64,000 nt of DNA from Candidatus Taylorbacteria bacterium RIFCSPHIGHO2_01_FULL_51_15 (GTDB lineage: Bacteria; Patescibacteriota; Minisyncoccia; Phycocordibacterales; UBA10002), in the NCBI GenBank assembly GCA_001820935.1, contig MHRI01000030.1, positions 2,734 through 66,733 of the forward strand, given 5' to 3'. The notes under the pieces are model-generated. The model was not told where the DNA came from. It worked only from the letters and a program-made list of their open reading frames with translations, and did no database searches. Shown here one piece after another: positions 1-64,000 of this stretch. How positions within the stretch are numbered: the first letter of the stretch is position 1; each line of letters starts with the position of its first letter. Made by a program: the position numbers and the translations under genes.

Positions 1-25
1 AAAGCGAGCCGCTGAGGAACTAGGT

Positions 26-220
26 ATGCCGCTCGGCACCATTATCAATGCTTTTTTACGCCAACTCGGACGCGATAAGGAAATTGCATTTTCAGTGCCG
101 TATAAACCCACCAAGTACTTGGAGCGGATTATCGACGAAGCAGAACGCGAGTGGAAAGCGGGGAAAGCGGCTGGGCCCTTTGCGACCGTGGCGGATTTGC
201 GAAAGAGTCTGGAATCGTAG
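26..220 (+). CDS. Type II antitoxin, RelB/DinJ-like. The reading frame is open back to nt 2, so the gene may be 5'-partial at the window edge.
   Basis: Small ORF directly upstream of and nearly abutting a RelE/YafQ-like toxin ORF. Size and helical, charged C-terminus fit DinJ/RelB antitoxins. Confidence 0.5.
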   Translation: MPLGTIINAFLRQLGRDKEIAFSVPYKPTKYLERIIDEAEREWKAGKAAGPFATVADLRKSLES

Positions 221-223
221 GCC

Positions 224-478
224 ATGCTGTACTACTCCGCTCGGTTTCGAAAGCAGTGGAAACGCCTGCCATTAAAGGTCAGGGACGAAGCCGCTTTACG
301 TCTGGAGACTTTGCAAGTACATGAGTTTGACTCTCTTCTCAACAATCACAAGCTCTCTGGCAAGTACGCTGAGTACCGAAGCATAAACGTAACCGGAGAC
401 ATCCGCATCGCTTACAAGCGGGGGCCGGACGGTTTTTACTTGTTTGCCATCGGGACGCACAGCGAGTTGTATAAATAA
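224..478 (+). CDS. Type II toxin, RelE/ParE/YafQ family mRNA interferase
   Basis: 84 aa. C-terminal 'IRIAYKRGPDGFYLFAIGTHSELY' matches the RelE/YafQ fold signature. Starts 3 nt after the antitoxin stop. Confidence 0.7.
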   Translation: MLYYSARFRKQWKRLPLKVRDEAALRLETLQVHEFDSLLNNHKLSGKYAEYRSINVTGDIRIAYKRGPDGFYLFAIGTHSELYK

Positions 479-549
479 CTCTCAACCTTACCTATTCGAA
501 AAATGGTTCAAGAATGAGTATGATAGGGGAGCGCAGTTTGTGAAAGTAG

Positions 550-1185
550 TTGGAAACTTGTAGAAATATGAACCTAAAGCAGATCAGAGATAATTCGCTG
601 AAAAAAGCTTGGGAAATTGGTGTAGAAATCCCTCCGACCTTGCCTTTGCTTGATGCGAATTTGAAGATGAAGAATACAGAGGAGGTGATTTCCCAAATGT
701 TAGTCGTTCATACAATGGCTGCTGTTGCGTATGGTTTTGAAACAGAGAAAGCCATTGAGTGGTTAAGAAATGAGGGAATATCTTCCCGCCTAACAGCTCG
801 TGAATCCTTGTTTTTACAATCAGGTAAGGATTCCGAACGGTTCAAGCAACAGATTGAGGGGTTGTGGGCATTGGCTTGGGTAATGCGGATTTTTGAGGGG
901 AGTTTTGACTTCACGAAAGATTGCGATAGTAACTTTGTAAGACTTCTGCCGAATCTTAAAACAGAAAATGCGGCAAACTTTCGCAAGAAGATAAGTCCCC
1001 GACCGTTATTGGAAGTACTGGGTGTACTTGATCTATCTTATTGTTTGCATTGGGCAATTCGGCAATCAAAGTTATCAGGACAGTTGATACTCAAGTTAAA
1101 AGAAAGTGTTGTCCTGGAGCGAAGAAGGGCTTTAGAGTGGTTATTCAGCGCAGAAGGTTGGGACGAGATAACATTGGATACTTAA
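550..1185 (+). CDS. Hypothetical protein (DUF4272-like)
   Basis: 211-aa ORF with no catalytic motif recognised. Overall pattern recalls DUF4272 family proteins. Confidence 0.4.
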   Translation: METCRNMNLKQIRDNSLKKAWEIGVEIPPTLPLLDANLKMKNTEEVISQMLVVHTMAAVAYGFETEKAIEWLRNEGISSRLTARESLFLQSGKDSERFKQQIEGLWALAWVMRIFEGSFDFTKDCDSNFVRLLPNLKTENAANFRKKISPRPLLEVLGVLDLSYCLHWAIRQSKLSGQLILKLKESVVLERRRALEWLFSAEGWDEITLDT

Positions 1186-1187
1186 AA

Positions 1188-2600
1188 ATGGTGGATTTCT
1201 CAAAAACAAATACAGTGCATTTTGTAGGCGTAGGGGGTATAGGGACGTCCGCTATCGCGCGGATGTTTGTGCTGGAAGGGAAGCGAGTGAGCGGCTCCGA
1301 CATGGCGGAGGGCGAAGTGACCAAAGCACTACAAGAGGTTGGAGTTGTGGTATACGTTGGAGATGCGAAGAGTAACCTTCCGGCAGATTGCGATCTCGTG
1401 ATTTACACGATTGCCATCCCGAAAGACCATCCTGAATTAGTTGAAGCGAAAAAGCGAAGGATTCCAATACTTTCGTACCCCGAAGCGCTTGGCATCATTT
1501 CGAAAGAGAAATACACTATTGCCATCACCGGCACACACGGCAAGACCACGACGACCGCGATGGTCGCGAAGATTTTGATTGATGCTGGGATGGATCCGAC
1601 GGTGATTGTGGGGAGTTTTTTGTTGGATGTTCCACCCCTCCTTTCTAAGGAGGGGCAGGGGGCGGTAACTACCCCCTCGGAGTCTCCCCCTTGGAAAGGG
1701 GGAGAGGCAAGACGGACTAACTTTGTCGCGGGTAAAAGCAAGTACTTGGTAGTTGAGGGCTGTGAATACTGCCGGTCATTCCTCAATCTGCATCCGAATA
1801 TTTTAGTTATTACGAACATAGATGCCGACCACCTCGACTATTATAAAGATATGGAAGACATCGTCTCCGCGTTCGTCGAACTCTCCCGTAAACTCCCCAA
1901 CGACGGATACCTCATTCTTGATTCACACGCGCCAAATGTGCAGGCGGTCGTGAAGCAATCACACACACAAAATGGCGACTTCGCCGCTCTCAAGTTACCC
2001 GAAGGGTTCAAACTGCACATCCCGGGGGCGCACAATCTCCTCAACGCGAAGGCGGCACTGGCTGTCGCAAAGGTACTCGACATTCCGGATAAACAAGCGC
2101 TCCGGTCACTTTCCGCATTCCGAGGGACATGGCGGCGGTTCGAATATCGAGGTAAGGCGAAGAACGGGGCGCTCGTGTACGATGACTATGGACATCACCC
2201 GACCGAGATCGAAGCGACACTACGAGGAACCCGGGAGTTATTCCCTCTAAATAAAGTGAGCGCTTCTGGGGGGTTGTCGCCTAAAATCGTCGTTGTATTC
2301 CAACCCCACCTTTATTCGCGCACGAAGCAGCATCTCCAAGGATTCGGCGTAGCGTTCAAAGGGGCGACGAACGTGATACTCCTTCCTATCTATCCTGCGA
2401 GGGAAGAAGATCCTGGCGGCATCAATTCACAGATGGTAGTGGATGAAGTGAAAAAAAACGGCAAAAACGCGCATCTCGTTAAGACTTTCGACGAGGCGGC
2501 AAAACTTGCCGTAGAGCTCTGCGGAGCCGGGGATGTAATCGTTACCCTTGGAGCGGGGGAGACAAACAAAGTTGCGGACATACTCGTTAGTAATAAGTAG
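1188..2600 (+). CDS. murC: UDP-N-acetylmuramate--L-alanine ligase MurC, carrying a ~29-aa in-frame insertion
   Basis: 'HFVGVGGIGTSAIARMF' N-terminal Rossmann motif. Mur ligase P-loop 'ITGTHGKTTTTAM'. 'NIDADHLDYY' motif. The 1041 ORF extension is rejected because the internal ATG at 1188 matches the MurC N-terminus. Confidence 0.9.
   Translation: MVDFSKTNTVHFVGVGGIGTSAIARMFVLEGKRVSGSDMAEGEVTKALQEVGVVVYVGDAKSNLPADCDLVIYTIAIPKDHPELVEAKKRRIPILSYPEALGIISKEKYTIAITGTHGKTTTTAMVAKILIDAGMDPTVIVGSFLLDVPPLLSKEGQGAVTTPSESPPWKGGEARRTNFVAGKSKYLVVEGCEYCRSFLNLHPNILVITNIDADHLDYYKDMEDIVSAFVELSRKLPNDGYLILDSHAPNVQAVVKQSHTQNGDFAALKLPEGFKLHIPGAHNLLNAKAALAVAKVLDIPDKQALRSLSAFRGTWRRFEYRGKAKNGALVYDDYGHHPTEIEATLRGTRELFPLNKVSASGGLSPKIVVVFQPHLYSRTKQHLQGFGVAFKGATNVILLPIYPAREEDPGGINSQMVVDEVKKNGKNAHLVKTFDEAAKLAVELCGAGDVIVTLGAGETNKVADILVSNK
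1632..1712. repeat. GC-rich palindromic element inserted in frame into murC
   Basis: Hairpins 'CCCCTCC-TTTCTAA-GGAGGGG' (1635-1655) and 'CTCCCCC-TTGGAAA-GGGGGAG' (1684-1704). They encode the extra loop 'PPLLSKEGQGAVTTPSESPPWKGGEARRT', which is absent from canonical MurC between the 'TVIVG' and 'YLVVEGCEY' segments. Confidence 0.7.
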
Positions 2601-2620
2601 CTAGTAGTTAGTAGAGAGAC

Positions 2621-3295
2621 ATGGCCACACTTTACATCGTCGGAACACCGATAGGGAACCTGGAAGACGTGACGCTAAGAGCGTTACGGATCTTAAAAGA
2701 AGCTGACGTTATCTTGTGTGAAGATAAGCGTGTCACTAAGCGACTTCTGGATAAATACGAAATAGCTGGGAGGGAGCTCGCGACTTACAATGAACAGCAA
2801 AGTGGAGTGGCGTCAGGAAAGATCATCGGCTGGCTGGAAGAAGGGAAGAACGTCGCGCTCGTCACGGACGCGGGCACGCCGGGAATTTCCGACCCGGGCT
2901 CAATGCTGGTCCAAAAAGTCCGTGAGGTACTACCGGACGCGAAAATAGAATCGGTGCCGGGGCCGAGCGCACTCACCGGTGCGCTCTCCATCGCAGGCGT
3001 GCCGGTGCATGACTTCGTATTCTTAGGATTCCTCCCGCACAAAAAAGGGAGGGAAACACTCTTTAAAGAGATCGCAATGTCAGAGCGTACGGTCGTGTTC
3101 TATGAATCTCCCCATCGGATATTGAAAACGCTTGAATCACTTGAGAAATTCGCGCCCGCAAAGAATATCACGATTGCCCGGGAGCTTACGAAAATACACG
3201 AAGAGGTAAAAAGCGGCTCCGCCGAGGAGCTTCTTAAGTTTTTCAAAGAAAATCCGGACAAAGTCAGAGGCGAATTCGTGGTGATTGTTTTCTAG
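2621..3295 (+). CDS. rsmI: 16S rRNA (cytidine1402-2'-O)-methyltransferase RsmI
   Basis: 'LYIVGTPIGNLEDVTLRALRILKEADVILCEDKR' is the tetrapyrrole-methylase-fold RsmI signature. Length 224 aa. Confidence 0.85.
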   Translation: MATLYIVGTPIGNLEDVTLRALRILKEADVILCEDKRVTKRLLDKYEIAGRELATYNEQQSGVASGKIIGWLEEGKNVALVTDAGTPGISDPGSMLVQKVREVLPDAKIESVPGPSALTGALSIAGVPVHDFVFLGFLPHKKGRETLFKEIAMSERTVVFYESPHRILKTLESLEKFAPAKNITIARELTKIHEEVKSGSAEELLKFFKENPDKVRGEFVVIVF

Positions 3296-3312
3296 TCGAA
3301 TTTACAAAAGAG

Positions 3313-3368
3313 AAATCCCTCCTTCGATAAGAATCGAAGTGCTCCCTTTGGGAAAGGGAGAATTAAGA
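3313..3368. repeat. Intergenic copy of the palindromic element family, placed as a bidirectional terminator between convergent genes
   Basis: 'AAATCCCTCC-CTTCGATAAGAATCGAAG-TGCTCCCTTTGGGAAAGGGAGAATTAAGA'. Nearly identical to the in-frame copy at 14468-14524. Two hairpins of 7 and 8 bp. Overlaps the stop codon of the minus-strand gene. Confidence 0.7.
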
Positions 3369-3716
3369 CAAAAGTGTGTCGATCTTTGCGGCCAGAATAA
3401 AATCATTTTCGGAAAGGCCGTCTATGGCGTGAGTAAATGACGTAATCTCCGCGTAGCCCCAGCCAAAAGTGATATCCGGGTGGTGACTCTCCGATTCGGC
3501 GAGGGATCCCACTTTGGTCACGAAAACGAGCGCTTCGGCGAAATTTTTGAAAGTGAATCGGCGCTTCAAATGATGATAGTCCACGATCTCCCAGTGCTCA
3601 ACTTGTTTATAAAGCTCCTCTATTTCGTTGGCCATGAGGTGAGCCCCGCTCGCCCCGGGACCGACTTCACAAGGCACGCATTTTTTGTTGGATAGATTTT
3701 GCATGTGATTCTTCAT
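3363..3716 (-). CDS. Pterin-4-alpha-carbinolamine dehydratase (PCD/DCoH family)
   Basis: 'ESHHPDITFGWGYAEI' matches the PCD signature [E-x-H-H-P-x5-6-(W/Y)]. 117 aa. Confidence 0.8.
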   Translation of the reverse strand: MKNHMQNLSNKKCVPCEVGPGASGAHLMANEIEELYKQVEHWEIVDYHHLKRRFTFKNFAEALVFVTKVGSLAESESHHPDITFGWGYAEITSFTHAIDGLSENDFILAAKIDTLLS

Positions 3717-3740
3717 GACAGTCTAATTAGTGAAACAGTA

Positions 3741-3776
3741 TAGCAAAAAAGCGCGCCATCCGATATGACGCGCTTT
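3741..3776 (-). terminator. Rho-independent terminator for minus-strand gene 3792..4301
   Basis: Hairpin AGCGCG-n13-CGCGCT followed on the minus strand by a T-run (plus-strand 'aaaaaa'). Confidence 0.5.
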
Positions 3777-3791
3777 GCGTTAAAGGAGAAT

Positions 3792-4301
3792 CTACAATTT
3801 CTCCAGAAGATCTGAGACTTCTTCTACGGAATCGAGAAGTATAGCCTCGAGTGAAAGCGGTGGGGTGTCTGTTGCTCCCGATTCAAGATTTTCATGTTTG
3901 CTTCCCAGGTAGAGCCTCCGTAATTTTCGGTGCGTGGCTTCAATAAGTTCCGGCTCCGATAGGTAGTACTGCTCTGGATGGAAGCGTCTTACCCATCGTG
4001 CATGCCAGACTGATGTGGGGTCAGTGTCGATTTTTACGAGCTCAATCCATTTGCATTTACATCTTGCAAACGTGAGTTTAATTGGACGTCGTATAAACCA
4101 ACGCCATTTACCCTCGGGACTTTTGTATGAGATTACCTCATCGAGTGGAAGCAATATCTTGTGGATCCGAGTAACGAACGTGCAGCCACATTCCTTTCTT
4201 CGGCAACGACGTGAAATGCGTTTTGATAGGCGGTAGGAGAACCAAAGGAGCGCAAAGAAGCAACACGCTGAAAGCGCACCGAGGAAGAAATCAGTCTTCA
4301 T
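3792..4301 (-). CDS. Hypothetical basic, Cys-rich protein with an N-terminal membrane anchor
   Basis: 169-aa ORF with an N-terminal hydrophobic segment 'FLGALSACCFFALLWF'. No recognisable domain. Confidence 0.4.
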   Translation of the reverse strand: MKTDFFLGALSACCFFALLWFSYRLSKRISRRCRRKECGCTFVTRIHKILLPLDEVISYKSPEGKWRWFIRRPIKLTFARCKCKWIELVKIDTDPTSVWHARWVRRFHPEQYYLSEPELIEATHRKLRRLYLGSKHENLESGATDTPPLSLEAILLDSVEEVSDLLEKL

Positions 4302-4388
4302 ATCTGGGCATAGTATACATAAAAAAGAACAAAATAGTTATGGTCTATTTTTTAGCATGTTTAGTGGAGCTGTACTATACTAGAGGGC

Positions 4389-4619
4389 ATGCGTAAATAT
4401 AGCGTGCACGTTTGGCTTGTGGTGTTTCTCCTCCTTCTCCCATTCTTAGGGATTCCTACAGGTTGGAAGAAGACACTTGCGATACTGACGCTTCTTTTTA
4501 TCGCCGTTCGCGTACTTCTCTCGCACTCTCGGCATTACCTTGAGAAAGATGAGATGTTTTCTGAAGCAGAGCACAAGGTCGAAGGTGCTTCCCAAGAACA
4601 GTCGATCTCCCATGACTAG
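4389..4619 (+). CDS. Hypothetical small membrane protein
   Basis: 76 aa with two hydrophobic helices. No homology recognised. Confidence 0.3.
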   Translation: MRKYSVHVWLVVFLLLLPFLGIPTGWKKTLAILTLLFIAVRVLLSHSRHYLEKDEMFSEAEHKVEGASQEQSISHD

Positions 4620-4644
4620 ATTTTCTTCGTTGCGCTAGAACATC

Positions 4645-5946
4645 ATGCCCGCCTTTCCACGTCGGCGAAAGACTCCTTACATTGGTGTCTTCAGAAAAAC
4701 ACCTTTCCTTTGCGCGATCATCGCCATCTTCTCGGTCGGACTCTATTTCGGGTTACCACTCGTGCTGAAGAAGAGTTATCAGCCTTTACTCCCCGCCGCC
4801 GCGGGCGAAGCGGTTCTCGAAGCGGCAATGACCCCCGCCGTCATCCACCTCAAAACGCCGATGCCGCAAAAGGCCATTTATATGACAAGTTGTGTCGTTG
4901 GCACACCCTCTTTTCGTCATGATCTCGTGAGCCTTGTCGAAGAAACGGAAATAAACAGCCTTGTGATTGATATCAAAGATTACTCGGGCATGCTCTCATT
5001 CACCCCAAAGGGGGAAGCACTAAAGGAGTTTATATCGACGAGGTGTATGGCTCCGGACATGCAAGAGTTTATACAAACGCTCCACGAAAAAGGGATTTAT
5101 GTCATTGGACGTATCACCGTGTTTCAAGATCCATTTCTCGCGAAACGGCGGCCTGATCTTGCCGTAAAGAAGGCGAGTAATGGCACGACGTGGCAGGATT
5201 ATAAAGGCATTAGCTTTACCGATCCCGGTGCAGAGGAGGTGTGGAAGCATATTGTCGACATCTCAAAGGAAGCTTACGCGATCGGCTTTGACGAACTCAA
5301 TTTTGATTACATCCGGTTTCCTTCTGACGGGCCTATGTCGGACATTGCCTTCCCCTGGAGCGAGAGTCGCAAAAAGGCTGACGTGCTGGAAGATTTCTTC
5401 GCCTACCTTTCAAAGGAGCTTCGGCCCATGGGGATCGTACTCTCCGCTGACCTATTCGGCATGACCACGACGAACACTGACGATCTCAACATCGGCCAGG
5501 TGCTTGAGAGAGCCGCGCCGCACTTCGACTATATCGCGCCGATGGTCTACCCTTCGCATTACCCTCCGAGGTTTAATGGCTGGGCGAATCCGAACGAGTA
5601 CCCCTATGATGTCGTTAAGTTCTCCATGGGAAGCGCCGTGAAGCGTTTTCTCGCCACCTCCACGCCTGTCGCGCTTCGCGGGGTAGAGCCGATTGCTTCT
5701 ACGACGCTCCCGCAAAGCTCTGTCGCGGGGCAAGCTCCGCTACTCTATCCTAAAGAATCATGGAATCCGGAGAAGCTCCGGCCCTGGCTTCAGGATTTTG
5801 ACTATGGCGGCAACTACGATATCGCGGAAGTTAAAGCCCAGATTACGGCGGTGTATGACGCGGGACTCACAAGTTGGATGCTCTGGGCTCCGTCGAATCG
5901 ATACACAAAGGGGGCCTTGGAAGGCGAGCAAGTATTGACGGATTAG
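4645..5946 (+). CDS. Membrane-anchored putative glycoside-hydrolase-like TIM-barrel protein (GHL/DUF4015-type)
   Basis: N-terminal TM helix, then 'AIYMTSCVVGTPSFRHDLVSLVEETEINSLVIDIKDY' and 'GFDELNFDYIRFP' segments typical of the 'putative glycoside hydrolase' family found in polysaccharide loci. Confidence 0.5.
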   Translation: MPAFPRRRKTPYIGVFRKTPFLCAIIAIFSVGLYFGLPLVLKKSYQPLLPAAAGEAVLEAAMTPAVIHLKTPMPQKAIYMTSCVVGTPSFRHDLVSLVEETEINSLVIDIKDYSGMLSFTPKGEALKEFISTRCMAPDMQEFIQTLHEKGIYVIGRITVFQDPFLAKRRPDLAVKKASNGTTWQDYKGISFTDPGAEEVWKHIVDISKEAYAIGFDELNFDYIRFPSDGPMSDIAFPWSESRKKADVLEDFFAYLSKELRPMGIVLSADLFGMTTTNTDDLNIGQVLERAAPHFDYIAPMVYPSHYPPRFNGWANPNEYPYDVVKFSMGSAVKRFLATSTPVALRGVEPIASTTLPQSSVAGQAPLLYPKESWNPEKLRPWLQDFDYGGNYDIAEVKAQITAVYDAGLTSWMLWAPSNRYTKGALEGEQVLTD

Positions 5947-6090
5947 ACTTCCTGTACTGTATAGATTTGCGCACATTGAGGGATTTTGGGCCATAGTGTA
6001 GCCTTGCTATAGTGCTCGCAACACCTCGGTTCGCTGATCTGCCAGCGGTCCGAGAAGGGATCACCCACAACCAAACCTCATACTAAACGT

Positions 6091-6459
6091 ATGCAAAAAC
6101 CCACCGGTGACGCAGAAGTGGATGCGTCGGTTGGACAGGCGCCTCTCTTTGAGGCGGTCGAGGAGTACAAGCGCGGACGGCAATTGGAGCCAGGGGATCG
6201 GCTGCGCCTACTCAAGGTAATCAACCCGACGCTAGGCCTCGAGCGTGCTGTGCTCGCGGTCAAGGCGTTTAGCCAGGGTACATTCACGAAGGCCGTGGTC
6301 GAAGCATGGCTCTTCTTCGGGAATCACTGGTTCCAAACACTACGAAGTTGGTTTCTCATGCAGGTCCGCCGAATTCGTCTTTCGACGGCAGATCTGCTTT
6401 TGCCGGAGCGCAAGAGCCACTTCATCGTCCTCACGCGCCATCACGTGTTTTGCGCGTAG
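6091..6459 (+). CDS. Hypothetical protein (orphan gene in a GC-rich segment)
   Basis: 122-aa ORF followed by its own terminator at 6510-6543. No homology recognised. Confidence 0.35.
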   Translation: MQKPTGDAEVDASVGQAPLFEAVEEYKRGRQLEPGDRLRLLKVINPTLGLERAVLAVKAFSQGTFTKAVVEAWLFFGNHWFQTLRSWFLMQVRRIRLSTADLLLPERKSHFIVLTRHHVFCA

Positions 6460-6509
6460 GTGGAATCAGCAGTTTAGAGTTCAGTCGCGCTAGGAAATGC
6501 GACCCACAG

Positions 6510-6543
6510 CCTCTCTCGTCGTTTCGCGAGAGAGGTTCTTTTA
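6510..6543 (+). terminator. Rho-independent terminator
   Basis: 'CCTCTCTCG-tcgtttcg-CGAGAGAGG' 9-bp stem followed by 'TTCTTTTA'. Confidence 0.55.
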
Positions 6544-6719
6544 TGCACGTTCTCTAGACACACATTCTTTTCTATAGTAAGCTACGAATCCAGTAGCGTC
6601 TTTACTCCGGTCTTCATGTGCGCGCCGACAGCGTTTGCCGGCTACCAAAGCACGGGAGTCTGGGGACGCGAAGCTCTTGCGGGTATCCAATGTATGGACC
6701 CCGCGAACAATAAAAAGTT

Positions 6720-7034
6720 ATGGCAGCACGACTGGATCGTTTGGAACGTTTGTTTACACAATCCGACACAGACGCCGAGGCCAACAATTACTTAACGTGG
6801 GACCATCTGCGTGAGGCGGTGAAAAAACCGAGCCGCGAGCAAATTTTAGCTCTGCCGCTACACGAACGGACGAATGTGCCCATCGCCTTCGTTGAGGCGG
6901 CGAAGATTGACTATGTCCCCGGGCCACCTGGCTTGCCCCAATTTGTCGGCTCTGCGGACGAGGTCGCGCAGTATCGAGCAGGTTTGGCTGACCTCAGTGT
7001 GGGCACGGGGAATCGTAGCCGATGGAGGTCCTAA
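6720..7034 (+). CDS. Hypothetical protein
   Basis: 104-aa ORF ending 30 nt before a strong terminator. No homology recognised. Confidence 0.4.
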   Translation: MAARLDRLERLFTQSDTDAEANNYLTWDHLREAVKKPSREQILALPLHERTNVPIAFVEAAKIDYVPGPPGLPQFVGSADEVAQYRAGLADLSVGTGNRSRWRS

Positions 7035-7062
7035 TCTCGCCATTCTCTCGTCGGTATTTTCG

Positions 7063-7098
7063 GGTGCGGCTAAGAATTGGCCGCACCTTTTCATTTTT
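7063..7098 (+). terminator. Rho-independent terminator
   Basis: 'GGTGCGGC-taagaattg-GCCGCACC' followed by 'TTTTCATTTTT'. Confidence 0.65.
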
Positions 7099-7128
7099 CT
7101 GCCCACAAAAGGTATACTATTGGAGTAT

Positions 7129-9072
7129 ATGGCCCTCCATTCTCAAAGCAAGCCCGAACCTATTACCTACTTTGGGCAGACCGACTCTCGAGGAAAGCGC
7201 GTCCCCTTCGGTATCAAGGAGCGGGACCGATCGCGGCACATGTACGTGATCGGGAAGACCGGCATGGGCAAGTCCACCTTGCTTGAAAACATGGCGATTC
7301 AGGATATCCGCAATAACCACGGGGTATGCTTTATCGACCCTCACGGAAAGACCGCGGACCTCCTCCTTGACTACGTTCCCGAGCACCGCTTGAAGGATGT
7401 CCTCTATTTCGCGCCTTTCGACATGGACTTTCCGGTGGCCTTCAACATCATGGAGGATGTGGGTCCTGACAAGCGGCATCTTGTGGTCAACGGTCTCATG
7501 GCCACTTTCGAAAAAATCTGGGTGGACGCGTGGAGCGCGCGCATGGCCTACATCTTACAAAACACACTCCTCGCTCTTCTTGAATATCCTGACTCGACAC
7601 TCCTTGGCGTGAACCGGATGCTCGTCGATAAAGAATATCGAAAACTCGTGGTGAATAATGTTTCCGACCCGTCGGTCAAATCCTTTTGGGTTGATGAATT
7701 CGCGAAGTACACCGATCGCTACACTCAAGAAGCAACACCTGCGATCCAAAACAAAGTAGGTCAATTTACCTCGAATCCGCTCATCCGCAATATCGTGGGA
7801 CAGTCGAAATCCACCTTCGATCTTCGAAAGCTCATGGACGAGCACAAGATCATTATCGTGAACCTCTCAAAGGGAAAGGTGGGCGAGGGGAACGCGAACC
7901 TCCTCGGGAGCATGTTTATCACGAAGGTCTATCTTGCCGCGATGTCTCGCGCGGACGTCACGGAACAGGAACTTCAGAAACTTCCGAATTTTTATCTCTA
8001 CGTCGACGAGTTTCAATCATTCGCCAATAAAAGTTTTGCCGATATTCTCTCCGAGGCTCGAAAGTACAAACTTAATCTCACGCTCGCGCATCAATACATC
8101 GAGCAGATGGAGGAAGAGGTGCGTGCGGCAGTCTTTGGGAACGTCGGCACCATGGCGGTCTTTCGGGTAGGCGCGTTTGACGCGGAATTTTTAGAAAAAG
8201 AATTCGCGCCCGCGCTTCTCGCGGAGGACCTCGTGAACTTAGGCATCTATCAGATCTACCTTAAGCTCATGATCGACGGCGTAACCTCGCCTCCATTCTC
8301 GGCAGTCACTATTCCTCCGATTGAGAGACAGCCAAAGTCTTATCGTGAAGAAGTGCTCGCGCATTCTCGGACGACTTTCGCGCGCCCGCGCGAAATCGTG
8401 GAGAATGAGATAAAGGAATGGCACGCGCCGATACTGCCACCTCCTAAGGAGCGTAAGGAACCCTCACTTCGTGCAGGAGAGACCCCTCGAGAACCTGAAC
8501 GAAATCCGCCTGTGGCTGCGGCTTCGCCTTCACCGCAAGAACCGCCCCGAGCGCCCCTGTCCGCAAGGCCACTCTCGCCGCCTCCACGCGCGCCCGAGAG
8601 ACGTTCCGCTGTTCCCCCAGAGGCTCGGACTCACCCTCGAACCCCACCTTCACCTACGCCTCCGATTTCGCTCTCGAATCTTCGGCGAGGGGCCAAAAAA
8701 GAACACACGTCCCAAGGACCTCGTTCTCTCGGAGGTGAGGATGCGCGCCGATCCGAACTTCGTAAAGCGCTTTTGGCGGTTCTCGAGTCACCCTCAAAGA
8801 CTCTTGGAGAAGTAAAGAGTTCCGGCCCGCCAGAACTTACCCCAGAGCGTTCTTCGCCCCTCACGTTGCAGACTTCTCCCGAGAGCCTTTCACCGAAAGG
8901 CAAAGAGCAAAGGGAAGCGAGCACCTCCGTCCGAAAAGCTTCCGTGTCGCCGCAAGGAGGGGAGAGAAGTGAGATTCCCGAAGACTTGCTTCGCCAGCTT
9001 CTTACGGTAGAGGTCCCTCCCCAAAGACCTAAAACGCCGCCTCACGCTCCTCCACCGCGCACGCAACCTTAG
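7129..9072 (+). CDS. TraD/VirD4/TraG-like P-loop NTPase (type IV secretion coupling-protein-like) with a long Pro/Ser/Arg-rich disordered C-terminal tail
   Basis: Walker A 'YVIGKTGMGKST'. Walker B 'FYLYVDEFQSF'. 'KLNLTLAHQYIEQ' segment. No N-terminal TM. Residues from about nt 8400 onward are low-complexity P/S/R/E-rich. The start is moved to ATG 7129 because upstream codons run through a terminator. Confidence 0.65.
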   Translation: MALHSQSKPEPITYFGQTDSRGKRVPFGIKERDRSRHMYVIGKTGMGKSTLLENMAIQDIRNNHGVCFIDPHGKTADLLLDYVPEHRLKDVLYFAPFDMDFPVAFNIMEDVGPDKRHLVVNGLMATFEKIWVDAWSARMAYILQNTLLALLEYPDSTLLGVNRMLVDKEYRKLVVNNVSDPSVKSFWVDEFAKYTDRYTQEATPAIQNKVGQFTSNPLIRNIVGQSKSTFDLRKLMDEHKIIIVNLSKGKVGEGNANLLGSMFITKVYLAAMSRADVTEQELQKLPNFYLYVDEFQSFANKSFADILSEARKYKLNLTLAHQYIEQMEEEVRAAVFGNVGTMAVFRVGAFDAEFLEKEFAPALLAEDLVNLGIYQIYLKLMIDGVTSPPFSAVTIPPIERQPKSYREEVLAHSRTTFARPREIVENEIKEWHAPILPPPKERKEPSLRAGETPREPERNPPVAAASPSPQEPPRAPLSARPLSPPPRAPERRSAVPPEARTHPRTPPSPTPPISLSNLRRGAKKEHTSQGPRSLGGEDARRSELRKALLAVLESPSKTLGEVKSSGPPELTPERSSPLTLQTSPESLSPKGKEQREASTSVRKASVSPQGGERSEIPEDLLRQLLTVEVPPQRPKTPPHAPPPRTQP

Positions 9073-9090
9073 CCGCTAGCTCGCTTTCCC

Positions 9091-10659
9091 GTGACATTTC
9101 GCGCTCGGACAAGTTTACCTCCACACTTTTTGTCCCAGAGTATGCCCATTAGGCGGTGCCCCCGTCTTCTCTGTTCACGTGCCAGTTTACCTGCGTGCGT
9201 TGCGCCAATCTTTAATTTTTTGTTTCTTGTCGGGATCTTACTTTCAATTCCGCATCCGACGCTACTCCGCGCTGAGGTACAGAAATTTGTTTTTGTATCG
9301 CCTCCCCAGACTGTTCCCCCCGGCGCCGTATCGGAGAAGATAACGTTGCAGTCGCAGGACGGAGCCGGAAATGAGTTCAAGGTCTCCGGCACGACGTGCG
9401 TGGCGCTCTCTTCCACGCCTTCCGGAGGAGAGTTTTCTTCGAGTGACGCCAATTGGTCTTTAGTGTCGGTGCTTACCATGGCCAAGAATTCCGCGAACCG
9501 GAATTTCCATTACAAAAATCCCGCGGCCGGTACCTACACGATCAAGGCAACTGTAGCTCTAAGGCCGGAAGGCGAAGAACGCTCTTGCCCAAGTTGGCCG
9601 CTCGCGGAATGGTCCTCCGGCTTCGAAGCGACACAGAGCATCACGATCGGCGGAACTGTAGAGAATGCGTCGAGTACTCCACCATCTGGAAATGCGGCGG
9701 AAGAGGGGGGCAGTGAAGCGGCTCCTCCTTCGCCACCGGCCACGCAAGGCAGCAACACGGTGAGTTACAAACCGCAGATCTCTGTGAGCGCTCTTGTGCC
9801 CTCTAGGGGGATCGTTGGTGCCCCCGTGCTGTTTGACGCGACCGCGATCGGGCTGAAGAAAGAACCTCTCATGAGTGCCCGCTACACATGGAGCTTTGGC
9901 GATGGCGGCTTTGGCGAGGGAAAGAAGATAGTGCACACCTATCACTATCCAGCCGTCTATGTGGTTATGGTTGATGCCTCCTCCGGAGAGTGGAGCGCGT
10001 CAGACCGAAAAGAAATTGTGATTGCACAGCCGGAACTTCGTATCTCGACCGTAAAGGAAGGAGGCGACGGATTCATCGAACTCCGGAATGGCGGCGCGGA
10101 TGAGGTTGATCTCTCGAATTGGCAACTTCGAAGCGGCACGCGCACCTTCTCTATTCCGGAAGGAACACGCATCGGAGCGCAAAAGGCCGTTCCTTTCCCA
10201 GCCCTGATTACGAACATCTCGGCCGATTCCCGAAGTACCACGCTTCTTTATCCGAACGGAGATACAGTTACAAAGTACGAAGAAAGGCCGGCGGCGCCCC
10301 CACCGGCACCTGTCAAAAAGGCGGAGGAGCAAGCGACGCAGACGGGAGCGGCAAAAAAAGAAACGTTGCGTAAAGAGACGATACCTCCTTCGCCACCGGT
10401 TCCACCCGCTGATGAAGACGCTCGTTCTCTTCCGCCCGAGCTTTCTCCTACAGCTTCGAGCACACCCCTTTCACAGGTACGTGAGCTTATCGGAGCCGCA
10501 GGAGCAAGCCAAACCGTTGGCGCAATGCCGTGGCTGCTCGCGCTAGGACTTTTCCTCGCGGTCTCGATCGGCGGGTACATCATGATGCTTCGGCCGAAGA
10601 AAGAAGAAAGCGCGGCAGAGAAACTGCAGAAAGAAGCGGCGGAATTTGAAATTGAATAG
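9091..10659 (+). CDS. Cell-surface protein with a PKD domain and lamin-tail domain (LTD), Pro/Ala-rich stalk and C-terminal TM anchor
   Basis: PKD-like 'YTWSFGDGGFGEGKKIVHTYHYPAVYVVMV'. LTD-like 'ELRISTVKEGGDGFIELRNGGADEVDLSNWQLRSG'. C-terminal 'PWLLALGLFLAVSIGGYIMML'. The true start may be ATG 9142. Confidence 0.6.
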   Translation: MTFRARTSLPPHFLSQSMPIRRCPRLLCSRASLPACVAPIFNFLFLVGILLSIPHPTLLRAEVQKFVFVSPPQTVPPGAVSEKITLQSQDGAGNEFKVSGTTCVALSSTPSGGEFSSSDANWSLVSVLTMAKNSANRNFHYKNPAAGTYTIKATVALRPEGEERSCPSWPLAEWSSGFEATQSITIGGTVENASSTPPSGNAAEEGGSEAAPPSPPATQGSNTVSYKPQISVSALVPSRGIVGAPVLFDATAIGLKKEPLMSARYTWSFGDGGFGEGKKIVHTYHYPAVYVVMVDASSGEWSASDRKEIVIAQPELRISTVKEGGDGFIELRNGGADEVDLSNWQLRSGTRTFSIPEGTRIGAQKAVPFPALITNISADSRSTTLLYPNGDTVTKYEERPAAPPPAPVKKAEEQATQTGAAKKETLRKETIPPSPPVPPADEDARSLPPELSPTASSTPLSQVRELIGAAGASQTVGAMPWLLALGLFLAVSIGGYIMMLRPKKEESAAEKLQKEAAEFEIE

Positions 10660-10755
10660 TAATTCATAGTCAGGAGTTTTTAAAACGCATCAAGCAGAGG
10701 TAAAAAAGATCCTGACTTTATAAGACCTTACGGACTTTATAGACTTTACAAACTT

Positions 10756-11979
10756 ATGAAGGTTTTAATTTTCAGCACCGCCTATCTGCCGTTTGTTGGC
10801 GGAGCGGAGCTTGCGATCAAAGAAATCACCGACCGCCTTGGTTCTCCTTTCCCCCTCTTTAGAGGGGGGATTCTGGGGGGTGCTTCCTTCGACCTCATCA
10901 CACTTAATCTTGATGGAAAACAAAAACCGGAGGAGCGAATCGGGAATGTGAACGTTATCCGCCTATCGTGCTCCAAACTCTTCTTTCCTATTCTTGCGCG
11001 CGAACGCGCCACAAAACTTCACTCCCGGAGATCATATACTCACGTCTGGTCAATCATGGCGTCCTATGGAGGTTTTGCGGGTCTCTTTTTCAAACGGCGG
11101 TTTCGGGGTGTCCCCTTTATTTTAACCCTTCAAGAAGGCGACTCTCTTTCTCATATTTACAGGCGAGCATTTCTTGCGTGGCCTCTTTTCAGACAGATCT
11201 TTACACGCGCCGATCGCATTACCGCGATTTCAAACTATTTGGCCGATTGGGCGAGAAAAATGGGAGCGAAGGGCGACATTCGTATCATATCGAATGGAGT
11301 GAATATAAAGAATTTCGAATTTCGAATTTCGAATATCGAAAAAGAAGAAATAAGAAAGAAATTAGGAATACAAAAGGAAGATAAAGTTGTGATTACGACA
11401 TCCAGACTCGTGGAGAAAAACGGAGTCGGCCACCTTATTGAATCTCTGCGGTATCTCCCGGAAAATGTGAAATTACTCATCCTCGGAACAGGCTCTCTTG
11501 AACCTGATTTAAAGCTAAAAGCTAAAAGCTATCAGCTAGAAGCTCGCGTGAAATTTGTCGGTTTCGTGCCGCACAATGAACTTCCACCCTTTCTTCATGC
11601 TGCCGATGTCTTCGTCCGACCGTCCCGTTCGGAAGGAATGGGGAGTTCATTTATAGAAGCTATGGCCGCCGGTCTTCCTGTCGTTGCGACACCGGTCGGC
11701 GGCATTCCGGACTTTCTCGCCGCGCCCCTTCCGGGCTCCGAAGAGGAAACGCATCTATTCTCTAATTCTCACGAATTAGAGAATAGATGGGGAGGGAATA
11801 TGACGGGGGTGTTTGTGAAAGTAGGGGATCCGAGAGATATCGCGGAAAAGATTAAATGCTTGTTGTCGAATGACGAACTCCGAAATAGGATCATCGCAAA
11901 CGCCTCGAAGATGGTGAAAGAAAAGTATGAGTGGGATGGGATTGTAGAGAGGATGAAAGAGGTATTTGACAAAATATAG
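10756..11979 (+). CDS. Glycosyltransferase family 4, with an in-frame palindromic insertion and a heptamer repeat
   Basis: 'MKVLIFSTAYLPFVGGAELAIKEITDRL' GT4 N-terminus. C-terminal 'RPSRSEGMGSSFIEAMAAGLPVVATPVGGIPDFL' EX7E-type motif. Confidence 0.8.
   Translation: MKVLIFSTAYLPFVGGAELAIKEITDRLGSPFPLFRGGILGGASFDLITLNLDGKQKPEERIGNVNVIRLSCSKLFFPILARERATKLHSRRSYTHVWSIMASYGGFAGLFFKRRFRGVPFILTLQEGDSLSHIYRRAFLAWPLFRQIFTRADRITAISNYLADWARKMGAKGDIRIISNGVNIKNFEFRISNIEKEEIRKKLGIQKEDKVVITTSRLVEKNGVGHLIESLRYLPENVKLLILGTGSLEPDLKLKAKSYQLEARVKFVGFVPHNELPPFLHAADVFVRPSRSEGMGSSFIEAMAAGLPVVATPVGGIPDFLAAPLPGSEEETHLFSNSHELENRWGGNMTGVFVKVGDPRDIAEKIKCLLSNDELRNRIIANASKMVKEKYEWDGIVERMKEVFDKI
10840..10885. repeat. GC-rich palindromic element inserted in frame into the GT4 gene
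   Basis: 'CCCCCTC-TTTA-GAGGGGG' hairpin (10851-10869). Encodes the extra 'GSPFPLFRGGILGGAS' between conserved GT4 N-terminal segments. Confidence 0.6.
11310..11337. repeat. Heptanucleotide tandem repeat (GAATTTC)x3 plus GAATATC inside the GT4 ORF
   Basis: Direct reading of 'gaatttcgaatttcgaatttcgaatatc'. Encodes 'NFEFRISNIE' in the inter-domain linker. Confidence 0.8.
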
Positions 11980-12086
11980 ACAGACTGTAGCATAGCACTA
12001 TGCAGAAGCAGAACGTGATGAGTGTTGTACCGCCCACGGCCGCCCTTTGATCGGGTTGGTCCTTTCTTCGTAACTCTACACTTAGA

Positions 12087-12118
12087 AAACCGCCCCGATC
12101 ACGGGGGCGGTTTTATGT
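12087..12118 (+). terminator. Rho-independent terminator
   Basis: 'AAAACCGCCCC-gatcac-GGGGGCGGTTTTAT'. Confidence 0.75.
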
Positions 12119-12245
12119 TGCAAAGCAACATAAAACAATCAAAAGTTCGTGCTTGCTTTGTTGTCGGTTTGAGAAGAAATTCGCAAATCGACTTCAGAAC
12201 GAGTGTTCTGAATCCGTTCTTTTTGGCTCTTTTCCAACTGAATAT

Positions 12246-13010
12246 ATGTCTACACCACGAACCGTCGTCATCAAAGTTGGCACCGACGTCCTCAAGGACC
12301 TCTTCGCGTTCAGTCTCATCGCTCGCCAGATCGCAGAGCTCAAACGCACCGGGGTCGGTGCCATACTTGTTTCTTCAGGTGGCGTCATCGCGGGAAGTGA
12401 TTACCTCACTTTTATTGGAGGTGATCCCTATGCTTACCAGAAACGCGTGCTCGCGAGCATCGGCGCTCGGTCATTACTCAATCGTTGGGGGGAGGCCTTT
12501 GCCCTTGATCGTCTTGCCGTAGCCCAGTTTTATATCACGTACGGAAACCTGCGCTTTCGCGGGGAGAGGGAAAGCATCCGCTCTGCCTTACGCAAACTCG
12601 CATTCGATACTCTCGTTGTCCCGCTTGTGAATGAAAACGACATCGTCTCGGGAGTGGAGATCAGTAAGATGGCTCAGGGACTTGGCGACAATGATCGGCT
12701 CGCTCGCATTATCGCCAATCTTGTGCGAGCAACAGGCATTGCGTTCGTTACCGTGCGGGGTGGAGTCTATACTGCGAATCCCGATTCCGACGCTTCCGCA
12801 ACACTCCTTCCGTACATAGATGCGAGTCGGCAGTTTCGCGGAGGACGCCACAATGCGGGCACTTCTCGAAATGGCGTAGGAGGGATGGGGTCGAAAGTGC
12901 GCCAAGCATCCATTTGCGCTCGAAAGGGGATGGAAGCGGGAATTATTGGCCCTTCCGATATTATCCAGTTCTTTGATGGCAGGGGTGTGGGAACGAAGGT
13001 CGCCGTCTGA
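12246..13010 (+). CDS. Amino-acid-kinase-fold protein (glutamate-5-kinase/UMP-kinase-like)
   Basis: 'TVVIKVGTDVL' N-terminal nucleotide-binding motif. 'LVVPLVNENDIVS' segment. Start taken at ATG 12246, after the terminator and intergenic region. Confidence 0.5.
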   Translation: MSTPRTVVIKVGTDVLKDLFAFSLIARQIAELKRTGVGAILVSSGGVIAGSDYLTFIGGDPYAYQKRVLASIGARSLLNRWGEAFALDRLAVAQFYITYGNLRFRGERESIRSALRKLAFDTLVVPLVNENDIVSGVEISKMAQGLGDNDRLARIIANLVRATGIAFVTVRGGVYTANPDSDASATLLPYIDASRQFRGGRHNAGTSRNGVGGMGSKVRQASICARKGMEAGIIGPSDIIQFFDGRGVGTKVAV

Positions 13011-13024
13011 TTCTTTCGACTCTG

Positions 13025-13055
13025 CGGGCCGTCCTAACGGACGGCCCTTTTATTT
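13025..13055 (+). terminator. Rho-independent terminator
   Basis: 'GGGCCGTCC-taac-GGACGGCCC' followed by 'TTTTATTTT'. Confidence 0.75.
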
Positions 13056-13171
13056 TAGACACAACTTGTCTCAAATCTATTCATATGAACAGATTTGAGA
13101 CATGACATGGTCAGTATGATGGTCCGTATGGCTGCTAACAGACCGATACTTTTCTCTGTTATCATAGGACT

Positions 13172-14206
13172 ATGCGGATTTTGATAGCAACAGGCATTTA
13201 TCCACCTGACATTGGTGGACCGGCGCAATACGCGCTCGGGGTGGAAGAGGTGTGGCAAAAAGCGGGTCACGAGGTGAAGGTGCTTAGCTTTAGATTCGAG
13301 AGAAGACTTCCGACCGGGATTCGACATGTGTATTATTTTCTTCGCGTCCTTTTCTCGCTTCCCGGAGTGGATTTTGTGTTTTCGCCCGACACCTTCAGCG
13401 CCGCTCTTCCGGCTCTTCTCGCGAGTACACTTTTGGGAAAGAAACTCATCATTCGTACCGGCGGAGATTTCCTGTGGGAATGGTATGTGGAGCGGACGGG
13501 AGATCTCGTTCTCCTTAGAGATTTTTATTCGACACGACTCTTGAGGTTAAATAGAAAAGAGCGAATTATTTTTTCCTTGCTCCGATTTCTGTTTCGTCAC
13601 GCCGACGCTATCATCTTCAGCACTGCTTGGCAGAGAGATATTTTCACAAAACCGTACGGTCTCAACGCGGCGCGCTGTCACATTGTTGAAAATTACTACG
13701 GCCCAGAGGAACGAAAAGTGTATTCCAATGTTCCACAACACATTGGAATACACAAAAAAATCTTTGTCGGCGGGACGCGCCCGCTGAAGTGGAAAAATAT
13801 CCCTCGTGTTGAAGAAGCATTCAAAACGCTACAAAGTAAGGGGTTACCGGTTTCCCTGGCGCTCCAGATCGGAAGTCGAGGGCAGTTTCTACTCGATATC
13901 CAGTCGAGCTATGCCGTCATCATCGCTTCACTTGGAGATATTTCTCCGAACACTATTCTTGAGGCGATTCAGTTTGGAAAGCCTTTTATCCTCACTTTAG
14001 AAACCGGACTCTACCCGAAGCTCAAAGACATCGGCGTGTGGGTTGACCCAGAAGATGTGGGTGATATAGCCGCCAAGGTTGCGTGGCTTGCGGATGATCA
14101 AAACTATGAAGCGCAATGTAAAAAAATAGCGGCGTTTGCGTTTACGCACAGCTGGGAAGATATTGCCAATGAGATCTTAACTATCCATGCGAATCTTAAA
14201 TCTTAG
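13172..14206 (+). CDS. Glycosyltransferase family 4
   Basis: 'MRILIATGIYPPDIGGPAQYA' GT4 N-terminus. 344 aa. Confidence 0.75.
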   Translation: MRILIATGIYPPDIGGPAQYALGVEEVWQKAGHEVKVLSFRFERRLPTGIRHVYYFLRVLFSLPGVDFVFSPDTFSAALPALLASTLLGKKLIIRTGGDFLWEWYVERTGDLVLLRDFYSTRLLRLNRKERIIFSLLRFLFRHADAIIFSTAWQRDIFTKPYGLNAARCHIVENYYGPEERKVYSNVPQHIGIHKKIFVGGTRPLKWKNIPRVEEAFKTLQSKGLPVSLALQIGSRGQFLLDIQSSYAVIIASLGDISPNTILEAIQFGKPFILTLETGLYPKLKDIGVWVDPEDVGDIAAKVAWLADDQNYEAQCKKIAAFAFTHSWEDIANEILTIHANLKS

Positions 14207-15362
14207 TCTGGACAGGGAAATAATTGAAAAGGGTTCCGCCGTGCGACAGCGGCTCATTTTGCTTGCGGAGAAAGTTGGGGAAATAGTGGTGTTTGTTCCG
14301 GGAGAACGAGACGAGAAAGAAGAAGTCTCGACCCATCTTACCGTGTATTCGTTTGCCGGACCGAGAGTGGCGCAACTCTGGAAGATGTGGAAGAAGGGAA
14401 AGGAGCCCCTGTCTGGAAGTTCCTCCTTTCCTAAAGGAGGCGGCGAGTTTTCGAGCCGGAGGATTTTAAATCCCTCCTCCGACTCGGAAGTCGGAGTGCT
14501 CCCTTTAGGAAAGGGAGAATTAAGAGTATTCGAATTGATCACCGTGCAAGATCCGCATTTTCTCGGACTCTTTGGCGTCCTCCTCGCAAAGAAATATCGC
14601 GTGCCGCTTGAAGTACAAGTGCATGGGTTTGAAAAGTCTTCGGGTCTTCGGAAAAGACTTGCGAGGTTTGTATTGGAAAGGGCCGATACAGTCCGCGCTG
14701 TCAGCAATCGACTGAAAGAGCATCTTCACTCCATATTCCATATTCCATATTCCATACTCTATACTTTGCCAGTGTACGCGCAAACCGCCCCTCCACAAAA
14801 AGTAATCAAACGGAAAACGGTCCCGTATCCGTTCACCTTTCTTACCGTCGGGAGACTTGTTCCCGTAAAAAATATTGACCTACAGATTCGGGCGTTCGCG
14901 CGCTTGGTAAAGGAGGTACCGCACATCCGGCTTAGGATTGTAGGAGAAGGACCTCTCGCCGACAGTCTAAAGTCCAAGGTCGAAAGTCTAACGTTGGAGA
15001 AAAGCATCATCTTTGAGGGGTATAGGCGTGATCTCCGAAGATATTATGAAGAAGCGGATGCCTTTCTTCTCACGTCCGACTGCGAAGGGTGGGGGCGGGT
15101 CGTGCTTGAAGCCGCCGCGTATCGCCTCCCCATCATTATGACCGATGTCGGACTCGCGCGGGAAGTCATCAAGAATGAAGAAAGCGGATTCATCATTCCC
15201 GTCGGCGATGAGCGAGAGCTCATGCTCGCGATGAAGGAACTTCTTGATAAGCCACAGCTTCGGGAACGGCTTGGCGAGGGAGCCTTTCGAGCGTTCAAAG
15301 CGCTCCCAAGTAGAGAAGCATATATAGAGAAACAAGTTGAGGAGTGGAGGAGTTTGATATAA
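14187..15362 (+). CDS. Glycosyltransferase family 4, with a ~39-aa in-frame palindromic insertion and a heptamer repeat
   Basis: C-terminal 'LTSDCEGWGRVVLEAAAYRLPIIMTDVGLAREVI' GT4 motif. Overlaps the upstream gene by 20 nt. Confidence 0.8.
   Translation: MRILNLSLDREIIEKGSAVRQRLILLAEKVGEIVVFVPGERDEKEEVSTHLTVYSFAGPRVAQLWKMWKKGKEPLSGSSSFPKGGGEFSSRRILNPSSDSEVGVLPLGKGELRVFELITVQDPHFLGLFGVLLAKKYRVPLEVQVHGFEKSSGLRKRLARFVLERADTVRAVSNRLKEHLHSIFHIPYSILYTLPVYAQTAPPQKVIKRKTVPYPFTFLTVGRLVPVKNIDLQIRAFARLVKEVPHIRLRIVGEGPLADSLKSKVESLTLEKSIIFEGYRRDLRRYYEEADAFLLTSDCEGWGRVVLEAAAYRLPIIMTDVGLAREVIKNEESGFIIPVGDERELMLAMKELLDKPQLRERLGEGAFRAFKALPSREAYIEKQVEEWRSLI
14420..14525. repeat. GC-rich multi-hairpin palindromic element inserted in frame into the GT4 gene
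   Basis: Hairpins at 14422-14440 (CCTCCTTT/AAAGGAGG), 14477-14496 (CTCCGAC/GTCGGAG) and 14499-14517 (CTCCCTTT/AAAGGGAG). The 3' half is near-identical to the intergenic copy at 3313-3368. Confidence 0.75.
14732..14759. repeat. Heptanucleotide tandem repeat (CATATTC)x3 plus CATACTC inside the GT4 ORF
   Basis: Direct reading of 'catattccatattccatattccatactc'. Encodes 'HSIFHIPYSILY' in the inter-domain linker. Confidence 0.8.
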
Positions 15363-15363
15363 G

Positions 15364-16335
15364 ATGAACGGCATTATGAAAAGAAAGCACGGGGGAATTA
15401 AATCCCCTTTCGCCACTCCCACCACCCCGCCTGGAAGACTCGGCACCCCTCCTCAGGCAGGAGGGGAGACTGACAAACCCCTTATCGGATTCATTGGGCA
15501 GGGGTTCATCGGGAAGCATTACGCCGATGACTTTGAGCGGCGCGGCTACAATGTAGTTCGGTACGCCCGCGGCCGGAAGTTTGCAGAGAATAAAAACAAA
15601 CTCAAGCTGTGCGATATTGTTTTTATTGCGGTTCCCACGCCCTCAACCCCAAAAGGGTTTGACTACTCCGTCGTGAAGTCAGTGCTTCCGCTTGTCGGAA
15701 AGGGAAAGATTGCCGTGATTAAATCCACAATTCTCCCCGGTACAACGGAAGCTCTGCAGAAATTCTATCCCGACATATATCTATTCCATTCACCTGAATT
15801 TCTGCGCGAAGCAACGGCCGCACATGATGCGGCACATCCCGACCGTAATATCATCGGCATGACTAAGGGGACGCCGGAGTATGCAGAGCGGGCGGAGCGT
15901 GTGCTTTCTGTGCTTCCGAAAGCGCCGTTTGAGCGCATTATGCACGTGCGAGATGCGGAGCTTGTGAAGTATGGAGGAAATTGTTTTTTGTACACAAAAG
16001 TGCTTTTTTCCAATCTTTTTTATGATGTTGCGAAACGGTGTGGACATGACTGGGAAGCAGTCAAGGAAGCAGTCGCCGCAGATCCACGTATCGGACCCTC
16101 TCATATGGAGCCGCTGCATACAAGTGGGCACGGGGGGAAGCCTGGGCGGGGCGCGGGAGGGCACTGCTTTATCAAGGATTTTGCCGCTTTCACGCGCCTC
16201 TACGCAAAAGTAGCGCATGATGCATCCGGACTTAGTCTACTTCGAGCACTTGAATCCCATAACAACAAACTCCTTTTGGGGAGTGGCAAAGACCTCGAAC
16301 TTCTTCTGGGAGTGTATGGCAAGAGAAGTCTGTAA
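15364..16335 (+). CDS. Nucleotide-sugar dehydrogenase family protein (UDP-glucose/GDP-mannose dehydrogenase-like, short form) with an in-frame N-terminal palindromic insertion
   Basis: Rossmann 'IGFIGQGFIGKHYA'. Catalytic-Cys context 'GGHCFIKD' (compare 'GGSCFPKD'). Only ~323 aa, so it appears to lack most of the C-terminal UDP-binding domain. Confidence 0.55.
   Translation: MNGIMKRKHGGIKSPFATPTTPPGRLGTPPQAGGETDKPLIGFIGQGFIGKHYADDFERRGYNVVRYARGRKFAENKNKLKLCDIVFIAVPTPSTPKGFDYSVVKSVLPLVGKGKIAVIKSTILPGTTEALQKFYPDIYLFHSPEFLREATAAHDAAHPDRNIIGMTKGTPEYAERAERVLSVLPKAPFERIMHVRDAELVKYGGNCFLYTKVLFSNLFYDVAKRCGHDWEAVKEAVAADPRIGPSHMEPLHTSGHGGKPGRGAGGHCFIKDFAAFTRLYAKVAHDASGLSLLRALESHNNKLLLGSGKDLELLLGVYGKRSL
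15388..15470. repeat. GC-rich palindromic element inserted in frame near the 5' end of the dehydrogenase-like gene
   Basis: 'GGGGA-attaaa-TCCCC' and 'CCCCTCC-TCAGGCA-GGAGGGG' (15446-15466). Encodes 'KSPFATPTTPPGRLGTPPQAGGETD', which precedes the Rossmann motif. Confidence 0.6.
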
Positions 16336-16338
16336 TCT

Positions 16339-16824
16339 ATGCTTCGTTCTTTGCAACAATGGGAAGAAACATTCGTCAGTTTCGCTGAAAAGCATGTTCC
16401 TTGGTGCGCACCTCACGCGCGCAAGTATCAGCGCCTGTTTCGATACCTCGCCTCGGGAGGCACCGCAGCCGCGGTTGACCTCCTGGCACTCTACATAGGC
16501 ACCGATCTTTTACACATTCACTACCTTATCTCGGCGGCACTCGCCTTCATCGTCGCATTCTTCGTGAGCTTCATGCTCCAGAAGTTCTGGACCTTTCAAG
16601 ACCACTCGATTGAAAGAGTGCGTCTGCAAATGACGCTGTATTTCCTCGTTGCGGGGGGGAACCTCGCTCTCAACACGCTTCTCATGTATTTTTTTGTCGA
16701 AAAACTGCATCTCTGGTACCTCCTCGCGCAGGTGGTTGCCTCCGGCCTTATCGCGTTTGAGAGTTTTTTCATCTCTCGGTATCTTTTTAGAGGCAACAAA
16801 GACACATCGGGCATCTTGCTATGA
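16339..16824 (+). CDS. GtrA family membrane protein (polysaccharide synthesis/flippase-associated)
   Basis: 'LFRYLASGGTAAAVDLLALYIGTDLL' followed by 'FMLQKFWTF', typical of GtrA-like proteins. 4 TM helices. Confidence 0.7.
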   Translation: MLRSLQQWEETFVSFAEKHVPWCAPHARKYQRLFRYLASGGTAAAVDLLALYIGTDLLHIHYLISAALAFIVAFFVSFMLQKFWTFQDHSIERVRLQMTLYFLVAGGNLALNTLLMYFFVEKLHLWYLLAQVVASGLIAFESFFISRYLFRGNKDTSGILL

Positions 16825-17867
16825 AACTACTCATCGTTACGCAAAAAGTAGATGCCGCCGACAGCAACTTAGGCTTTTTCATCCAGTGGATAAGAATGTT
16901 TGCAAAGTACGCGGAGCAGGTGACGGTCATTTGTCTCGAAAAGGGGGTCTATGAGCTTCCGCCTAACGTCAGCGTGTTTTCACTCGGAAAAGAGATAAGA
17001 AAAAGAGGCCGCTCTCTCTACGCGTTTCGCTTTCTAAGATACGCGTTTTCCTTGCGGCACACGTATGAGAGCGTATTTATTCACATGAATCCGGAGTACG
17101 CGATATTGGGGGGTCTCCTGTGGAAGCTTCTTAACAAAAGAGTTGCTCTCTGGTATGTACACAAAAAAGTTGATGCCAAACTGCGTCTCGCGGAAAAGTA
17201 TGTTGATCGGATTTTTACCGCCTCGAAAGAAAGCCTCCGGCTTCCGAGCAAGAAGTGCTCCGTCATAGGGCATGGCATCGATATGGAGCTTTTTTCCGGG
17301 AGGAGGAAGGATGCGGCGATGGGGGCGAAACTTCGATTGCTTACGGTTGGGCGCATCGCTCCGGTGAAAGATCTTCGCACACTTATACTTGGTTACGCGC
17401 TCCTCAAGCGTACAGGAGAAGCAGCGGAACTTTCCATAGTGGGCGAACCGATCACCGACATTGACCTTCGCTACAAACAGGAGCTTGCGCATTTCATCGA
17501 AGAACAACATGTGTCCGCGCACGTCCATTTCTTAGGGTCAGTCCCTTTTTCGTCCTTACCTACCGTGTATAATGAGCATTCAGCTTTCATACACGCGAGT
17601 CGTACCGGAAGCATCGACAAAACAGTGCTTGAAGCACTCGCGTCAGGTCTCACGGTGTTTACCTCCAGCGAAGCATTTTCGGGAGGCATCCCAGGCGTTT
17701 TTACATTCACCGCCGGTGATTCCTCGGATTTGGCGACTCAGCTTGAATTAGCCTTTCTAAAAGGGAAGATATCTTATAATAGCGCTGGTAGAGAGTGGGT
17801 GAGGGAGCATCATGACCTTGGCAACTGTATTGAGAAAGTAGCTAACTTTTTAAGCACACTCCCATGA
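16821..17867 (+). CDS. Glycosyltransferase family 4
   Basis: 'MKLLIVTQKVDAADSNLGFFIQWI' N-terminus. C-terminal 'HASRTGSIDKTVLEALASGLTVFTS' motif. ATGA overlap with the GtrA gene. Confidence 0.7.
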   Translation: MKLLIVTQKVDAADSNLGFFIQWIRMFAKYAEQVTVICLEKGVYELPPNVSVFSLGKEIRKRGRSLYAFRFLRYAFSLRHTYESVFIHMNPEYAILGGLLWKLLNKRVALWYVHKKVDAKLRLAEKYVDRIFTASKESLRLPSKKCSVIGHGIDMELFSGRRKDAAMGAKLRLLTVGRIAPVKDLRTLILGYALLKRTGEAAELSIVGEPITDIDLRYKQELAHFIEEQHVSAHVHFLGSVPFSSLPTVYNEHSAFIHASRTGSIDKTVLEALASGLTVFTSSEAFSGGIPGVFTFTAGDSSDLATQLELAFLKGKISYNSAGREWVREHHDLGNCIEKVANFLSTLP

Positions 17868-18538
17868 CACATGTTTCTCTTAGTGAAGTGCTTTTTGAGG
17901 TGGTGCGGGGAAAGGCTATCAGTCGGACACTCACCAATGTATTTTGGAAAGGACGTGCTGTATGTTCCGGGCGCATCCTCGATGTCGGGGGAGGTGGCCA
18001 TGCCAGTCACTACCGTTTTTTGGATGTTGATAAAAATGCTTCGATTAAAGTCGTTGACGTCATCCCTCGAGTGGGGACAGATTTCGTCCTTGATATCACA
18101 AGTGAGCGTGTTCCGCTTCCGGATGGTTCACAAGATTTCATATTCATGTTCAATATTCTGGAACACATTTTCGAGCACAAAGAGGTGCTCACCGAAGCTC
18201 ACCGCTTGCTCGCCCCCCGAGGCACACTTCTTGGCACTATCCCATTTTTAATTAATGTGCATCCCGACCCACACGACTATGTCCGTTTTACGAAGGAGGC
18301 GCTTTCGCGCATCTTTGAAGAAAGCGGTTTTTCCGTGGAAATTATCGAGCCGATAGGCAGAGGCCCCTTTCTCGCCGGCTACGAACAGCTCGATATGCTC
18401 ATCTGGAACCCGCTCCATCTTCTGTTTCTACCCATTGTCTGGTGCTTAGACGGCCTTCTTGCGTTTCTTCGTCCGAAGCGAGATTTCCGGGCGCAATTTC
18501 CGCTCGCGTACAACTTCATCGTCAAAAGAATCGTTTAA
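17864..18538 (+). CDS. Class I SAM-dependent methyltransferase
   Basis: 'ILDVGGGG' motif I. 'FIFMFNILEHIFEHKEVLTEAHRLLAPRGTL' Methyltransf_11-like motif. Confidence 0.65.
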   Translation: MTHVSLSEVLFEVVRGKAISRTLTNVFWKGRAVCSGRILDVGGGGHASHYRFLDVDKNASIKVVDVIPRVGTDFVLDITSERVPLPDGSQDFIFMFNILEHIFEHKEVLTEAHRLLAPRGTLLGTIPFLINVHPDPHDYVRFTKEALSRIFEESGFSVEIIEPIGRGPFLAGYEQLDMLIWNPLHLLFLPIVWCLDGLLAFLRPKRDFRAQFPLAYNFIVKRIV

Positions 18539-18543
18539 ATGGT

Positions 18544-20370
18544 ATGTGCTCCATTAACGGATTCACCTGGCAGGAGAGAGAACTGATTGCGCGTATGAAT
18601 AAAGAGACCTCGCATCGGGGACCTGATGGAACGGGTATTTTCGTAGCGACCGGCATTTCACTTGGGCACAACCGGCTTGCCATCATTGACCTCTCCGAAT
18701 CTGGGGCTCAGCCCATGCAGGGGAGCGGTGGACGGTTCGTGCTTATCTTTAACGGGGAGATTTACAACTACCGTGAACTTAAAAAGGAACTTGTTTCCTA
18801 CCCATTCAAGGGCGAGAGCGATACTGAAGTAGTCCTCGCGGCGTATGAAGCGTGGGGCGAGAAGGCTTTCGCGCGTTTGCAGGGTATGTTCGCCTTGGCG
18901 CTCTGGGACAGGGAAAAGCAAGAACTTCTACTCGCGCGGGATCCTATGGGCATCAAACCGCTTTATTATCATTTCACGGGTGGTAGACTCATTTTTTCCT
19001 CGGAGATCAAGGCAATTCTCGAACACGACATTCCGCGCCGCATTGACCCGCAGGCGCTCGACCTGTACCTTCGAGTACTCTATGTTCCTGCTCCGATGAC
19101 GATGTTTGAGAACGTGAAGAAGCTCTCACCAGGCCACGTACTCTCATGGAAGGGGGGATCTTGTTCGATCAAGCCATTTGCGCGCAGGAAATCACCTGTG
19201 CTTTCTTCAAAATCATTCGTCGAACTTAAAACCGAGGCTCGGGCGAGAGTACATGAGAGCGTCCGTAAGGAGCTTGTCTCTGACCGACCCTTAGGGCTGT
19301 ACCTTTCTGGAGGTATTGATTCAAGCGCGGTGCTCGAATCTATGAGTGTGGCACAAGGACGGGTGGAAACCTTTTCTGTCGGCTTCGAGCTTCGGGTGGG
19401 AGAGCAGCGAGAAAAGTTCAACGCGGACTTCGAACTCGCTCGTCGTACCGCAGCCCATTTCGGCGCGAGGCACCACGAAGTACTTGTTTCTCCAAGCGAA
19501 ATTGTCTCACTTTTTGAGGAGGCGATCTTCCACCTCGATGAGCCGAGCGCGAACGCTACGATCATTCCACAGCTCGCGCTCGCGCGCTTTGCCAAAGCCC
19601 ACGTGGCGGTAGTACTTGGCGGGGACGGGGGAGATGAGCTGCTGGGAGGCTATGAGCGGTATCGACTCTCCCGTATCTCCTCTCTGTATCGGCGGTTCCC
19701 GAAGATTCTGCGGAAAATCGGGCGACTGGTCGTCCCCTCGCTTTCGAAGCTTGATACGGCACCCGGCATAGAGCGATTCGCGCAATTCCATTTTATAAAA
19801 GAACCCACACTCTCGAGGCTTCTCAAAGAGGGAGCTTATCATCCTCGGGTTGCACACGATTTCTTCGTCGAACATTTCTTTAGGGAGGTGCAAGAGCCGT
19901 TCGAAACGCAGTTTATGGAGACGGATCGTCAAAGTTGGCTTGTTGACGAGTCGCTCCTTCGAAGTGACAAACTCTCGATGGCCGCGGGGCTTGAAGCACG
20001 AGTGCCGCTTCTCGATCTTCCACTCATTCAGTTTGCCGATACCATCTCACTTCACCATAAAGTTTCGCTTACCAATACCAAGATCATTCTCAAAGAAGCA
20101 TTTCGAGACGTACTCCCGAAGGAACTCCTCCATCAACCTAAACGTGGGTGGTTCTCGCCGGGAGCCAAGTGGCTCCGCTACCCCCATTTTTCCGCATATG
20201 CACGGGAGGTTCTTTCTCCCAACTATACGCAAGCAACGAGACATCTTTTCAACTGGGACGAGGTTCAGAGGCGCCTCGAAGGGCACCTCCGCGGCGAGTA
20301 TCATGCCACGATTTTATTTGCGCTTCTTGGGTTGCAAATCTGGGCGAAAGAGTTTGACGTATCGGGCTGA
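18544..20370 (+). CDS. asnB: Asparagine synthase (glutamine-hydrolysing) family amidotransferase
   Basis: N-terminal 'MCSINGF' with the Cys2 nucleophile. 'LGHNRLAIIDL' and 'SGGIDSSAV' PP-loop motifs. The 18442 extension is rejected because it overlaps the upstream gene. Confidence 0.8.
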   Translation: MCSINGFTWQERELIARMNKETSHRGPDGTGIFVATGISLGHNRLAIIDLSESGAQPMQGSGGRFVLIFNGEIYNYRELKKELVSYPFKGESDTEVVLAAYEAWGEKAFARLQGMFALALWDREKQELLLARDPMGIKPLYYHFTGGRLIFSSEIKAILEHDIPRRIDPQALDLYLRVLYVPAPMTMFENVKKLSPGHVLSWKGGSCSIKPFARRKSPVLSSKSFVELKTEARARVHESVRKELVSDRPLGLYLSGGIDSSAVLESMSVAQGRVETFSVGFELRVGEQREKFNADFELARRTAAHFGARHHEVLVSPSEIVSLFEEAIFHLDEPSANATIIPQLALARFAKAHVAVVLGGDGGDELLGGYERYRLSRISSLYRRFPKILRKIGRLVVPSLSKLDTAPGIERFAQFHFIKEPTLSRLLKEGAYHPRVAHDFFVEHFFREVQEPFETQFMETDRQSWLVDESLLRSDKLSMAAGLEARVPLLDLPLIQFADTISLHHKVSLTNTKIILKEAFRDVLPKELLHQPKRGWFSPGAKWLRYPHFSAYAREVLSPNYTQATRHLFNWDEVQRRLEGHLRGEYHATILFALLGLQIWAKEFDVSG

Positions 20371-20396
20371 GCACCCCATGAAGGCGGGAGAAATTC

Positions 20397-20425
20397 TTGA
20401 CTCGTGACCACATCTGTAGTATACT
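20397..20425 (+). promoter_or_regulatory. Sigma70-like promoter candidate (TTGACT-17-TATACT)
   Basis: Read directly: 'TTGACTcgtgaccacatctgtagTATACT', upstream of the orphan gene 20584..21222. Confidence 0.4.
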
Positions 20426-20583
20426 TTTTATCAGTTCTTTGATAGTTCGCCATGGCCAAGAAGGACTTGAAATTAGGTACTTTTTGGCTGTGGCGGAACA
20501 ACTTCGCTACACATCTAACCAATGTCTGCTTTCGGTGGCGATATATTCGTCGCTTCGAGTGGGCACAACGAAAGGAGAAAGTT

Positions 20584-21222
20584 ATGGGTAACATACTACC
20601 TGTGACCAGTAATCAAGGTGATGCCATTCGTGATATGGCCAATGAAAAAGGTGTCGGCCGCACAAAGTGGCAAAGGGCGCATGATGACAAGAGGTGGTCT
20701 AAGTTTCTGGACAGCCTCAAAGAGCCTGTCCCACCTGAAGGCGCTCGAATCTTCATTCTTCGCGCTACGGTCAAACTCGATCAGCCCTGGCCGGAAGCGG
20801 TTACTGCCGCCGGGCCCAACACACCAGGTCACTACAATGTCCATAAAGTCAGCGGCCTTTACGTCCCGACCGGATCTGGACGAGAGGAACGTGAGTACGT
20901 TCTATTGAACCATCCAAACGGTGATGGCGATTGGAATAAGGCACTCCTGTGGGCAAAGGAGGAAGAATTGGTGCAGACCGTCCCGCGCGAGGCGTTCGTC
21001 ATCGGCGCAGAGCATCCCACACTTCACAATACGCTCGGAATGAATCACATGCGTGTGGTCGCAACCACGGAGTGTACCTTTGGGGGCGGTCGGCAGGCGT
21101 GCTGTGTGTGGTGGAACGGCGCGAGGCGCGAGGCGCGCCTCTTCTACGTGTCCTACTTCGTCGACGCCTTTGGCTGGTTTCTCTTCCGCAAGAAGTCCTC
21201 GGTTTTAGACACTAAGTCCTAG
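20584..21222 (+). CDS. Hypothetical protein (orphan; own promoter and terminator)
   Basis: RBS 'AAAGGAGAAAGTT' precedes the ATG. Protein is Trp/Gly/Arg-rich with no motif recognised. ORF-track start 20452 trimmed to this internal ATG. Confidence 0.4.
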   Translation: MGNILPVTSNQGDAIRDMANEKGVGRTKWQRAHDDKRWSKFLDSLKEPVPPEGARIFILRATVKLDQPWPEAVTAAGPNTPGHYNVHKVSGLYVPTGSGREEREYVLLNHPNGDGDWNKALLWAKEEELVQTVPREAFVIGAEHPTLHNTLGMNHMRVVATTECTFGGGRQACCVWWNGARREARLFYVSYFVDAFGWFLFRKKSSVLDTKS

Positions 21223-21255
21223 CCCTCGGTCTCTTGGCTTTGACTTTCTTCGCAG

Positions 21256-21287
21256 AACCCCGATTAACACCCGGGGTTTCTTTTTAT
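21256..21287 (+). terminator. Rho-independent terminator
   Basis: 'AACCCCG-attaacac-CCGGGGTT' followed by 'TCTTTTTAT'. Confidence 0.7.
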
Positions 21288-21373
21288 ATGTCGTATCTTG
21301 GATTGTTAAGACACGGAAATACTTTCAAGCTACAAAAGCTGGTTGAAGCGAGTTATAGTTAGCGCTCATACCT

Positions 21374-22447
21374 ATGGTCAACGTTTACATCGAAACAAAG
21401 GACGCGCCAGAGCTCACTCCCATGCTCGTGTTCTGGCCGAACTATCGCTTCGCGTTTAAAGAAAAAGCCGTTTTTTCTCCCGAAATTATGGCGTCCTATA
21501 CGACTCCCTTCTTCACGATCGTGCCCGGGCTGGAGGCGGCTGATTTTATAGCTGTTCCATATCACTATTTCGATGTGCTCGACTACGCTCCCAAATACTT
21601 AGCGTATGTGTATGCTCTCGGAAAGACGACTCAAAAGAAGGTACTTCTTTTCGACTACACTGATTATGTTGAACGGGAGATACACGTTCCTTCGCACGCC
21701 ATCCTATTTCGCGTTTCTGCTTACCGTCACCACAAGAAAGAAAACGAAATCATTATGCCGTACTTTGTCGAAGACATCGGTCGGAATTATTCCTTTGAGC
21801 AGAAGCCGAAAGGGGAGAAACCAACGGTAGGGTATTGCGGACAGTCTCGCTTTGGAGGCACCACTCGAAAGTGGAAGGCGGGTGTGAAGTGGCTTCTCTC
21901 ACTCTTTCTCTTATACTTGCGCCTTGATGTAAAGCCACACGTCCACATGCGCGGAATCTTCTGGCGGAGGAGAGCGCTCCAAGTCCTCTCCAAGAGTAAA
22001 AGCATCGTTTCTCGCATCATCGAACGGGACTTTTATTCCCTCTATCGCGCAATCCCTTTCGATGCAAAGACAATACGAAGGGAGTATGTGGAGAATCTAA
22101 GGGAAAATGTACTAGCACTCTCGGTGCGTGGTGATGCCAACGCTTCCCAGAGGTTTTATGAGGCACTCTCTGCTGGAAGGATCCCGCTTTTTCTTGACAC
22201 CGATTGCGTCTTACCCCTTGAAGAAATCATTGACTATAGCCGCATTATACTTCGCGTACCCGCACAGGAGGTCGATGCTATTTCAAGGCGAGTCACTGTC
22301 TGGCACGCTTTAGTATCGGAAGGCGATGTACTCCAGGCAGGCAGGGAGGCAAGAGAGGTGTATGAACGGTACTTGCGCCTAGAGAAGTTTTTCTCCATTG
22401 TCTTTGATCGAGAAAAGAGTCCGTATAAAAAATTGTTATTCCGATGA
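21374..22447 (+). CDS. Exostosin-like (GT47-type) glycosyltransferase family protein
   Basis: 'RFYEALSAGRIPLFLDTDCVLPLEEIIDYSRIILRV' resembles the exostosin C-terminal motif. Confidence 0.5.
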   Translation: MVNVYIETKDAPELTPMLVFWPNYRFAFKEKAVFSPEIMASYTTPFFTIVPGLEAADFIAVPYHYFDVLDYAPKYLAYVYALGKTTQKKVLLFDYTDYVEREIHVPSHAILFRVSAYRHHKKENEIIMPYFVEDIGRNYSFEQKPKGEKPTVGYCGQSRFGGTTRKWKAGVKWLLSLFLLYLRLDVKPHVHMRGIFWRRRALQVLSKSKSIVSRIIERDFYSLYRAIPFDAKTIRREYVENLRENVLALSVRGDANASQRFYEALSAGRIPLFLDTDCVLPLEEIIDYSRIILRVPAQEVDAISRRVTVWHALVSEGDVLQAGREAREVYERYLRLEKFFSIVFDREKSPYKKLLFR

Positions 22448-23544
22448 GCGCATTTTTTTACATCGCTAATATCCGATTTCCCACTGAACGCGCGCATGGA
22501 ATTCAGGTCGCGAAAATGTGCGAAGCGCTCGGAGAGAATGGCGCCAAGGTCACCTTACTGGTTCCAGACAGAAAGACCTTCGCTGGTGATCCATTTTCCT
22601 ATTATGGGACTCGGCATAATTTTCAGGTCGAGAAAATATCGGTACCGGATGTGGTATCTCTCGGGAGGATAGGGTTTCTCTTTGAGTCGGTCCTGTTCGC
22701 GTATCGTGCCGCAAAAAGGCTTCGAACTCAAAATGAAGCGCTCATCTATACGCGCGAGGAACTACCGCTTCTTTTTTTACCCAAAAAGAGTGCCTTTTAT
22801 GAAATGCATCAACTTCGCGGAAGCTTCCTCGCCAGGCTTTTACTCAAAAGAGCCAAGCGTATCATCGTAATCTCGAACGGGCTTAAAGAGGCTCTTTTTT
22901 ACATCGGCTACCCTCGCGAACGGGTAGCGGTGGCACATGACGGTTTCGATGAAAGAGAGTTCGGGGTGCGGCTTTCAAAAGGGGAGGCGCGAGCGCGTCT
23001 TACACTTCCCAAAGAAGCGAAACTCGCTATGTATATCGGAGGCTTTGAGGTATGGAAGGGGCTTCGCACACTCCTCGATGCCGCAAGGTTGCTCAAGGAA
23101 AGGGGCATCAATGTCGCGGTTATCGGAGGCACTGAATTCGAAAATAACTCTCTTTCGATCAAATATCCCGAGGTGCGCTTTTTAGGCTATCGTCCATACA
23201 CGGAACTTGCCTTCAATCAACAAGCGGCCGATGTACTCGTAATCCCCAATTCAGGGCGAGAGAGAATCTCTCGCGAGTTCACTTCTCCGCTCAAACTTTT
23301 TGCCCACATGGCATCGGGACGCCCTATCGTTGCTTCTCGTCTGCCCTCCTTATGCGAAGTTCTTTCAGATGAGAGTGCCTATCTTGTCCCCCCTAATGAT
23401 CCCACAGCTCTCGCCGAAGGCATCCGCACCGCGTGTGAACGAGAGGAAGAGAGTGAGAGAAAAGCGGCGGTGGCAAATAGCAGAGTACGGGAGTTTACCT
23501 GGGTCAAGCGGGCCAAAGACATACTCGCTTTCATCGAAGATTAA
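22444..23544 (+). CDS. Glycosyltransferase family 4
   Basis: GT4 C-terminal 'FTSPLKLFAHMASGRPIVASRLPSLCEVL'. ATGA overlap with the upstream gene. Confidence 0.75.
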   Translation: MSAFFYIANIRFPTERAHGIQVAKMCEALGENGAKVTLLVPDRKTFAGDPFSYYGTRHNFQVEKISVPDVVSLGRIGFLFESVLFAYRAAKRLRTQNEALIYTREELPLLFLPKKSAFYEMHQLRGSFLARLLLKRAKRIIVISNGLKEALFYIGYPRERVAVAHDGFDEREFGVRLSKGEARARLTLPKEAKLAMYIGGFEVWKGLRTLLDAARLLKERGINVAVIGGTEFENNSLSIKYPEVRFLGYRPYTELAFNQQAADVLVIPNSGRERISREFTSPLKLFAHMASGRPIVASRLPSLCEVLSDESAYLVPPNDPTALAEGIRTACEREEESERKAAVANSRVREFTWVKRAKDILAFIED

Positions 23545-23564
23545 GCCTATAATTTCTTACGCGC

Positions 23565-24566
23565 ATGCATCCATACTCGAACATTCTCGTGACTGGCGGA
23601 GCCGGATTTATCGGCAGTCATTTTATAAGGTTTCTCCTTTCCACGTATCCTCACATTACGGTGGTCAATGTTGATCTGCTCACGTATTGCGGGAATCTTG
23701 AGAATGTGAAAGACGTCTCGAACGACCCTCGGTACCATTTCCGCAAAGCCGACATCGGAGATCTTGAAGCAATGGAGAAAATACTTACAGAGTTTTGTAT
23801 CGATTGCATCGTCAATTTTGCCGCGGAGTCTGATAACAATAAGGCCGTTCTCTCGCCGCTCGACTTCGTGAAGACCAACGTTCTTGGCACCGCAACCCTT
23901 CTTTCGGCGGCACGGAAGACCTCGGTAAAACGTTTTCACCACATCTCAACCTGTGAGGTGTTTGGAGAACTCCCCCTTACCAGCCCTGAACGTTTCGTCG
24001 AGGAATCTCCTTATCGGCCGCGCACTCCCTACAACGCATCGAAGGCGTCGAGCGATCTTTTCGTCAAAAGCTACTACCACACCTTTGGCTTACCCGTCAC
24101 GATAAGCTATTCGGCAAATAATTATGGAACGCACCAGTTCCCGGAAAAAGTAATACCGGTATTCACGCTTAAAGCGCTTAAGAATGAGCCGCTTCCACTC
24201 TTTGCATCAACGGGACACAAGCGAGAATGGATACACGTGCTCGACCACTCTAAGGCAATCGATCTTATCTTGCAAAAGGGCGTCATCGGAGAGAGCTACA
24301 ACATTGGTACGGGTTTTGAGAAAACGATCAGTGAAATTGCGGCAGACATCTTAGGTATATTGCATAAACCTAAAAGCATGACGACCATCGTTCCGGACCG
24401 GCTCGGGCACGACTCTCGCTATCTTCTCGATTCAAGCAAAGTTCGGGCACTTGGTTGGAAGCCGGAAATTGTCTGGGAGAAAGGTCTTGCCGAAACAGTG
24501 GAGTGGTATGCGAAGAATGCACAGTGGTGGGAGCCGCTCCTCGCGAGGTCCCACTCCTGGAAATGA
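23565..24566 (+). CDS. rfbB: dTDP-glucose 4,6-dehydratase
   Basis: 'ILVTGGAGFIGSHF'. 'YNASKASSDLFVKSYYHTFGLPV' YxxxK active site. 333 aa. Confidence 0.9.
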   Translation: MHPYSNILVTGGAGFIGSHFIRFLLSTYPHITVVNVDLLTYCGNLENVKDVSNDPRYHFRKADIGDLEAMEKILTEFCIDCIVNFAAESDNNKAVLSPLDFVKTNVLGTATLLSAARKTSVKRFHHISTCEVFGELPLTSPERFVEESPYRPRTPYNASKASSDLFVKSYYHTFGLPVTISYSANNYGTHQFPEKVIPVFTLKALKNEPLPLFASTGHKREWIHVLDHSKAIDLILQKGVIGESYNIGTGFEKTISEIAADILGILHKPKSMTTIVPDRLGHDSRYLLDSSKVRALGWKPEIVWEKGLAETVEWYAKNAQWWEPLLARSHSWK

Positions 24567-26041
24567 ATGAAACTATGGACGACACAGCTCCAAACGCACA
24601 AAGGTTCAACTGGGAGAGAGTGGCGGTGAGCGCGATAGTACTCTTTGCGTTACTATTTTCTCTTCGAGGCCTCACTTCCTACCCCGCGTTTTGGTTTGAC
24701 GAAGCACTCAATATTCAGGCGGGGCGGAATCTTTCGGAATACGGCTTCCTCAACCTCGAGGTCGCGCCCGGCGTTCCCTATGAGAAGCCATATCACTTAA
24801 CTACGGGGTATCCTGTCATCGCGCCGCTTGCCGCTCTTTTCTCGATGGTTGGATTTGACTTCGCGTACGCGCGGCTGTACATGATCGGCTGGTTGCTCCT
24901 CTTTCTATATTCAGCGTACCTTCTTGCTCGAGCGCATTTCGGGCCGACGATGGCACTCTTATCCTTGCTTCTTCTCGCGACTTTCGCGCCGGTGTATGGC
25001 AATGGTGAAACTGTTATCGCGGAAGTTCCCGCCATGGCGCTCTTTTTTCTCGGGCTGTTTTCCCTCAAGAAAGCTTCCTATCGGCCTCCCTTCATCTTTC
25101 TTGCGGGTCTCCTACTTGGTCTTGCCGCCGCGATAAAACCTATCTATTTTTTGATCGCTCCGGCTCTTTTACTCTCCGCGATTCTGAAGAGAAACGAATT
25201 ATCTTTCCGGAGCGAATGGTTGCTTTGGGTAGGGTTCCTTCTTCCGGTTCTGTTGTATGTCTTCACGATCATTCCTCCTAGCGACGCGCTAGAAGAGAGT
25301 GGGTCGATACTTTCTTTTTGGCAGAGTCGCACGGCGCAGGGACATCTATTAGAAAATATCAGCGCAAATGTGATACGGATGTTCAAGGAGAGTTCTCTCT
25401 TATACACGCTCCTCTTAAGCATACTTGTCTCGTGTACTATCCCCTGGAGAAAAATAATGAAGGGAGAAGTATCACGGTCGCTTCTAATACTTGGGACCTA
25501 CGGTATGCTCATCTTACTTTTCTTTCTCCAAAGTATCGGCTGGAATCGATATCTTCTCTTTTTTCAGGCCATCGTACTTTTGAGTGTACCACCCTCTCTC
25601 CTTAGGCTTCGGTTACATTTCCCCGCACTTAGCTCCTTCTTCTCGGAGAGAGCGCGACAACTTCTGCTTTGCAGTCTCATTGTCATGCAAACGGTACATC
25701 TTTTCTTCTTTGCCACAATCTTTAAAGGTACTGGCGCGGACGATTTCTCCTCCCTTCTTAGCAAAGCTCCTTTTGGGAGTATCTATGTCGTCAACTCCGC
25801 GGAAGGAGCAGCTTTCGTCCCGCCCTCGCGGCTCTACCACTATTTTGATTTCTTTGAATCAAATCCTCCCATGGAAAATCGTCTCTCGAACCTTGAGAGA
25901 GAACGTTTTGCGCATCTCCTTTTCGATCTTGATGATAAAAATGTGTTGCCGTATCTCTCCACAATTGAGAGACTCTACGAGCGAGTGGGGGAGGCACAAG
26001 GCGTGACACTTTTTAGTTTAAAGGTTGCTCAAAATCTGTAG
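24563..26041 (+). CDS. Polytopic membrane protein, putative GT-C-type glycosyltransferase/polymerase-like
   Basis: About 12 predicted TM helices. No soluble catalytic domain. Sits in the glycan locus. Start at 24563 gives an ATGA overlap with rfbB. Confidence 0.45.
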   Translation: MNETMDDTAPNAQRFNWERVAVSAIVLFALLFSLRGLTSYPAFWFDEALNIQAGRNLSEYGFLNLEVAPGVPYEKPYHLTTGYPVIAPLAALFSMVGFDFAYARLYMIGWLLLFLYSAYLLARAHFGPTMALLSLLLLATFAPVYGNGETVIAEVPAMALFFLGLFSLKKASYRPPFIFLAGLLLGLAAAIKPIYFLIAPALLLSAILKRNELSFRSEWLLWVGFLLPVLLYVFTIIPPSDALEESGSILSFWQSRTAQGHLLENISANVIRMFKESSLLYTLLLSILVSCTIPWRKIMKGEVSRSLLILGTYGMLILLFFLQSIGWNRYLLFFQAIVLLSVPPSLLRLRLHFPALSSFFSERARQLLLCSLIVMQTVHLFFFATIFKGTGADDFSSLLSKAPFGSIYVVNSAEGAAFVPPSRLYHYFDFFESNPPMENRLSNLERERFAHLLFDLDDKNVLPYLSTIERLYERVGEAQGVTLFSLKVAQNL

Positions 26042-26043
26042 AC

Positions 26044-26751
26044 CTAGAGCATCTTCCATGGAGCGAGGACCCCTTCACTAATGATGTTAAGCGACATCTT
26101 TGAGGTGCCGGCAGTCCGATTTTTGAAAACGATTGGGATTTCTCTCACGCGCGCGCCGGCTTTGTACAGGAGGTACTTTAGATGGATAATGAACGCGTAT
26201 CCAGAAAGGTTGATCGTATCGAAGTTTACGGTGGAGAGTATCTTCGCACTGATCGCATTGTACCCGGTAGTGCAGTCCTTGAAAGGAGCGCCAATAATTG
26301 TACGAGCATAAAGATTCGCGAAACGAGACAGGAGTCGCCGCCACAGCTCCCAGCCTATTGTCGCGCCGCCGGGTATGTAGCGCGATCCGATGACGAGATC
26401 ATACTCTGATCGAAGAGCCAGCATTTCTTTAAGGTGCTTCGGATCATGCGAAAGATCGGCATCCATCATGATAAGCGTGGATATTTGAGGATCCTTTAGT
26501 GCTTCCTCGAACCCCTGTACGTACGCTTTTCCGAGCCCTTCTTTCCTCCGTCGCGATAGGAGACGTAGTCCCGAGTACGTCTTCTTAAGTTTCTGTATCG
26601 CTTCCGCGGTGCCGTCCGGAGAGTTATCATCCACGACGAGAACGTGAATCTCTGGAACAAGACTAAAAATTGCGGGAATGAGATTCTCCACATTTTCTTT
26701 CTCATTATAAGTTGGAATCACCACGATTGCCCCGCGTTCACCATCATTCAT
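26044..26751 (-). CDS. GT2 polyprenol-phosphate mannosyl/glycosyl-transferase (Dpm1-like)
   Basis: 'VVIPTYNEKENV' and 'VVDDNSPDGT' motifs. 'MMDADLSHDP' DXD region. 235 aa. Confidence 0.8.
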   Translation of the reverse strand: MNDGERGAIVVIPTYNEKENVENLIPAIFSLVPEIHVLVVDDNSPDGTAEAIQKLKKTYSGLRLLSRRRKEGLGKAYVQGFEEALKDPQISTLIMMDADLSHDPKHLKEMLALRSEYDLVIGSRYIPGGATIGWELWRRLLSRFANLYARTIIGAPFKDCTTGYNAISAKILSTVNFDTINLSGYAFIIHLKYLLYKAGARVREIPIVFKNRTAGTSKMSLNIISEGVLAPWKML

Positions 26752-27818
26752 CGTTTTTTTGCCGCCATGGCACGAACTTCATCGCGGTCATGCTCAAGCA
26801 TGATGCGCACTAACTCCTCAAAGCTCGTCTTCGGCTTCCATCCGAGCTCTTTATACGCTTTTGAGGCATCTCCTAAGAGACTGTCAACTTCAGCCTTTCG
26901 GTAATATTTCGGGTCAATCTTCAGAATGATTTTTCCCTTCTCATCCTTCGCCACCTCATCTTGTCCCTTGCCCTCGAATCGAATCTTAAATCCGATGAGG
27001 CGCGCCGCCGTTTCGAAAAATTCGCGCACCGTCCGACTCTCGCCCGTGGCAATTACGAAATCCTCCGGTTGATCCTTTTGGAGCATAAGCCACATAGCCT
27101 CAACATAATCTTGCGCAAATCCCCAGTCACGTTTTGCCTCAAGGTTGCCAAGAAGGAGCGTTTCCTGAAGACCTGCTTCGATCTTGGCGAGAGAGTGAGT
27201 GATCTTACGGGTCACAAAATGTTTTCCGCGTCGTGGCGATTCATGGTTAAACAGGATACCCGAACAGATAAACAAATGATGTCTATTTCGATAGCCTACG
27301 ACATAGTCATCATGAGCCTTCTGTTTAGCTTCTCCATAGGGAGAAACGGGATGGAATGGCGAGGATTCACTCTGGGGAGGTTTCGTCTTACCAAACATCT
27401 CGCTCGTGGATGCTTGGTAGATGCGTACTGAAGGATTCTCCTTCATGGCCGCGTTGACGAGCCGGCCGACACCGTAGTAGTTGATCTCAAAAGTCTCTTC
27501 CGGGCAAAGGAACGAGATACCGACGTCAGACTGCGCCGCAAGATTGTAAATCTCGTCGGGCTTGGCTTCGGCGATGACGCGCTCAAGTGCGCATGCGTCG
27601 CGCATATTACCACTCAGGAGTGTAATTTTTCTCTCCTCGTAGAGGTTTACAATACGCATGAGCGGGTCGGTACTGGTGCGGCGGAGCATTCCAAAGACTT
27701 CGTAGCCTTTTGCGACAAGGAAATCCGCCAAGTAGGAACCATCCTGGCCGGTAATGCCGGTTATGAGGGCACGTTTTTTCATATCGAACAGTATAGCGTG
27801 TGTATTTCTTTTCTTCAA
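26748..27818 (-). CDS. gmd: GDP-mannose 4,6-dehydratase
   Basis: 'ALITGITGQDGSYLADFLVAKGYEVFGMLRR'. 'YGEAKQKAHDDYVVGYRNRHHLF' motif. Confidence 0.9.
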   Translation of the reverse strand: MKKRNTHAILFDMKKRALITGITGQDGSYLADFLVAKGYEVFGMLRRTSTDPLMRIVNLYEERKITLLSGNMRDACALERVIAEAKPDEIYNLAAQSDVGISFLCPEETFEINYYGVGRLVNAAMKENPSVRIYQASTSEMFGKTKPPQSESSPFHPVSPYGEAKQKAHDDYVVGYRNRHHLFICSGILFNHESPRRGKHFVTRKITHSLAKIEAGLQETLLLGNLEAKRDWGFAQDYVEAMWLMLQKDQPEDFVIATGESRTVREFFETAARLIGFKIRFEGKGQDEVAKDEKGKIILKIDPKYYRKAEVDSLLGDASKAYKELGWKPKTSFEELVRIMLEHDRDEVRAMAAKKR

Positions 27819-27916
27819 TTCGGGGAGAGATAAGTTGCATTATCCCTCGACCCAGCTTACAGTAGATGCGCAAGAAGTTTCGATATAATTCTTTTGGAAT
27901 TTTTAACATACCATAG

Positions 27917-28651
27917 ATGAAAGGAGTCATTTTAGCGGGTGGCGATGCCACAAGACTTCGTCCACTTACCCTCGTGACGAATAAGCATTTGCTTCCGGTA
28001 TACAATAAGCCGCTCATTTACTACGGGATCGAAACGCTCGTGAACGCGGGAATTGACCGTATTATGGTCGTCACCTCTCCTCGCCACGTCGAGAACTTCG
28101 TGGGGCTCCTCGGTTCCGGCCAGCACTTCATTTCGAAAAGGGACGGCAAACAAATTCAGATCGTGTATGGCATCCAGAACGGGCCGTCGGGAATCGCGGA
28201 CGGTCTCTATATCGCCAAGGACTATATCGGGAGCGAGAGCTGTGCGCTCTACCTTGGAGACAATATCTTCGAAGATGATCTTCGGGTTCCCATTTCTGAT
28301 TTCAAGCGCGGGGCGATGGTTTTCCTGAAGGAGGTGACGGATCCAAAACGATTTGGCGTGGCGAACGTGGACGCGAAGGGAAACGTCCTTGGTATCGAAG
28401 AGAAACCAAAGGAGCCAAAATCCAATCTTGCAGTGACCGGCCTGTATCTCTACGATCATTCGGTATTTGAGAAAATGATCGGGCAACCTATGTCCGAGCG
28501 GGGAGAGTACGAGATCACCTACCTCAACAACAAATACATCGAAGAGGGAACACTAAGATCAGTACGCCTTCGCAAAGAATGGTTCGACGCCGGCACGACC
28601 GATAGCTTGCTCGAGGCAGGGAACTTTATGAGGAATAAAAAGCAGGCGTGA
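27917..28651 (+). CDS. Sugar-phosphate nucleotidyltransferase, RmlA-like short form (glucose-1-phosphate thymidylyltransferase family)
   Basis: 'MKGVILAGGDATRLRPLTLVTNKHLLPVYNKPLIYY' is the RmlA/GalU signature. Confidence 0.75.
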   Translation: MKGVILAGGDATRLRPLTLVTNKHLLPVYNKPLIYYGIETLVNAGIDRIMVVTSPRHVENFVGLLGSGQHFISKRDGKQIQIVYGIQNGPSGIADGLYIAKDYIGSESCALYLGDNIFEDDLRVPISDFKRGAMVFLKEVTDPKRFGVANVDAKGNVLGIEEKPKEPKSNLAVTGLYLYDHSVFEKMIGQPMSERGEYEITYLNNKYIEEGTLRSVRLRKEWFDAGTTDSLLEAGNFMRNKKQA

Positions 28652-29397
28652 GCTTTATGGCAACGACACACCCACACTCACTCTCCATTTTCTTCCCCTG
28701 CTACAACGACAAGGGAACGATAGGAACACTCGTGCTTGAAGCCGTCCGGGTCGCGAAGACTTTAACGAGCGACTTCGAGGTGATCGTGATCGAAGACGGT
28801 TCAACCGACGGTAGCCGCGAGTTCCTCCTCGATCTTAAGCTGAAAAACGAGATTCCCGAATTCAAACTCGTCCTCCATGAACAGAATAAAGGGTATGGAG
28901 CGGTGCTCCAGAGCGGCTTCAAAACCGCCCGCAAGGAGCTTGTCTTTTATACCGACGGTGACGGGCAGTACGATGTGCGGGAACTCCCTCGCCTCTGGGA
29001 AAAAATGACGCCCGATATGGACGTCGTCAATGGGTACAAAATCAAGCGCCATGACCCGTTCCACCGCATCATCATCGGCCTTCTGTATCAATATGTGATG
29101 AAGTTTGCGTTCGGGCTCGCCATCAAGGACGTTGACTGCGACTTTCGACTCATTCGCCGGAAGGTATTCGATGTGGTTGAGCTAAAAAGCACAACCGGTA
29201 CCGTCACCATCGAGCTTGTAAAGAGGATACAGCAGGCCGGGTTTCGCTTTACTGAGGTGGGCGTTTCGCACCATTTCCGCACGTACGGCACGTCGCAATT
29301 TTTCAATTTCAGGCGCGTGTTCAAAACGCTGTGGAAGCTCATTTTCCTGTGGGTGGATCTTATGGTTATTCATCGAACCGCGAAACAATCAGCATGA
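28648..29397 (+). CDS. Glycosyltransferase family 2
   Basis: 'LSIFFPCYNDKGTI' and 'VIVIEDGSTDGS' motifs. 'FYTDGDGQYD' DXD motif. Confidence 0.8.
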   Translation: MSFMATTHPHSLSIFFPCYNDKGTIGTLVLEAVRVAKTLTSDFEVIVIEDGSTDGSREFLLDLKLKNEIPEFKLVLHEQNKGYGAVLQSGFKTARKELVFYTDGDGQYDVRELPRLWEKMTPDMDVVNGYKIKRHDPFHRIIIGLLYQYVMKFAFGLAIKDVDCDFRLIRRKVFDVVELKSTTGTVTIELVKRIQQAGFRFTEVGVSHHFRTYGTSQFFNFRRVFKTLWKLIFLWVDLMVIHRTAKQSA

Positions 29398-29987
29398 AAA
29401 GCGCTCTCCTCGCATGGCTTGGCAGGAAGCCCGCTCTCGCGATCATTCTTCGAAGGGCAGTGGAGCTTAACTTTCGGAAAGAGAAAGCGGCCATCCACCG
29501 CTTCCTTCTCCCTCTCAAAGAAGGCGCGCAAGTGCTTGATATTGGCTCCGGCACGGGTGAGTTTGCCCCGCTTTTCCCCGTCTTACAGTACACAGGCATT
29601 GATCTTGATCCGAAGAATATCGCCTACGCGAAACGGCACTACCCGCATCGCTTCGACGTTGCGGACGCGACGGCTCTCCCGTTCTCGCCCCAGAGTTTCA
29701 GCGCGGCGCTCATCGTCGGCGTCCTGCATCATCTTTCAAAGGAGGACGCCGCACAAGCGCTTCGAGAGCTCCGGCGCGTGCTCCTGCCAGGCGGGCGCGC
29801 ACTTATCATGGAAGATACGCACTCACCTCGCTTTTATGTCCGCTCCATGCAGAAGATAGATCAGGGAGCTCACATCAGGAGTTTCGAGGAGTGGCAATCT
29901 CTCATCGGGAGCGCCTTCACCCTGGAAGAGGCGGGCAGATTCCACAATGGCCTTGCCCATTACTCATATTTTGTCTGTCGGAGTTGA
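29394..29987 (+). CDS. Class I SAM-dependent methyltransferase
   Basis: 'VLDIGSGTGEF' motif I. 'LLPGGRALIMED'. Start at ATG 29394 (ATGA overlap). Confidence 0.65.
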   Translation: MKSALLAWLGRKPALAIILRRAVELNFRKEKAAIHRFLLPLKEGAQVLDIGSGTGEFAPLFPVLQYTGIDLDPKNIAYAKRHYPHRFDVADATALPFSPQSFSAALIVGVLHHLSKEDAAQALRELRRVLLPGGRALIMEDTHSPRFYVRSMQKIDQGAHIRSFEEWQSLIGSAFTLEEAGRFHNGLAHYSYFVCRS

Positions 29988-30022
29988 CCAAGCGCGTCAA
30001 ACTAGCGATACTACAGTGCGTT

Positions 30023-31288
30023 ATGAAGACTAGTCCCACACATGATGTGCCTCCGGGCAAGCTCGAGAGATGCCAGATCACCGGCTCGAAGAATCTCTTT
30101 GAGGTTATTGATCTTGGTCATCAACCACCCTGCGACTCGCTTCTTTCCAAGGAGATGCTCGACCAGCCTGAAGTTCACTACCCGCTTCGCCTCATGATCT
30201 GTCCCGATTCCGGCCTCGCACAGCTTGACCACATCGTTGATGGCAAGGTCATCTATCCTGCGAGCTATCCCTATCGGGCCGGCATCTCGGAGCCACTGCG
30301 CGTCTATCAGAAGGCATTTGCCGACGGTATCGTCAAAGATTTCGGCGTACCCAAAGACTCGCTGTGTGTTGATGTCGGTTCAAACGATGGGACACTGCTT
30401 ACCGGTTTTCGCCGGAACGGGATGCGCACACTTGGGGTGGAGCCGACCGATATCGCTAAGATCGCGAGGAAAGAGAACAAGATCGATACCCTCCAGGAAT
30501 TCTTTACGGAAGAAGTGGCCAAGGGAATCGTCAAAAAACATGGTGAGGCGAAGGTCATCACCATGACCAACGTCTTTGCCCACATGGCTCCACTCGGCGA
30601 GGTGATGCGTGGCCTTAAAACTTTACTCGATATGAGTGGTGTCTTCATTACCGAGAGCCAGTACTTACTCGATGTCCTCGAAGGCAATCAGTTCGACGGT
30701 ATCTATCACGAGCATATCCGAACGTATAGTCTAAGATCTCTCGTCACGCTTGCTCCTTACTACGACCTTGAGGTGTTCGACGTCACTCGCGCGTCGCGAT
30801 ACGGGGGCAATATTCGCGCCTACTTCGCCCGTAAAGGAGTACGCAAGGTGCACACACGAGTTAAGGAACTTCTCGCACTTGAAGAGAAGGCAGGCCTTTT
30901 CAAACCGGAAACCTGGGCGGCATGGAGAGCGCGCGTCGCGGAAAATCGGCGGCGCCTCATGGAGCTTGCGTATGCAGCGAAGCGAAAAGGGCTGCGCTTC
31001 GTGGCAGATTCGTGTCCCGGCCGCGGCGCGGTGCTCGTCAACTACTACGGGCTCGATGAGACGCTTATGCCATACATCGCGCAACTTCCCGGCTCTGAGA
31101 AGATAGGGAAGTTTCTCCCGGGGACGCATATTCCTATCGTTGACAACAAGATCATCCTAAAGGAACAACCGGACTATATCGTTATACTGGCCTGGCACTA
31201 TGGCGACTACATTATCAAAGAATGGCGGGCGAAAGGAGTTACCTCTACGTTCGTCCTTCCGCTCCCAGAGTTTAAGATAGTAAAATGA
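30023..31288 (+). CDS. Sugar C-methyltransferase (TylC3/NovU-like; zinc-ribbon plus Methyltransf_13/14 architecture)
   Basis: N-terminal '[22 protein letters not shown]' zinc-binding domain. '[12 protein letters not shown]' SAM motif. Long C-terminal domain typical of NDP-hexose C-methyltransferases. Confidence 0.7.
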
Positions 31289-32391
31289 TGATCCCGTTCT
31301 ATGATCTGAAGAAGATACACGCTCGTTACAAAGAGGAGCTTACAGATGCGGCCGCGCGCGTCATAGAGGGAGGTCAGTACATTCTCGGGCAGGAAGTGGA
31401 GGCTTTCGAAAAAGCCTTTGCGCTCTACTGCGGCGTACCGTACACAATCGGCACGGGCAACGGACTCGACGCACTCACTCTCATTATCCGCGGATACAAA
31501 GAACTCGGCGTGCTAAAGGAAGGTGACGAGGTGCTCGTGCCGGCGAATACCTACATCGCGACCATTATCTCCATTACCGAAAACCGCCTGAAACCGGTGC
31601 TCGTGGAACCGGATAGACATACTTACAACCTCGACGCGGCACTTCTCGAAAAGCATATTACCTCAAAGACAAAGGCGATACTCATCGTGCATCTCTACGG
31701 AAGGGTCGGCTACTTTGAAGCGCTACACCTCCTTGCAAAGAAACATCATCTCAAGATTATTGAGGATGCCGCCCAAGCGCACGGGGCGGAATATAAAGGG
31801 ATAAAAACCGGCGCACTCGGAGACGCTGCCGGGTTCAGTTTTTATCCGTCTAAACCCCTCGGTGCGCTCGGAGATGCGGGCGGGGTCACTACAAGTGATT
31901 CGAAACTGGCTGGAGTCGTACGAGCCCTCCGCAATTACGGAAGTCACGAAAAATATCACAACCTCTTTCAGGGAGTGAATAGCCGTCTTGATGAACTGCA
32001 GGCGGCATTGCTTCGAGTAAAGCTCACCCATCTTGATACAGAAAATGAAGAAAGGCGCACTATCGCGCAAAGGTACCTTCGGGAGATACGGAATGAGAAG
32101 CTCATACTGCCCGAGGAACCAGCTTCTTCAAAGGAGCATGTCTGGCACCTGTTTGTCGTCCGCACCAGAAAGCGGGACGCATTTCAAGCATATCTTGCAC
32201 GGAAGGGTATTGAGACTCTGATCCATTACCCAATTCCCCCTCACAAACAGCCTGCATTTAAAACATGGAGCACTATGAGCTACCCCGTGAGCGAGGAGAT
32301 ACACAAAACGGCACTCTCGCTTCCGCTTAGCTCCGCGATGAGTGAAGAGGAGGTGGGGGAGGTCATCAATGCGTGTAATGAGTTTGAATAA
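31285..32391 (+). CDS. DegT/DnrJ/EryC1/StrS family PLP-dependent sugar aminotransferase
   Basis: '[17 protein letters not shown]...[22 protein letters not shown]'. PLP-lysine context '[16 protein letters not shown]'. Confidence 0.85.
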
Positions 32392-32402
32392 CACTAAGTC
32401 AC

Positions 32403-34235
32403 ATGATCCCTTTTGAGTCACTGCGAAAGCGCGTATTCATGGGGTGCAGGAAACACCAGGTCGCTCTTTACGGCGCCCTTCTTGTAGGCGCGATCTACAT
32501 CGCCCCGCACCTTTTCTTCATGGCCTCCCTTGGCGAGGCGTATCGCGGGATTCCGATGATGCGTACTTCCAATGAAGATTTTTATCTCGCGCGTGTTCAA
32601 GAAATACTGGATGGACACCCCGGAGTCGGCTCTCCGGCATTTTGGGAATATAAAGAGGGGCCGCCGCTTTCACCTCCGGTGGGGGAGTTTCTGTACGCGC
32701 TTCCCAGTCTCATCTTTGGTATTTCACCGACCAGCACACTTCTTTCGAGCAGGTTTTTTCTACCCGCGCTTCTCTTCTTTCTTGTCTACCTGTTGGTACG
32801 GAGATTGAATGAAGATGAAGATACCTTTGCGAGCACCCTAAGTGCCATTGCGGGTGGACTACTCGTAACCCTTGGCTACGATCTTGTTGACTACCGAGCG
32901 GTTTGGAGTTTTTTAAATCAAACAGCTTCCCCAGTCCATTTCCTTGTTTGGTCGAGGCCGATCAATCCCGTGCTTGGGGCTATACTACTTTTTTCTTTTT
33001 TCCTTTCGCTCACATCGCTTGTGCAAGGAAGTCCTTACCGGAAATGGACAATAGCTAGTGCTTCCGCATGTTTCGCCCTTATGATAGGAAGCTACTTTTT
33101 CAGCTGGGGCATCGCCCTTTCGGTTATCACTTTTCTCGCGCTCACCTACCTGTTTCTTCGGAAATACCGCATTGTCGGCGATCTCTCGCTCATTGTTCTT
33201 TTTACCGCGATTCTTTCTTCCCCGTATTGGTACGCAACATGGCGAGCGGCACAGAGCCCCTGGTACGAAGCATCGGTGTTCCGAAACGGTCTCTTTTACA
33301 CCCACTACCCGTTGCTTAACAAGTTCCTCCTTGCCGCGCTCCTCGTCTTTCTGCTCCTCGCGCTCCTTGAGTTTTTACAAAAACGACGCATCGGTATGCC
33401 ATGGGGTATCAAAACATGGCATACCTTTTCTCTCGCTTTTCTCCTCGGGGGCTTGTGGGTTTACAGTCAACAGATGGTTACCGGGCGCACCGTGTGGCCC
33501 TATCATTTTGTACAGTACACCATCCCTCTCTCTATGGTGGTTATCACGGTAAGCCTTTTTCACACGCGGAAATTTCTTTTCTACGGATGGCATACTTTCG
33601 TTTCCGCGGCTCTGCTGGGGTCACTTTTATTCGCGATCTTGCTACAGGGGAGTGTGTATGAGCAGTCTCTTTCGTACTACACTAGGCTCCAATCAAAAGC
33701 TTCACTTTTCGATTTTTTGAATAGAAGAGAAAGAGATTGCGTCGTGCTCGTCGCGGACCGGGCCGCGGAGAGCTACACCCTTCATGGTCTCATTCCCGCT
33801 TTCACACATTGCAACACCTATAATTCAAACTGGGGGTATTCACTGATGCCCGACGAGCGAATACAACATAATTATCTTGTATATCTCCTTATGCGGGGTG
33901 TTACCGCGGAGGGAGTGGAAGCATATGTTCACAATAATGAAGGAGACGCGCGCGGCTACCTTTTTTCCAACTGGAAGGGGCTTTACGGCATCAGAGATTT
34001 TCCGGATTTTTCAGATACCGTAACGGAAGAACGGCTCGCAAAAATTCCAGAAATCTACCGGGCGTTTCTCGAAAAGGACATCACACAGGAACTTAGAAAG
34101 TACCGCCTCGACTATCTTCTATTTGAAGGTAAGCCGACTGCAGAACTGCTCCAGAGGTTAGACATCTCTTCCTCCGCTCCTATTTTCGAAGAGGGGGGAG
34201 TCTTTGTGTATGCGTTTTCTCGTTCATCCCCCTAA
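32403..34235 (+). CDS. Large polytopic membrane protein (possible glycan polymerase or transferase, GT-C-like)
   Basis: About 12 TM helices then a ~180-aa C-terminal soluble domain. No motif recognised. Confidence 0.45.
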   Translation: MIPFESLRKRVFMGCRKHQVALYGALLVGAIYIAPHLFFMASLGEAYRGIPMMRTSNEDFYLARVQEILDGHPGVGSPAFWEYKEGPPLSPPVGEFLYALPSLIFGISPTSTLLSSRFFLPALLFFLVYLLVRRLNEDEDTFASTLSAIAGGLLVTLGYDLVDYRAVWSFLNQTASPVHFLVWSRPINPVLGAILLFSFFLSLTSLVQGSPYRKWTIASASACFALMIGSYFFSWGIALSVITFLALTYLFLRKYRIVGDLSLIVLFTAILSSPYWYATWRAAQSPWYEASVFRNGLFYTHYPLLNKFLLAALLVFLLLALLEFLQKRRIGMPWGIKTWHTFSLAFLLGGLWVYSQQMVTGRTVWPYHFVQYTIPLSMVVITVSLFHTRKFLFYGWHTFVSAALLGSLLFAILLQGSVYEQSLSYYTRLQSKASLFDFLNRRERDCVVLVADRAAESYTLHGLIPAFTHCNTYNSNWGYSLMPDERIQHNYLVYLLMRGVTAEGVEAYVHNNEGDARGYLFSNWKGLYGIRDFPDFSDTVTEERLAKIPEIYRAFLEKDITQELRKYRLDYLLFEGKPTAELLQRLDISSSAPIFEEGGVFVYAFSRSSP

Positions 34236-34373
34236 CTCGTGCCTATTCTCGGAATATCCGCGGTTCACCGCGATAGCGCCGCAGTGCCTGTTGTAGCTTC
34301 GGGAAATCTAAGAACTTGAAGGAGAAGGAGCATTACACTCCTTCGAAATACCCGAGGATCGCTACACCACTTT

Positions 34374-36020
34374 TTGAACCAGAAGCGTTTTTTGATTTTT
34401 ACATTCGGGCGGGCTATAGTTATCCACGCTTCCATGGAACAAGAGAGCCCTCAAGCCGTACCTACCTTTGCGCGAAAGTTCGACAAACTGGCCTTATTTC
34501 ATCCAGTGTTCTTGGCCGTGTATCTTATGCTGTTTCTCTTTTCATACAACAAGGAGCAGTTGCAGTTTGGAAACATTATCCTACCTCTCCTTCTCACCCT
34601 ACTCTTTGTAGGTGGGGTATATCTTGTCACCTTCGCTTTTATCAAGCATAAGCAGACATCGGCGCTTATCGCATCTCTTAGTCTCATTTTCTTTTTCGCC
34701 TATGGCACGGCGTACGCCCCGATCGAGTACCTTAAAATCGGAGATGTCATCGTCGGACGGTTTCGGTACTTCTTTCCCGCGTGGTCGCTCCTCTTCCTTC
34801 TTATCGCGTACGGGATTGTGAGGATGCGCAGCTATACCAAGATCGCAACAAAGTTCATCGCCGTCGTTGGACTGACCCTCTTACTTTTCCCCGTGATTGA
34901 TATTGCCGCCTTCACTTTGCGAAACAACGATGAGGTCTCTCACACTTTCACAGGCCTCAAATCGGGCGAGGAAACTATCGCAGAAAGTCCTGACATTTAT
35001 TACCTCATTCTTGATCAGTACGCTCATGCAGAAACGCTTAAAGCGGCAGGCTTCGACAATACGTCTTTCATAAACGCACTTGAAGACAGAGGCTTTATGG
35101 TCAGGAAGAGAAGTGCGACCAATTATCCACTCACCAGCACTTCGCTCACCTCGTCACTCAACATGAGATACATAGAGGGGGAAAGGGAACTCGAAGACGC
35201 GGGAAGACAAGCATTTCGTGCCATACGCGATAACGCCGCTCAACGGTTCCTAAAGAACCGTGGGTATACCACCATTCACTTCGATACAGGAGTAAGCATT
35301 ACCGAGTATAATGAGTTTGCGGACGTCAACATCTCCTGCGGACGAGTGAGCGAACTTTGGGCGCTCATTATACGGATGACGCCGCTCAAGATCCTGGATC
35401 GCCGCTATCGGATTGTTGACGGTGATCATCGAGGAAGAATCCTCTGTCAGTTTGAGCGACTTGCCGAGGTTCCTTTCATGGAAGGAGAGATTCCCAAATT
35501 TGTTTTTGCGCATATCGTTTCTCCGCATGCACCCTTTGTGTTCGGCCCAAACGGCGAAAATGTAGATACATCTTTTCTCGGTGTTGACGTTGAACAACCA
35601 GGCGGAGAGAAGCTGTATCTTGAACAACTTCAGTATCTTAATACACTTGTTCTCGACACGGTGACCAAGATACAGGAACGCTCGAAGCGTCCGCCCGTTA
35701 TCATTATCCATTCAGACCACGGGTCAAGCTCGCGCCCGAGGGAGGTGTGGGATAATCCAACAGACGAGTTTTTGAACGAGAGAATGCGAAACTTCATGGC
35801 GCTCTACGCTCCCACCGTAGATCGAGAGATTTTCGCGAAAAAGGTAACGACTCCAGTGAACATCTTCCGCTTCATCTTCAATGAGTATTTCGACGCCAAC
35901 TTTCCGTTACTTGAGGAACGTAGCTACTTCGCGTCGATCAAGAAACCTTTCATTTTTACCGATGTCACCGATCGTTTAGAGTTCGCCTCCCCTGACGTGT
36001 TTCCGCCTTCGAAGCGGTAG
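34374..36020 (+). CDS. Membrane-anchored sulfatase/alkaline-phosphatase-superfamily protein (LTA-synthase or phosphoglycerol/phospho-substituent transferase-like)
   Basis: 5 N-terminal TM helices, then 'YYLILDQYAH' and 'HIVSPHAPFVFGP' sulfatase-fold motifs. Confidence 0.55.
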   Translation: MNQKRFLIFTFGRAIVIHASMEQESPQAVPTFARKFDKLALFHPVFLAVYLMLFLFSYNKEQLQFGNIILPLLLTLLFVGGVYLVTFAFIKHKQTSALIASLSLIFFFAYGTAYAPIEYLKIGDVIVGRFRYFFPAWSLLFLLIAYGIVRMRSYTKIATKFIAVVGLTLLLFPVIDIAAFTLRNNDEVSHTFTGLKSGEETIAESPDIYYLILDQYAHAETLKAAGFDNTSFINALEDRGFMVRKRSATNYPLTSTSLTSSLNMRYIEGERELEDAGRQAFRAIRDNAAQRFLKNRGYTTIHFDTGVSITEYNEFADVNISCGRVSELWALIIRMTPLKILDRRYRIVDGDHRGRILCQFERLAEVPFMEGEIPKFVFAHIVSPHAPFVFGPNGENVDTSFLGVDVEQPGGEKLYLEQLQYLNTLVLDTVTKIQERSKRPPVIIIHSDHGSSSRPREVWDNPTDEFLNERMRNFMALYAPTVDREIFAKKVTTPVNIFRFIFNEYFDANFPLLEERSYFASIKKPFIFTDVTDRLEFASPDVFPPSKR

Positions 36021-36026
36021 GGACTT

Positions 36027-36353
36027 TTGAGTTTTCGAGTGCGACATTATCAATTAATCAGCATATATATGAGACACACCACACATCGGCGGCAGCATAT
36101 TCTCGGCATGGTCGGCTTACTCGCCGTGCTTTCACTTATTGTACCGCGATCGGCGAGCGCCTATCTTGATCCCGGAACGGGGAGCTTCATCATTCAGGTC
36201 CTTCTTGCCGCAGTTGCGGGTGTGGGCTACTTGGTTAAGGTGTTTTGGAATGGTATCAAGAACTTTTTCTCCTCGCTTTTCTCGAGTAAGCGAAAGACGC
36301 CGCCTGAGGGTATGAGCACTAACCATGACCAAGATCAAAAAGGAACTTCGTGA
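36027..36353 (+). CDS. Hypothetical small membrane protein
   Basis: 108 aa. Signal-like segment then TM 'FIIQVLLAAVAGVGYLV'. Confidence 0.3.
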   Translation: MSFRVRHYQLISIYMRHTTHRRQHILGMVGLLAVLSLIVPRSASAYLDPGTGSFIIQVLLAAVAGVGYLVKVFWNGIKNFFSSLFSSKRKTPPEGMSTNHDQDQKGTS

Positions 36354-37458
36354 TTGTTTTCGATTCTTTTTCCGGACGACTGCAGAAGAAAAACGAATCG
36401 TCTTTTACTCCGAATACCGAAGCTATTATTCGTATTTTGAAGGTGCAATACGGGAGCTCTTAGAGACGCATAAAGCTCCTCTCTGCTATGTCACTTCTGA
36501 CTTTTCGGATCCGATCTTGCAAAGCCCTCTCCCCATTCGGACATTCTACGTACATCGGTTGCTCCCTCTGTTCATGTTATTTCTTGACGCGCGTGTGTGC
36601 GTTATGACGCTCACCGATCTCAATAAATTTCACCTCCGCCGCTCGATGCGGAACGTACACTACGTCTACATCTTCCATTCACTCATCAGCACGCACATGC
36701 AGTATCGGGAAGGAGCCTTCGACCATTACGATACGATTCTCTGTGCCGGCCCGCACCATATGAGGGAAATCCGCCAACGGGAGGAGATGATAAATTTGCC
36801 GAAGAAGAATCTTGTACCGGCCGGCTACTACCGCGTGGAGCGCGTAAAAGAGGCCTTCCTATCGGCGCCTTTAAAACTCTCATCAGAACCGAAAGTCGTT
36901 CTGGTAGCGCCTTCGTGGGGGAAGCAGAACATTCTTGAAGTCTGCGGAGCTTCGCTCGTGCGGCTACTAATTGCTGCGGGACATCATGTCACCGTGCGTC
37001 CTCACCCCGAAACGATGCGACGCTCTCCGGAACTTATCGCCAATCTTGAAGACGAATTCGGTAGGATGAAAGGATTCATACTCGAAAAATCAGTGGCGGG
37101 CTTTTCTTCACTCGTTGCGGCAGATGTTCTTATCACCGACTGGTCGGGAGTGGCGTTCGAATACGCCTTCGGGACCGAACGTCCGGTCCTGTTCCTGGAT
37201 GTTCCAAAAAAGGTTAATAACCCCTCATTCGAGACGTTGCACCTCCAGCCTCTAGAGGTGGTGGCGCGCGAGAAGATCGGCATTGTCATCTCTCCTACGC
37301 GCCTCGAAGAAGTAATCCCGGCTATCACCAAGCTCGTGGAGAAGCGAGAAGAGTACCACACATGCATCAGGACTTTGCGCAGTGAGACGGTGTATGAGCT
37401 CGGCTCATCGTCTAGGGCAATGGGAGAAAGTATTATGAGTCTTGCCCGCTCTCTATGA
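36325..37458 (+). CDS. CDP-glycerol glycerophosphotransferase family protein (TagB/TagF-like)
   Basis: 'VVLVAPSWGKQN' and 'RPHPE' segments. 'LITDWSGVAFEYAFGTERPVLFLD' matches the TagB/F C-terminal catalytic region. Confidence 0.65.
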   Translation: MTKIKKELRDCFRFFFRTTAEEKRIVFYSEYRSYYSYFEGAIRELLETHKAPLCYVTSDFSDPILQSPLPIRTFYVHRLLPLFMLFLDARVCVMTLTDLNKFHLRRSMRNVHYVYIFHSLISTHMQYREGAFDHYDTILCAGPHHMREIRQREEMINLPKKNLVPAGYYRVERVKEAFLSAPLKLSSEPKVVLVAPSWGKQNILEVCGASLVRLLIAAGHHVTVRPHPETMRRSPELIANLEDEFGRMKGFILEKSVAGFSSLVAADVLITDWSGVAFEYAFGTERPVLFLDVPKKVNNPSFETLHLQPLEVVAREKIGIVISPTRLEEVIPAITKLVEKREEYHTCIRTLRSETVYELGSSSRAMGESIMSLARSL

Positions 37459-37907
37459 TTGCACCCACCCCTTCCTCGGCACTCGTCACCAAAGTTCTGC
37501 GTGAACTTCCTCCTTTCGAGACGGAGCAGGAGGGACAGATCTACACAGCCCTCATCGCAGAGAGACTTCTTCGTGCCTGGCCGCAGAACCTTTCCAAAGA
37601 TGACCTCGAATTTCTGAATATACTTTGCCGCAAGATCGAGGTCACGAAGAAACTTCTCTTGTCGTATGAGCTTCAGTGGAAACAGCCGAAGATACCGGTA
37701 GCACTGCCTCCTTCTTTTTTCCCTTTGATACTCTCTGTGCTCCTATTTCTTCCTGCTTTTCCCGGAGGAGACAAAGGACAGGCATTAAAACAGCTTAGCG
37801 CCGCATTCACGCTTATTGACCGCGCGGGAGATGGGGGAGGTGTGAGTGTACTAGACGAACTTCGCCGCTACGCGGAGGAGAGATTAACTCTGCTCACGAA
37901 AGACTGA
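37455..37907 (+). CDS. Hypothetical protein
   Basis: 150-aa ORF translationally coupled to flanking genes. Confidence 0.35.
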   Translation: MIAPTPSSALVTKVLRELPPFETEQEGQIYTALIAERLLRAWPQNLSKDDLEFLNILCRKIEVTKKLLLSYELQWKQPKIPVALPPSFFPLILSVLLFLPAFPGGDKGQALKQLSAAFTLIDRAGDGGGVSVLDELRRYAEERLTLLTKD

Positions 37908-37908
37908 T

Positions 37909-38796
37909 ATGCACACCCTACCCCTCACCGTGCTTGTTCATGAAGGACCCAATGCTCGCGCGTATCTCATGCGACTAAGGCGCCTTGGCCTGCGACCCTC
38001 TGCTATCGTGCTCTTGGTATCAAGGGAGTACCCCGGCACCAAGAAAGAAATTCCCGGTTGGCTTCCGTCGTCTCTCAAAATGAGTTACGCACAGCGCGTA
38101 CAGGAATCGGCAGAGCATTATTGGCCGCGGCATATCAGGAAAGCCTTTCCCGCACTTTTCGAAGCGATGCGCATTCCGCTTGAAGCGGCGTATGGAGAAA
38201 TCGATTGGGACGAAATGCTTCCCTCACAACCTTACGAATCGTATGCCGACAGCGTCGAGAGAGTCTTCATTCGAGATTTTCGCGACCCCGCCTTGTACCA
38301 GGCACTCCTACGCCTCAAGTATAAAACACTCCTCTTTACCGGTGGGGGGCTTGTTCCCGCCGCACTCCTTTCCATACCCGGTATCCGTTTTCTTCACGTA
38401 CATCCAGGCACACTCCCATTCGTGAGGGGCGCTGATGGTCTTCTTTGGTCCATACTTACCCGCGGTTTCCCCGGGGCAAGTTGCTTTTATATGCAGCCTG
38501 GACTTGATATGGGCGATGTTATCGAAACGAAAGATCTTCCGAATATCGTTTTTCCTCTTCGGGGGATAAAGCGCCCTCCTGATCCAACCCTCTACAGGGC
38601 CCTCTTTTCCTACTACGATCCGCTGTTGCGCGCGGACTTCTTAGCGGCTATACTGGCGAAGTCTAAGGACATGGATCTAGCCAATCTGTCAAGTTCGGTA
38701 CAAGAGTTGTCGGTGGGCATCACGTATCATTTTATGCACGAAAAGCTTCGACATCGCGCGCTCCAAAAATTATTTCCTTCATACACCTCGGTTTAA
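37909..38796 (+). CDS. Formyltransferase-like protein (Formyl_trans_N fold)
   Basis: 'FLHVHPGTLPFVRGADGLLWSIL' resembles the formyltransferase 'HPSLLPRYRG...W.I' core. Confidence 0.4.
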   Translation: MHTLPLTVLVHEGPNARAYLMRLRRLGLRPSAIVLLVSREYPGTKKEIPGWLPSSLKMSYAQRVQESAEHYWPRHIRKAFPALFEAMRIPLEAAYGEIDWDEMLPSQPYESYADSVERVFIRDFRDPALYQALLRLKYKTLLFTGGGLVPAALLSIPGIRFLHVHPGTLPFVRGADGLLWSILTRGFPGASCFYMQPGLDMGDVIETKDLPNIVFPLRGIKRPPDPTLYRALFSYYDPLLRADFLAAILAKSKDMDLANLSSSVQELSVGITYHFMHEKLRHRALQKLFPSYTSV

Positions 38797-38813
38797 TTTT
38801 ATCCAAAACCTTC

Positions 38814-39605
38814 ATGATGCATGACTATCGCCCATATTATAATACCTATTCCATGTGTGCGCCGATGGTGTTCGCGAAGGATGCTCTTTTCTCACGCGGT
38901 TCGACAAAACGGATTTCACTCATCAACCGTCTTCGTGATTATGTCGGGCTTCGAGATGCTCCCACTTTATTCTCCCTTCATCGAAAGATGAGTGAGCGTT
39001 TGTTCTTTGACCGCACTTGGCAAAGTCATGACTATGGAGAGGGTTATTTCTATCAGAGCTTTGATCGGATCGGCGTAAGGGGCCTCCGAGATACGAAGGC
39101 TCGCGTCGAAGCCATGGGTCTTCGGGATCTTCTGCGCGGAAAACATGTTATCGATATCGGTTCCAACGCGGGGTTTCTCTCACTTTCTCTCGCGGATGTT
39201 GCAAAAGAAGTTGTCGGCTTGGAGAATAACCCTGACCTTGTCGCTGTGGGTAATCTCGCTCGTGACTATTTGAGAGTACATAATGTCACTTTCGTCACTT
39301 CTTCTTTCGAGGACTTCACTACTTCGAAGGTTGCCGACGTCATACTTTCCTTCGCGAACCATTCCACGTATGATGGAAATACAAAGCAATCGGTCGAGGA
39401 ATATTTCGAGAAATGTAAGCGCCTCCTTCATCCCGGAGGTCTCCTCATTTTCGAATCCCACCACCCGACCTACGAATCTCCTGAAGCGCTTCAGCATGTC
39501 GTTTTGGTGATTGAGCGCCTCTTTCATATTCGCGAACGAAAGGTGCTTATGGCAGGGACATTTTTCGATCGGGGACGAACGTATATCGTGGCAGAACGTA
39601 GCTAA
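38814..39605 (+). CDS. SAM-dependent methyltransferase-like protein
   Basis: 'HVIDIGSNAGFLSLSLA' motif I. 'LLHPGGLLIFESH' segment. Confidence 0.5.
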   Translation: MMHDYRPYYNTYSMCAPMVFAKDALFSRGSTKRISLINRLRDYVGLRDAPTLFSLHRKMSERLFFDRTWQSHDYGEGYFYQSFDRIGVRGLRDTKARVEAMGLRDLLRGKHVIDIGSNAGFLSLSLADVAKEVVGLENNPDLVAVGNLARDYLRVHNVTFVTSSFEDFTTSKVADVILSFANHSTYDGNTKQSVEEYFEKCKRLLHPGGLLIFESHHPTYESPEALQHVVLVIERLFHIRERKVLMAGTFFDRGRTYIVAERS

Positions 39606-39659
39606 CTAAGAAGGGCGCATTTCAGTTTTATGTGGTAACCTCACTTTCGCTCCACTTTC

Positions 39660-42566
39660 ATGGTCTCAGAAAAGAAAATTAGGAAAGTAGTCTATACTCC
39701 AGTTGTCGGGGATCTTTTCAATTTCGGACATCTCCAGTTCTTGCGTTACGTACGCCTTCTCGGGGATCACCTCATCTGCGGCGTGATGACCGACGACGCG
39801 GTGGCGTCCTTTAGGCAGAGGCCTATTGCGAACCTCGATGAACGAAAAGCTATATTTGAAAATCTCGCCTTTGTTGACCAGGTAATGGTTCAAGATAGCA
39901 AGGACCCGGAAGGGAACCTACGGAGTATCCGGGGAAAATGGAAGGATGCCGAGATCACACTCGTCTATGGTAGCAACTGGAAAACACTCCCGAGAGGAGA
40001 GTTCCTAAAATCGATCAAGGCACGGGTCGTGCACCATCCGCATTTTTATAACAAGTTCGCAGACTCCGAAATCGTCCGGCACCTTCTTACGAGCTACCGG
40101 CAAGAGTTTCAAAACCCGAGCGAATTTTTCCAGTATTTCAAACTTCACGACTTCATGCCGGACACGCAAAGCAAGGCCGAGCAATTTTCGCTCGGCACAA
40201 AAGGAGATACACTCCAAGCAATTCGCCCGCTTCTCACAAAATCGGTCATTGAGGACCTGCTCATCTTTACGGAGGAGGAGTGGAAGAGACATTCTTCCGT
40301 GATTGGCAAGAACATTCGGGACACGTTTTCTCCCGACACCATCGTTGTGCGAAGTTCCGCGCAGCGTGAAGACACCTCCACCTCATCTATGGCAGGGGTT
40401 TTCCAGAGCGTCCTTGGCGTCGATTCCAAGAGTCAGTCTGATGTGGCCGCGGCTGTGATGAGCGTCATCCGTTCATATCATGCGGAAAGAGAGACAATCT
40501 CCAATAATCAAATACTTGTGCAGAGGCAGACGAAGGACATCAAGATAAGTGGAGTCATCTTCACGCGGGTCATGGAAACTAACGCACCCTACTACGTCAT
40601 CGACTATGACGACACGACCGGGATGAGCGATCGCGTGACCAAAGGACAGGGACACGCCTCCATGAAGATGTATCGCTTCACCGATCCAAAATTGTATCCA
40701 AAGGAGTTTCGACCGCTGCTCGCGGCAGTGAAAGAGATAGAAGAACTGATTCCAAAGATAAGCTTGGATATCGAATTCGCCATAACCAAGAAAGGAAAGG
40801 TAGTTATCTTTCAAGTGCGTCCGCTTTCGGTGAACGCGGGCCATAACTACCTCGACAATATCCGAACTAAGAAGATAATCGAACGATTTAAGGAGGAATT
40901 TGCTTCGCTCCAAAGGGCGAAAAGTCATCTTGCAGGCAACACAACCTATCTCGCTGATATGCCCGACTGGAATCCAGCCGAGATTATCGGGGATCGCCCA
41001 AATCATCTCGATCAATCTTTGTACGCGTACATTATCACGAATCATGCGTGGCACAGGGCACGGACCTCCCAAGGATACGCTAACGTGGATCCGGCACAGC
41101 TTGTGGTGATGTTTGGCGGTAAGCCATACGTAGATGTGCGAAGCTCTTTCAATTCGTTCGTTCCGGCCGATCTTCCCCAAAAGCTTAGGGAAAAGCTCGT
41201 TCTGTTTTACCTTCACAAGTTGAAGACCCACCCTGAACTTCAGGACAAAGTCGAATTCGATATTGTCTTTACCTGTTTTGATCTCACTTTTTCCCAGCGT
41301 TCAAAAGAGCTTCGGAAACACGGATTCAGTGAGAAAGAAATACAGACCTTCAAGATCTCTCTCCTTTCCCTGACAAACAAACTTTTGGAGAACTACACCG
41401 AGGAAGTGAAAAAAGATCTTGCGGCGGCGGTGGCCCTCCGTCCCAAGCGATCCGTAATCGGGCAACTCGCCAAGGAGAAGGCGCACGATCCCCGAGAGCT
41501 CCTCTCTTTGGCGAGAGAACTTCTCGATCATGCCGTGAGCTCCGGTACGATCCAATTTTCTCGCCTCGCGCGCCTCGCTTTTATCGGCAAAATCCTGCTT
41601 CGGAGTTTGGTGTCACGAAAAATCATTGATACTGCAATCTATCATGAGTTTCTTTCGTCCATCTCGACCGTCGCGACGAAAATGGATGAGGATTTCCTTG
41701 CGTACACGCGAGGAGAGCTCCACCCCCGCGAATTTCTCGCGCGATACGGGCATCTCCGTCCCGGGACGTACGATATCACGAGTCTTCGCTACGATGCCGA
41801 CCCGGCACTTCTTGTCGCTACGGCACCTCCATCAACGGGGCACCCGAAAAAAGAATCCTTTGTGCTTCCCGGAAAAACGGCTCAAAAGATCACCGCCGTG
41901 TTTAGAAAAGAAGGATTAGCATTTGATGCGTCGTATTTTTTTGAATTTCTCAAAACCGCGATAGAAGCTCGCGAATTTTCTAAGTTTGAATTTACCAAAA
42001 ACCTGAGCGATGCAATCGAATGTATCGCAAAAGCCGGAGCACTCCTCGGATTCTCAAGGGAAGAGATGTCTTCCCTTGATACGGAGAACCTCTTTGACCT
42101 ACTTGAAGTGGAGGATGTAAGGGACATGCAAAGAGCGTGGAAAGATCTCATCCGTTACCGCATGGAGGAAAAGGAAGAGCACAAAAAGGTGCTTCTCCCG
42201 CCAATTATATATTCTCCGCAAGATCTTGAGATCATTGCTCCGTACGTCGCAAAGCCTAACTTTATTACCGAGAAGAAGGTAGAGGGGAAAATCGTGAATC
42301 TACGTATGACAAATAAGAGCACACTCGCTATCAAGGGAAATATTGTGCTGCTCGAGAACGGGGATCCGGGATACGATTGGATTTTTACAAGAAAGCCTCT
42401 CGGTCTTATCACGAAGTATGGCGGTGTGGCTTCTCATATGGCGATACGATGCGCCGAATTCGGCCTTCCTGCCGCTATCGGCTGCGGAGAAGTTATCTTT
42501 TCGGAGTTAGCACAAGCGAAAGGCGCCCTGCTTGATTGTGGGAAGAAGAAAATCATAGTACGTTAG
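39660..42566 (+). CDS. Fusion protein: N-terminal TagD-like cytidylyltransferase domain (~140 aa) joined to a PEP-utilising-enzyme/pyruvate-phosphate-dikinase-family phosphotransferase (ATP-grasp region plus phosphohistidine swivel domain). Candidate L-glutamine-kinase (Cj1418)-like enzyme.
   Basis: N-terminal 'VVYTPVVGDLFNFGHLQFL' HxGH cytidylyltransferase motif aligns with B. subtilis TagD. C-terminal 'VLLENGDPGYDWIFTRKPLGLITKYGGVASHMAIRCAEFGLPAAIGCGE' is the PEP-utilising mobile domain with the catalytic-His context. Central 'QREDTSTSSMAGVFQSV' resembles the PPDK N-terminal nucleotide-binding region. Confidence 0.7.
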   Translation: MVSEKKIRKVVYTPVVGDLFNFGHLQFLRYVRLLGDHLICGVMTDDAVASFRQRPIANLDERKAIFENLAFVDQVMVQDSKDPEGNLRSIRGKWKDAEITLVYGSNWKTLPRGEFLKSIKARVVHHPHFYNKFADSEIVRHLLTSYRQEFQNPSEFFQYFKLHDFMPDTQSKAEQFSLGTKGDTLQAIRPLLTKSVIEDLLIFTEEEWKRHSSVIGKNIRDTFSPDTIVVRSSAQREDTSTSSMAGVFQSVLGVDSKSQSDVAAAVMSVIRSYHAERETISNNQILVQRQTKDIKISGVIFTRVMETNAPYYVIDYDDTTGMSDRVTKGQGHASMKMYRFTDPKLYPKEFRPLLAAVKEIEELIPKISLDIEFAITKKGKVVIFQVRPLSVNAGHNYLDNIRTKKIIERFKEEFASLQRAKSHLAGNTTYLADMPDWNPAEIIGDRPNHLDQSLYAYIITNHAWHRARTSQGYANVDPAQLVVMFGGKPYVDVRSSFNSFVPADLPQKLREKLVLFYLHKLKTHPELQDKVEFDIVFTCFDLTFSQRSKELRKHGFSEKEIQTFKISLLSLTNKLLENYTEEVKKDLAAAVALRPKRSVIGQLAKEKAHDPRELLSLARELLDHAVSSGTIQFSRLARLAFIGKILLRSLVSRKIIDTAIYHEFLSSISTVATKMDEDFLAYTRGELHPREFLARYGHLRPGTYDITSLRYDADPALLVATAPPSTGHPKKESFVLPGKTAQKITAVFRKEGLAFDASYFFEFLKTAIEAREFSKFEFTKNLSDAIECIAKAGALLGFSREEMSSLDTENLFDLLEVEDVRDMQRAWKDLIRYRMEEKEEHKKVLLPPIIYSPQDLEIIAPYVAKPNFITEKKVEGKIVNLRMTNKSTLAIKGNIVLLENGDPGYDWIFTRKPLGLITKYGGVASHMAIRCAEFGLPAAIGCGEVIFSELAQAKGALLDCGKKKIIVR

Positions 42567-42570
42567 AGAC

Positions 42571-43260
42571 ATGCAGATTCTCATTTCACAACGCGTGGTA
42601 AGGCGGGAAGGACGAGGAGATATGGACGCGCTCGAGACGAACTATGTGGAGTTCTTCCGAGGATTTGGGGTGAAGGTTTTGCCGGTCTCAAATACACTCC
42701 GCGACATTGAAGGCTACGTGTCGGGGTTGTCCGTAGACGGGGTGATTCTTTCTGGCGGCAACGACGTGAATCCAAGGTTATATGGAGAAACAGCTACTCC
42801 CGACAGCGATTATTCCGAGGCTAGGGATACTACGGAGCGTTTACTTCTTGAGTTTGCCATAAAAGGAAAATTACCGGTACTCGGTATCTGCAGGGGCACG
42901 CAGTTTATCAACGTCTTTTTCGGAGGGAAGCTCGTGCAGGATATCTCCAACGCAACCGGGGGAGATCATCTTCATCCGCATGAGGCAGAGATATCCGACG
43001 CAGAGGCGCGCGCGTACCTCGGCAAAAGCAGTATGCAGGTCAATTCGTATCACCGGCAGGGCATCACGCCCGGGGAGCTTTCGCTGAACCTTCGCCCGTT
43101 TGCCATCGGGAAGGACGGAAGCATCGAGGGGATATATCACGCTACTCGCCCGATCGCGGGCCTCATGTGGCATCCGGAACGGCAGGGCTCTGACAAGGAA
43201 ACGGATGCGAAGCTCATTGCCGCCTTTGCAAAAGGAGAATTATTTTGGAAAAAGGCATGA
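42571..43260 (+). CDS. Class I glutamine amidotransferase-like / peptidase C26 hydrolase. Candidate gamma-glutamyl-CDP-amidate hydrolase (Cj1417)-like enzyme.
   Basis: 'LPVLGICRGTQFINVFFGG' nucleophile-elbow Cys motif. 'GLMWHPE' His motif. Confidence 0.7.
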   Translation: MQILISQRVVRREGRGDMDALETNYVEFFRGFGVKVLPVSNTLRDIEGYVSGLSVDGVILSGGNDVNPRLYGETATPDSDYSEARDTTERLLLEFAIKGKLPVLGICRGTQFINVFFGGKLVQDISNATGGDHLHPHEAEISDAEARAYLGKSSMQVNSYHRQGITPGELSLNLRPFAIGKDGSIEGIYHATRPIAGLMWHPERQGSDKETDAKLIAAFAKGELFWKKA

Positions 43261-44003
43261 AAGCAATCATTTTAGCGGCAGGCCGCGGTACGAGGCTTAG
43301 CAAATACACCAAAGACCTGCCAAAGTGCATGCTTGAGTTTGGAGGAAAGACGCTTATTCTGCGCCAGGTGGAAACGCTTCGAAAGGCCGGTATTTCCGAC
43401 ATCACTTTGATTAAGGGGTATCTTGCCGAGAAGATACAAATTCCGGGCGTGAAGTACTTGGTGAACGAACGCTATGCCGAGACGAACATGGTCGGCACGC
43501 TTATGTGCGCTAAAGAGGAGCTGGGGGGAGATACTCTTATTTGTTACGGGGACATCATCTACGAAGAAAAAGTACTCCGCGCGGTGCTTGCGGACAAAAG
43601 CGACATCGGGGTCGTTGTGGATGAAGATTGGCGGCCGTATTGGGAGGCGCGTCACGGAGATTCGTTGATCGATACCGAGAGTCTTGTCGTAGGGAAAGGG
43701 GGGAATATCATTGAGCTCGGAAAAGCCGATCCGCCTCCGGAAAAAGCGAAGTTGCGTTATGTCGGTCTCATCAAGCTTTCGAGAAAGGGAGTGGAACAGT
43801 TGAAGCGGGTCTATGAGGGGAATCCCGTGCTCTTCGATACATCCTACATGACCGATCTCTTGCGGGCGATAATTGACGCAGGATTTCGCGTAGATCCTAT
43901 TGTGGTGCGGCACGGCTGGCTTGAGTTCGACACGAGCGAGGATTATGAAAAGATGACCGTGCTTCTTGAAAGTAACAAGCTCGCCCCGCTTTTTAGGATA
44001 TAA
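43245..44003 (+). CDS. LicC-like NTP-transferase (sugar/phospho-substituent cytidylyltransferase). Candidate Cj1416-like enzyme.
   Basis: 'MKAIILAAGRGTRLSKYTKDLPKCMLEFGGKTLI...ITLIKGYLAEKI' matches the LicC/MobA-like nucleotidyltransferase signature. Confidence 0.7.
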   Translation: MEKGMKAIILAAGRGTRLSKYTKDLPKCMLEFGGKTLILRQVETLRKAGISDITLIKGYLAEKIQIPGVKYLVNERYAETNMVGTLMCAKEELGGDTLICYGDIIYEEKVLRAVLADKSDIGVVVDEDWRPYWEARHGDSLIDTESLVVGKGGNIIELGKADPPPEKAKLRYVGLIKLSRKGVEQLKRVYEGNPVLFDTSYMTDLLRAIIDAGFRVDPIVVRHGWLEFDTSEDYEKMTVLLESNKLAPLFRI

Positions 44004-44094
44004 GCTTCGATGCAGACGATCCAACGCAAAGGACGGAAGTCTCTTACGGTTTTTCTGCATTTGTAGTATCTTAGAGAAGTTTAGGGTTATACCT

Positions 44095-45054
44095 ATGATG
44101 GAAAAAACCGCAAAAATATATGTCGCAGGACATCGCGGACTTGTAGGATCGGCCCTCGTTCGCCGCCTCACCGCGCTTGGCTATTCCAATCTCCTCACGC
44201 GGACTCGCGCAGAACTCGACCTCTTGGATTCGAAAGCAGTTGCGGATTTCTTTCTGAAGGAGAAACCTAATTACGTCTTTCTGGCTGCCGCGCGCGTTGG
44301 AGGCATTCTCGCGAATAAGACCTATCCGGCAGATTTCATCTACGAGAATCTCCTTGTACAAACGAACGTCATTCATGAGGCCCATCTGCACGATGTTAAG
44401 AAGCTCCTCTTTTTAGGAAGTTCATGTATCTATCCTCGCCTCGCACCTCAACCGATGAAGGAATCTTATCTCCTTTCAGGTGAGCTCGAGGAAACGAACA
44501 GGGCCTATGCTATCGCCAAAATTGCCGGTATCATCACGTGTGAGTCATACCGCGACCAGTATGGGCTTCAATCGGTTTCGGTGATGCCGACGAACCTTTA
44601 TGGCCCAAATGATAACTTCGATCTTGAGCGTTCCCACGCGTTCCCCGGTCTCATCCGTAAGTTTCATGAGGCGAAGGTGCAGGGTAGGGAAGAGGTCGTG
44701 CTTTGGGGCACGGGCACTACCAAGAGAGAATTTTTGCACGCTGACGATCTTGCCGATGCCTGCATCTTTCTCATGAACACTTACGCGGGTAAGAAAATCG
44801 TCAATATCGGAACTGGGGAAGATATTTTCATAAAGGATTTCGCGCAGATGGTCAAAGAGGTCGTCGGTTTTCAGGGCCGCATTTTATGGGATGCGACAAA
44901 GCCCGATGGAACACCGCGTAAGCTTCTCGACGTAAGCCACCTTCACGATCTTGGCTGGCATCACCGGGTAGGTTTACGGGAAGGCCTCGAGGAAACCTAT
45001 AAATGGTTCCTTGTCCATGTCGCGCCATCCCTGCCCATTTCAGAAAAGAAATAA
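44095..45054 (+). CDS. fcl: GDP-L-fucose synthase (GDP-4-keto-6-deoxymannose 3,5-epimerase/4-reductase)
   Basis: 'IYVAGHRGLVGSALVRRL'. 'YAIAKIAGIITCESYRDQYG' YxxxK motif. Start at ATG 44095 (MMEKT). The upstream extension is rejected. Confidence 0.85.
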   Translation: MMEKTAKIYVAGHRGLVGSALVRRLTALGYSNLLTRTRAELDLLDSKAVADFFLKEKPNYVFLAAARVGGILANKTYPADFIYENLLVQTNVIHEAHLHDVKKLLFLGSSCIYPRLAPQPMKESYLLSGELEETNRAYAIAKIAGIITCESYRDQYGLQSVSVMPTNLYGPNDNFDLERSHAFPGLIRKFHEAKVQGREEVVLWGTGTTKREFLHADDLADACIFLMNTYAGKKIVNIGTGEDIFIKDFAQMVKEVVGFQGRILWDATKPDGTPRKLLDVSHLHDLGWHHRVGLREGLEETYKWFLVHVAPSLPISEKK

Positions 45055-45058
45055 AGAT

Positions 45059-46249
45059 ATGCGGATCTTTTACATAACTACAAAACTGAACTTCAATCAG
45101 GGCGGGTCGAATATTGAGAACGATCTTATCATGCGGACGCTCCAAGGAATGGGGAATGAAGTGACTATGGTAACTGTCTTTTCGCGCTTTAATCATATCC
45201 CCGAACCTCTGCCGTACGGCCATATCAAAGAGGAGCTTACTACTGCGAGGCAGCTCGGCATTCAGTGGGGTGTTTTCCGTCTGCTCCGAAAGTACGCAAA
45301 GTCTGCCGATTTCTTCTTTGTTGATGGGCAGACATTTCTCTATGGCGCGGGACTGTATCGAACGCTTGGAGGCAAGGTTCCGGTGTTCGCCTATTTCGTG
45401 CGCGAGCTCATGGCATGGCCGGAAAATGTTTCAACACTTATTACCAGTAGGCAAGCGAGCATTCCTCTTTGGTATCGTACCAAACGGAAAACGCGCTTCC
45501 TCATCGAGCGATATCTTTGCATACCATTTGCAAACTGGATCGACTTTTTTGCCTTCGGCTCGCCACAACTTCAAAAAGAGTATGAAGATTTCGGTCTGCG
45601 CGCCGAGAACAAAAGTATCATTATCGGGGACCCCTATCCTTGGAGAGAGGTGATGCAAAAGAGCGGCATTACCGAAGATTCATACGCCTTGCGTAACAAG
45701 AAGAGTGGCAAGGTGCGACTCTTCTATTCCAACCGCATGGCACCGGGGAAAGGATTCGACCTTTTGGTGCGTGCGTTTTCTCTTGTTCCAAACAAAGAAC
45801 GCTTCACCCTCGTTCTTGGCGGGGCTGGGCCAGAGGAGCCGCTCATTCGGCAGATGGTCAGCGACCTCAATCTGGAGACCCATGTTGAGTTTTCCGGCTG
45901 GATACCCAAAGAGGACTATTATGTCGCTCTCAAGCAGGCAGATATCTTCATTCATCCAAGATGGCGCGAGGCCCAACCCTCCATTGGACTTATGGAGGCG
46001 ATGGTGTTTGGCCTCCCCTGCATCGTCCCGAAGGGGACCGGACTTCACTGGGTGGCGGGAAAAGGCGCCCTGCCGTTCCGATTCGACGATGCGGAGGATC
46101 TTGCGACCATGATTGAGAAATTAGGAGGTGACAGTACGCTTCGAGCAAAGCTGTCAGAGAACTGTTACCTTCGACTCAAGGAGGGGGATGTCAACTACGA
46201 GAAAACAATCCCCGCAGTCCTCGAAATTATGAAGCGTCTACGAGGGTAG
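45059..46249 (+). CDS. Glycosyltransferase family 4
   Basis: C-terminal 'HPRWREAQPSIGLMEAMVFGLPCIVPKGTGLHWV' GT4 motif. Confidence 0.7.
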   Translation: MRIFYITTKLNFNQGGSNIENDLIMRTLQGMGNEVTMVTVFSRFNHIPEPLPYGHIKEELTTARQLGIQWGVFRLLRKYAKSADFFFVDGQTFLYGAGLYRTLGGKVPVFAYFVRELMAWPENVSTLITSRQASIPLWYRTKRKTRFLIERYLCIPFANWIDFFAFGSPQLQKEYEDFGLRAENKSIIIGDPYPWREVMQKSGITEDSYALRNKKSGKVRLFYSNRMAPGKGFDLLVRAFSLVPNKERFTLVLGGAGPEEPLIRQMVSDLNLETHVEFSGWIPKEDYYVALKQADIFIHPRWREAQPSIGLMEAMVFGLPCIVPKGTGLHWVAGKGALPFRFDDAEDLATMIEKLGGDSTLRAKLSENCYLRLKEGDVNYEKTIPAVLEIMKRLRG

Positions 46250-47077
46250 ATCTTGTTTCATACAAAAGAGGTTTACAAAATCTGTTTCCCGCAAAAGCTC
46301 CGCGGGAAGATTCTTTGAGTTCGGGTCTACGGGAAGTAATGTATCTTTTTGGATCGCGAATATCTTAAATCCAAGCGAGGAGAGCTCACGGAAGAGTGCA
46401 TCCTGTGAAAATCCCGCCTGTGTTTGGCAGGACGGATTCCACTCTACAACGAGGCAAATGGAAGGCGCACTAAGCGTCTTACGCGCTCCGCGAATCGCCC
46501 CCATCTCTCCGCCTTCAATATCCATTTTTATAAGATCAACGCGCGTCTCACCTTTTTCCACGAGAAAAGCGTCAAGTTCCACCGATTCTACAGAAATAAC
46601 CTCTCTTTGTCGTGCCTCGTCCGGCACGAGACTGTGACACCCAGTCTTTTCGCTTCGATAGAAATTCATTGGTTTTTTGGCGTCGGAAACTGCCACTTTG
46701 CATGTAGTCACGTTTTTGAGGCGCCTCGTATTTTTCTCAAGTAACCCGAAGTTTTCAGGATCTGGCTCGAATGCATATATTTTCCCTCTGTTGCCCACGA
46801 GCTTCGAAAACAGGCGTGTAAAGTATCCAATATGCGCGCCCACGTCCACCACGACCATGCCCGGCTTAATTATTCTCTTGAAGAGATCATATGTTTCTTT
46901 TTCATAGATGCCCCAGAGCATATTAAGCTTCCACCGCCGTATGTAGTTATCCGGAAAAGAAAAGCCGTAGAACTTCGCGAGGAGAGCGGTAAGCGAATCA
47001 AGGATGGTATAAATAGCCCGATCAAGAGCCGGAGAGTGAATGTGAGTTCGATAGAATTTTCGTAATGTTCCGATCAT
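46238..47077 (-). CDS. FkbM-family SAM-dependent methyltransferase
   Basis: 'VVDVGAHIGYFTRLF' and 'IYAFEPDPENF' segments. 'VDLIKMDIEGGEMGAIRGA' is the FkbM signature. Confidence 0.75.
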   Translation of the reverse strand: MIGTLRKFYRTHIHSPALDRAIYTILDSLTALLAKFYGFSFPDNYIRRWKLNMLWGIYEKETYDLFKRIIKPGMVVVDVGAHIGYFTRLFSKLVGNRGKIYAFEPDPENFGLLEKNTRRLKNVTTCKVAVSDAKKPMNFYRSEKTGCHSLVPDEARQREVISVESVELDAFLVEKGETRVDLIKMDIEGGEMGAIRGARKTLSAPSICLVVEWNPSCQTQAGFSQDALFRELSSLGFKIFAIQKDTLLPVDPNSKNLPAELLRETDFVNLFCMKQDLPS

Positions 47078-48591
47078 AACTGCTTATCTTGAGCGAGGCC
47101 GGACTTCTTCGCAATAAGGTCGGCAAGGGGCTCGAGTCCTTGCTTTTTCTTCACTTCGTCGGTCTCATGTTCCCAGATATGTATAAAGGGAAGTGAAGCT
47201 GAATCTTCAAGTATGGCGGCAGTAAATGAGATAAGCTCCTTCTCATCGTAGTGGAAACCTTCAAGTTGCTCTTTAACGAGATAGGGAAGGGTTTCCAAGT
47301 CACGACACTTCTTGACCATCGAGAGATTATTGTAAAACTGATTACCGAACACGATAACAGGCTTTTTTAAGAGTAATCCTTCCCATCCGGCCGATCCGGT
47401 AACGGTAAAAATGAGCTTCGCCCCCGCGATCACCGTCAGTCCCTCGATCGCGGGACTAATGAGTTTTACGTTCGGTATTTTTCTAAGTTCTTTGTAATAG
47501 CTTCTCGGACGGTAGGCAACCATTTCCGGATGTTCTTTGACATAGAGGCTGTAACCTACCGGCAGAGATTTTGCCGCCTGCTTGATAAGGTGTATCTGGT
47601 CCTGTGCGAACGGAGCAAGGAGTAGCAGGCTCTGCTCCGGCTCAAAGTGCAGGGCAAAAAAAGCGTATGGCAAACGTGGGTCAAACGTATCGTAGAGATC
47701 TGACACGCCGTAGAGATTTCGGAGCTTCCGCTTCGTGCGATCCTTGAGAAAGTTCCACGGACTAAGAACGGTGTAATCCCCCCGATGCTTCGAGTACTCG
47801 ACTACGAGTTCCACAAAACAAGAAATCGAGTGAAGCGCGCGAGCGGGCAAGAGGAACCTGAATTGCTTCGTCCGGCTCACCTGCTGGCGCTTCGGCGAAG
47901 AATATTCATTGTACGGATGCGGAGAGAGTCTGAAATCTTCAATTATTTTTTTTGCTTCCTCTACGTACTCTTTCCTTGCCTCGCCACTTGCGGGATGCTT
48001 GAAAAGTGCATCGGCTCCCGTGAAGGTGTCAAAGGTTTCGCTGACGGCGAATCTATCCTTGAGGGGAGTGGTGAGAATATGCAGAATCTTTATTCCTCGC
48101 TTTTTCGCTATATGGTACATGAGGAGGCTCGATACGGCTCCGATTGACGAGAACACAATCGCGTCAGGCTTTTCTTTGTCAAGAAAGGCGATCACCGCTT
48201 TTGCAGCGACCTGTAGGATACGAAGCATCTCTTCGTGCGAAAGTACGGGCGTGTTGTAGGGATACTCCCGTGCCGCTTGATTAAACATAATCGTCCGGTC
48301 TACGGTAAGGTACGGCCAGAGATTCGGAATCCCGAATTCTTTCTCAAGTTTTTTGAGGTAGGGCAGGTCGAGTGCTTCGTTGTGGTAGCGCGCGTAAACA
48401 TCCTCGTCCAAAACCATATCACCATAGTTGATCTCTTTTTGTGTAGAGAGAAATGTGTAAATACGCCGGAGTCCCACGTAGGCGCAGAAATTCTTGAGCC
48501 CATACTTTTCTTGAAGCCACAGCGCGAGGAGATGGCCAGTGTAAGCGTAATTTCTCTGAAGGTAAAAGCAGATTTTGGGATTGGAATTCAT
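47074..48591 (-). CDS. Capsule-polysaccharide biosynthesis protein-like (KpsC/KpsS / TagB-related transferase)
   Basis: 'LYVKEHPEMVAYRPRSYY' and 'LKKPVIVFGNQFY' resemble Capsule_synth-family C-terminal motifs. ATGA overlap with the downstream FkbM gene. Confidence 0.45.
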   Translation of the reverse strand: MNSNPKICFYLQRNYAYTGHLLALWLQEKYGLKNFCAYVGLRRIYTFLSTQKEINYGDMVLDEDVYARYHNEALDLPYLKKLEKEFGIPNLWPYLTVDRTIMFNQAAREYPYNTPVLSHEEMLRILQVAAKAVIAFLDKEKPDAIVFSSIGAVSSLLMYHIAKKRGIKILHILTTPLKDRFAVSETFDTFTGADALFKHPASGEARKEYVEEAKKIIEDFRLSPHPYNEYSSPKRQQVSRTKQFRFLLPARALHSISCFVELVVEYSKHRGDYTVLSPWNFLKDRTKRKLRNLYGVSDLYDTFDPRLPYAFFALHFEPEQSLLLLAPFAQDQIHLIKQAAKSLPVGYSLYVKEHPEMVAYRPRSYYKELRKIPNVKLISPAIEGLTVIAGAKLIFTVTGSAGWEGLLLKKPVIVFGNQFYNNLSMVKKCRDLETLPYLVKEQLEGFHYDEKELISFTAAILEDSASLPFIHIWEHETDEVKKKQGLEPLADLIAKKSGLAQDKQL

Positions 48592-48648
48592 GTGAACTAT
48601 AACTACGGGGCGTCAAGGGTAGTTAGTATATACTATAGAGTATGGCCT

Positions 48649-49386
48649 ATGAAAGAAGATGCATATATCTACGATAAAGGAGACAGGGAATACACGGTCG
48701 CAGTGACGAAACGCTACGCCGAAAAGAAATATGAGCTCGACAAAATGCTCGAGAAGCTCATCGCACCTATCATCAAAAGTAAGGAGCTTCGCATTCTCGA
48801 TGCCGGGTGCGGTATTGGTCACCTCATGGCAATTCTCAAGGAACAGAGTCCCGCATCAATGTTCACGGGGGTAGATCAAACCGCATTCATTATTAATGAA
48901 GCTAAGAAGTTGTACGGGAAGGAAACCGGTTTCCATTTTGAGCTCGGAGATATCGAAGATCTCCCCCAAAGGTATAGAGCGGCGTTTGATGTCACCATTT
49001 CACGGGCAGTCCTCTCATGGCTCCCGTATTACGAAGCACATCTCCAAGCGCTTATTGCGGTCACGAAAAAGCACCTCTTCATCGCTTCGCTGTTTTACGA
49101 TGGCGATATCGATTTCATCACACAGGTTCGTGAATTCAAATTGGAAGCAGGCAAAAAAGAGTTCAGCGCCTACCAAAATGTCTACAGTCTTCCGCGATTT
49201 ACTGACTTCCTTAAGAAAAATGGAGCAAAAAAAGTATCGGTGCATCCATTCGAAATAGGTATCGATATCCCGAGGGGGGACGAGAATCTTATGGGGACGT
49301 ATACCGAGAAGACAATTGATGGTCGCCACCTCCAGATAAGCGGCGCAATCCTTATGAGCTGGAAATGGATTCATATTGAACTCTAA
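48649..49386 (+). CDS. Class I SAM-dependent methyltransferase
   Basis: 'ILDAGCGIGHLMAIL' motif I. The ORF-track N-terminal extension (48235) is rejected because it overlaps the divergent minus-strand gene. Confidence 0.6.
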   Translation: MKEDAYIYDKGDREYTVAVTKRYAEKKYELDKMLEKLIAPIIKSKELRILDAGCGIGHLMAILKEQSPASMFTGVDQTAFIINEAKKLYGKETGFHFELGDIEDLPQRYRAAFDVTISRAVLSWLPYYEAHLQALIAVTKKHLFIASLFYDGDIDFITQVREFKLEAGKKEFSAYQNVYSLPRFTDFLKKNGAKKVSVHPFEIGIDIPRGDENLMGTYTEKTIDGRHLQISGAILMSWKWIHIEL

Positions 49387-49399
49387 ATTATTCTAATTT

Positions 49400-49424
49400 C
49401 TAATCGCCCTAATTATTCTAAGGA
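49400..49424. repeat. Partial copy (left TIR only) of the AT-rich TIR element family
   Basis: 'CTAATCGCCCTAATTATTCTAAGGA', compared with 'CTAATTGCCCTAATTATTCTAAGGA' at 50290-50314. Confidence 0.6.
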
Positions 49425-49502
49425 AGCCCAAAGACTTCAAGTTCAGCATTATTTATTGGGATTTGAGATTTTGAGTATTGTTTGGTTATTGTTTCTTGGT
49501 GA

Positions 49503-50288
49503 TTGGTTATTCATTTTATGAAGAACATCCGCATTATCCCAACCCTCCATATCAAAGGATCGAACGTGGTAAAGCCGGTACACACCGAAGCCCTTCGTGT
49601 TGTGGGCCATCCAAAGGAGCTTGCCCTCCGTTACTACCGCGAGGGAGCTGATGAACTTATCTATCTCGATATTGTCGCGAGCCTGTACCAGCGCAATTTT
49701 GATTTTGAGTTACTCAAATCCGTTTCCGAAGAAATCTTCATCCCGATTACGGTTGGAGGAGGCATCCGCTCGCTCTCCGATATCAAAAATGCTCTGCGTG
49801 TCGGAGCCGACAAAGTCGCCATCAATACGTATGCCGTGCATCACCCCGAGTTCTTGAAAGCCGCCGCAGAAGAGTTCGGCTCGCAGTGTATCGTGCTCTA
49901 CATTGAGGCCAAGGAAAAAGGGGACGGGAGGTGGGAGGTCTATACAGATGGCGGGCGGGAGAGCACCGGTGTTGATGCCGTGGAATGGGCGAAAAGGACA
50001 ATAGACCTTGGTGTAGGCGAAATCCTCCTCACTTCCATTGATCGCGATGGAACACGGAAGGGATATGACCTCGAGCTTACCTCTGCCATCGCTTCAACGT
50101 CTCCCATTCCCGTCATAGCCCATGGAGGCGCGGGGAATGCCGCTCACCTGGAAGAGATTATCAAGAAGGGAAAGGCGGACGCCGTGGGAGTGTCATCCAT
50201 TTTTCACTACGCGGAGACGGATATTGGAGCCGTGAAGAAAAATTTGAGTGGACGGGAAATCAATGTGAGAGCAAATTATTCTAATTAG
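49503..50288 (+). CDS. hisF: Imidazole-glycerol-phosphate synthase cyclase subunit HisF homolog (glycan-locus paralog, WbuZ-like)
   Basis: '[15 protein letters not shown]' and 'DELIYLDI' segments. '[10 protein letters not shown]' and '[11 protein letters not shown]' are HisF signatures. Confidence 0.8.
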
Positions 50289-50400
50289 TCTAATTGCCCT
50301 AATTATTCTAAGGAATATCAAAAAACCAATTTCCAAGTTAAACATTCGCAGTTAGGATTTCATTAGGTCAATTAGAATAATTAGGGTACTTAGGTCAATT
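50289..50400. mobile_element. MITE-like 112-bp element with terminal inverted repeats (no cargo)
   Basis: Left 'TCTAATTGCCCTAATTATTCTAAGGA'. Right 'GTCAATTAGAATAATTAGGGTAC', which is the reverse complement of CCCTAATTATTCTAATTGAC. Fills the hisF-hisH spacer. Confidence 0.6.
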
Positions 50401-50410
50401 TTTCATTCTT

Positions 50411-51058
50411 ATGAAATCTATCGTTATCATCGATTATGGAGTTGGTAACCTGCAAAGCTTGCGGAAGGCTTTCGCCCACTTCGGCGTTGAAGCGGTTGTG
50501 TCCGAAGACGCAAAGGAAATTGAGGTGGCAGATGCAGTGGTACTCCCCGGAGTGGGCTCATTCGAAGCGGGCATGCGAGGGCTGCGCCTTCGTGGACTCG
50601 TGGAGACCGTGCAGAAGCGCGCAAAAGAAAACCAACCTATGCTGGGCATCTGCCTTGGGGCACAGCTCCTGCTTTCCAAGGGTTATGAGTTCGGCGAGCA
50701 CGATGGGCTTAACATCATCCCGGGTGAAGTGGTTCGATTCGATGAGCGAGAGATGAAGGAGAAAATACCGCAGGTCGGATGGAACAGGGTGTATCCGAGC
50801 GGAGATGTTTCTTGGAAAGGAAGTATCCTCGAATCGAATGGGCCTAAGTCTGTTATGTATTTTACCCATTCATACATCTTTGCGCCGAAGCAAAAAGAGC
50901 ATATGTTTGGCGTAACTGTGTATGGCGGCAAGGAATTTTGCTCGGTCATTCGGAAAGGTAACATCTATGGCTGTCAATTCCATCCGGAAAAAAGCGGAGA
51001 AGCCGGACTTCGGCTTATCAGGAACTTCATTTCACTCGCATCAGCACCTCGTGCATAG
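50411..51058 (+). CDS. hisH: Glutamine amidotransferase subunit HisH homolog (WbuY-like)
   Basis: 'IVIIDYGVGNLQSL' and 'VVLPGVGSF' segments. 'MLGICLGAQLL' Cys nucleophile. 'GCQFHPEKS' His motif. Confidence 0.8.
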   Translation: MKSIVIIDYGVGNLQSLRKAFAHFGVEAVVSEDAKEIEVADAVVLPGVGSFEAGMRGLRLRGLVETVQKRAKENQPMLGICLGAQLLLSKGYEFGEHDGLNIIPGEVVRFDEREMKEKIPQVGWNRVYPSGDVSWKGSILESNGPKSVMYFTHSYIFAPKQKEHMFGVTVYGGKEFCSVIRKGNIYGCQFHPEKSGEAGLRLIRNFISLASAPRA

Positions 51059-51061
51059 CTT

Positions 51062-51137
51062 TTCTTTTCTACTATACTACGTAGCATAGTAGAAAAGAAA
51101 AACCCGCTTCGATCCGCGTGAGCGAATCGAAGCGGGT
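51062..51137. terminator. Twin-hairpin bidirectional terminator region between the convergent hisH and transporter genes
   Basis: Hairpin 1: 14-bp AT-rich stem 'TTCTTTTCTACTAT/ATAGTAGAAAAGAA'. Hairpin 2: 12-bp stem 'ACCCGCTTCGAT/ATCGAAGCGGGT', with a T-run on the minus strand. Confidence 0.55.
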
Positions 51138-51144
51138 AGAGATC

Positions 51145-52113
51145 CTACTCCTGGCTGAAATTCAGGGCGATAAGCAAACTGCCCGTAAGTGCAGCGGCGA
51201 ACAGTATCCATTCTGTTGTGTCATAGTGCTTATTCTCCTTGAAGATGAACAGCCCCATAACGATAGGGCAGATGACCGATGCCACAAGTATTATCGGAGA
51301 CATGACAGCAAGCGGTGCAAGATGCAGGGTCCAAAAGGTGACAAGTACGCTCAAGATGGTCGTGATCGCAAGCAAGGCAACGAACACCGTATTCATGCTT
51401 AACGTCTTCTCCGCCGTTCCGTCCTCTCTTGTTCTCATTCGTAAGACAAGCGTTATGAGGAGTGAGGAGAAGAATGTTCCTGCATACCATGCGCCGATAA
51501 AGACCTCTGTCGGAAGACTTCGGAGCGCAAAGACCCGAACCAGAAAGTTGCTGATACCGAAGCAGACGGCAAAAGTCCCTGCGTATAGAAAAAAAGAAGG
51601 GGGAAGTCTTTCCTTCGGTTCTCCTTTCCGCTTTTTCTTTCCATACCGCTGATACAGTGCGAAGACTCCGATAGCTCCGACTGAAAGCAGTATTCCCGAA
51701 AGCATCAATCCGGAAAGCCGAGCGTGTTCGCGAAGCCATATCTGTTCGAAGATGAGCGGAAGAATGGAGTTGATGATAAGAAAAAGGCTCGTGGCACTCA
51801 AATTCATTCGTGTCGCTTGCCAGAATGCATAGTTGCCCAAGGCGACGATTGTCCCTATCAGGAAGGGTGCGACGAGGGCGGAGGATATCGGCATTTTTCC
51901 AAGAGCGAAGAGCGGCAGTGTGGTCAGTCCAAAGCAAACGACGTAGAAGAGCATGAACCGCTGTTTGGTGTTTCGGGTAGCCACTTTTCCTTTAAGAAGG
52001 AGTGGCACCGCAATGTTTGAGAGGGCTATCTGTAAGATAAGAGGAAGGTACCATTTCATATCATTTGGTGTAACACCTATCATTTCATCCTGTGCCAGCC
52101 TATCCTTTTCCAA
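51145..52113 (-). CDS. DMT/EamA-like polytopic membrane transporter
   Basis: About 10 TM helices in two similar halves. No soluble domain. Confidence 0.45.
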   Translation of the reverse strand: MEKDRLAQDEMIGVTPNDMKWYLPLILQIALSNIAVPLLLKGKVATRNTKQRFMLFYVVCFGLTTLPLFALGKMPISSALVAPFLIGTIVALGNYAFWQATRMNLSATSLFLIINSILPLIFEQIWLREHARLSGLMLSGILLSVGAIGVFALYQRYGKKKRKGEPKERLPPSFFLYAGTFAVCFGISNFLVRVFALRSLPTEVFIGAWYAGTFFSSLLITLVLRMRTREDGTAEKTLSMNTVFVALLAITTILSVLVTFWTLHLAPLAVMSPIILVASVICPIVMGLFIFKENKHYDTTEWILFAAALTGSLLIALNFSQE

Positions 52114-52240
52114 GACTTTTTCAAGTGCCCTATAGTTGTATATACTGTAGCCAAATCTTTTAATGTATAGACATTCTTTTGGATTTTTAGAAGTTAGGTA
52201 AATTCGAAATTAGAAATTCAATTTTGTCTTCAAAATTTTT

Positions 52241-53473
52241 ATGCCTCCCTACGGACTTCCCGAAAAAATAAGGTTCTGCGAACGCTGTCTTGCTTCGAAC
52301 GCACAGCCGATTTCGTGCAACGAGTACAAGCATACGCCAGAGATGAAGCACGAGTACATCAAGTTTGACGACGAGGGTATTTGCGCCGCGTGCCGTTTTT
52401 TCGAAGCTCGCAAGAACGGGGTTATTGATTGGGAAGCTCGCGAGAAAGAACTCCTCGCACTTCTCGACCAGTATCGTTCAAGTGATGGATCCTACGACTG
52501 CCTCGTGCCGGGAAGCGGCGGTAAGGATAGTGCATACGCGTCTCACGTCTTGAAATACAAATACCGTATGCACCCTCTTACCGTTACATGGACGCCGCAC
52601 CTCTACACCGACATCGGTCGGAAGAATTTTGATAATTGGATTAACATGGGGGGATTCGATAATTACCTGTTCTCTCCCAACGGCAAAGTACATCGACTGC
52701 TCACACGAAATGCTTTCCTCAATCTCCTCCATCCATTTCAACCGTTCATTCTCGGACAAAAAACCTTTGCCCCAAAAATGGCCGCGCGGTTTGGTATCAA
52801 ACTTATTTTCTACGGAGAGAATCAGGGGGAGTATGGCGACAAAACTTCCGTAAATCAGAGAAAGTTTATTATGGGGGGTTCGAAGGACGAGAAAGATAAA
52901 GGATTCCGGCTCGACTACGCGAAGCCGAGCGATCCACCCGAAGAGGTATTTTTGGGAGGAAAGTCGCTTGCGGAGTATTTCAAAGAGGGACTTTCCTACG
53001 CCGACCTCGCTCCGTTCCTGCCCGCAGACCCTGCCATCATCGCAAAGAACGAGATAGAGTTCCACTACCTTGGCTACTACCTGAAGTGGGTGCCGCAAGA
53101 CTGCTACTATTACGCGGTCAAATATACCGGCTTTGAAGCGAATCCGGTGCGCACTGAAGGGACCTACTCGAAGTACAACTCTATCGACGACAAGACAGAC
53201 GGCTTCTTCTACTACACCACCTTCATCAAGTTTGGGTTCGGACGCGCTCGCTACGATGCTTCACAGGAGATTCGGAACGGACATATCACCAAAGAAGAAG
53301 GTGCCGCGCTCATCAAACGATTCGACGGCGAATTCCCCAAACGCTATTTCCCCGAGTTCCTCGACTACATCGGTCTTACCGAAAAAGAATTCGAGGGTAC
53401 CATCGATTCTTTCCGTACCCCGCATTTGTGGAAGAAGGAGGGCGGAGAGTGGAAACTGAAGCAGAGAGAATAA
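52241..53473 (+). CDS. N-acetyl-sugar amidotransferase (PP-loop ATPase; WbuX/LfnA/PtmG-type)
   Basis: 'CERCLASNAQPIS' and 'CAACRFFE' zinc ribbon. 'CLVPGSGGKDSAYASHV' PP-loop (SGGKDS). Confidence 0.8.
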   Translation: MPPYGLPEKIRFCERCLASNAQPISCNEYKHTPEMKHEYIKFDDEGICAACRFFEARKNGVIDWEAREKELLALLDQYRSSDGSYDCLVPGSGGKDSAYASHVLKYKYRMHPLTVTWTPHLYTDIGRKNFDNWINMGGFDNYLFSPNGKVHRLLTRNAFLNLLHPFQPFILGQKTFAPKMAARFGIKLIFYGENQGEYGDKTSVNQRKFIMGGSKDEKDKGFRLDYAKPSDPPEEVFLGGKSLAEYFKEGLSYADLAPFLPADPAIIAKNEIEFHYLGYYLKWVPQDCYYYAVKYTGFEANPVRTEGTYSKYNSIDDKTDGFFYYTTFIKFGFGRARYDASQEIRNGHITKEEGAALIKRFDGEFPKRYFPEFLDYIGLTEKEFEGTIDSFRTPHLWKKEGGEWKLKQRE

Positions 53474-53957
53474 ATTAGTCTAATTAACCTAATTATTCTA
53501 ATTGACCTAAGGAAATCGCAATGACAGAGAAAAACCCAAAATATGATCTGGAAGAGCGTACTGCAAAATTCGGGGAAGCAGTCGTGTTGTTTGCGAAGAA
53601 AATACCCGTCACGCCGGTAACTCAACGTATCATTCCGCAATTGGTCGCTTCCGGTACTTCGATCGGCAGTAATTATTGTGAGGCTGATGACGCCGAATCC
53701 GGAAGAGATTTTGTCCATAAACTCGGCATCTGTAAAAAGGAAGCGCGGGAAACCAAACACTGGCTTCGAATAATATCTGTCGCTGTTCCGGAGTTACGGG
53801 ATGATGCACGAGTCTTATGGAAAGAAGCAAATGAGCTCAACCTGATTTTCAATGCTATCGTAAGGAAGGTTCGAAATAAGGGGAAAGTTGTTGTGGACAT
53901 TGGTATTTAGGATTTCTTTAGAATAATTAGGTTAATTAGAGCAATTAGAATAATTCC
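53474..53957. mobile_element. IVS-like insertion element: perfect 22-bp terminal inverted repeats flanking a four-helix-bundle protein gene
   Basis: Left TIR 'CTAATTAACCTAATTATTCTAA' (53479-53500). Right TIR is the exact reverse complement (53918-53939). Same TIR family as the elements at 49400, 50289 and 55263. Confidence 0.65.
53521..53910 (+). CDS. Four-helix-bundle protein (TIGR02436 / 23S rRNA intervening-sequence protein family)
   Basis: 129 aa. 'ERTAKFGEAVVLFAKKIPVTP...QLVASGTSIGSNYCEA...ETKHWL' is a typical signature. Confidence 0.75.
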   Translation: MTEKNPKYDLEERTAKFGEAVVLFAKKIPVTPVTQRIIPQLVASGTSIGSNYCEADDAESGRDFVHKLGICKKEARETKHWLRIISVAVPELRDDARVLWKEANELNLIFNAIVRKVRNKGKVVVDIGI

Positions 53958-53960
53958 CCC

Positions 53961-55262
53961 ATGCTAAAAACAGGAAGCAAAAAGTACAGAAAGTCCTTAG
54001 CGCACTACGAAGTTGCAAAGCAGCTTCTTCCCAATCAGACCCAGACCTTGAGTAAAGGGCCGGGGCAGTTCGTCCCGGGAGAGATGCCGCTTTTCAACAA
54101 ACGAGCAAAAGGCTGCTACGTATGGGACGTCGACGGCAACAAGTATCTTGATTTTATCGGGGCGCGTTGGCCCATTATCCTCGGGTACGCCTATCCGTCC
54201 GTGGATAGAGCGATCAAGCGCCAACTGAAGGACGGCATCACCTTTCCACAGCCCCATCCCCTCGAGGTGGAGGTGGCGGAACTACTTACCGAAGTCATTC
54301 CTTCCGCCGAGATGGTGCGATTTGCCAAAAACGGTTCGGATGCGACGAGCGGTGCCGTCCGTATCGCGAGGGCCTTTACAGGACGTGAGATCATACTCCA
54401 ATGCGGCTATCATGGCGCGCAAGATTGGTTCCTTATTACCACAGCGCGAAATGCCGGTGTACCGAGGTGTCTAAAAGAAATCATACACTCATTCAATTAC
54501 AACGACCTTCCCTCGCTTGAAGCGCTTTTTAAGCGCTTCAAGGGCAAGGTCGCGGCGGTCATTATGGAGCCAATGTACGCGAAGGAGCCGAAGGACAATT
54601 TTCTTCAAAAAGCAAAAGATCTCGCGCATAAAGAAGGGGCGCTCCTTATCTTCGATGAGATCATTACCGGATTTCGATGGAGTATCGGCGGCGCGCAGAA
54701 ATATTTTGGCGTAACTCCCGACCTGTCTTGTTTTGGCAAGGCGATGTCGAATGGTATGCCGCTTTCGGCTATTGTGGGACGAAGGGATGTTATGCAAGGC
54801 ACCGAACATATTTTCCTTTCTATGACCTATGGTGGCGAGTGTCTCTCGCTTGCGGCGGCGAAAGCAACCATTACAGAGCTTAGGAAACCCGCAGTGCTCG
54901 CCCATATCTGGAAGATGGGTGGACTGGTTAAAAAGGGAGTGCAAGCCCTCATCAACAAACACGGTCTTATCGATGTTGTCGAATGTATCGGTGTGCCCCC
55001 GACTCCGGTCATGACATTTAAAAACGCGCGGGGGGAAAGTGAAAGCGCGCTCAAAACTCTGTTCCAGAAGTATCTCTTTGACCAGCACATTATGTACGCG
55101 GGCTATTTCAACATGACTTACAGTCATACACGGAAGGACGTAGAAACCGCGCTTACGGCAGTTGACCGCGCATTCGGCTCCCTGTCAAAAGACCTCGAAG
55201 CGAAGTCGGTGGGGAAGAAAATGTCGCACCCCCCCGAACCGGTTTTTAAGCATGCAAACTAG
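53961..55262 (+). CDS. Class III PLP-dependent aminotransferase (glutamate-1-semialdehyde aminomutase-like)
   Basis: 'YVWDVDGNKYLDFIGARWPIILGYAYP' and 'LIFDEIITGFR' segments. 'FGKAMSNGMP' carries the PLP-lysine. Confidence 0.8.
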   Translation: MLKTGSKKYRKSLAHYEVAKQLLPNQTQTLSKGPGQFVPGEMPLFNKRAKGCYVWDVDGNKYLDFIGARWPIILGYAYPSVDRAIKRQLKDGITFPQPHPLEVEVAELLTEVIPSAEMVRFAKNGSDATSGAVRIARAFTGREIILQCGYHGAQDWFLITTARNAGVPRCLKEIIHSFNYNDLPSLEALFKRFKGKVAAVIMEPMYAKEPKDNFLQKAKDLAHKEGALLIFDEIITGFRWSIGGAQKYFGVTPDLSCFGKAMSNGMPLSAIVGRRDVMQGTEHIFLSMTYGGECLSLAAAKATITELRKPAVLAHIWKMGGLVKKGVQALINKHGLIDVVECIGVPPTPVMTFKNARGESESALKTLFQKYLFDQHIMYAGYFNMTYSHTRKDVETALTAVDRAFGSLSKDLEAKSVGKKMSHPPEPVFKHAN

Positions 55263-55391
55263 AAAATTATCCTAATTGACTTAATTGCTCTAATTATTCT
55301 AAATAAATCTCAATGTCTAATTCTCAACGAAGATTTTGATATTTCAGGCTTTCCTCAGGTCAATTAGAATACTTAGGTGAATTAGAAATTC
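55263..55391. repeat. Degenerate copy of the AT-rich TIR element (129 bp). Its right end supplies the RBS for neuA.
   Basis: Left 'CTAATTGCTCTAATTATTCTAA'. Right 'CAATTAGAATACTTAGG', which is the reverse complement of CCTAAGTATTCTAATTG (2 mismatches). Confidence 0.5.
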
Positions 55392-56117
55392 ATGTCTCTC
55401 ACATTTCTCGGTATCATTCCCGCCCGCGGGGGAAGCAAAGGCATCCGGAACAAAAATATCCGCGCCTTTGCCGGCAAGCCGCTTATCGCATACGCCATAG
55501 ACGCGGCAAAAAAATCACGATATCTTTCGCGAACCGTCGTCTCGACAGAGTCGGAAGAGATAGCGCGCGTGGCGAAGGAGTATGGCGCGGAGGTCCCGTT
55601 TCTTCGCCCAAAAGAACTTGCCGAGGATACAAGCAAAGTGTTTGACGCGATAGCCCATCTACTCGAGAAATTGAAGACGGACGAAGGATATGCACCCGAT
55701 TATATCGTGCTCCTTCAGCCAACCTCTCCGCTCCGAACGGCAAAGGACATTGATGCGACCATAGCTCTGCTTTTGAAGCACAGCGCCGATTCGGCCATCA
55801 CCGTTTCGGTGGTAGAGCCACGAGTCTTTGTCAAGGCCGCGGACGGTGTACTCACGCTCGCGAGCGATGAGAAATTCCTGCGCTCGACCAACCGACAGGC
55901 GCTCGAGCATACCGTGAGCGAGAACGGCTCAATGGTCTACGTAAACCGCGTCAGCACGCTACTTTCCACGGGAAACTTTTTGGGCGGCAAACTGGTTGGA
56001 ATAGAGACTCCGAAATGGCGCTCGATTGACCTAGATTCTCCTGAGGATTTCGTACTCGGGGAACTTATCGCCAAGCATCGGGCGGAGATGGAAGAGAGCA
56101 TCACCAATTTTAAATAA
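55392..56117 (+). CDS. neuA: Acylneuraminate (nonulosonic acid) cytidylyltransferase
   Basis: 'IIPARGGSKGIRNKNIRAFAGKPLIAYAI' and 'LQPTSPLR' are CMP-NeuAc synthetase family signatures. Confidence 0.8.
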   Translation: MSLTFLGIIPARGGSKGIRNKNIRAFAGKPLIAYAIDAAKKSRYLSRTVVSTESEEIARVAKEYGAEVPFLRPKELAEDTSKVFDAIAHLLEKLKTDEGYAPDYIVLLQPTSPLRTAKDIDATIALLLKHSADSAITVSVVEPRVFVKAADGVLTLASDEKFLRSTNRQALEHTVSENGSMVYVNRVSTLLSTGNFLGGKLVGIETPKWRSIDLDSPEDFVLGELIAKHRAEMEESITNFK

Positions 56118-56118
56118 T

Positions 56119-56952
56119 ATGCACAACCTTAAGGAATTATTTTCCCTCAAAGGCCGGATCGCCGTCGTGACGGGAGGTCAGGGCGATTTGGGTAGCGAGT
56201 ACGTAAAGACTTTGGCATCGGCCGGAGCAAAAGTAGTCGTGCTGGACATCAAGAAAGAGATACACCCCAAAATCCGGGAACTATGCGATGCGGGTGCAGA
56301 GATTGTAACTTTCACGGTTGACCTCACGGAAAAAGGGGAAGTGCGAAAAGCATTCGGAGAAATCAGAAGCACATTAAGAGATACTCCAAGCATCCTTATC
56401 AACAACGCAGGTCGCGCCACGCATCCAAATGCGCCGAAAGAAGAGAGCGGGCCGTTTGAAGACTATCCGGAGGAAGTATGGGAAGGCATGCTCGATTCGC
56501 ACCTTAAGGCCGCCTTGCTTGCGTCGCAAGAATTTATACGTTCCTACAAAAGTGCGAAGAAGACACAGGGCAGTATCATCAATGTGTCCTCAACATACGG
56601 ATTGGTATCGCCGGAGCAGGGTATGTACGAATTTAGGAGAAAAAGCAAAGGAGCCTACTACAAACCTATTGGGTACAGCGTCGCCAAATCCGGTATGCTC
56701 GGCTTCACCAAATGGCTCGCGGAGTACTGTGCGTTTGAGAAGACGGGTATTCGCGTGAATACGCTCGTGCCGGGCGGAGTTGAAGCAGGTCAGGATCCTA
56801 CATTTATACGTGAATACGAGAAGCGCACCATGCTCGGGCGCATGGCGAACAATAGCGATTACAACGGCGCGATACTCTTTCTCGCTTCCAACGCCTCGGC
56901 CTACATGACCGGCGCGGAACTTGTCGTTGATGGGGGATGGACAGCGAGATGA
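56119..56952 (+). CDS. SDR-family oxidoreductase
   Basis: 'GRIAVVTGGQGDLGSE' Rossmann motif. 'YSVAKSGMLGFTKWLA' YxxxK motif. Confidence 0.8.
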   Translation: MHNLKELFSLKGRIAVVTGGQGDLGSEYVKTLASAGAKVVVLDIKKEIHPKIRELCDAGAEIVTFTVDLTEKGEVRKAFGEIRSTLRDTPSILINNAGRATHPNAPKEESGPFEDYPEEVWEGMLDSHLKAALLASQEFIRSYKSAKKTQGSIINVSSTYGLVSPEQGMYEFRRKSKGAYYKPIGYSVAKSGMLGFTKWLAEYCAFEKTGIRVNTLVPGGVEAGQDPTFIREYEKRTMLGRMANNSDYNGAILFLASNASAYMTGAELVVDGGWTAR

Positions 56953-56975
56953 GCGGAATGACACATAACTGAAGA

Positions 56976-57000
56976 CCGGAGCGCTCCGGATTTTTTAGGT
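56976..57000 (+). terminator. Weak rho-independent terminator candidate
   Basis: Palindrome 'CCGGAGCGCTCCGG' followed by 'ATTTTTT'. Confidence 0.45.
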
Positions 57001-57050
57001 TATTCAGTCATTCAGTTATACGTTATCAGTTATTCAGTGACATTGAGCAA

Positions 57051-58103
57051 ATGAAATATCCCTACATCCAAATAGGCAACCGCAGGATAGGAAGAAACTA
57101 TCCGCCGTTTGTCGTTCCCGAAGTCGGCATCAATCACGAGGGCAGTTTGGCGAAAGCAAAACGCATGGTAAAAGATGCGAAGAAGGCCGGGGCCGAGTGC
57201 GTCAAGTTCCAATGCCACGTGATTGAGGATGAAATGACTCCCGCGGCAAAGACAGTCATTCCGGGGAATGCAAAAGAATCAATCTGGGACATCATGGAGC
57301 GGTGCGCTCTGTCGGAATCGCAGGACAGGGAACTCAAAAAGTATGTTGAGGATTTAGGCATGATGTACCTCTCCACCCCATTCTCACGCGCCGCGGCAAA
57401 CAGACTTGAACGGCTCGGCGTTCTCGCGTACAAAATCGGCTCCGGCGAGTGCAACAACTACCCACTCGTACGACATATCGCTTCATTCGGAAAACCGGTG
57501 ATTCTTTCTACGGGTATGAATGACATCGCCTCGATCAAGGAGAGTGTCGCTATTCTTCGGAAGAAGAAAATTCCATACGCGCTTCTCCACTGTACCTCTA
57601 TGTATCCGACGCCCTATGAGAAGGTGCGTCTTGGCGCTCTGCAGGAACTTTCGAGAATATTTCCCGACGCGGTAATAGGGCTCTCTGATCATTCAATGGG
57701 GAACTATACCTGCTTTGCCGCAACGGCGCTTGGCGGCTCGATACTTGAGAAACATTTCACCTCCGACAAACGCTGGCCCGGTCCCGATGTCCCGATATCC
57801 ATTGATCCGTCCGGACTTGCCGATCTCATCGAAGGATCAACCGCTATTTATTCGGCCCTTGGCGGAGAGAAGACAGTCCTAAAGGAAGAACAGCCGACAA
57901 TCAACTTCGCATATGCTACAGTGGTGGCGATACAGGATATACCGAAAGGGGAAAGACTTACTTTAGAAAATATCTGGGTAAAGCGTCCAGGCACCGGAAA
58001 AATCCAAGCCGCAAGGTTCGATGAACTTCTCGGATCGGTGGCGACAAGGCATATACGCATACACGAAGCGATTTCATGGGAAAAAATACAAAAAAGAAAG
58101 TAG
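57051..58103 (+). CDS. neuB: N-acetylneuraminate / legionaminate-type nonulosonic acid synthase (NeuB family)
   Basis: 'PFVVPEVGINHEGSLAKAKRMV', 'KIGSGECNNYPL' and 'GLSDHS' are NeuB TIM-barrel signatures. C-terminal SAF/AFP-like domain. Confidence 0.85.
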   Translation: MKYPYIQIGNRRIGRNYPPFVVPEVGINHEGSLAKAKRMVKDAKKAGAECVKFQCHVIEDEMTPAAKTVIPGNAKESIWDIMERCALSESQDRELKKYVEDLGMMYLSTPFSRAAANRLERLGVLAYKIGSGECNNYPLVRHIASFGKPVILSTGMNDIASIKESVAILRKKKIPYALLHCTSMYPTPYEKVRLGALQELSRIFPDAVIGLSDHSMGNYTCFAATALGGSILEKHFTSDKRWPGPDVPISIDPSGLADLIEGSTAIYSALGGEKTVLKEEQPTINFAYATVVAIQDIPKGERLTLENIWVKRPGTGKIQAARFDELLGSVATRHIRIHEAISWEKIQKRK

Positions 58104-59233
58104 CCTTCCTTACCGGCACGCGCGCGGACTTCGGAAAGATCAAGCCTCTCATTGGGAGAGTCGTTGCCGATGGAAATTTCGATGTGCACATCTTTGCTAC
58201 CGGGATGCATATGGATAGTAAGTACGGCAGTACCGTCGAAGAAATCGAAAAGACAGGATTCCCCAATATCTATAAATTCATTAATTACACTGGCTCATCG
58301 ACTCTTGATGCGATCATGGGGAACACTGTGCTTGGCTTTGGGAACTTCGTGCGGCAAGTGGAGCCTGATCTTATCGTCGTGCACGGCGATCGGAGCGAAG
58401 CCATGGCGGGCGCGCTTGTCGGGGCACTAAGTAACATCCACGTGAGCCATATCGAAGGAGGTGAAGTTTCGGGAACCGTTGACGAAATCATTAGGCACGC
58501 CGTGAGCAAACTCTCACATACCCATTTTGTCGCGAATGCGGAAGCGAAAAGGCGACTCGTGCAGATGGGCGAACGAGAGACTTCGGTGTTTGTGATCGGT
58601 TCGCCCGATCTTGATATCATGAAGTCAGACGAACTCCCGGACTTTAAAACGGTGCAAAAGAATTACGCCATTCCGTTTAGCCGTTACGGCATCGTTATCT
58701 TTCATCCAGTTACGACCGAGGTAGGCGGACTGCTGAAGGAAACAAAGCAGCTCGTGGAAGCGCTTCAAGCATCCAAGTTCAACTATGTGGTGATCTACCC
58801 GAACAATGATCCGGGCACCGATGTCATCTTAAGTGTCTATGAGGAAAAGCTCCGACGGGATAAACACTTCGCGCTTTACCCCTCCATGCGCTTCGAATAT
58901 TTTCTTAGTTTGCTCAAACACGCTCACTTTATTATTGGCAATTCAAGCTCGGGTGTGCGCGAAGCTCCTTTCTATGGAGTCCCGGTCATCAATGTCGGGA
59001 GCCGACAGAAAAACCGCGTGAAAGCAAAAGAAGGGGGAGGCATCTTTGATGTCGGTCATGCGAGCGCCGAAATCCTCTCACACATTTTGAAGTTTTCCAA
59101 AAAGCGGGTTCGTTTCGAATCGACGAACGGATTCGGCAGCGGAGGGAGCGCCGATAACTTTATGAAGATCTTGAAGGATGGAAGACTCTGGAACATCGGT
59201 ATACAAAAACAGTTTTTAGACATTACCTTCTAA
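58076..59233 (+). CDS. neuC: UDP-N-acetylglucosamine 2-epimerase (hydrolysing), NeuC family
   Basis: 'KKVAFLTGTRADFGKIKPL' and 'VHGDRSEAMAGALVGAL' segments. 'HIEGGEVSGTVDE' catalytic region. Confidence 0.85.
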   Translation: MGKNTKKKVAFLTGTRADFGKIKPLIGRVVADGNFDVHIFATGMHMDSKYGSTVEEIEKTGFPNIYKFINYTGSSTLDAIMGNTVLGFGNFVRQVEPDLIVVHGDRSEAMAGALVGALSNIHVSHIEGGEVSGTVDEIIRHAVSKLSHTHFVANAEAKRRLVQMGERETSVFVIGSPDLDIMKSDELPDFKTVQKNYAIPFSRYGIVIFHPVTTEVGGLLKETKQLVEALQASKFNYVVIYPNNDPGTDVILSVYEEKLRRDKHFALYPSMRFEYFLSLLKHAHFIIGNSSSGVREAPFYGVPVINVGSRQKNRVKAKEGGGIFDVGHASAEILSHILKFSKKRVRFESTNGFGSGGSADNFMKILKDGRLWNIGIQKQFLDITF

Positions 59234-59241
59234 TTCCTTCC

Positions 59242-59904
59242 ATGATCGCCGAACCCGATTTTAACAAGGCCTTTGATCATGAGAACAATTTCTATTGGAC
59301 CTCACCTCCCGAGCGGTTGGGGAAATGCATCGCGCATTATGAACTCTTTAAGATCGCGAACGAGCTTTCCGGAGATATCGTCGAATGCGGTGTTTTTAAA
59401 GGCGCATCACTGCTTCGGTTCGCTTCTTTCCAGGAGGTCTTCGGGAAGAAAAAGCGGAAGGTGGTCGGTTTTGACACGTTTGGCACATTTCCCGAAACGC
59501 GCTTCGAAGCTGATAAGTCGCATCGAAAAGAGTTTATCGACGATGCCGGCGCGGAAAGCATATCCAAGGAGGAGCTTCTTTCTGTGGTCAGGAAAAAGGG
59601 TATCAAAACAGAAGTAGAACTTATCGAGGGGGACGTAGTGGAAACAGTTCCCGCCTATGTAAAAGCGCACCCCAATCTTACCATCGCGCTTCTTAATCTC
59701 GATACGGATATCTACGAGCCGGCCGTTGCCATACTCCATAATCTCTATCCGTGTATTGTGGAAGGGGGAGTGCTCATTTCTGACGATTATCGCGTCTTTC
59801 CCGGAGAGACCAAAGCGATCGATGACTTCTTCAGAGGAAAGAATGTAACGATACAAAATTTCCCCAATTTGAAGACTCCGCATTTTATTATCAAGAAAGG
59901 ATAA
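59242..59904 (+). CDS. TylF/MycF-type SAM-dependent O-methyltransferase
   Basis: 'DIVECGVFKGASL' motif. 'LLNLDTDIYEPAVAILHNLYPCIVEGGVLISDDY' matches macrocin-O-MTase-like proteins. Confidence 0.65.
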   Translation: MIAEPDFNKAFDHENNFYWTSPPERLGKCIAHYELFKIANELSGDIVECGVFKGASLLRFASFQEVFGKKKRKVVGFDTFGTFPETRFEADKSHRKEFIDDAGAESISKEELLSVVRKKGIKTEVELIEGDVVETVPAYVKAHPNLTIALLNLDTDIYEPAVAILHNLYPCIVEGGVLISDDYRVFPGETKAIDDFFRGKNVTIQNFPNLKTPHFIIKKG

Positions 59905-59930
59905 CGGTTCACCGCATTTAAGAAAGAGCC

Positions 59931-60044
59931 CAAAACACAGTGACCAAAAATTCAGACAAAACACAGTGTGCCAAACTGCCAAACGAGTCGGTTTGTGTTC
60001 TGGAGATTTGTGCAGTTTGTTTGGACTTTGTGTACTGTGTTTTG
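59931..60044. repeat. Intergenic direct plus inverted repeat cluster (CAAAACACAGTG x2 direct; inverted copy TACTGTGTTTTG)
   Basis: Read directly at 59931-59942, 59957-59968 and 60033-60044. A degenerate TIR-family fragment 'TTAGAATATATTTAGG' lies at 60049-60064. Confidence 0.5.
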
Positions 60045-60078
60045 TAAGGTTTAGAATATATTTAGGTAATTCATTTTT

Positions 60079-61029
60079 ATGAAAAATCCCGTATGCATGC
60101 TCTGCAGCTCCACCACAAACACTGTCATCCGTAAGACGTTACGCTACGAGATTAAGCGAGATGTTTTACAGTGCACTCGTTGTTCACTCGTTTTTCTTGC
60201 TCCGCAAAGCGGTGCAACCGCGTACTACACGGGGAAAGCGTATCGCAAACGCCACGGTCCGACCTTACATAAAGCTTCATCAATGCGCGAGATATTTGAT
60301 GCTTATTTTCCGCACCAAGGACCGATCGTGGAAGCCGTGCGTACCCATCTTCGTCCCTCGATGAAGATACTTGATGTCGGCTGTTCCACTGGGCATTTTC
60401 TTGCCGCGCTAAAGGGAAAAGCGAAGGAGCGTATCGGGCTTGAACTTGGAAAAGATGAAGCTTCATTCATCCGAAAGAATCTTGATTTCAAGGTATATAC
60501 TAACCCAATCGAATCCGCCCACATTGCCGAAGGACCTTTCGATCTTATTACCGCCCTCCAGGTACTCGAGCATGTGCCTGAACCTAAATCTTTCCTCCAT
60601 GGCATTTCGAGACATCTCAAACCAAATGGGCTTTTGTATCTTGAGCTTCCCAATATCGACGATGTCCTTCTCTCGGTCTTTGGCGTGAAAGGGTACGCGG
60701 ATTTCTATTTTCGCGAACCTCATGTGTGTTACTACTCAAAAAAGACGCTCAAAACTCTTCTTTCCAAGGCAGGATTTGTAGGGGAGTTTGGAACGGTTCA
60801 GCGATACAGCTTCTACAATCACCTGCATTGGATTCAGACGGGGCGGCCCCAGGCAAGCTTTGCGGACGGCAACACGATACCGGAGGTAGCGAAGGGGGCC
60901 GGAGCGCCATTTCGTGCAAAGAAGGAAATAACCGCGTTTCTCCACGACGCGAATCTCCAATACCAGAAACTCGTCGAGAAGCATATGCTCGGCGAGAGCC
61001 TAACCTTTTGGGGGCGAAAAATGTTCTAA
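60079..61029 (+). CDS. Class I SAM-dependent methyltransferase with an N-terminal Cys4 zinc ribbon
   Basis: 'CMLC...CTRC'. 'ILDVGCSTGHFL' motif I. 'LKPNGLLYLELPN' segment. Confidence 0.65.
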   Translation: MKNPVCMLCSSTTNTVIRKTLRYEIKRDVLQCTRCSLVFLAPQSGATAYYTGKAYRKRHGPTLHKASSMREIFDAYFPHQGPIVEAVRTHLRPSMKILDVGCSTGHFLAALKGKAKERIGLELGKDEASFIRKNLDFKVYTNPIESAHIAEGPFDLITALQVLEHVPEPKSFLHGISRHLKPNGLLYLELPNIDDVLLSVFGVKGYADFYFREPHVCYYSKKTLKTLLSKAGFVGEFGTVQRYSFYNHLHWIQTGRPQASFADGNTIPEVAKGAGAPFRAKKEITAFLHDANLQYQKLVEKHMLGESLTFWGRKMF

Positions 61030-61036
61030 TTACGCT

Positions 61037-62815
61037 ATGTCCATACGCAGGATTTTTCACGCGCTACGGCTCTTCCGCCTGGCGTTTGCCGCATACAGAT
61101 GGAGGATCGTCTGCATGGCAACGTTAAGTTTTATAAGCGGGGCGCTTGAAGGTATTGGTATCACCGCGATCATCCCGCTGTTCTCCTTTATTGGTGGCGG
61201 GGGAAAGGCGTCGGATAACATCTCTATCGCGATTGCGAAGTTCTTCGAATACCTGCACCTCCCCTACACGGCGAAGTTTCTGCTCATCTTTATGATCGGC
61301 CTTTTTCTCGCTAAGGCGCTGTTTCTCCTATTTTCCCAGCAGATTTCGGCGAGGGTAATAGCTGATTTCGAGAAAAAGACACGAGCGTCCCTCATCAAGT
61401 GCACATTTGATGCCACATGGCCGTTTCTTTCTTCGCAGAAAGTGGGACATCTTGATCAAATGCTCTCAACGGAGGTGGCAAACAGTTCCGCCATCCTCCT
61501 CTACATCAGCAACGCGACGCTGGTCGTCATCAATCTCTTCATTTACAGCATGCTCGTCTTCAACATCTCTCCAACGATCGCCGTGCTCACCGTTCTCTCG
61601 GGTGCAACCATATTTCTCATTTTTCTTCCATTCCTGCAAAAGACGAGGGTGCTTTCAGAAAAAATGGTACGGGAGAACAAGGAGCTCGCGCATTTCGCAA
61701 GTGAGCATCTCATCGGCGCGAAGACCATCAAATCCATGCACCTGGAAGGCCCTACCTTCGTACGAGGTCAGGCACTCATAGAGAGAATGCGGCACCTCTA
61801 TCTCAAGCTGTCGTTCCTGAAAAACAGCACGGCAGCGCTTCTTCAGCTCGCCGGAGTCTTTTTTGTCGTTGGCCTGTTTGTATTTCTGTATAAAACTTCC
61901 GCGTTTGAGTTCGCCTCGTTTGCGGTCGTGGTATACGCCCTGAACAAAGTATTCACCAATATCCAGTTCGCTCAATCGAGCGCTCACGCGATAAGCATGC
62001 AGATACCCTATCTTTCAAGTCTACTTTCCTATGAGAAGGAAGCCAGAGGGTATGAGGAGATCGAAGGTGGAGACGAGGCGTTTTCGTTCACGAAAGAACT
62101 TTCGTTCAGAGATGTGGAGTTCGAATACAGGAAAGACGATCCGGCACTTCGCAAGATCAGCTTTTCGATTAAGAAAGGCGAGGTCATTGGCCTTGTCGGA
62201 CCCTCGGGGGCGGGGAAGACCACGATAGTAGATCTCCTTCTCCGTCTTATCGAACCTACTGCGGGGGCTATTTTGCTTGACGGAAGAAATATTCGTTCGG
62301 TGAGTCTGAAGGAATGGAGAAAAAGTATTGGATATGTGTCTCAAGAGGTTTTTCTGCTCAACGATACAATCGAAAACAACATTCGCTTTTACGGCGATTC
62401 CGTCACGAATGAAGATGTGCATGAAGCGGCACGCATGGCCAATATCTACGACTTCATCATGTCGCTTCCGGAGAAGTGGCAGACCGTTGTCGGTGAACGC
62501 GGGGTCCTCCTTTCCGGAGGACAGCGTCAGAGGATCATGCTCGCGCGCGTACTCGCCCGGAAATCCGAGATACTCCTCCTCGATGAGGCGACGAGCGCCC
62601 TTGATACGGAGTCAGAGATGTTGATACAGAAGGCAATAATGGGCCTCAAGGGCAAAGTCACGGTGCTTGCGATTGCCCACCGGTTGTCCACGGTAAGGGT
62701 TTCCGATAAGCTTATGGTGCTTCAGGATGGACAGATAGTGGAGGAGGGTACGCCGAGTGCGTTACTCCAGGATGAGCGGTCGAGATTCTTTAAGATGTAC
62801 CATACACATACATGA
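61037..62815 (+). CDS. ABC transporter, fused permease/ATPase, exporter type (MsbA-like)
   Basis: 6 TM helices. Walker A 'GPSGAGKTT'. ABC signature 'LSGGQRQRIMLARVL'. Walker B 'ILLLDEATSALD'. Confidence 0.85.
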   Translation: MSIRRIFHALRLFRLAFAAYRWRIVCMATLSFISGALEGIGITAIIPLFSFIGGGGKASDNISIAIAKFFEYLHLPYTAKFLLIFMIGLFLAKALFLLFSQQISARVIADFEKKTRASLIKCTFDATWPFLSSQKVGHLDQMLSTEVANSSAILLYISNATLVVINLFIYSMLVFNISPTIAVLTVLSGATIFLIFLPFLQKTRVLSEKMVRENKELAHFASEHLIGAKTIKSMHLEGPTFVRGQALIERMRHLYLKLSFLKNSTAALLQLAGVFFVVGLFVFLYKTSAFEFASFAVVVYALNKVFTNIQFAQSSAHAISMQIPYLSSLLSYEKEARGYEEIEGGDEAFSFTKELSFRDVEFEYRKDDPALRKISFSIKKGEVIGLVGPSGAGKTTIVDLLLRLIEPTAGAILLDGRNIRSVSLKEWRKSIGYVSQEVFLLNDTIENNIRFYGDSVTNEDVHEAARMANIYDFIMSLPEKWQTVVGERGVLLSGGQRQRIMLARVLARKSEILLLDEATSALDTESEMLIQKAIMGLKGKVTVLAIAHRLSTVRVSDKLMVLQDGQIVEEGTPSALLQDERSRFFKMYHTHT

Positions 62816-63606
62816 GTGCGTTATATGAAAGGACAATAGATGAGGTCTACAAAGCACTTGGCGCATTTTCGAAACCTTACGAAATTGACAAAAAACGCTT
62901 TGCGTCTTCGCTTCGACTCCTGAATGAGCGAGAACTCATACGAGGCAAGAAAATACTCGATCTCGGGAGCGGCGTTTGCATCTTTCCGATCGCGCTTAAA
63001 AGACTTGGTGCAGAAGTCGTCGGGTTCGATAAGTTTATCTTTCCTAGCGCGTTTGATAATCCCTATCGGATTGCTGATTTTAAGGCTCTCCAGACTATCT
63101 GGGACAAGGAGGGCATTACGGTGCGAGAGGGAGACCTTCTCAAAAGACTGCCGTTCGAAGAGGGCGAGTTCGATCTTGTAAACTCTGATTGCACGATTGA
63201 GCATCTACTCGACTCACCGAAATCACTCTTTGCAGAGGTGAGGCGTGTCCTCCGGCCTGGCGGAACATTTCTTCTCACTACTCCCAATCTCGCGAATCTG
63301 TCACGCCGTATACGATTCCTTCTTGGCCGGAGTCCCTATTGGGATCTTCGGGAATACTTTGATGGAGAGGCGCACTTCACTGGTCATCGGCGGGAGTTTA
63401 CGCTATCTGAACTTTGTGAGCTTCTTTCTTGGTCGGGATTTTCTGTGACACTCCAAAAGACGCAGAATTCATTTTTCAGCGTGAACCGACTTCTGCACCC
63501 ACGTAAATGGATGGCCCATGTTGCCAGTGCGCTCTCCTTTCCGTTCCCCAGAATGCGGGAAATCTTATTCGTACTTTGCCAGAAGCCGGTCCGGAAAGAG
63601 CTATGA
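62812..63606 (+). CDS. Class I SAM-dependent methyltransferase
   Basis: 'ILDLGSGVCIFPIAL' motif I. 'VLRPGGTFLLTTPN' segment. ATGA overlap with the ABC gene. Confidence 0.65.
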   Translation: MSALYERTIDEVYKALGAFSKPYEIDKKRFASSLRLLNERELIRGKKILDLGSGVCIFPIALKRLGAEVVGFDKFIFPSAFDNPYRIADFKALQTIWDKEGITVREGDLLKRLPFEEGEFDLVNSDCTIEHLLDSPKSLFAEVRRVLRPGGTFLLTTPNLANLSRRIRFLLGRSPYWDLREYFDGEAHFTGHRREFTLSELCELLSWSGFSVTLQKTQNSFFSVNRLLHPRKWMAHVASALSFPFPRMREILFVLCQKPVRKEL

Positions 63607-64000
63607 GACTATTTTTAGTACAGTGGGGTGGAGAGGAGAAGGAGCTCTTCGATGTAGCAAAAGAGCTACAGAAATCGCACGAGATAGTCTATTGGATGCA
63701 GAGTCGGGAGCATTTCTCCCTCCTGCGCAAGGACTTCCCCAATGCCGTCTTTCACGACGTACGCGATGCACTGAATGGTATCCCGGCGAGCGGAGTCGAT
63801 ACATCGAACTTCGTAAAGGTCGACAGTAATCTTCTCAAAAGACTCCTGTGGGCGGAGTCGTTTATAATGGGGATGATTACGAAGCACCATAGTGATTTTA
63901 CTGAAGCACAAAAACTGGAGTTCTATCATGAACTACTCAACTACTGGAAAGGGATGTTCGATGTGTTGAAGCCCGAAGCAATCATCTTTCCGATGACGCC
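63603..64000 (+). CDS. Hypothetical protein, 3'-truncated by the window end
   Basis: Open frame from ATG 63603 (ATGA overlap with the upstream stop) to the window end. Not in the ORF track because no stop is reached. Confidence 0.35.
   Translation, partial: MRLFLVQWGGEEKELFDVAKELQKSHEIVYWMQSREHFSLLRKDFPNAVFHDVRDALNGIPASGVDTSNFVKVDSNLLKRLLWAESFIMGMITKHHSDFTEAQKLEFYHELLNYWKGMFDVLKPEAIIFPMT

Follow-up and report, generated by a model that had tools for sequence, protein, structure and literature searches.

O-Methyl phosphoramidate (MeOPN) is usually described as a rarity found only in Campylobacter capsules. In Campylobacter jejuni, the genes Cj1418-Cj1417-Cj1416-Cj1415 stand in line, and Cj1418 encodes an L-glutamine kinase (EC 2.7.3.13). 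The 64,000-nucleotide stretch of DNA analysed here, in the following called the window, holds a gene whose product shares with Cj1418 the end-to-end match to the model NF004508 and the ATP-grasp plus His-swivel architecture. The same order of a class-I glutamine amidotransferase (GATase) gene and a LicC-type nucleotidyltransferase gene follows downstream, and the gene set of the locus fits the logic of the Campylobacter MeOPN precursor pathway. Compared with Cj1418, however, the protein carries about 175 extra N-terminal residues, a cytidylyltransferase-fold domain plus linker. The locus also departs from the Campylobacter cluster in that the window has no Cj1415-type kinase, that the GATase scores under the equivalog cutoff and that the candidate transferases are others, namely a TagF-like and an alkaline-phosphatase (AP)-superfamily protein. 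The host is probably bacterial, and the closest relatives of the fusion protein come mostly from DPANN archaea.

The top structural match of the N-terminal domain is the CyTase of Fom1 from Streptomyces wedmorensis, which lies N-terminal to a PEP mutase. In Fom1, too, the first committed enzyme of an unusual phosphorus-bond pathway begins with a PF01467 domain; the partner of this domain, however, is a PEP mutase (P–C bond) and not a glutamine kinase (P–N bond), and the copy in the window has neither the first His nor the motif Ser. PEP mutase (Ppm) fusions have been described to PF12804 (33%) and to PF01467 (23.6%), and nucleotidyltransferases of both kinds are likewise found fused in the glutamine-kinase family. 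TagD of the GCT family has the same fold and belongs to the same Pfam family, with the HxGH motif and a RTEGISTT-like Ser aligning at the family level. In contrast to TagD, the domain is far under the equivalog cutoff, is fused to a kinase, has no consistent link to TagF-like genes and in this copy reads NFGH and Ala134. The 790-aa body has the swivel-His phosphotransfer logic in common with the RPH and PEP synthase superfamily, but with about 15% identity and a different substrate. As a whole, the sequence comparisons make it reasonably probable that the gene encodes a Cj1418-type glutamine kinase with an accessory cytidylyltransferase module, that it acts in a pathway of this kind, and that the module is impaired in this copy.

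The fusion gene

The gene and its parts are located as follows.
39660..42566, + strand: whole fusion gene, cytidylyltransferase-like domain plus predicted Cj1418-type glutamine kinase, 968 aa
39660..40094, + strand: GCT/Fom1-type cytidylyltransferase-fold domain, aa 1-145 (PF01467 and structure matches)
39720..39731, + strand: HxGH position, reading N21-F-G-H24, with AAT as codon 21 (from alignment to Fom1, ECT and TagD)
40059..40061, + strand: codon 134 (GCA, Ala) at the conserved Ser of the family (aligned to the Ser of Fom1 'YTPGIS')
40095..40184, + strand: linker, aa 146-175, flexible by prediction
40185..42566, + strand: predicted glutamine-kinase body with ATP-grasp, helical substrate domain and phosphohistidine swivel domain, aa 176-968 (NF004508/PRK05849 match)
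42435..42437, + strand: His926 codon within the GGVASHM motif (aa 921-927), invariant in 45 aligned homologs

The open reading frame starts with ATG and contains no internal stop. A preliminary description of this DNA had proposed a continuous fusion and had asked for a frameshift near 40050-40150 to be looked for. No frameshift was found there: more than 100 database proteins with 42-55% identity can be aligned over 99-100% of the length and show the same three Pfam domains (in the fusion protein CTP_transf_like at aa 18-133, PPDK_N at aa 208-279 and PEP-utilizers at aa 892-960). The independently assembled ENA contig L088 (4,591 bp) matches with 99.935% DNA identity and, despite three mismatches, encodes the identical protein. 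That two separate genes have been joined by a frameshift or misassembly is a negligible concern, for which we found no support; against it stand the contig L088, the same unbroken fusion in more than 150 distinct homologs from many phyla, and the conserved residues F156, K181, T184 and L185, which span the junction. The opposite artefact was seen once, where the seemingly unfused protein P0110 of locus L006 turned out to be a fused gene cut by an assembly gap.

In a genome survey of 82 non-duplicate loci, the kinase was fused in 59 and unfused in 23. Our literature search found no publication on a cytidylyltransferase–glutamine kinase fusion, in line with the preliminary statement that no such enzyme had been described. 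The architecture is rare in the literature, yet it is abundant in sequence databases under generic annotation and not as unusual as first thought. AF2 modelling of the full-length protein gives residues 165-177 a pLDDT below 50, and 10-residue blocks over positions 131-180 average 48-67. The N-terminal domain is thus, by this model, tethered to the kinase by a flexible linker.

The kinase body

An ATP-grasp and His-swivel phosphotransferase body had been recognised from the sequence beforehand, and the Pfam domains and the fold bear this out. The nearest solved fold of the 790-aa body is the three-domain rifampin phosphotransferase 5fbs (E 8e-21). The generic label of a PPDK or PEP-utilising enzyme, by contrast, does not hold. 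NCBIfam NF004508/PRK05849, which we take to represent the Cj1418-type L-glutamine kinase, matches aa 170-966 over model positions 3-786 of 789 with 853.7 bits against a cutoff of 501, whereas the PEP synthase and PPDK models reach 17-46 bits (cutoffs 456-1063) and the RPH and PEP synthase models 16-46 bits (cutoffs 598-1700). With these scores, and with no Pfam match to PEP-utilizers_C in the fusion protein, we reject an identity as PEP synthase or pyruvate phosphate dikinase. Several homologs carry the JGI name 'glutamine kinase', in agreement with our reading of NF004508. His926 of the GGVASHM motif presumably carries the phospho group in the swivel domain and would correspond to Cj1418 His737. 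Because of the end-to-end model match, the RPH-like fold, the invariant motif His and the JGI names, together with the pathway context, the body is with high probability a Cj1418-type L-glutamine kinase; this identity and the pathway context stand on firmer ground than our explanation as a whole.

The N-terminal domain

For the N-terminal domain, a TagD/GCT-class cytidylyltransferase fold had been proposed, and profile and structure searches agree. PF01467 (CTP_transf_like) matches with 29.5 bits (gathering cutoff 21, E 9.6e-7), and the family profile finds ECT (86 bits), the Fom1 CyTase (72 bits) and TagD (55 bits) in the PDB; Fom1, second after ECT in this search, was the first sequence match in another comparison. 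The AF2 model of the domain (pLDDT 87) has 5x3d, the Fom1 CyTase, as its top Foldseek match, with a TM of 0.80 normalised to the target and 30% identity. Further matches include TagD of the GCT family (TM normalised to target 0.85 for 2b7l and 0.73 for 1coz), HldC, CCT and ECT. The TagD equivalog TIGR01518, however, gives 32.7 bits against a cutoff of 165.4.

Across the family, the catalytic signature is well kept. Among 154 unique N-domains, the H, G, H and S positions are conserved at 97-100%, with H at the first HxGH position in 151, at the second His in 150 and S at the motif Ser in 151; R62 and D73 are conserved too. In both bacterial and archaeal members, HxGH, the motif Ser, R62 and the basic residues 52 and 54 are found at a frequency of at least 95%. 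In this copy, all sequence strings quoted in the preliminary description are present, but the HxGH that it implied reads NFGH on proper alignment, where Fom1 has HPGH, ECT HYGH and TagD HWGH. The first His is thus lost and the second kept, while the family keeps both. Asn at the first position occurs in three of the 154 domains, this one included. At the RTxGISTT-type motif, where the family consensus 'yYeklS' (YYxRLS) aligns with Fom1 'YTPGIS', the protein reads F129-Y-N-K-F-A134, and Ala at the Ser position is found in this copy only; the 'RVVHHPHF...' stretch falls on the part aligned to the same Fom1 motif. N21 and A134 are also present on contig L088. Degenerate catalytic motifs occur in about 5% of members, this copy included, and the ratio of N-domain to kinase score is the third lowest among 58. 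With its first HxGH His replaced by Asn and its motif Ser by Ala, the domain of this copy is, on balance, probably weakened or inactive, and the pathway would lean on the separate LicC-type enzyme. PPAT of the same superfamily naturally has TxGH, and activity may survive a change of the first His to Asn.

Gene neighbourhood

The locus is a surface-glycan island in which the kinase gene heads a conserved trio, completed by two genes downstream.
42571..43260, + strand: class-I glutamine amidotransferase/Peptidase_C26, Cj1417-like, presumed gamma-glutamyl-CDP-amidate hydrolase (PF07722, 131 bits)
43245..44003, + strand: LicC-type nucleotidyltransferase, Cj1416-like, presumed CTP:phosphoglutamine cytidylyltransferase (PF12804 and PF00483)

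The GATase contains the GICRG and HPE motifs with the catalytic Cys and His. Its top NCBIfam model, NF045546 (gamma-glutamyl-CDP-amidate hydrolase), gives 99.6 bits against a cutoff of 250, which we count against our explanation. The GATase gene adjoins the kinase gene in 80 of the 82 loci; some 20-30 bp usually separate the two. The LicC-type gene, which the preliminary description had already noted, shares 16 nt with the GATase gene; its product has LicC (1jyk) as top PDB match and a GRGTRL motif. Such a gene typically lies about 700 bp downstream (78/82 loci), with LicC ortholog-level matches (at least 285 bits) in almost all loci whose flank is long enough, and the order kinase, amidotransferase, LicC-type enzyme is kept in 78/82. 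It is retained in 55/59 fused and in all 23 unfused loci; L013 is the sole fully flanked fused locus without it, a single case. Since the LicC-type enzyme is retained with or without the fused domain, the latter must be regarded as an extra, and a direct coupling of phosphorylation and cytidylylation in one polypeptide, as had been suggested, is not established. Fusions between other steps were seen as well, such as GATase with LicC in L007 and APS-kinase, CTase and kinase in P0083, providing Rosetta-stone links.

Upstream of the kinase gene, the following genes are found.
38814..39605, + strand: SAM-dependent methyltransferase, directly upstream (Methyltransf_31/11/25; syntenic in L001 and L088)
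37455..38796, + strand: two conserved genes, a 150-aa ORF and a 295-aa weakly formyltransferase-like ORF (syntenic with L001)
36325..37458, + strand: TagB/F-like CDP-X phosphotransferase (PF04464, 41 bits)
34374..36020, + strand: alkaline-phosphatase-superfamily ('sulfatase') protein (weak PF00884 match)

The methyltransferase is a candidate for phosphoramidate methylation. The 295-aa family, with a weak PF00551 match, occurs in 28/82 loci. The TagB/F-like gene, correctly placed next to the fusion in the preliminary description, belongs to a group found in 11/82 loci; its product is a candidate transferase for an activated phosphoramidate, in analogy to FtaD, a TagF-like enzyme with a non-glycerol CDP-X donor. 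The AP-superfamily protein is an alternative candidate; its family is present in 26/82 loci and in L007 is fused to an APS-kinase domain. A search of the whole 64-kb window for a Cj1415-type (APS-kinase family) kinase gave no convincing homolog (best tblastn E 0.009); such kinases occur in 17/82 surveyed loci.

Discussion

The conserved GATase and LicC-type genes behind the kinase suggest that the product of the cluster is most likely not CDP-glycerol but CDP-glutamine, from which cytidine diphosphoramidate would then be made. Of the two chemistries considered beforehand, the MeOPN or CDP-amidate one thus fits the locus. By inference from the Campylobacter enzymes, the ATP-grasp domain would charge the swivel His926 from ATP, and the LicC-type enzyme would join the kinase product, phosphoglutamine, with CTP to form CDP-L-glutamine. 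Hydrolysis of CDP-L-glutamine by the C26 amidotransferase would release cytidine diphosphoramidate and glutamate. The phosphoramidate could then be passed to a sugar by the TagF-like or the AP-superfamily protein and possibly be methylated by the adjacent methyltransferase.

Across the family, the N-domain is most likely an active CTP-dependent nucleotidyltransferase on an intermediate of the same pathway, judging from the catalytic signature that the family keeps. Our preferred, though tentative, reading is that it captures the product of its own kinase in cis and makes CDP-glutamine in parallel to the LicC-type enzyme. From gene content, the domain is in any case an accessory module, because the LicC-type enzyme is kept almost everywhere whereas the domain was repeatedly lost or gained. 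Unfused lineages nest among fused ones and have no standalone replacement gene. Moreover, in L086 and L087 it is a LicC-fold domain that occupies this position in the fusion, and a second dikinase architecture has the same CTase and the same partners.

Alternatively, the N-domain might carry out a distinct nucleotidyl-transfer step that is absent from the Campylobacter pathway, such that it and the LicC-type enzyme would not be redundant. It could join CTP and inorganic phosphoramidate to CDP-amidate, or act in the manner of Fom1 by transient cytidylylation of a later P–N intermediate, as a handle for the methyltransferase or the transferase. A mere duplicate of the LicC-type step would often be lost, and the presence of both nucleotidyltransferases in about 93% of the fused loci hence favours distinct roles, as does L087, which has a fused LicC paralog (141 bits) besides a LicC ortholog (295 bits). 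For the Fom1 CyTase, the closest structural relative, the substrate is an intermediate further along the pathway rather than what its fused partner makes, and the Fom1 loop 'ASYKRLP' resembles the substrate loop 'ASFRQRP' of the domain. The APS-kinase-then-CTase order in P0083 presumably mirrors that of PAPS synthase, and FtaC methylates a CDP-linked intermediate. Nevertheless, we regard a distinct step as rather unlikely, since the domain was repeatedly lost without a replacement gene in the locus and no gene in the surveyed loci consistently accompanies the fused form only; degenerate motifs next to intact clusters are also hard to square with an essential, unique step.

GCT-type enzymes are dimers, and the N-domain could also be non-catalytic, a CTP/CDP-binding regulatory or dimerisation module that couples the kinase to CTP supply or organises the enzyme. 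The occurrence of the complete trio without it, its repeated loss or gain and the motif changes in six other members would agree with this, and so would the well-folded unit that this copy keeps (163 bits against the family HMM) despite H21N and S134A. The signature residues conserved throughout the family, however, form the pattern of an active enzyme, some of which nucleotide binding alone could preserve, and this makes a purely structural or regulatory role fairly improbable. A TagD-like synthesis of CDP-glycerol or another CDP-alditol for the TagB/F-like transferase, proposed at the outset, is very improbable. The TagF-like gene does lie 2.2 kb upstream, also in the syntenic locus L001, and the best single match of the N-domain, the tandem CTase P0121, adjoins a TagF-like gene. 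Yet such genes are found in only 9/59 fused loci, and the TagF-like protein of L089 has no match to the TagF-like HMM from the window and L001 and no tblastn match to the window. Furthermore, the TIGR01518 score is far too low, all of the approximately 150 N-domains gathered from proteins of the kinase family are fused to this family and not to glycerol-phosphate genes, and a phosphoramidate transferase explains the neighbour equally well, as TagF-like enzymes accept other CDP-X donors. We hence retain the reading of an accessory nucleotidyltransferase on a pathway intermediate.

The fusion is common in uncultured archaea and bacteria, and the gene studied here is probably, on the comparisons above, a glutamine kinase in a glycan-decoration island with its extra domain impaired. 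The core trio for nucleoside diphosphoramidates is spread over DPANN and other archaea, Thaumarchaeota, Planctomycetes, Bacteroidetes, Firmicutes and spirochaetes, among others. Among the sampled loci, most copies of the first enzyme bear the extra cytidylyltransferase domain, on which we found no study, and which would make the protein either a channelled bifunctional enzyme or the site of a new step in P–N bond biochemistry. A design rule known from P–C pathways, that the first committed enzyme can be fused to a nucleotidyltransferase of either of two unrelated folds, is thereby extended. The cultured Halanaerobium polyolivorans Z-7514 (L047) possesses an intact fused enzyme. If the domain does perform a distinct step, the fused-type clusters of DPANN archaea and many bacterial phyla would produce a phosphoramidate decoration that differs in kind or in its assembly, and P–N glycan chemistry would be far commoner than a view limited to Campylobacter suggests.

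The fused open reading frame

The gene under study is a single open reading frame with an ATG start (39660-42566 (+), 968 aa), in which Pfam recognizes the following domains:

aa 18-133, CTP_transf_like (29.5 bits, gathering score 21)
aa 208-279, PPDK_N
aa 892-960, PEP-utilizers

The preliminary description had considered a frameshift near 40050-40150 joining two separate genes. Such an artifact is excluded by more than 100 database clusters of 42–55% identity that contain the same three domains and align over 99–100% of the length, by the fused form being encoded in 59 of 82 non-duplicate loci, and by an independently assembled ENA contig of 4.6 kb (L088), which over 4,590 bp shows 3 SNPs relative to the window and codes for exactly the same protein. 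The locus set came from a one-genome-per-species scan (80 loci), to which earlier contexts and the window were added and from which duplicates were removed. Within the species-representative genomes, the best relative shared 52% identity. Database counts of unfused kinases are inflated by assembly breaks: the seemingly unfused P0110 (L006:4693-7699; 757 aa) is a fused gene broken by a run of N, and the open reading frame upstream of it ends in XXXX.

A probable glutamine kinase carrying an extra module

Residues 170-966 matched the NCBIfam model NF004508 (PRK05849) end to end with 853.7 bits (cutoff 501), whereas the models for PEP synthase, PPDK and rifampin phosphotransferase gave 16–46 bits against cutoffs of 456–1700. 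We take PRK05849 to be the family of Cj1418, the L-glutamine kinase of Campylobacter jejuni, an equation supported by several homologs bearing the JGI name "glutamine kinase". Of the generic PEP-utilising dikinase described initially, the ATP-grasp and His-swivel elements stand, and the generic assignment gives way to a specific one. In the full-length AlphaFold model (pLDDT 87.5, pTM 0.77), the nearest solved fold was rifampin phosphotransferase (5fbs, E 8e-21), whose ATP-grasp, helical substrate domain and His-swivel most resemble the kinase body. The swivel His926 lies within GGVASHM, a motif invariant in 45 aligned homologs. The body is a Cj1418-type kinase to which the N-terminal domain is added as an extra module, and the protein calls for no new category.

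Gene order downstream of the kinase

Two genes follow the kinase:

42571-43260, Peptidase_C26/class-I amidotransferase (GATase), next gene after the kinase
43245-44003, LicC-type nucleotidyltransferase, TTG start, best PDB match LicC (1jyk)

Only 4 nt separate the kinase stop from the GATase start, and the 16 nt shared by the GATase end and the LicC-type gene (43245-43260) suggest translational coupling. The best NCBIfam match of the GATase was gamma-glutamyl-CDP-amidate hydrolase, the Cj1417 function; because its 99.6 bits fall below the cutoff of 250, this sequence resemblance is at family level only. It retains intact GICRG and HPE motifs.

When the 82 loci were searched with custom HMMs, the order of kinase, GATase (gap of ~25 bp) and LicC-type gene (~700 bp downstream) proved near-universal, and LicC-type matches reached at least 285 bits, i.e., ortholog level, in almost every locus with sufficient flank. 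An APS-kinase-like gene, where present, often follows directly after the LicC gene; no APS-kinase homolog was found in the window. This gene order is that of cj1418, cj1417, cj1416 and cj1415 in Campylobacter. As summarized in secondary citations, the four enzymes Cj1415–1418 convert glutamine, ATP and CTP into CDP-phosphoramidate 3'-phosphate, and the first step is the N-phosphorylation of glutamine.

Gene families near the kinase in 82 non-duplicate loci
Gene family; fused loci; unfused loci; Fisher test
GATase; 57/59; 23/23
LicC-type, ortholog level; 55/59; 23/23
APS-kinase-like; 10/59; 7/23; p = 0.23
Alkaline-phosphatase superfamily; 12/59; 14/23; p = 0.001

Rosetta-stone fusions link the pathway steps: GATase and LicC-type nucleotidyltransferase are joined in L007:3306-4718 (470 aa), and APS kinase, cytidylyltransferase and glutamine kinase in P0083 (L003:10001-13393, 1130 aa).

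Further variation was seen among the loci. In a Levyibacteriota (CPR) locus, L043:9962-14252, the place of the LicC-type gene after kinase and GATase is taken by an AAA_17/18 kinase-like gene plus a histidine phosphatase; this may represent a variant downstream pathway. Several fused loci adjoin genes for sulfate activation (CysD/CysN-like, ATP sulfurylase, APS kinase) and genes of the HIT family (L005:18055-20119; L091:9306-11555, 13104-13646; L092:4611-5750, 9708-10145, 14614-14997). Some of the matches counted as APS kinases may hence be true APS kinases and not Cj1415 equivalents. HIT proteins include nucleoside phosphoramidases.

Upstream neighbors and the glycan island

Upstream of the kinase we find:

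34374-36020, alkaline-phosphatase-superfamily ("sulfatase") protein
36325-37458, TagB/F-like phosphotransferase
37455-37907, conserved 150-aa ORF, no match in a Pfam search
37909-38796, conserved 295-aa ORF, weakly formyltransferase-like, its family present in 28/82 loci
38814-39605, SAM methyltransferase

The locus of the closest relative (L001) is syntenic with the window, and there too the 150-aa and 295-aa ORFs are flanked by the TagF-like gene on one side and by the methyltransferase on the other. The alkaline-phosphatase-superfamily gene recurs in 26/82 loci and is the only family that differs by fusion state, being more frequent in unfused loci, a difference confounded by phylogeny (Thaumarchaeota clade). 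Its fusion to APS kinase in L007:4715-6391 (558 aa) hints that it uses a 3'-phosphorylated donor, and we regard it as a candidate phosphoramidate transferase. The TagF-like protein is a second candidate, since enzymes of this type can accept other CDP-X donors, for which FtaD provides a precedent. The methyltransferase might act in the same phosphoramidate pathway.

Taken as a whole, the 64-kb window forms a surface-glycan island with GT4 and GT2 enzymes, sugar-nucleotide enzymes, a KpsS/C-like protein, NeuB with a 2-epimerase and an ABC exporter; a Mur ligase is also encoded, which points to a bacterial host. A HisF/HisH-like pair occurs with NeuB and UDP-GlcNAc 2-epimerase (49503-51058, 57051-59233), which points to a nonulosonic-acid branch within the island. 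For a 610-aa ORF in the glycan cluster (32403-34235), neither a Pfam match nor, using family HMMs, a homolog in the 87 other loci was found. Upstream of the island, a T4SS coupling-protein/HerA-like ATPase lies beside a PKD/lamin-tail-domain protein (6874-9072, 9091-10659); the pair may be a mobile-element remnant.

Fold and conservation of the N-terminal domain

A family profile of the N-terminal domain matched ECT (86 bits), the Fom1 CyTase (72 bits, nearly the whole domain aligned), TagD (55 bits) and CCT. An AlphaFold model of aa 1-175 (pLDDT 87.3) had the HEP-CMP-bound Fom1 CyTase as its top structural match (target-normalised TM 0.80, 30% identity); TagD (0.85) and HldC came next. The TagD-like N-terminus proposed earlier is thus confirmed as a cytidylyltransferase fold, but not as TagD proper, for which TIGR01518 gave 32.7 against a cutoff of 165.4.

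In the HxGH motif, the first His is kept in 151, the Gly in all and the second His in 150 of 154 unique N-terminal domains. A Ser aligned with that of Fom1 YTPGIS (equivalent to RTEGISTT) occurs in 151/154, R62 in 154/154 and D73 in 97%. Such conservation is what characterizes an active enzyme. At the junction with the kinase, residues 165-177 of the full-length model fall below pLDDT 50 and 10-residue blocks over 131-180 average 48–67, which suggests a flexible tether between the two parts.

An accessory domain with recurrent counterparts

The N-terminal domain is accessory to a complete pathway and was repeatedly lost or gained, as shown by a LicC ortholog that is kept with or without it and by unfused lineages that nest among fused ones. 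In an approximate neighbor-joining tree of the kinase domain only, the midpoint root has fused forms to either side, and the unfused lineages L007, L039-L041 and L043 lie within a fused DPANN-type clade. No unfused locus contained a standalone copy of the domain. Substitution for the LicC-type (Cj1416) enzyme is ruled out by the ortholog-level LicC counts in fused and unfused loci (table). Compensation for an absent Cj1415-type kinase, at which the first few contexts had hinted, also falls: P0110 is in truth fused, and APS-kinase frequencies do not differ between the two groups.

Fusion of a nucleotidyltransferase to this kinase is recurrent. In L086:9182-12421 (a Candidatus Abyssobacteria MAG) and L087:9482-12589 (an Aliifodinibius MAG), the kinase N-terminus bears a LicC-fold (NTP_transferase) domain instead of the TagD-fold domain, a convergent recruitment of two unrelated folds to one position; L087 has a separate LicC ortholog after the GATase (295 bits; fused domain 141 bits). 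A second, larger dikinase architecture (P0122, P0123, P0124, P0134; 1128–1208 aa) carries the closest N-terminal domains, of at most 52% identity, followed by a glutamine-kinase-like ATP-grasp, a divergent middle, the swivel and, C-terminally, a second strong PPDK_N. In L091:3306-6749, such a gene precedes LicC and C26 GATase genes that score at ortholog level; a PK+ATP-sulfurylase fusion and an APS kinase lie close by. The single best match to the window domain was P0121 (L089:854-3061), a standalone tandem of two cytidylyltransferase domains (315 aa) whose neighbors are a TagF-like gene and an SDR, a teichoic-acid-like context without the kinase.

Possible roles of the N-terminal domain

These fusions parallel those of PEP mutase with nucleotidyltransferases in phosphonate biosynthesis: 33% of PEP mutases carry a fused PF12804 domain, 23.6% a PF01467 domain and 2.9% both. 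Taking together its accessory position in a complete pathway, the recurrent kinase–nucleotidyltransferase partnership and the phosphonate parallel, we conclude that the domain at family level most likely works as an active nucleotidyltransferase that depends on CTP and belongs to the same P-N pathway. As to its substrate, we tentatively favor that it would capture glutamine phosphate in cis. The main rival, which we consider rather unlikely, is a distinct step such as phosphoramidate cytidylylation or a transient, Fom1-like cytidylylation; the Fom1 CyTase itself acts on a later intermediate rather than on what the mutase produces. That the domain is regulatory or structural seems more doubtful still. 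Synthesis of CDP-glycerol for the TagF-like neighbor, a candidate of the preliminary description, is highly improbable: TagF-like genes stand beside only 9/59 fused loci, and as FtaD illustrates, their products need not use this donor.

Altered motifs in this copy

The window domain reads N21-F-G-H24 (codon 21 AAT), and its motif Ser is replaced by Ala134 (GCA), each codon being one nucleotide away from the family residue. Both changes recur in L088, which rules out sequencing errors. In P0002, the nearest relative, HFGH and the Ser are retained. The domain scored 163 bits against the family HMM, and its score relative to that of the kinase domain was the third lowest of 58. It is no unique outlier: among the 154 unique domains, two others, both bacterial, likewise carry Asn instead of the first His, and in four the second His is substituted. 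Loss of both histidines would have spoken against the proposed enzyme; here the first is lost and the second kept.

When one of the two HxGH histidines is mutated in TagD or CCT, activity drops by orders of magnitude, yet PPAT of the same superfamily naturally has TxGH. Impairment of the window copy is hence probable rather than certain. The LicC gene is kept in all 4 evaluable degenerate-motif members (window, L057, L060, P0066), and in L013, which lacks LicC, the motif is intact; at a base rate of 94%, this is uninformative.

Significance

Our literature search found no paper describing this fusion; the nearest mention is a Borg preprint with a MeOPN-like cluster in which a PEP-mutase–nucleotidyltransferase fusion lies beside a glutamine kinase. 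Databases list many of the fused proteins, with generic names. With its probably impaired domain, the window copy itself is of less interest; the fusion is of specialist interest as widespread, conserved and unexplained. P-N glycan chemistry probably extends well beyond Campylobacter.

Follow-up and report, generated by a model that had tools for sequence, protein, structure and literature searches.

The window, that is, the whole 64-kb stretch of DNA analyzed here, contains a run of glycan synthesis genes with repeat elements in the spacers between them. The genes and elements (el1 to el4; 4HB, four-helix bundle) are as follows:

49385..49432, + strand: el1, half element (left arm only; arm profile 29 bits)
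49518-50288, + strand: HisF/WbuZ-like gene on the 5' side of el2 (Pfam, NCBIfam)
50272..50401, no strand given: el2, complete ORF-less element (both arms 41 bits)
50411-51058, + strand: HisH-like gene on the 3' side of el2 (Pfam, NCBIfam)
52241..53473, + strand: WbuX N-acetyl sugar amidotransferase gene upstream of el3 (TIGR03573, E 1.6e-100)
53472..53957, + strand: el3, full-length element (both arms 43 bits)
53521..53910, + strand: 4HB gene, 129 aa, 23S_rRNA_IVP / Avd family (PF05635, TIGR02436)
53961-55262, + strand: class III aminotransferase gene downstream of el3 (Pfam, NCBIfam)
55263..55388, no strand given: el4, complete but degenerate ORF-less element (arms 36 and 21 bits)
55392-56117, + strand: PseF/NeuA-like cytidylyltransferase gene downstream of el4 (Pfam, NCBIfam)
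60047..60070, no strand given: possible right-arm remnant TTTAGAATATATTTAGGTAATTC (likeness to the right-arm consensus by eye)

A preliminary description had traced these spacers to a single core repeat. The motif CCTAATTATTCTAA is indeed enriched: with up to two mismatches it matches ten times in the window, all within 49383-55377, versus 0.33 ± 0.59 matches in shuffled sequences, and none of 100 shuffles reached ten. However, the repeat is not one 22-mer but an arm built of 9-nt units (YCTAATT-RNY) and an inner palindrome, the arms being inverted. Read inwards, an arm begins with AAAATTATT, continues with three to four 9-nt units in phase, each a CTAATT with an R-N-Y spacer (four to five such units, besides the inner palindrome, by another count), and closes with the conserved palindrome CTAAAYAAATCCCAATG. 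The pattern CTAATTN3CTAATT occurs 31 times in the window versus 5.0 expected; four spacers (49384-55385) hold 29 of these matches, and the remaining two lie at 52192 and 61026. Tandem Repeats Finder placed period-9 arrays at 49386-49421, 50274-50311, 53480-53510, 53918-53955 and 55272-55302. The arm profile and the pairing of arms bear out one element family with inverted ends, which the window holds as three complete elements, one half element and one fragment near 60047. The four to five element-bearing spacers are all in or adjoining the 6-kb region.

The full-length form measures about 486 nt, and its arms enclose a single Avd/IVS-type 4HB gene whose start codon lies inside the stem. Short forms of 90-260 nt have kept both arms and the inner palindrome and have lost the ORF; the median element length is 137 nt. 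In the window the full form is represented by el3 (486 nt; left arm 53472-53521, 4HB ORF 53521-53910, right arm 53907-53957), with the WbuX stop (53471-53473) on one side and the aminotransferase ATG (53961) on the other. The 22-bp terminal inverted repeat reported for this copy is exact, 53480-53501 (CTAATTAACCTAATTATTCTAA) being the reverse complement of 53918-53939, and the PF05635/TIGR02436 ORF is, as had also been reported, its only cargo; the flanking genes likewise bear the names first given to them. The extended arms (53473-53501 and 53918-53946) show 93% complementarity across 29 nt, and both the MFE and the centroid prediction contain this stem, closing the entire ORF.

The copy at 50289-50400, el2, is a complete element as first described, its span by the arm profile being 50272-50401 (arms 50272-50319 and 50352-50401, loop of about 32 nt). 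It sits between the HisF/WbuZ-like and HisH-like genes, and the hisF-like ORF runs into its left arm, ending there at its TAG (50286-50288). The predicted RNA fold of el2 has -31.9 kcal/mol (z -5.05). Two copies had been called partial or degenerate. Of these, el1 is a left arm only, whereas el4 is degenerate and nevertheless complete (arms 55263-55313 and 55346-55388). The former begins at the methyltransferase TAA stop (49384-49386); the remainder of its spacer, up to the hisF-like ATG at 49518, consists of GT-rich short repeats, and the spacer shows no significant fold against shuffles (z 0.06). The latter lies in the spacer that runs from the aminotransferase stop (55260-55262) to the cytidylyltransferase ATG (55392) and folds weakly (-22.5 kcal/mol, z -1.5). 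A fragment recorded at 60049-60064 looks right-arm-like by eye (60047-60070), directly upstream of a methyltransferase ATG at 60079, but scores below the profile threshold.

Promoter and terminator scans of the window gave no excess over shuffle level, and only four to five spacers carry the motif, which is thus not a general promoter or operator. A promoter-like site at 52107-52146, conserved in sequence in three related loci (L339-L341), precedes the WbuX gene. An Rfam search of the window gave no match. The elements had also been proposed to donate ribosome-binding sites. This is unlikely: 11 of the 55 window genes have any SD-like motif, and TAAGGA/AGGTGA is not conserved in the family. 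Short tandem repeats are also present in several other spacers of the window.

The four-helix-bundle protein and its arms

The 4HB ORF matches PF05635 (E 3.5e-11, 43.7 bits, cut-off 33.8) and TIGR02436 (E 6.8e-19, 68.1 bits, cut-off 24). Its AF2 model (pLDDT 90.7) is an up-down four-helix bundle with helices at 10-25, 32-56, 61-88 and 90-127. Foldseek retrieved 2rld (E 4e-5, TM 0.72-0.85), 2gsc and the Avd structures 4dwl/8ub8, and 2rld was also matched by phmmer (E 1.9e-12). The closest solved structures are pentameric, with five chains per entry, and by analogy the protein is probably a pentamer as well. About 8000 homologues were found, the top 120 at 69-87% identity. Comparison with the second 4HB copy in the same genome gave a dN/dS of 0.04 (pS 0.66). 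Among 4HB copies synonymous sites are saturated (pS 0.58-0.96) with pN at 0.07-0.29, and 36 columns are invariant in an alignment of 35 proteins. These substitution patterns point to strong purifying selection on the protein.

CTAATT arms lie on both sides of 11/11 close 4HB genes (the class of at least 70% identity, in which eight were measured at 70-87% and three were assigned by subfamily match only, E ≤ 1e-66), and all 11 are co-oriented with at least one neighbour. More distant 4HB genes from CPR, Bacteroidota and cyanobacteria have different 7-9-nt repeat arms. A 53%-identical relative has TCAAT units, a 44%-identical one ATTTGAA units, and two close cyanobacterial homologues AATTCGT and AATTCGC; in the classical IVP types the units are AAAGTCCAT, ACCCTA and ATGGAATA. 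Such a correspondence between protein and arm is expected from linkage alone, since the gene and its arms are passed on together, and hence it is not proof of binding.

Within the arms the hexamers are near-invariant, and the spacer triplets are complementary between arms no more than by chance. The arm motif is thus conserved as sequence rather than as pairing. Loops are not conserved among elements. In 27 short elements sense and antisense folding energies did not differ (14 vs 12, p 0.45), and short copies were found in both orientations; consequently, nothing shows selection on transcript structure. The copies in this genome are old and without sign of recent activity, since their arms are only 62-83% alike and the two 4HB genes stand at a pS of 0.66.

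Occupied and empty junctions in relatives

Locus L339, with a HisF 84% identical to that of the window, has the same gene order (HisF-HisH-WbuX-AT-CT-SDR-NeuB; AT, aminotransferase; CT, cytidylyltransferase). Its hisF-hisH junction is an ATGA overlap, where the window has 122 nt (el2). At the WbuX-aminotransferase junction it has 1 nt (GAATAA-T-ATG) versus 487 nt (el3), and between aminotransferase and cytidylyltransferase 4 nt versus 129 nt (el4). The spacer orthologous to that of el1 holds a GC-rich hairpin of a different kind. L340 has kept a lone AATTAG remnant. L341 carries a different family member between hisF and hisH, and its WbuX gene is followed by a 4HB element; L341 also offers a clean junction (TAG followed by AATTATTC at one end, GAATAATT followed by TATG at the other). 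The expected insertion polymorphism is therefore present, with L339 empty, L340 holding a remnant and L341 occupied differently. In the T4SS-like PrgI-TraC-VirB4 operon of three genomes each junction is variably empty (1 nt), filled by a 4HB element or filled by an ORF-less element. The insertions thus fall precisely between the stop codon of one operon gene and the start codon of the next, and the same junctions are empty in a close relative. At the clean junctions of el3, el4 and the L341 element no target-site duplication was seen, a 2-nt TA being possible at some AT-rich ends, and neither a transposase nor a recombinase could be recognised.

In total, 45 paired elements were collected from the window, from pattern-selected genome loci and from 4HB loci, covering at least ten named CPR lineages and one WOR-3 MAG; element frequencies are biased because these loci were found via the arm pattern or the protein. 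Copies outside the locus had been predicted, and they exist on the same contig, some 30 kb further downstream, and, with the same arm family, across many Patescibacteria phyla. The family is not specific to the glycan locus: 735 kb around homologous aminotransferases of other organisms contained no arm-profile match. Paired elements were also absent from 1.04 Mb of pattern-selected viral contigs. When 41 elements were compared with neighbouring ORFs, about 32 started within 20 nt of the end of the adjacent ORF and about 28 ended within 20 nt before the next one. The neighbours are functionally unrelated (glycan synthesis, mreB/mreC, rplO/secY, T4SS-like, ParA-like). No rRNA gene was found near elements in 18 loci, nor an rRNA motif in any locus examined.

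The sole ORF type enclosed by arms is 4HB, in 4/45 paired elements of the arm scan and at all 11 close 4HB loci, and ORF-less copies are more numerous than ORF-bearing ones. Short elements retain CCCAATGTC... and ...GACATTGG, sequences that in the full form lie at the start codon and at the end of the ORF, and hence the ORF-less copies look like deletion derivatives. Arm pairs spaced 0.9-6 kb apart were not seen.

Known systems and competing explanations

In architecture the full-length form is that of a 23S rRNA intervening sequence (IVS), yet it lies between protein-coding genes. The IVSs with an S23p/IVP ORF of Leptospira and Coxiella (PMC4990558) are similar in length (about 430-490 nt) and, like it, have terminal inverted repeats that pair into a stem of 22-29 bp around the entire element and one PF05635 four-helix-bundle ORF; they too have ORF-less versions and a sporadic distribution. 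The Coxiella IVS has a 28-bp stem and an S23p ORF and is excised by RNase III (PMC4990558). Unlike these IVSs, which sit in helix 25 or 45 of 23S rRNA, the window element is found between operon genes and has arms of phased tandem 9-nt repeats, and its family has an intact, strongly constrained ORF where that of Coxiella is decaying. REPIN-RAYT systems (PMC3116915; bioRxiv 10.1101/2021.07.10.451892) resemble the family in their many short inverted doublets, which form hairpins and lie between genes, in the few protein genes flanked by the same repeats, with repeat type varying with protein type, and in being old and apparently long-lived in lineages. Their repeats are single 20-40-nt palindromes with GTAG/CGTC tags, in contrast to the tandem-repeat arrays of the window arms; here the associated gene is a PF05635 four-helix bundle without HUH/Y1 nuclease motifs, not a RAYT, and members of the family occur in many phyla. 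The Avd protein of diversity-generating retroelements (PDB 4dwl, 8ub8), of the same fold family, forms a basic barrel of five subunits and binds a structured RNA element that is encoded beside the gene for Avd itself (bioRxiv 10.1101/2023.10.23.563531). Identity to Avd is about 17%, and near the 4HB loci checked there is neither a reverse transcriptase nor a pair of template and variable repeats. The reverse transcriptase check covered the called genes in 3-10 kb around eight of the 11 close 4HB loci, those with gene tables, and found none.

On balance, we consider it probable that the repeats are a family of palindromic insertion elements common in Patescibacteria, IVS-like and REPIN-like, whose protein recognises its own arms. 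The element would be co-transcribed with its host operon and fold into a long hairpin; this may be tolerated or processed by RNase III, as in rRNA IVSs, so that flanking genes stay expressed. The 4HB protein would recognise the phased hexamers of its own arms, (CTAATTNNN)n being a candidate target, and such recognition could serve maintenance or spread of the element, as RAYT does for its REPINs.

The hairpins might instead be host intercistronic RNA modules for processing, stability or translation, with the 4HB protein as a trans-acting RNA-binding regulator, kept for the benefit of the cell and not by spread. The strong constraint on the protein, the age of the copies, their location inside operons at stop and start codons (the stem also buries the start codon of the 4HB gene) and the structured-RNA binding of Avd-family proteins all agree with this, and a similar proposal has been made for heptamer repeats (TAACTGA) that precede start codons (PMC4679880). 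We nevertheless regard it as unlikely, given that the closest relative lacks elements at the same junctions, that the adjoining genes are unrelated to one another, that folding has no strand bias with short copies lying either way round, and that loops are not conserved.

Correia/NEMIS, ERIC and RUP-type MITEs are likewise palindromic elements of 100-150 nt between genes and co-transcribed with their neighbours, as the window elements presumably are. Correia elements are cleaved by RNase III in mRNA. Unlike the window family, these MITEs duplicate their target (TA or another sequence), have ends derived from IS elements, are near-identical within a genome and have no four-helix-bundle master copy. 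That the elements are ordinary MITEs moved in trans by a transposase elsewhere (e.g. IS630/Tc1-like or IS200/IS605-like), the 4HB gene being a captured passenger, seems to us quite improbable. Inverted ends with repeated subterminal motifs do recall multi-site transposon ends, insertion polymorphism and the surplus of ORF-less copies would fit, and AT-rich ends would hide a TA duplication. Against this, no arm pair encloses a transposase in about 0.9 Mb of arm-containing loci, the association of all 11 close 4HB genes with these arms, and of other 4HB subfamilies with their own, is unlike random passenger capture, the protein is strongly constrained, and clean junctions such as that of L341 lack a target-site duplication. 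The earlier label of a small non-autonomous mobile element thus keeps its inverted repeats, small size and presence/absence polymorphism, but neither a target-site duplication nor a transposase parent. A strict MITE was rejected on the absence of a target-site duplication and of a transposase-bearing relative and on genome copies only 62-83% alike. Finally, the repeats could be no element at all, merely AT-rich low-complexity spacer produced by replication slippage, or a shared promoter/operator motif. Slippage could conceivably expand 9-nt units, and short tandem repeats do occur in other spacers. This reading, which we hold to be very improbable, is already contradicted by the arm consensus, the controls and the empty junctions: the same 50-nt arm, complete with an inner palindrome that is not repetitive, is found as inverted pairs in different phyla, the 735 kb of control sequence gave no match, promoter-like sites stay at shuffle level, and other window spacers lack the motif apart from the weak right-arm-like fragment near 60047.

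To our knowledge, the 23S rRNA IVS ORF and thousands of 'four helix bundle protein' genes have been without a function since the early 1990s. A 4HB cassette outside rRNA, with empty sites, derivatives and constraint, makes the function of IVS proteins experimentally addressable. The elements also explain spacers of 100-500 nt in otherwise tightly packed Patescibacteria operons, and their hairpins and small ORFs split operons, lengthen host C-termini and risk misannotation as regulatory RNAs. More tentatively, and with less confidence than in the insertion-element reading itself, PF05635 proteins in general may have short phased tandem repeats as their sequence-specific partners, with each subfamily residing in a cassette with inverted arms of its own 7-9-nt unit and ORF-less arrays being footprints or satellites. 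Such footprints would include the Patescibacteria CTAATT hairpins and possibly the heptamer (STRR-type) repeats of cyanobacteria, Bacteroidota and Xanthomonas. If true, this would be a protein-plus-repeat module, selfish or symbiotic, of a new kind, and the rRNA IVS ORF would gain a function after 30 years.

Intergenic heptamer repeats of cyanobacteria, Bacteroidetes, Beggiatoaceae and Xanthomonas (PMC4679880, PMC4692102) resemble the window family as short tandem arrays, of 7-nt units, in spacers near start codons, and have a patchy cross-phylum distribution and no known mechanism. The same papers describe direct arrays without an associated protein, whereas the window family consists of inverted pairs built from 9-nt units. 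Should the association hold in cultured cyanobacteria or Bacteroidota, genetics in tractable organisms would become possible; the cyanobacterial 4HB genes inspected are bracketed by heptamer-type arrays.

Palindromic elements in a nonulosonic-acid locus

The source organism, Candidatus Taylorbacteria bacterium RIFCSPHIGHO2_01_FULL_51_15, is a Patescibacteria MAG from the Rifle aquifer. The region at 48.2-58.1 kb of the window is a nonulosonic-acid/acetamidino sugar locus with the following genes, in order:

1, SAM methyltransferase
2, HisF/WbuZ-like
3, HisH-like
4, membrane-like, no family assigned, minus strand
5, WbuX amidotransferase
6, four-helix-bundle (4HB) gene, 129 aa
7, class III aminotransferase (AT)
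8, PseF/NeuA-like cytidylyltransferase (CT)
9, SDR
10, NeuB

The repeat motif reported for this locus in the preliminary description is real: CCTAATTATTCTAA, allowing at most two mismatches, matched 10 times against 0.33 expected, every match lying in 49383-55377. The repeat has an internal period of 9 nt, each arm being a run of CTAATT hexamers with 3-nt spacers, and 154 of 191 unit-to-unit distances in 45 elements were exactly 9 nt. A profile built from 24 arms gave the consensus AAAATTATT-(CTAATT-RNY)3-4-CTAAAYAAATCCCAAT. Four copies were placed in the window with the arm profile:

el1, 49385-49432, left arm only
el2, 50272-50319 and 50352-50401, arm pair, ORF-less
el3, 53472-53521 and 53907-53957, arm pair around the 4HB gene
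el4, 55263-55313 and 55346-55388, arm pair, ORF-less, degenerate

The perfect 22-bp inverted ends described around the 4HB gene are present in el3, where the stem closes the entire ORF in MFE and centroid folds alike. El2 folds much better than its shuffles (z -5.05), el4 only weakly (z -1.5), and no significant fold was obtained for el1. A G:U-paired right arm was considered for el1 and rejected; the spacer 49380-49505 folds at shuffle level (z 0.06), and el1 is therefore a half element. The earlier label of partial or degenerate copies suits el1 and the degenerate el4, but el4 does have both arms. That the arms provide stops in every reading frame was discarded, as only 11 of 45 left arms do so versus 28% of random sequence.

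Precise insertion at gene junctions

The same glycan locus was found in three relatives, L339, L340 and L341.

Table. Gene junctions in the window and in relatives with the same glycan locus
Locus; HisF identity; hisF-hisH; after WbuX; AT-CT
Window; 100%; 122 nt (el2); 487 nt (el3, with 4HB); 129 nt (el4)
L339; 84%; ATGA overlap; 1 nt (GAATAA-T-ATG); 4 nt
L340; 82%; 31 nt, one AATTAG remnant; 13 nt; no AT here
L341; 75%; 120 nt, same-family element, different GC-rich loop; CTAATT-armed 4HB element; no AT here

The order in L339 (HisF-HisH-WbuX-aminotransferase-cytidylyltransferase-SDR-NeuB-epimerase) is that of the window without any of the spacers. Judged by these sequences, the window copies are shown to be insertions, precisely at gene junctions. 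The native stop codon of the window hisF was lost, and the gene reads five codons into el2. Junctions that are empty, remnant-bearing or occupied among the relatives agree with the mobile element postulated earlier, but no target-site duplication was visible, the L341 junctions reading TAG/AATTATTC...GAATAATT/TATG. A PrgI-TraC-VirB4 (T4SS-like) operon of three other genomes behaves similarly, each junction varying between a 1-nt gap, a 4HB element and an ORF-less one; at TraC-VirB4, one genome has an ORF-less element and the two others have 4HB elements at the same place.

Past the hexamer units of the short elements, CTAAAYAAATCCCAATGTC continues both arms. In the full-length form, CTAAAYAAATCCCAATGTC is the ribosome-start region (…CAATG…) on the left, and its complement GACATTGG is the ORF end on the right. 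Because start- and end-of-ORF segments are kept, the short copies look like internal-deletion derivatives of the full-length element.

A search for three phased hexamers in one genome per species returned more than 120 loci, mostly from a range of Patescibacteria phyla (Yanofsky-, Roizman-, Shapiro-, Doudna-, Staskawicz-, Levyi-, Uhr-, Magasanik-, Sungii- and Saccharibacteria). In the window, the 4HB loci and the loci of this search, the profile identified 45 paired elements of 91-488 nt, 39 of which have loops below 300 nt (median length 137 nt, range 91-299 nt). Of 41 placed elements, about 32 begin no more than 20 nt from where the neighbouring ORF ends, about 28 leave a gap of at most 20 nt to the next ORF and about 33 lie between co-directional genes, frequencies that are biased since loci came via the arm pattern or via the protein, and that use longest-ORF approximations as gene maps of foreign loci. 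In the ~100 kb of this organism's genome that was covered, one further short element and a second 4HB gene with CTAATT arms lie ~30 kb downstream on the same contig. With copies there and across Patescibacteria phyla, the elements are not restricted to the glycan locus, nor are they characteristic of it.

A metagenome scan with the aminotransferase yielded a best relative of 62% identity and arms in none; as a negative control, 735 kb around aminotransferase homologues of other organisms contained 0 profile matches. In 1.04 Mb of viral contigs picked with the same pattern, the pattern was present and inverted pairs numbered 0. Rfam gave no match in the window, and no rRNA genes adjoin the elements at the loci examined. 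One Saccharibacteria locus (L018) contains a group I intron at 3305-3505 (Rfam RF00028, 61.6 bits), with a CTAATT element ~2.3 kb away and no rRNA model match in the locus.

The four-helix-bundle protein and the arms

By sequence, the 129-aa protein is a genuine PF05635/TIGR02436 member. Its AF2 model is a four-helix bundle (pLDDT 90.7), and the closest structures, BT_0352 (2rld), Xcc0516 (2gsc) and DGR Avd (4dwl, 8ub8), are all pentamers, by crystal or imaging. Avd itself forms a basic barrel of five subunits and binds a structured RNA element (bioRxiv 10.1101/2023.10.23.563531). The window protein has ~8000 homologues, the best 120 being 69-87% identical and stemming from CPR phyla and one WOR-3 MAG. 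Nearly all 4HB pairs have reached saturation at synonymous sites, and the two copies of this genome differ with pS 0.66, pN 0.07 and dN/dS 0.04. Hence, the similarity does not result from recent transfer, and the protein is old and strongly constrained.

CTAATT arms flank all 11 inspected genes of the window 4HB subfamily on both sides. All 11 are co-oriented with at least one neighbour, nine with both, and no reverse transcriptase or transposase is nearby in the eight loci with gene tables. PADLOC and PHROGs gave no match for the window protein; in these searches a classical-type 4HB paralogue matched Avd weakly (E 0.0011). Downstream on the Taylorbacteria contig (L211) are two small DUF559/MTES_1575-type genes (very-short-patch-repair-like endonuclease fold), 378-647 and 10236-10517. 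The distance from one of them to the ORF-less element (4241-4364) is at most ~3.6 kb, and the AAAGTCCAT-armed 4HB gene (8621-8968) lies ~1.3 kb upstream of the other.

The hexamers are nearly invariant, while the spacers come from a small R-N-Y set (ATT, AAC, GAC, GTT, GCT, ATA). Covariation of spacer triplets between arms was rejected: identity in the same register was 0.285 versus 0.42 for shuffled partners, below chance largely because the innermost spacers differ between arms (GAC in one, ATT in the other), and a one-unit shift gave 0.54 versus 0.52, which is not significant. Strand-specific RNA selection was likewise dismissed, as sense or antisense had the better MFE in 14 versus 12 cases (Wilcoxon p 0.45; 27 short elements between co-directional genes); short copies occur in either orientation. 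With hexamers near-invariant, spacers not complementary beyond chance and no strand bias, selection therefore acts on a phased sequence motif, not on Watson-Crick pairing. This conservation points to a sequence-specific reader, for which the 4HB protein is the only element-encoded candidate.

Table. Arm units by falling identity to the window 4HB protein
Arm unit; source; identity
CTAATT (9-nt units); 11 close homologues; 70-87% (eight measured)
TCAAT / ATTGA; L344a; 53%
ATTTGAA / TTCAAAT; L343c; 44%
AAAGTCCAT; L211b; 32%
ACCCTA; L216a; 26%
A5TATA5; L343b; 27%
ATGGAATA; L031, Bacteroidota; 25%

Plasmid 4HB genes of cultured organisms (36-41% identical) have co-oriented neighbours, frequently with defence functions, and carry tandem arrays of heptamers on their flanks, mostly inverted. 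Nostoc has (CAATTCG)4…(GCGAATT)3 and Dolichospermum (AATTCGT)3…(ACGAATT)4, the two proteins being close homologues of each other; Chlorohelix has GATGAAG-type units, Planktothrix CCCCAAT and CGTAAAT units, and Anabaena GTAAAAA units. In these plasmids and one of Bernardetia (L345-L350), the neighbours include cas1/cas2, DISARM drmD/pglX, a split cytosine methyltransferase and a helicase/methylase. Similar heptamer arrays have long been noted in these hosts' phyla without an explanation (PMC4679880, PMC4692102). From the correspondence between protein and arms we infer that the 4HB protein binds the arms, although linkage alone would give some correspondence. PF05635 proteins in general may be partners of phased short repeats.

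The elements combine precise junction insertion, an IVS-like architecture, a constrained 4HB cargo and ORF-less derivatives. They would be transcribed with the operon; promoter and terminator scans were at shuffle level, and the only promoter-like site conserved in relatives is upstream of WbuX. The transcript would fold into a long hairpin that is either tolerated or subject to RNase III cleavage, the latter being established for rRNA IVSs (PMC4990558), and the 4HB protein would bind the phased units of its own arms. Donation of ribosome-binding sites, suggested earlier, found no support: SD-like strings are rare in this genome, occurring in only 11 of 55 window genes, and TAAGGA/AGGTGA is not conserved in the family.

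Among known systems, the 23S rRNA IVS with S23p ORF shares architecture and cargo but differs in location, whereas REPIN-RAYT systems share the population structure but have a different protein. Correia/ERIC-type MITEs are also among the closest known things; TIGR-Tas arrays, with 36-nt units and a Tas protein, are unrelated. IVP (IVS protein) ORFs are known inside CPR rRNA insertions, 18 in 16S and 4 in 23S (PMC11270868); insertions shorter than 200 bp that lack an ORF occur at sites 23IS2 and 23IS4. Our literature search found no paper describing operon-junction elements, tandem-repeat arms or ORF-less derivatives, nor one tying PF05635/IVP proteins to flanking short tandem repeats or CPR intergenic palindromes.

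Further features of the window

The 322-aa gene at 51145-52113 (minus strand), between hisH and WbuX, has no Pfam/NCBIfam match and comes after two strong hairpins (51059-51102 and 51102-51137). The hisH-WbuX spacer in L339, L340 and L341 is 58-110 nt, without this gene, which appears to have entered the locus as an insertion of its own. A promoter-like sequence upstream of WbuX (52107-52146, TTTTTCAAGTG...GTTGTATATACTGTAG) is kept in all three relatives and is probably the real promoter of the WbuX-to-NeuB operon. The SDR-NeuB spacer (56953-57050) contains a terminator-like hairpin (56976-56989) and T run, then five 8-nt units (GTTATTCA, 56999-57038); the two genes overlap in L339.

Directly upstream of the GT4 gene at 10756, four 9-nt units (GACTTTATA) occupy 10714-10755. 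In reverse complement they match an arm of AAAGTCCAT type (L211 8575-8600) that flanks a classical IVP-type 4HB gene of this contig, 30 kb farther downstream, and they probably belong to a second element family as an arm without an ORF. A long hairpin of a different kind (59926-60045; left arm CA-rich, CAAAACACAGTG..., right arm GT-rich) takes up the spacer that precedes the methyltransferase gene (60079) and is followed by a CTAATT-like fragment. It folds at -43.9 kcal/mol (z -3.9), the plus strand 8 kcal/mol better than the minus strand. Between genes, 23943-24454 (512 nt) is coding-like without a long ORF and could represent a gene for a sugar-nucleotide enzyme that was frameshifted or became a pseudogene. 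Two GT4 glycosyltransferase genes carry in-frame heptanucleotide tandem repeats (GAATTTC x4.4, AAAGCTA x4.9, TCCATAT x5.4) in the linker between the two GT domains:

11310-11340 and 11511-11544, in ORF 10756-11979
14728-14765, in ORF 14187-15362

Since adding or dropping one unit would change the reading frame, these repeats could be phase-variation switches for surface glycans.

Follow-up and report, generated by a model that had tools for sequence, protein, structure and literature searches.

Predicted acetamidino-nonulosonic acid gene module in a surface-glycan island of Candidatus Taylorbacteria

In the 64-kb stretch of Candidatus Taylorbacteria (CPR) DNA analyzed here (the window), nonulosonic acid (NulO) genes are located together with an N-acetyl sugar amidotransferase (NASAT) gene and paralogues of hisF and hisH, forming a module within a surface-glycan island that exceeds 70 kb (Table 1). 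The HisF-like, HisH-like, NASAT, class-III aminotransferase, CMP-transferase, SDR, NeuB, and NeuC genes of the initial annotation were all recovered at the same coordinates on the plus strand, and two genes absent from that annotation split the set. The first, encoding a membrane protein on the opposite strand, gave no Pfam or NCBIfam match and lies outside the conserved module; in the related loci L087, L088, and L089, nothing equivalent separates hisH from the NASAT gene. The second, encoding an IVS-family protein and missing from L087 and L088, is an insertion with no pathway role.

Table 1. Genes of the module and its flanks, with positions in the window and supporting matches
Feature	Position	Strand	Evidence
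PF05159 KpsC/KpsS-like "Capsule_synth" protein, 505 aa	47074..48591	-	PF05159 34.9 bits
SAM methyltransferase class I, 245 aa	48649..49386	+	Pfam Methyltransf_31/25/11; immediately 5' of hisF
HisF paralogue, NASAT-linked lineage (WbuZ/HisF2 function)	49518..50288 (longer start 49503)	+	PF00977 231 bits
HisH-type class I glutaminase (WbuY function)	50411..51058	+	TIGR01855 207 bits
Polytopic membrane protein, ~10 TM segments	51145..52083	-	Hydropathy scan
N-acetyl sugar amidotransferase (NASAT), PP-loop ATP pyrophosphatase	52241..53473	+	TIGR03573 337 bits
Four-helix-bundle "23S rRNA intervening-sequence protein" family (IVS)	53521..53910	+	PF05635 43.7 bits, TIGR02436 68 bits
Class-III aminotransferase, GSA-aminomutase-like, PRK06209-type PLP enzyme	53961..55262	+	PF00202 188 bits, PRK06209 409 bits
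NeuA-type CMP-nonulosonate synthetase (cytidylyltransferase)	55392..56117	+	PF02348 96.9 bits
Classical SDR (TGxxxGxG, YxxxK)	56119..56952	+	PF13561/PF00106
NeuB nonulosonate synthase with SAF domain	57051..58103	+	TIGR03569 369 bits
NeuC hydrolysing NDP-HexNAc 2-epimerase	58076..59233	+	TIGR03568 403 bits
TylF-family O-methyltransferase	59242..59904	+	PF05711 81.6 bits
SAM methyltransferase class I, 316 aa	60079..61029	+	PF13489 84.6 bits
ABC exporter, fused TMD-NBD	61037..62815	+	PF00664 + PF00005
SAM methyltransferase class I, 264 aa	62812..63606	+	PF08241 and related models
Second PF05159-type putative ulosonate transferase, 475 aa, 5' part; continues past window end	63603..64000	+	PF05159 in L090:10792-12219

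The HisF-like protein narrowly passes the NCBIfam hisF cutoff (TIGR00735, 296.5 vs. 294.55 bits), fails that of WbuZ (TIGR03572, 271.6 vs. 299.7 bits), matches a reconstructed ancestral HisF with 273 bits, and conserves the phosphate-binding glycines, as would be expected of a genuine imidazole-glycerol-phosphate synthase for histidine lying by chance beside glycan genes. However, both catalytic aspartates are replaced: D11 is His, and the cyclase residue D130 (T. maritima numbering) is Glu, a signature found in 75 of 79 NASAT-linked paralogues, including that of L. pneumophila; both Asp residues are kept in the true E. coli HisF. Identity is 55% to the NASAT-linked L. pneumophila paralogue HisF2, compared with 37% to E. 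coli HisF and 33% to E. coli O145 WbuZ, and the ammonia-gate residues R5/E46/K99/E167 and D98 are invariant in the alignment. HisH, 42% identical to L. pneumophila HisH2, carries the catalytic Cys (GICLGAQ) and the His-x-Glu pair (FHPEKS). As the initial annotation had observed, hisF and hisH stand apart from other histidine-pathway genes, none of which were found in the window or the 10 kb downstream (about 74 kb of search space in total). Amino-acid biosynthesis is generally missing in CPR bacteria, which likewise weighs against a histidine function, and we give that function next to no probability. The earlier reading of the pair as amidotransferase partners of the PP-loop NASAT is upheld by the D130 to Glu change and the similarity to the L. 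pneumophila paralogue, and we propose that the HisF paralogue is an ammonia-channelling partner, not a cyclase.

The NASAT scores well above the family cutoff (337 vs. 203 bits for TIGR03573), matches the L. pneumophila NASAT structure with 498 bits (PDB 8WEX), and contains both the SGGKDS PP-loop and the CxxC...GxCxxC motif of the family's Zn-tetracysteine. It is 54% identical over its full length to the L. pneumophila enzyme, compared with 24% over 191 residues to E. coli O145 WbuX, and 27–31% identical to the NASATs of NeuC-less, Pse-like clusters. The original designation of the trio as WbuX/Y/Z-type is consequently appropriate at the superfamily level and not beyond it; by sequence, the NASAT belongs to the Legionella ORF28, NulO-linked clade. 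Legionella ORF28/PtmG was reported to convert CMP-Leg5Ac7Ac to CMP-Leg5Am7Ac (PMC3766260), and the L. pneumophila locus has the order NASAT–hisF–hisH–neuA–neuB–neuC.

Linkage was counted in 54 genome loci encoding a NASAT at least 54% identical to that of the window, with at least 6 kb of flanking sequence on both sides. No more than 3 kb separates hisF and hisH from the NASAT gene in 52 of these loci, a pattern that also counts against a histidine role, and at least one NulO gene lies within 10 kb in 52 of 54 (48 have NeuB, 49 NeuC, and 47 the CMP-transferase). A compact neuA–neuB–neuC–hisF–hisH–NASAT operon is present in eight non-CPR loci, and in L087, L088, and L089 the NASAT gene directly adjoins neuA or the neu block. 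The functional tie between the trio and the NulO genes, initially proposed by analogy with Legionella and Campylobacter, is thus borne out, and because hisF/hisH and NulO genes are each linked in 52 of 54 loci, the amidine is most likely placed on a nonulosonic acid.

Adjacency to the neu genes might nevertheless be coincidental, with the trio amidating another N-acetyl sugar of the island. E. coli O145 sets a precedent, as a single O-antigen cluster there contains both sets of genes, wbuXYZ (for FucNAm) adjoining fnlABC and lying apart from neuCAB (for Neu5Ac). The window also encodes RmlA/B, Gmd, Fcl, a UDP-sugar dehydrogenase, and AsnB of other sugar pathways, and in two of the 54 NASAT loci all three NulO genes are missing from the vicinity. 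Against such a target stand the low identity to O145 WbuX, the NulO linkage of the NASAT clade, often in one tight operon, the abutting neu genes in L087, L088, and L089, and the window itself, in which no equivalents of FnlA/B/C or WbpA/B/D/E/I were found. We therefore regard a different target sugar as improbable.

To which backbone the amidine would be added is indicated by the NulO enzymes. NeuC forms a single clade with ten homologues and N. meningitidis SiaA (bootstrap 100/100), from which E. coli K1 NeuC is excluded; identity is 45% to the meningococcal enzyme and 34% to both the L. pneumophila and K1 proteins. NeuB is placed within the N. meningitidis SiaC-like clade (99/100; sub-clade B, 95/100), membership of which is an imperfect substrate guide because the NeuB of E. 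coli K1, a true Neu5Ac synthase, is nearer to the Legionella protein (43%) than to that of Neisseria (38%). The window NeuB is 58% identical to N. meningitidis NeuB (SiaC; 427 bits to 1XUU), 34% to L. pneumophila NeuB, and 36% to K1 NeuB. An SpsE-like assignment was rejected (164 bits to 1VLI vs. 427 bits to 1XUU), as was a PseI-like one (TIGR03569, 369 bits vs. PseI, 225 bits); TIGR03569 outscored PseI for all five NeuB proteins compared. The CMP-transferase is 32–40% identical to the meningococcal, K1, O145, and L. pneumophila NeuA proteins, matches NeuA and CMP-Neu5Ac synthetases of the PDB with 78–97 bits, and reaches 153 bits with the PseF model, which is under its cutoff. Collectively, these enzymes point to a sugar of the neuraminic-acid type in place of the legionaminic or pseudaminic acid favored by the initial annotation.

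The main competitor is an acetamidino legionaminic (or pseudaminic) acid, for which the UDP-diNAcBac-type precursor would come from a dehydratase, an aminotransferase, and an acetyltransferase encoded elsewhere, or in part from the SDR and class-III aminotransferase of the module. The NASAT and HisF/HisH paralogues are indeed closest to those of the L. pneumophila Leg5Am7Ac locus, and most loci of the NASAT clade contain a Legionella-like NeuB (42–52% identical) with DegT and dehydratase genes. In addition, sub-clade B NeuB occurs with PseB/LegB-like dehydratases in L019, L025, L062, L077, and L087, and in L087, the closest relative, the dehydratase gene adjoins that of the class-III aminotransferase. 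The window NeuB and these five loci share the sub-clade B residues Ser, Phe, and Trp at meningococcal positions N184, H54, and R243, respectively, so that a 4-amino or 6-deoxy hexose might be the preferred substrate of the window enzyme. In contrast, a PseB/LegB-type dehydratase is absent from 11 of 11 loci with a SiaA-clade NeuC and present in five of five where the same NeuB lineage accompanies another NeuC type; the L087 NeuC is of such a different type (35% identical). No equivalents of LegB/PglF, LegC/PglE, or PglD/LegH (the 4,6-dehydratase, C4-aminotransferase, and N-acetyltransferase for UDP-GlcNAc), expected for a legionaminic route, were matched by their models in the approximately 74 kb, which does not equate to absence from the genome because the dehydratase of L. 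pneumophila is itself encoded outside its locus (PMC3766260). Considering also that NeuB and NeuC are both just 34% identical to the Legionella enzymes, we view a legionaminic product as possible but rather unlikely; both the presence of NeuC and the NeuB model scores rule out a pseudaminic one.

From the directly observed identities and clades of the genes, their conserved linkage, and the HisF active-site changes, we infer the chemical steps, their order, and the acceptor. We consider that there is about an even chance that the module makes a CMP-nonulosonic acid of the neuraminic lineage in which the 5-N-acetyl group is converted to acetamidino (acetimidoylamino); conversion of the sugar's N-acetyl group to acetamidino is in itself probable. 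NeuC (SiaA clade) would convert UDP-GlcNAc to ManNAc, NeuB (SiaC-like clade) would condense ManNAc with PEP to a Neu5Ac-type acid, and NeuA would add CMP. The NASAT would then activate the acetamido carbonyl with ATP in a step, suggested by its fold, that yields AMP and PPi, and ammonia released from glutamine by the HisH paralogue would pass through the HisF barrel, devoid of cyclase chemistry, and form the amidine by displacing AMP. This route predicts a CMP-5-acetamidino neuraminic-type sugar, which would be further tailored by the classical SDR, the class-III aminotransferase, and the TylF-type and class I methyltransferases, and placed at the cell surface by a PF05159 (KpsC/S-like) transferase and the ABC exporter. 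In C. jejuni, MS peaks consistent with CMP-Neu5Am were described (2026 preprint).

The class-III aminotransferase, a putative tailoring enzyme, is kept with neuA/neuB in L087 (61%) and L088 (40%), with three different gene orders, and 48 metagenome loci have homologues 40–62% identical within their NulO clusters. The SDR, which reaches just 110 bits with the PtmA model, has homologues in L087 (73%) and L088 (65%); aminotransferase–SDR pairs recur in metagenome loci, and the SDR is possibly a tailoring oxidoreductase acting with the aminotransferase. The prediction that flanking O- and C-methyltransferases methylate the sugar is retained for the TylF-type enzyme, which adjoins the cluster and is a member of the module; its homologues lie 3' of neuC in L088 (72%) and between neuB and neuC in L074 (48%), and it is a probable O-methyltransferase of the NulO. 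The C-methyltransferase (29891–31288) belongs to another pathway; its gene, some 18 kb upstream, is grouped with those of RmlA, RmlB, and DegT in a distinct dTDP-sugar sub-cluster. A homologue (52%) of the 245-residue methyltransferase is also situated immediately 5' of hisF in L088, and one idea is that this enzyme N-methylates the amidine. The 316-residue methyltransferase has a 51% identical homologue at the same position in L088, and the 264-residue one has a 60% identical homologue 3' of the ABC exporter in L087. The exporter, conserved in L087 (60%) and L088 (49%), is a candidate for export of the glycan or lipid-linked glycan. The 505-residue PF05159 protein weakly matches the NF046086 BFO_1060 glycosyltransferase domain and adjoins the module in L087 (62%), L088 (50%), and L009, L010, and L012 (45–47%), making it a candidate CMP-ulosonic acid transferase; the second PF05159 protein shows a 39% match to CapS2 of L088.

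A CPR bacterium with a tiny genome carries a real cluster for a sialic-acid-like surface sugar. The initial annotation was right to suspect a bacterium of small genome and possibly episymbiotic habit: the DNA is from a groundwater Candidatus Taylorbacteria, and the NASAT is 100% identical to a protein of Candidatus Taylorbacteria bacterium RIFCSPHIGHO2_01_FULL_51_15. Sialic-acid genes of Peribacteria were mentioned in 2016 (PMC4736985). Occurrence in the CPR is less exceptional than initially implied, with close homologues detected in many CPR lineages.

All NulO genes named in the initial annotation, together with the hisF and hisH homologues, the N-acetyl sugar amidotransferase (NASAT) gene, the SDR and the class-III aminotransferase, were recovered by ORF listing and profile searches, with matching coordinates and all on the + strand. 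The module stretches past 49503-59233 on both sides, upstream into the first two genes of the table and, 3' of neuC, into genes for a TylF O-methyltransferase, two more methyltransferases and an ABC exporter; the window ends in the 5' part of a second PF05159 protein gene. Two unrelated genes break up the set, one for a membrane protein that is unique to this genome's version of the cluster, the other for a four-helix-bundle protein that is not found in the closest relatives. The entire 64 kb window is a glycan island, and its host, Candidatus Taylorbacteria (CPR), agrees with the earlier guess of a small-genome, possibly episymbiotic, bacterium.

Genes of the NulO and amidotransferase module, called from the ORF listing and profile searches
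Feature	Position	Strand	Evidence or location
PF05159 (KpsC/S-like) protein	47074-48591	-	upstream of hisF-like gene
Methyltransferase	48649-49386		upstream of hisF-like gene
HisF-like	49503/49518-50288	+	profile search
HisH	50411-51058	+	profile search
Membrane protein, ~10 TM, without family match	51145-52083	-	between hisH and NASAT gene
NASAT	52241-53473	+	TIGR03573, 336.9 bits vs cutoff 203.2
Four-helix-bundle '23S rRNA IVS' protein (PF05635/TIGR02436)	53521-53910		between NASAT and aminotransferase genes
Class-III aminotransferase	53961-55262	+	profile search
CMP-transferase	55392-56117	+	profile search
Classical SDR	56119-56952	+	profile search
NeuB with SAF domain	57051-58103	+	profile search
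NeuC	58076-59233	+	profile search

The window NASAT passes the curated family cutoff and matches the L. pneumophila NASAT in PDB 8WEX, the sole solved structure of the family, with 498 bits. Members of this family carry a PP-loop SGGxDS and a Zn-binding tetracysteine motif, CxxC...[GN]xCxxC (PMC10607449). The PP-loop of the window protein reads SGGKDS (residues 92-97), and its tetracysteine, C13xxC16 and G46-I-C48-A-A-C51, is invariant in a 12-sequence alignment. It is predicted to convert sugar N-acetyl to acetamidino groups in an ATP-dependent manner; for the Legionella enzyme, too, the chemistry has been deduced from structure. The reference loci used for comparison were the L. pneumophila LPS locus and, from E. 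coli, the O145 O-antigen cluster and the true his operon. With 54% full-length identity to the L. pneumophila NASAT, only 24% over 191 residues to O145 WbuX and 27-31% to the NASATs of NeuC-less, Pse-like clusters, the window protein is nearest the first of these, and its sequence places it in the NulO-linked Legionella ORF28 lineage. The literature equates this lineage with PtmG of C. jejuni, the enzyme that turns CMP-Leg5Ac7Ac into CMP-Leg5Am7Ac (PMC3766260). Because of these identities, the label 'WbuX-type', under which the enzyme was initially described, is good at the superfamily level only. Orthology of the trio (NASAT, HisH and HisF) to WbuX/WbuY/WbuZ was rejected, with identities of 24%, 34% and 33% and without fnl genes in the window.

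The HisF-like protein shares 55% identity with the NASAT-linked HisF paralogue of Legionella, against 37% with E. coli HisF and 33% with O145 WbuZ. It scores 271.6 bits with the WbuZ model, under the cutoff of 299.7, and 296.5 bits with the NCBIfam hisF model, just above the equivalog cutoff of 294.55, so that automated pipelines will call this NASAT-linked paralogue 'imidazole glycerol phosphate synthase subunit HisF'. D11 and D130 are the catalytic aspartates of the HisF cyclase, and Asp is present at both positions in E. coli, Pyrobaculum and ancestral HisF. Across 79 NASAT-linked paralogues, aligned with genuine HisF sequences (T. maritima numbering), the D130 position is occupied by Glu in 75, Gln in two, Val in two and Asp in none of the 79; in the window paralogue Asp130 is replaced by Glu and Asp11 by His. 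The 79 paralogues show no variation in the ammonia gate (R5, E46, K99 and E167) or at D98, which contacts HisH, and the window HisH keeps the Cys/His/Glu glutaminase triad. These substitutions, together with the kept gate, contact and triad residues, form the pattern expected for a glutaminase and an ammonia channel without cyclase chemistry, and the protein appears to be a NASAT-linked paralogue and not a histidine-biosynthesis HisF. The loss of both catalytic aspartates also led us to reject it as the cyclase of IGP synthase. No other his-pathway gene was found in the ~74 kb formed by the window and the next 10 kb. The D130-to-Glu signature offers annotation a simple separator of NASAT-linked paralogues from HisF.

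To assess the linkage of the trio to NulO genes, 185,579 species genomes were scanned, which returned 80 loci with a NASAT 54-82% identical to that of the window; counts refer to the 54 of these in which the NASAT gene had 6 kb or more on either side. Both hisF and hisH lay within 3 kb of this gene in 52/54 loci. NeuB was present in 48, NeuC in 49 and a CMP-transferase in 47 of the 54, and 42 loci contained all three together with HisF and HisH; at least one NulO gene accompanied the NASAT in 52 loci, and only two had none. For each of the five NeuB proteins tested, the TIGR03569 score exceeded the PseI score. The distantly related WbuXYZ trio of E. coli O145 adjoins fnlABC and is set apart from neuCAB, which shows that adjacency tracks the substrate. 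Considering this together with the linkage in 52/54 loci, the most probable target of amidination in the window is the NulO, not another sugar of the island.

The backbone of this NulO was analyzed against characterised enzymes, namely N. meningitidis siaA/siaB/siaC, E. coli K1 and O145 neuC/A/B, and L. pneumophila neuA/B/C (Leg enzymes). The window NeuB shares 58% identity with SiaC of N. meningitidis, 36% with the E. coli K1, 34% with the O145 and 34% with the L. pneumophila protein; for NeuC, the corresponding values are 45% (SiaA), 34%, 32% and 34%. Neighbour-joining trees (100 bootstraps) grouped the NeuC of the window with ten further NeuC proteins and with SiaA, which is characterised as a hydrolysing UDP-GlcNAc 2-epimerase, in one clade (100/100); E. 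coli K1 NeuC fell outside it. The window NeuB fell into a SiaC-like clade (99/100), divided into sub-clade A with SiaC (97/100) and sub-clade B with the window protein (95/100). Gene content follows the type of NeuC: a PseB/LegB-type dehydratase is missing from all eleven loci with a SiaA-clade NeuC (the window and the homologous loci L016, L047, L050, L053, L067, L074, L081, L085, L086 and L088), and is present in all five loci that combine the same NeuB lineage with another NeuC type (L019, L025, L062, L077 and L087; PF02719 324 bits in L087). The only 4,6-dehydratases of the window are RmlB and Gmd, its sole DegT is grouped with RmlA/B and the C-methyltransferase, and matches to the LegB and LegC HMMs stay far under their cutoffs; no PglD-like acetyltransferase was seen in the window, and the next 10 kb downstream adds no 4,6-dehydratase, DegT or PglD-like gene.

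The initial annotation had proposed an acetamidino derivative of legionaminic or pseudaminic acid, and both pathways were considered. The legionaminic route is disfavoured, with no LegB/PglF, LegC/PglE or LegH/PglD in ~74 kb and with NeuB and NeuC this distant from the Legionella Leg enzymes. The pseudaminic route was rejected (PseI HMM 225 bits vs cutoff 340; PDB PseI 149 bits; NeuC present), and no PseB/C/G/H was found in the window. Nor is NeuB SpsE-like, although clustering with sporulation-related SpsE-like proteins was what the initial annotation had named as refuting its reading: NeuB scores 164 bits to B. subtilis SpsE (1VLI) vs 427 to N. meningitidis NeuB. The NeuB and NeuC clades, the gene content that goes with the NeuC type and the lack of Leg/Pse precursor genes in ~74 kb favour a neuraminic-type backbone made from UDP-GlcNAc with the 9-hydroxyl kept, which we hold with moderate confidence. 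The amidotransferase trio was correctly recognised at the outset, and the sugar backbone assigned to it is probably wrong.

Further observations temper the neuraminic-type reading. Relative to N. meningitidis NeuB, sub-clade B proteins carry N184 to Ser, H54 to Phe and R243 to Trp, changes common to the window NeuB and the dehydratase-containing loci, and position 184 has been proposed to differ between pathways (PMC7371886). NeuB divides into sub-clades A and B whatever the dehydratase status, and no alignment columns were found that split the NeuB of dehydratase-less from that of dehydratase-containing loci. E. coli K1 NeuB is 43% identical to Legionella and 38% to Neisseria NeuB, and bona fide Neu5Ac enzymes are polyphyletic; since K1 NeuB is nearer the Legionella protein and K1 NeuC lies outside the SiaA clade, simple pairwise identity is an unreliable guide to NeuB/NeuC function. 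In L. pneumophila, moreover, the dehydratase is encoded outside the NulO locus (PMC3766260). Owing to the sub-clade B changes, the polyphyly and this remote dehydratase, we put the neuraminic-type backbone at about an even chance and consider a Leg-type backbone less likely. Profile and structure databases were rejected as separators: TIGR03569 and TIGR03568 cover both Neu and Leg enzymes, all tested NeuC types pass the cutoff, and the NeuC proteins of the window and L087 both score ~195-206 bits to A. baumannii LegG and human GNE in the PDB.

A compact neuA-neuB-neuC-hisF-hisH-NASAT operon occurs in eight non-CPR loci from several phyla (L047, L050, L053, L067, L074, L081, L085 and L086), with hosts including Vibrio brasiliensis, Methylophilus, Sulfurimonas, Bacteroidia and other genomes. 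These operons share with the window the NeuC clade (50-54% identity), the NASAT clade (55-60%) and the absence of a dehydratase; they differ in having a sub-clade A NeuB, 62-68% identical to N. meningitidis SiaC and with Asn184 retained, and in lacking the SDR and the class-III aminotransferase. A PS_pyruv_trans (PF04230) gene lies directly 3' of the NASAT gene in 5/7 loci tested, and fliD stands beside the operon in two of the eight. The compact operon is a candidate dedicated cassette for 5-acetamidino-neuraminic acid (Neu5Am), a zwitterionic sialic acid.

In L087 and L088, the two closest relatives, the SDR and the class-III aminotransferase stay together with neuA/neuB, with three gene orders in all; the pair is found in 0/80 genome NASAT loci. 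When metagenomes were scanned with the aminotransferase, 80 loci were obtained, and in the 48 of these >9 kb, its homologues (40-52% identical) lay nearly always inside a NulO cluster. Two arrangements recur. In one, the aminotransferase is flanked by a NeuB homologue on one side and by DegT and a PseB/LegB-like dehydratase on the other; in the second, it is accompanied by an SDR, and its neighbours encode a short NeuB-like synthase, a SIS isomerase and a HAD phosphatase. Within Pse-like clusters the PRK06209-type aminotransferase stands next to PseB/PseC-like genes, and the family is a widespread accessory gene of NulO clusters. The L. pneumophila Sg6/Sg12 clusters include it too, with no role assigned, and an aminotransferase given without assignment for the Leptospira NulO cluster may be of this kind. 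A general role as DegT substitute was rejected, as DegT and a PseB/LegB-like dehydratase co-occur in most metagenome loci. At the equivalent position, the Bacteroidetes locus L053 carries an Fe-alcohol dehydrogenase and a LegC-family aminotransferase, which suggests an 'oxidise then aminate' step. No acyltransferase is present in the window cluster.

Among the methyltransferases, TylF is, judging by its homologues, part of the NulO module: one (72%) comes after neuC in L088, and another (48%) lies between neuB and neuC in L074. Of the two methyltransferases cited initially, the O-methyltransferase does flank the cluster, and the C-methyltransferase is part of a dTDP-sugar pathway at a distance of 18 kb. 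Class I methyltransferases of the window are kept in L087 and L088. In Campylobacter, PtmH N-methylates the amidine once formed (PMC3766260; preprint), and by analogy a PtmH-like N-methylation by a window methyltransferase is possible. No homology was found between the Legionella-like NASAT-adjoining methyltransferase and any methyltransferase of the window.

Taken together, we tentatively hypothesize that the window cluster and the compact operon represent a dedicated CMP-Neu5Am pathway, to which the CPR SDR and aminotransferase add an amine. In the CPR version, these two enzymes would oxidise and aminate one hydroxyl without 6-deoxygenation; the hydroxyl would be that at hexose C4, i.e., C7 of the NulO, and the product would be a 9-hydroxylated diamino nonulosonic acid, afterwards methylated. 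To our knowledge, no such sugar has been described. Legionella, Campylobacter, Vibrio and Tannerella are known to have acetamidino NulOs as surface determinants, and the amidine cancels the negative charge of the sugar and alters its recognition. Clusters of NASAT, HisH/HisF and neuABC are well known from Legionella, Campylobacter and Vibrio, and public MAGs already include annotations of the CPR genes; what is new is the combination of a Legionella-type amidotransferase trio with Neisseria-type SiaA/SiaC-lineage enzymes, without Leg/Pse precursor genes in ~74 kb, and the recurrence of a compact form of this pairing across phyla. The placement of the trio beside Neisseria-type enzymes, not a Leg/Pse route, points to an amidine-bearing sialic acid proper, and the cluster is a ready-made gene set for in vitro testing. 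Neu5Am has so far only been hinted at, by C. jejuni MS peaks 'consistent with' CMP-Neu5Am (April 2026 preprint). A literature search for nonulosonic acids in Patescibacteria/CPR found no paper beyond a one-line mention of sialic-acid genes in Peribacteria from 2016 (PMC4736985).

Among the closest described systems, the L. pneumophila LPS locus makes CMP-Leg5Am7Ac and has the order NASAT-hisF-hisH-neuA-neuB-neuC-pglD-like-DegT. It resembles the window in the clustering of six gene families, in the NASAT (54%), HisF paralogue (55%) and HisH (42%), in the D130-to-Glu change and in the PP-loop and tetracysteine motifs. Its NeuB and NeuC belong to other clades (34%), and its PglD-like and DegT genes adjoin, with the dehydratase elsewhere, whereas none of these was found in ~74 kb here; the window in turn has the SDR, the class-III aminotransferase and several methyltransferases, and its NASAT is without the C-terminal insertion of the Legionella sub-clade. 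The N. meningitidis siaA-siaB-siaC genes (CMP-Neu5Ac) share the NeuC and NeuB clades but lack NASAT/HisH/HisF, and the window NeuA is only 32% identical to its counterpart there. In C. jejuni, PtmG (Cj1324), PseA (Cj1316c) and the hisF/hisH homologues Cj1314c/Cj1315c are associated with flagellin Leg5Am7Ac and Pse5Ac7Am; as described, the NASAT likewise turns the N-acetyl of a CMP-NulO into an acetamidino group (PMC3766260; preprint), but the sugars are 9-deoxy diamino acids made via LegB/C/H or PseB/C/H. The E. coli O145 WbuX/Y/Z (L-FucNAm) and P. aeruginosa WbpG/HisH2/HisF2 proteins have the same three-protein architecture and presumed chemistry, with UDP-hexosamine derivatives as substrates. 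O145 also has neuABC in the same cluster, like the window; its WbuZ has lost D11 (Leu) and kept D130, whereas both are replaced in the window paralogue.

A very small CPR genome gives >70 kb to an elaborate surface glycan, in an island that holds two ulosonic-acid pathways, a phosphoramidate cassette and deoxysugar pathways and is relevant to how CPR cells attach to or evade hosts and phages. The three-gene cassette at 39660-44003 resembles the Campylobacter O-methyl phosphoramidate (MeOPN) pathway. The product of its first gene (968 aa) has a cytidylyltransferase-like part at the N terminus, ahead of PPDK_N and PEP-utiliser domains (PRK05849, 854 bits vs cutoff 501; this family is linked to the Cj1418 glutamine kinase); the second gene encodes a Peptidase_C26 GATase whose best NCBIfam match is gamma-glutamyl-CDP-amidate hydrolase (99.6 bits, below cutoff), and the third an NTP transferase. 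This would be a predicted phosphoramidate modification in a CPR bacterium. In L064, an uncultured Flavobacteriaceae MAG and one of the two loci that break the NulO linkage, NASAT, HisF and HisH occur without NulO genes within 10 kb and adjoin homologues of this C26 GATase and NTP transferase.

The second ulosonic-acid pathway (10792-17075 of L090, the contig stretch continuing downstream, ~window 63603-69900) comprises a PF05159 transferase, a second CMP-transferase, AP_endonuc_2, SDR, SIS isomerase, cupin and HAD (KdsC-like) phosphatase genes and a short NeuB-like synthase (288 aa) without a SAF domain, and may be a Kdn-/Kdo-like route via a phosphorylated substrate. A Wzy_C-TPR protein gene then follows, and L088 carries this second set too. 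A separate deoxysugar sub-cluster (23565-32391) contains the dTDP-glucose 4,6-dehydratase RmlB (386 bits), Gmd (- strand), RmlA, two GT2, a class I methyltransferase, a sugar C-methyltransferase (PF08421/PF08484) and DegT, which predicts a C-methylated amino-deoxysugar as its putative product. A GDP-fucose synthase with a near-cutoff score is encoded at 44095-45054. Just upstream of the island, at 6874-10659, a gene for a 732-aa T4S coupling protein/HerA ATPase-like protein (weak TraG/TrwB/DUF87 matches) is followed by one for a 522-aa protein with PKD and lamin-tail domains.
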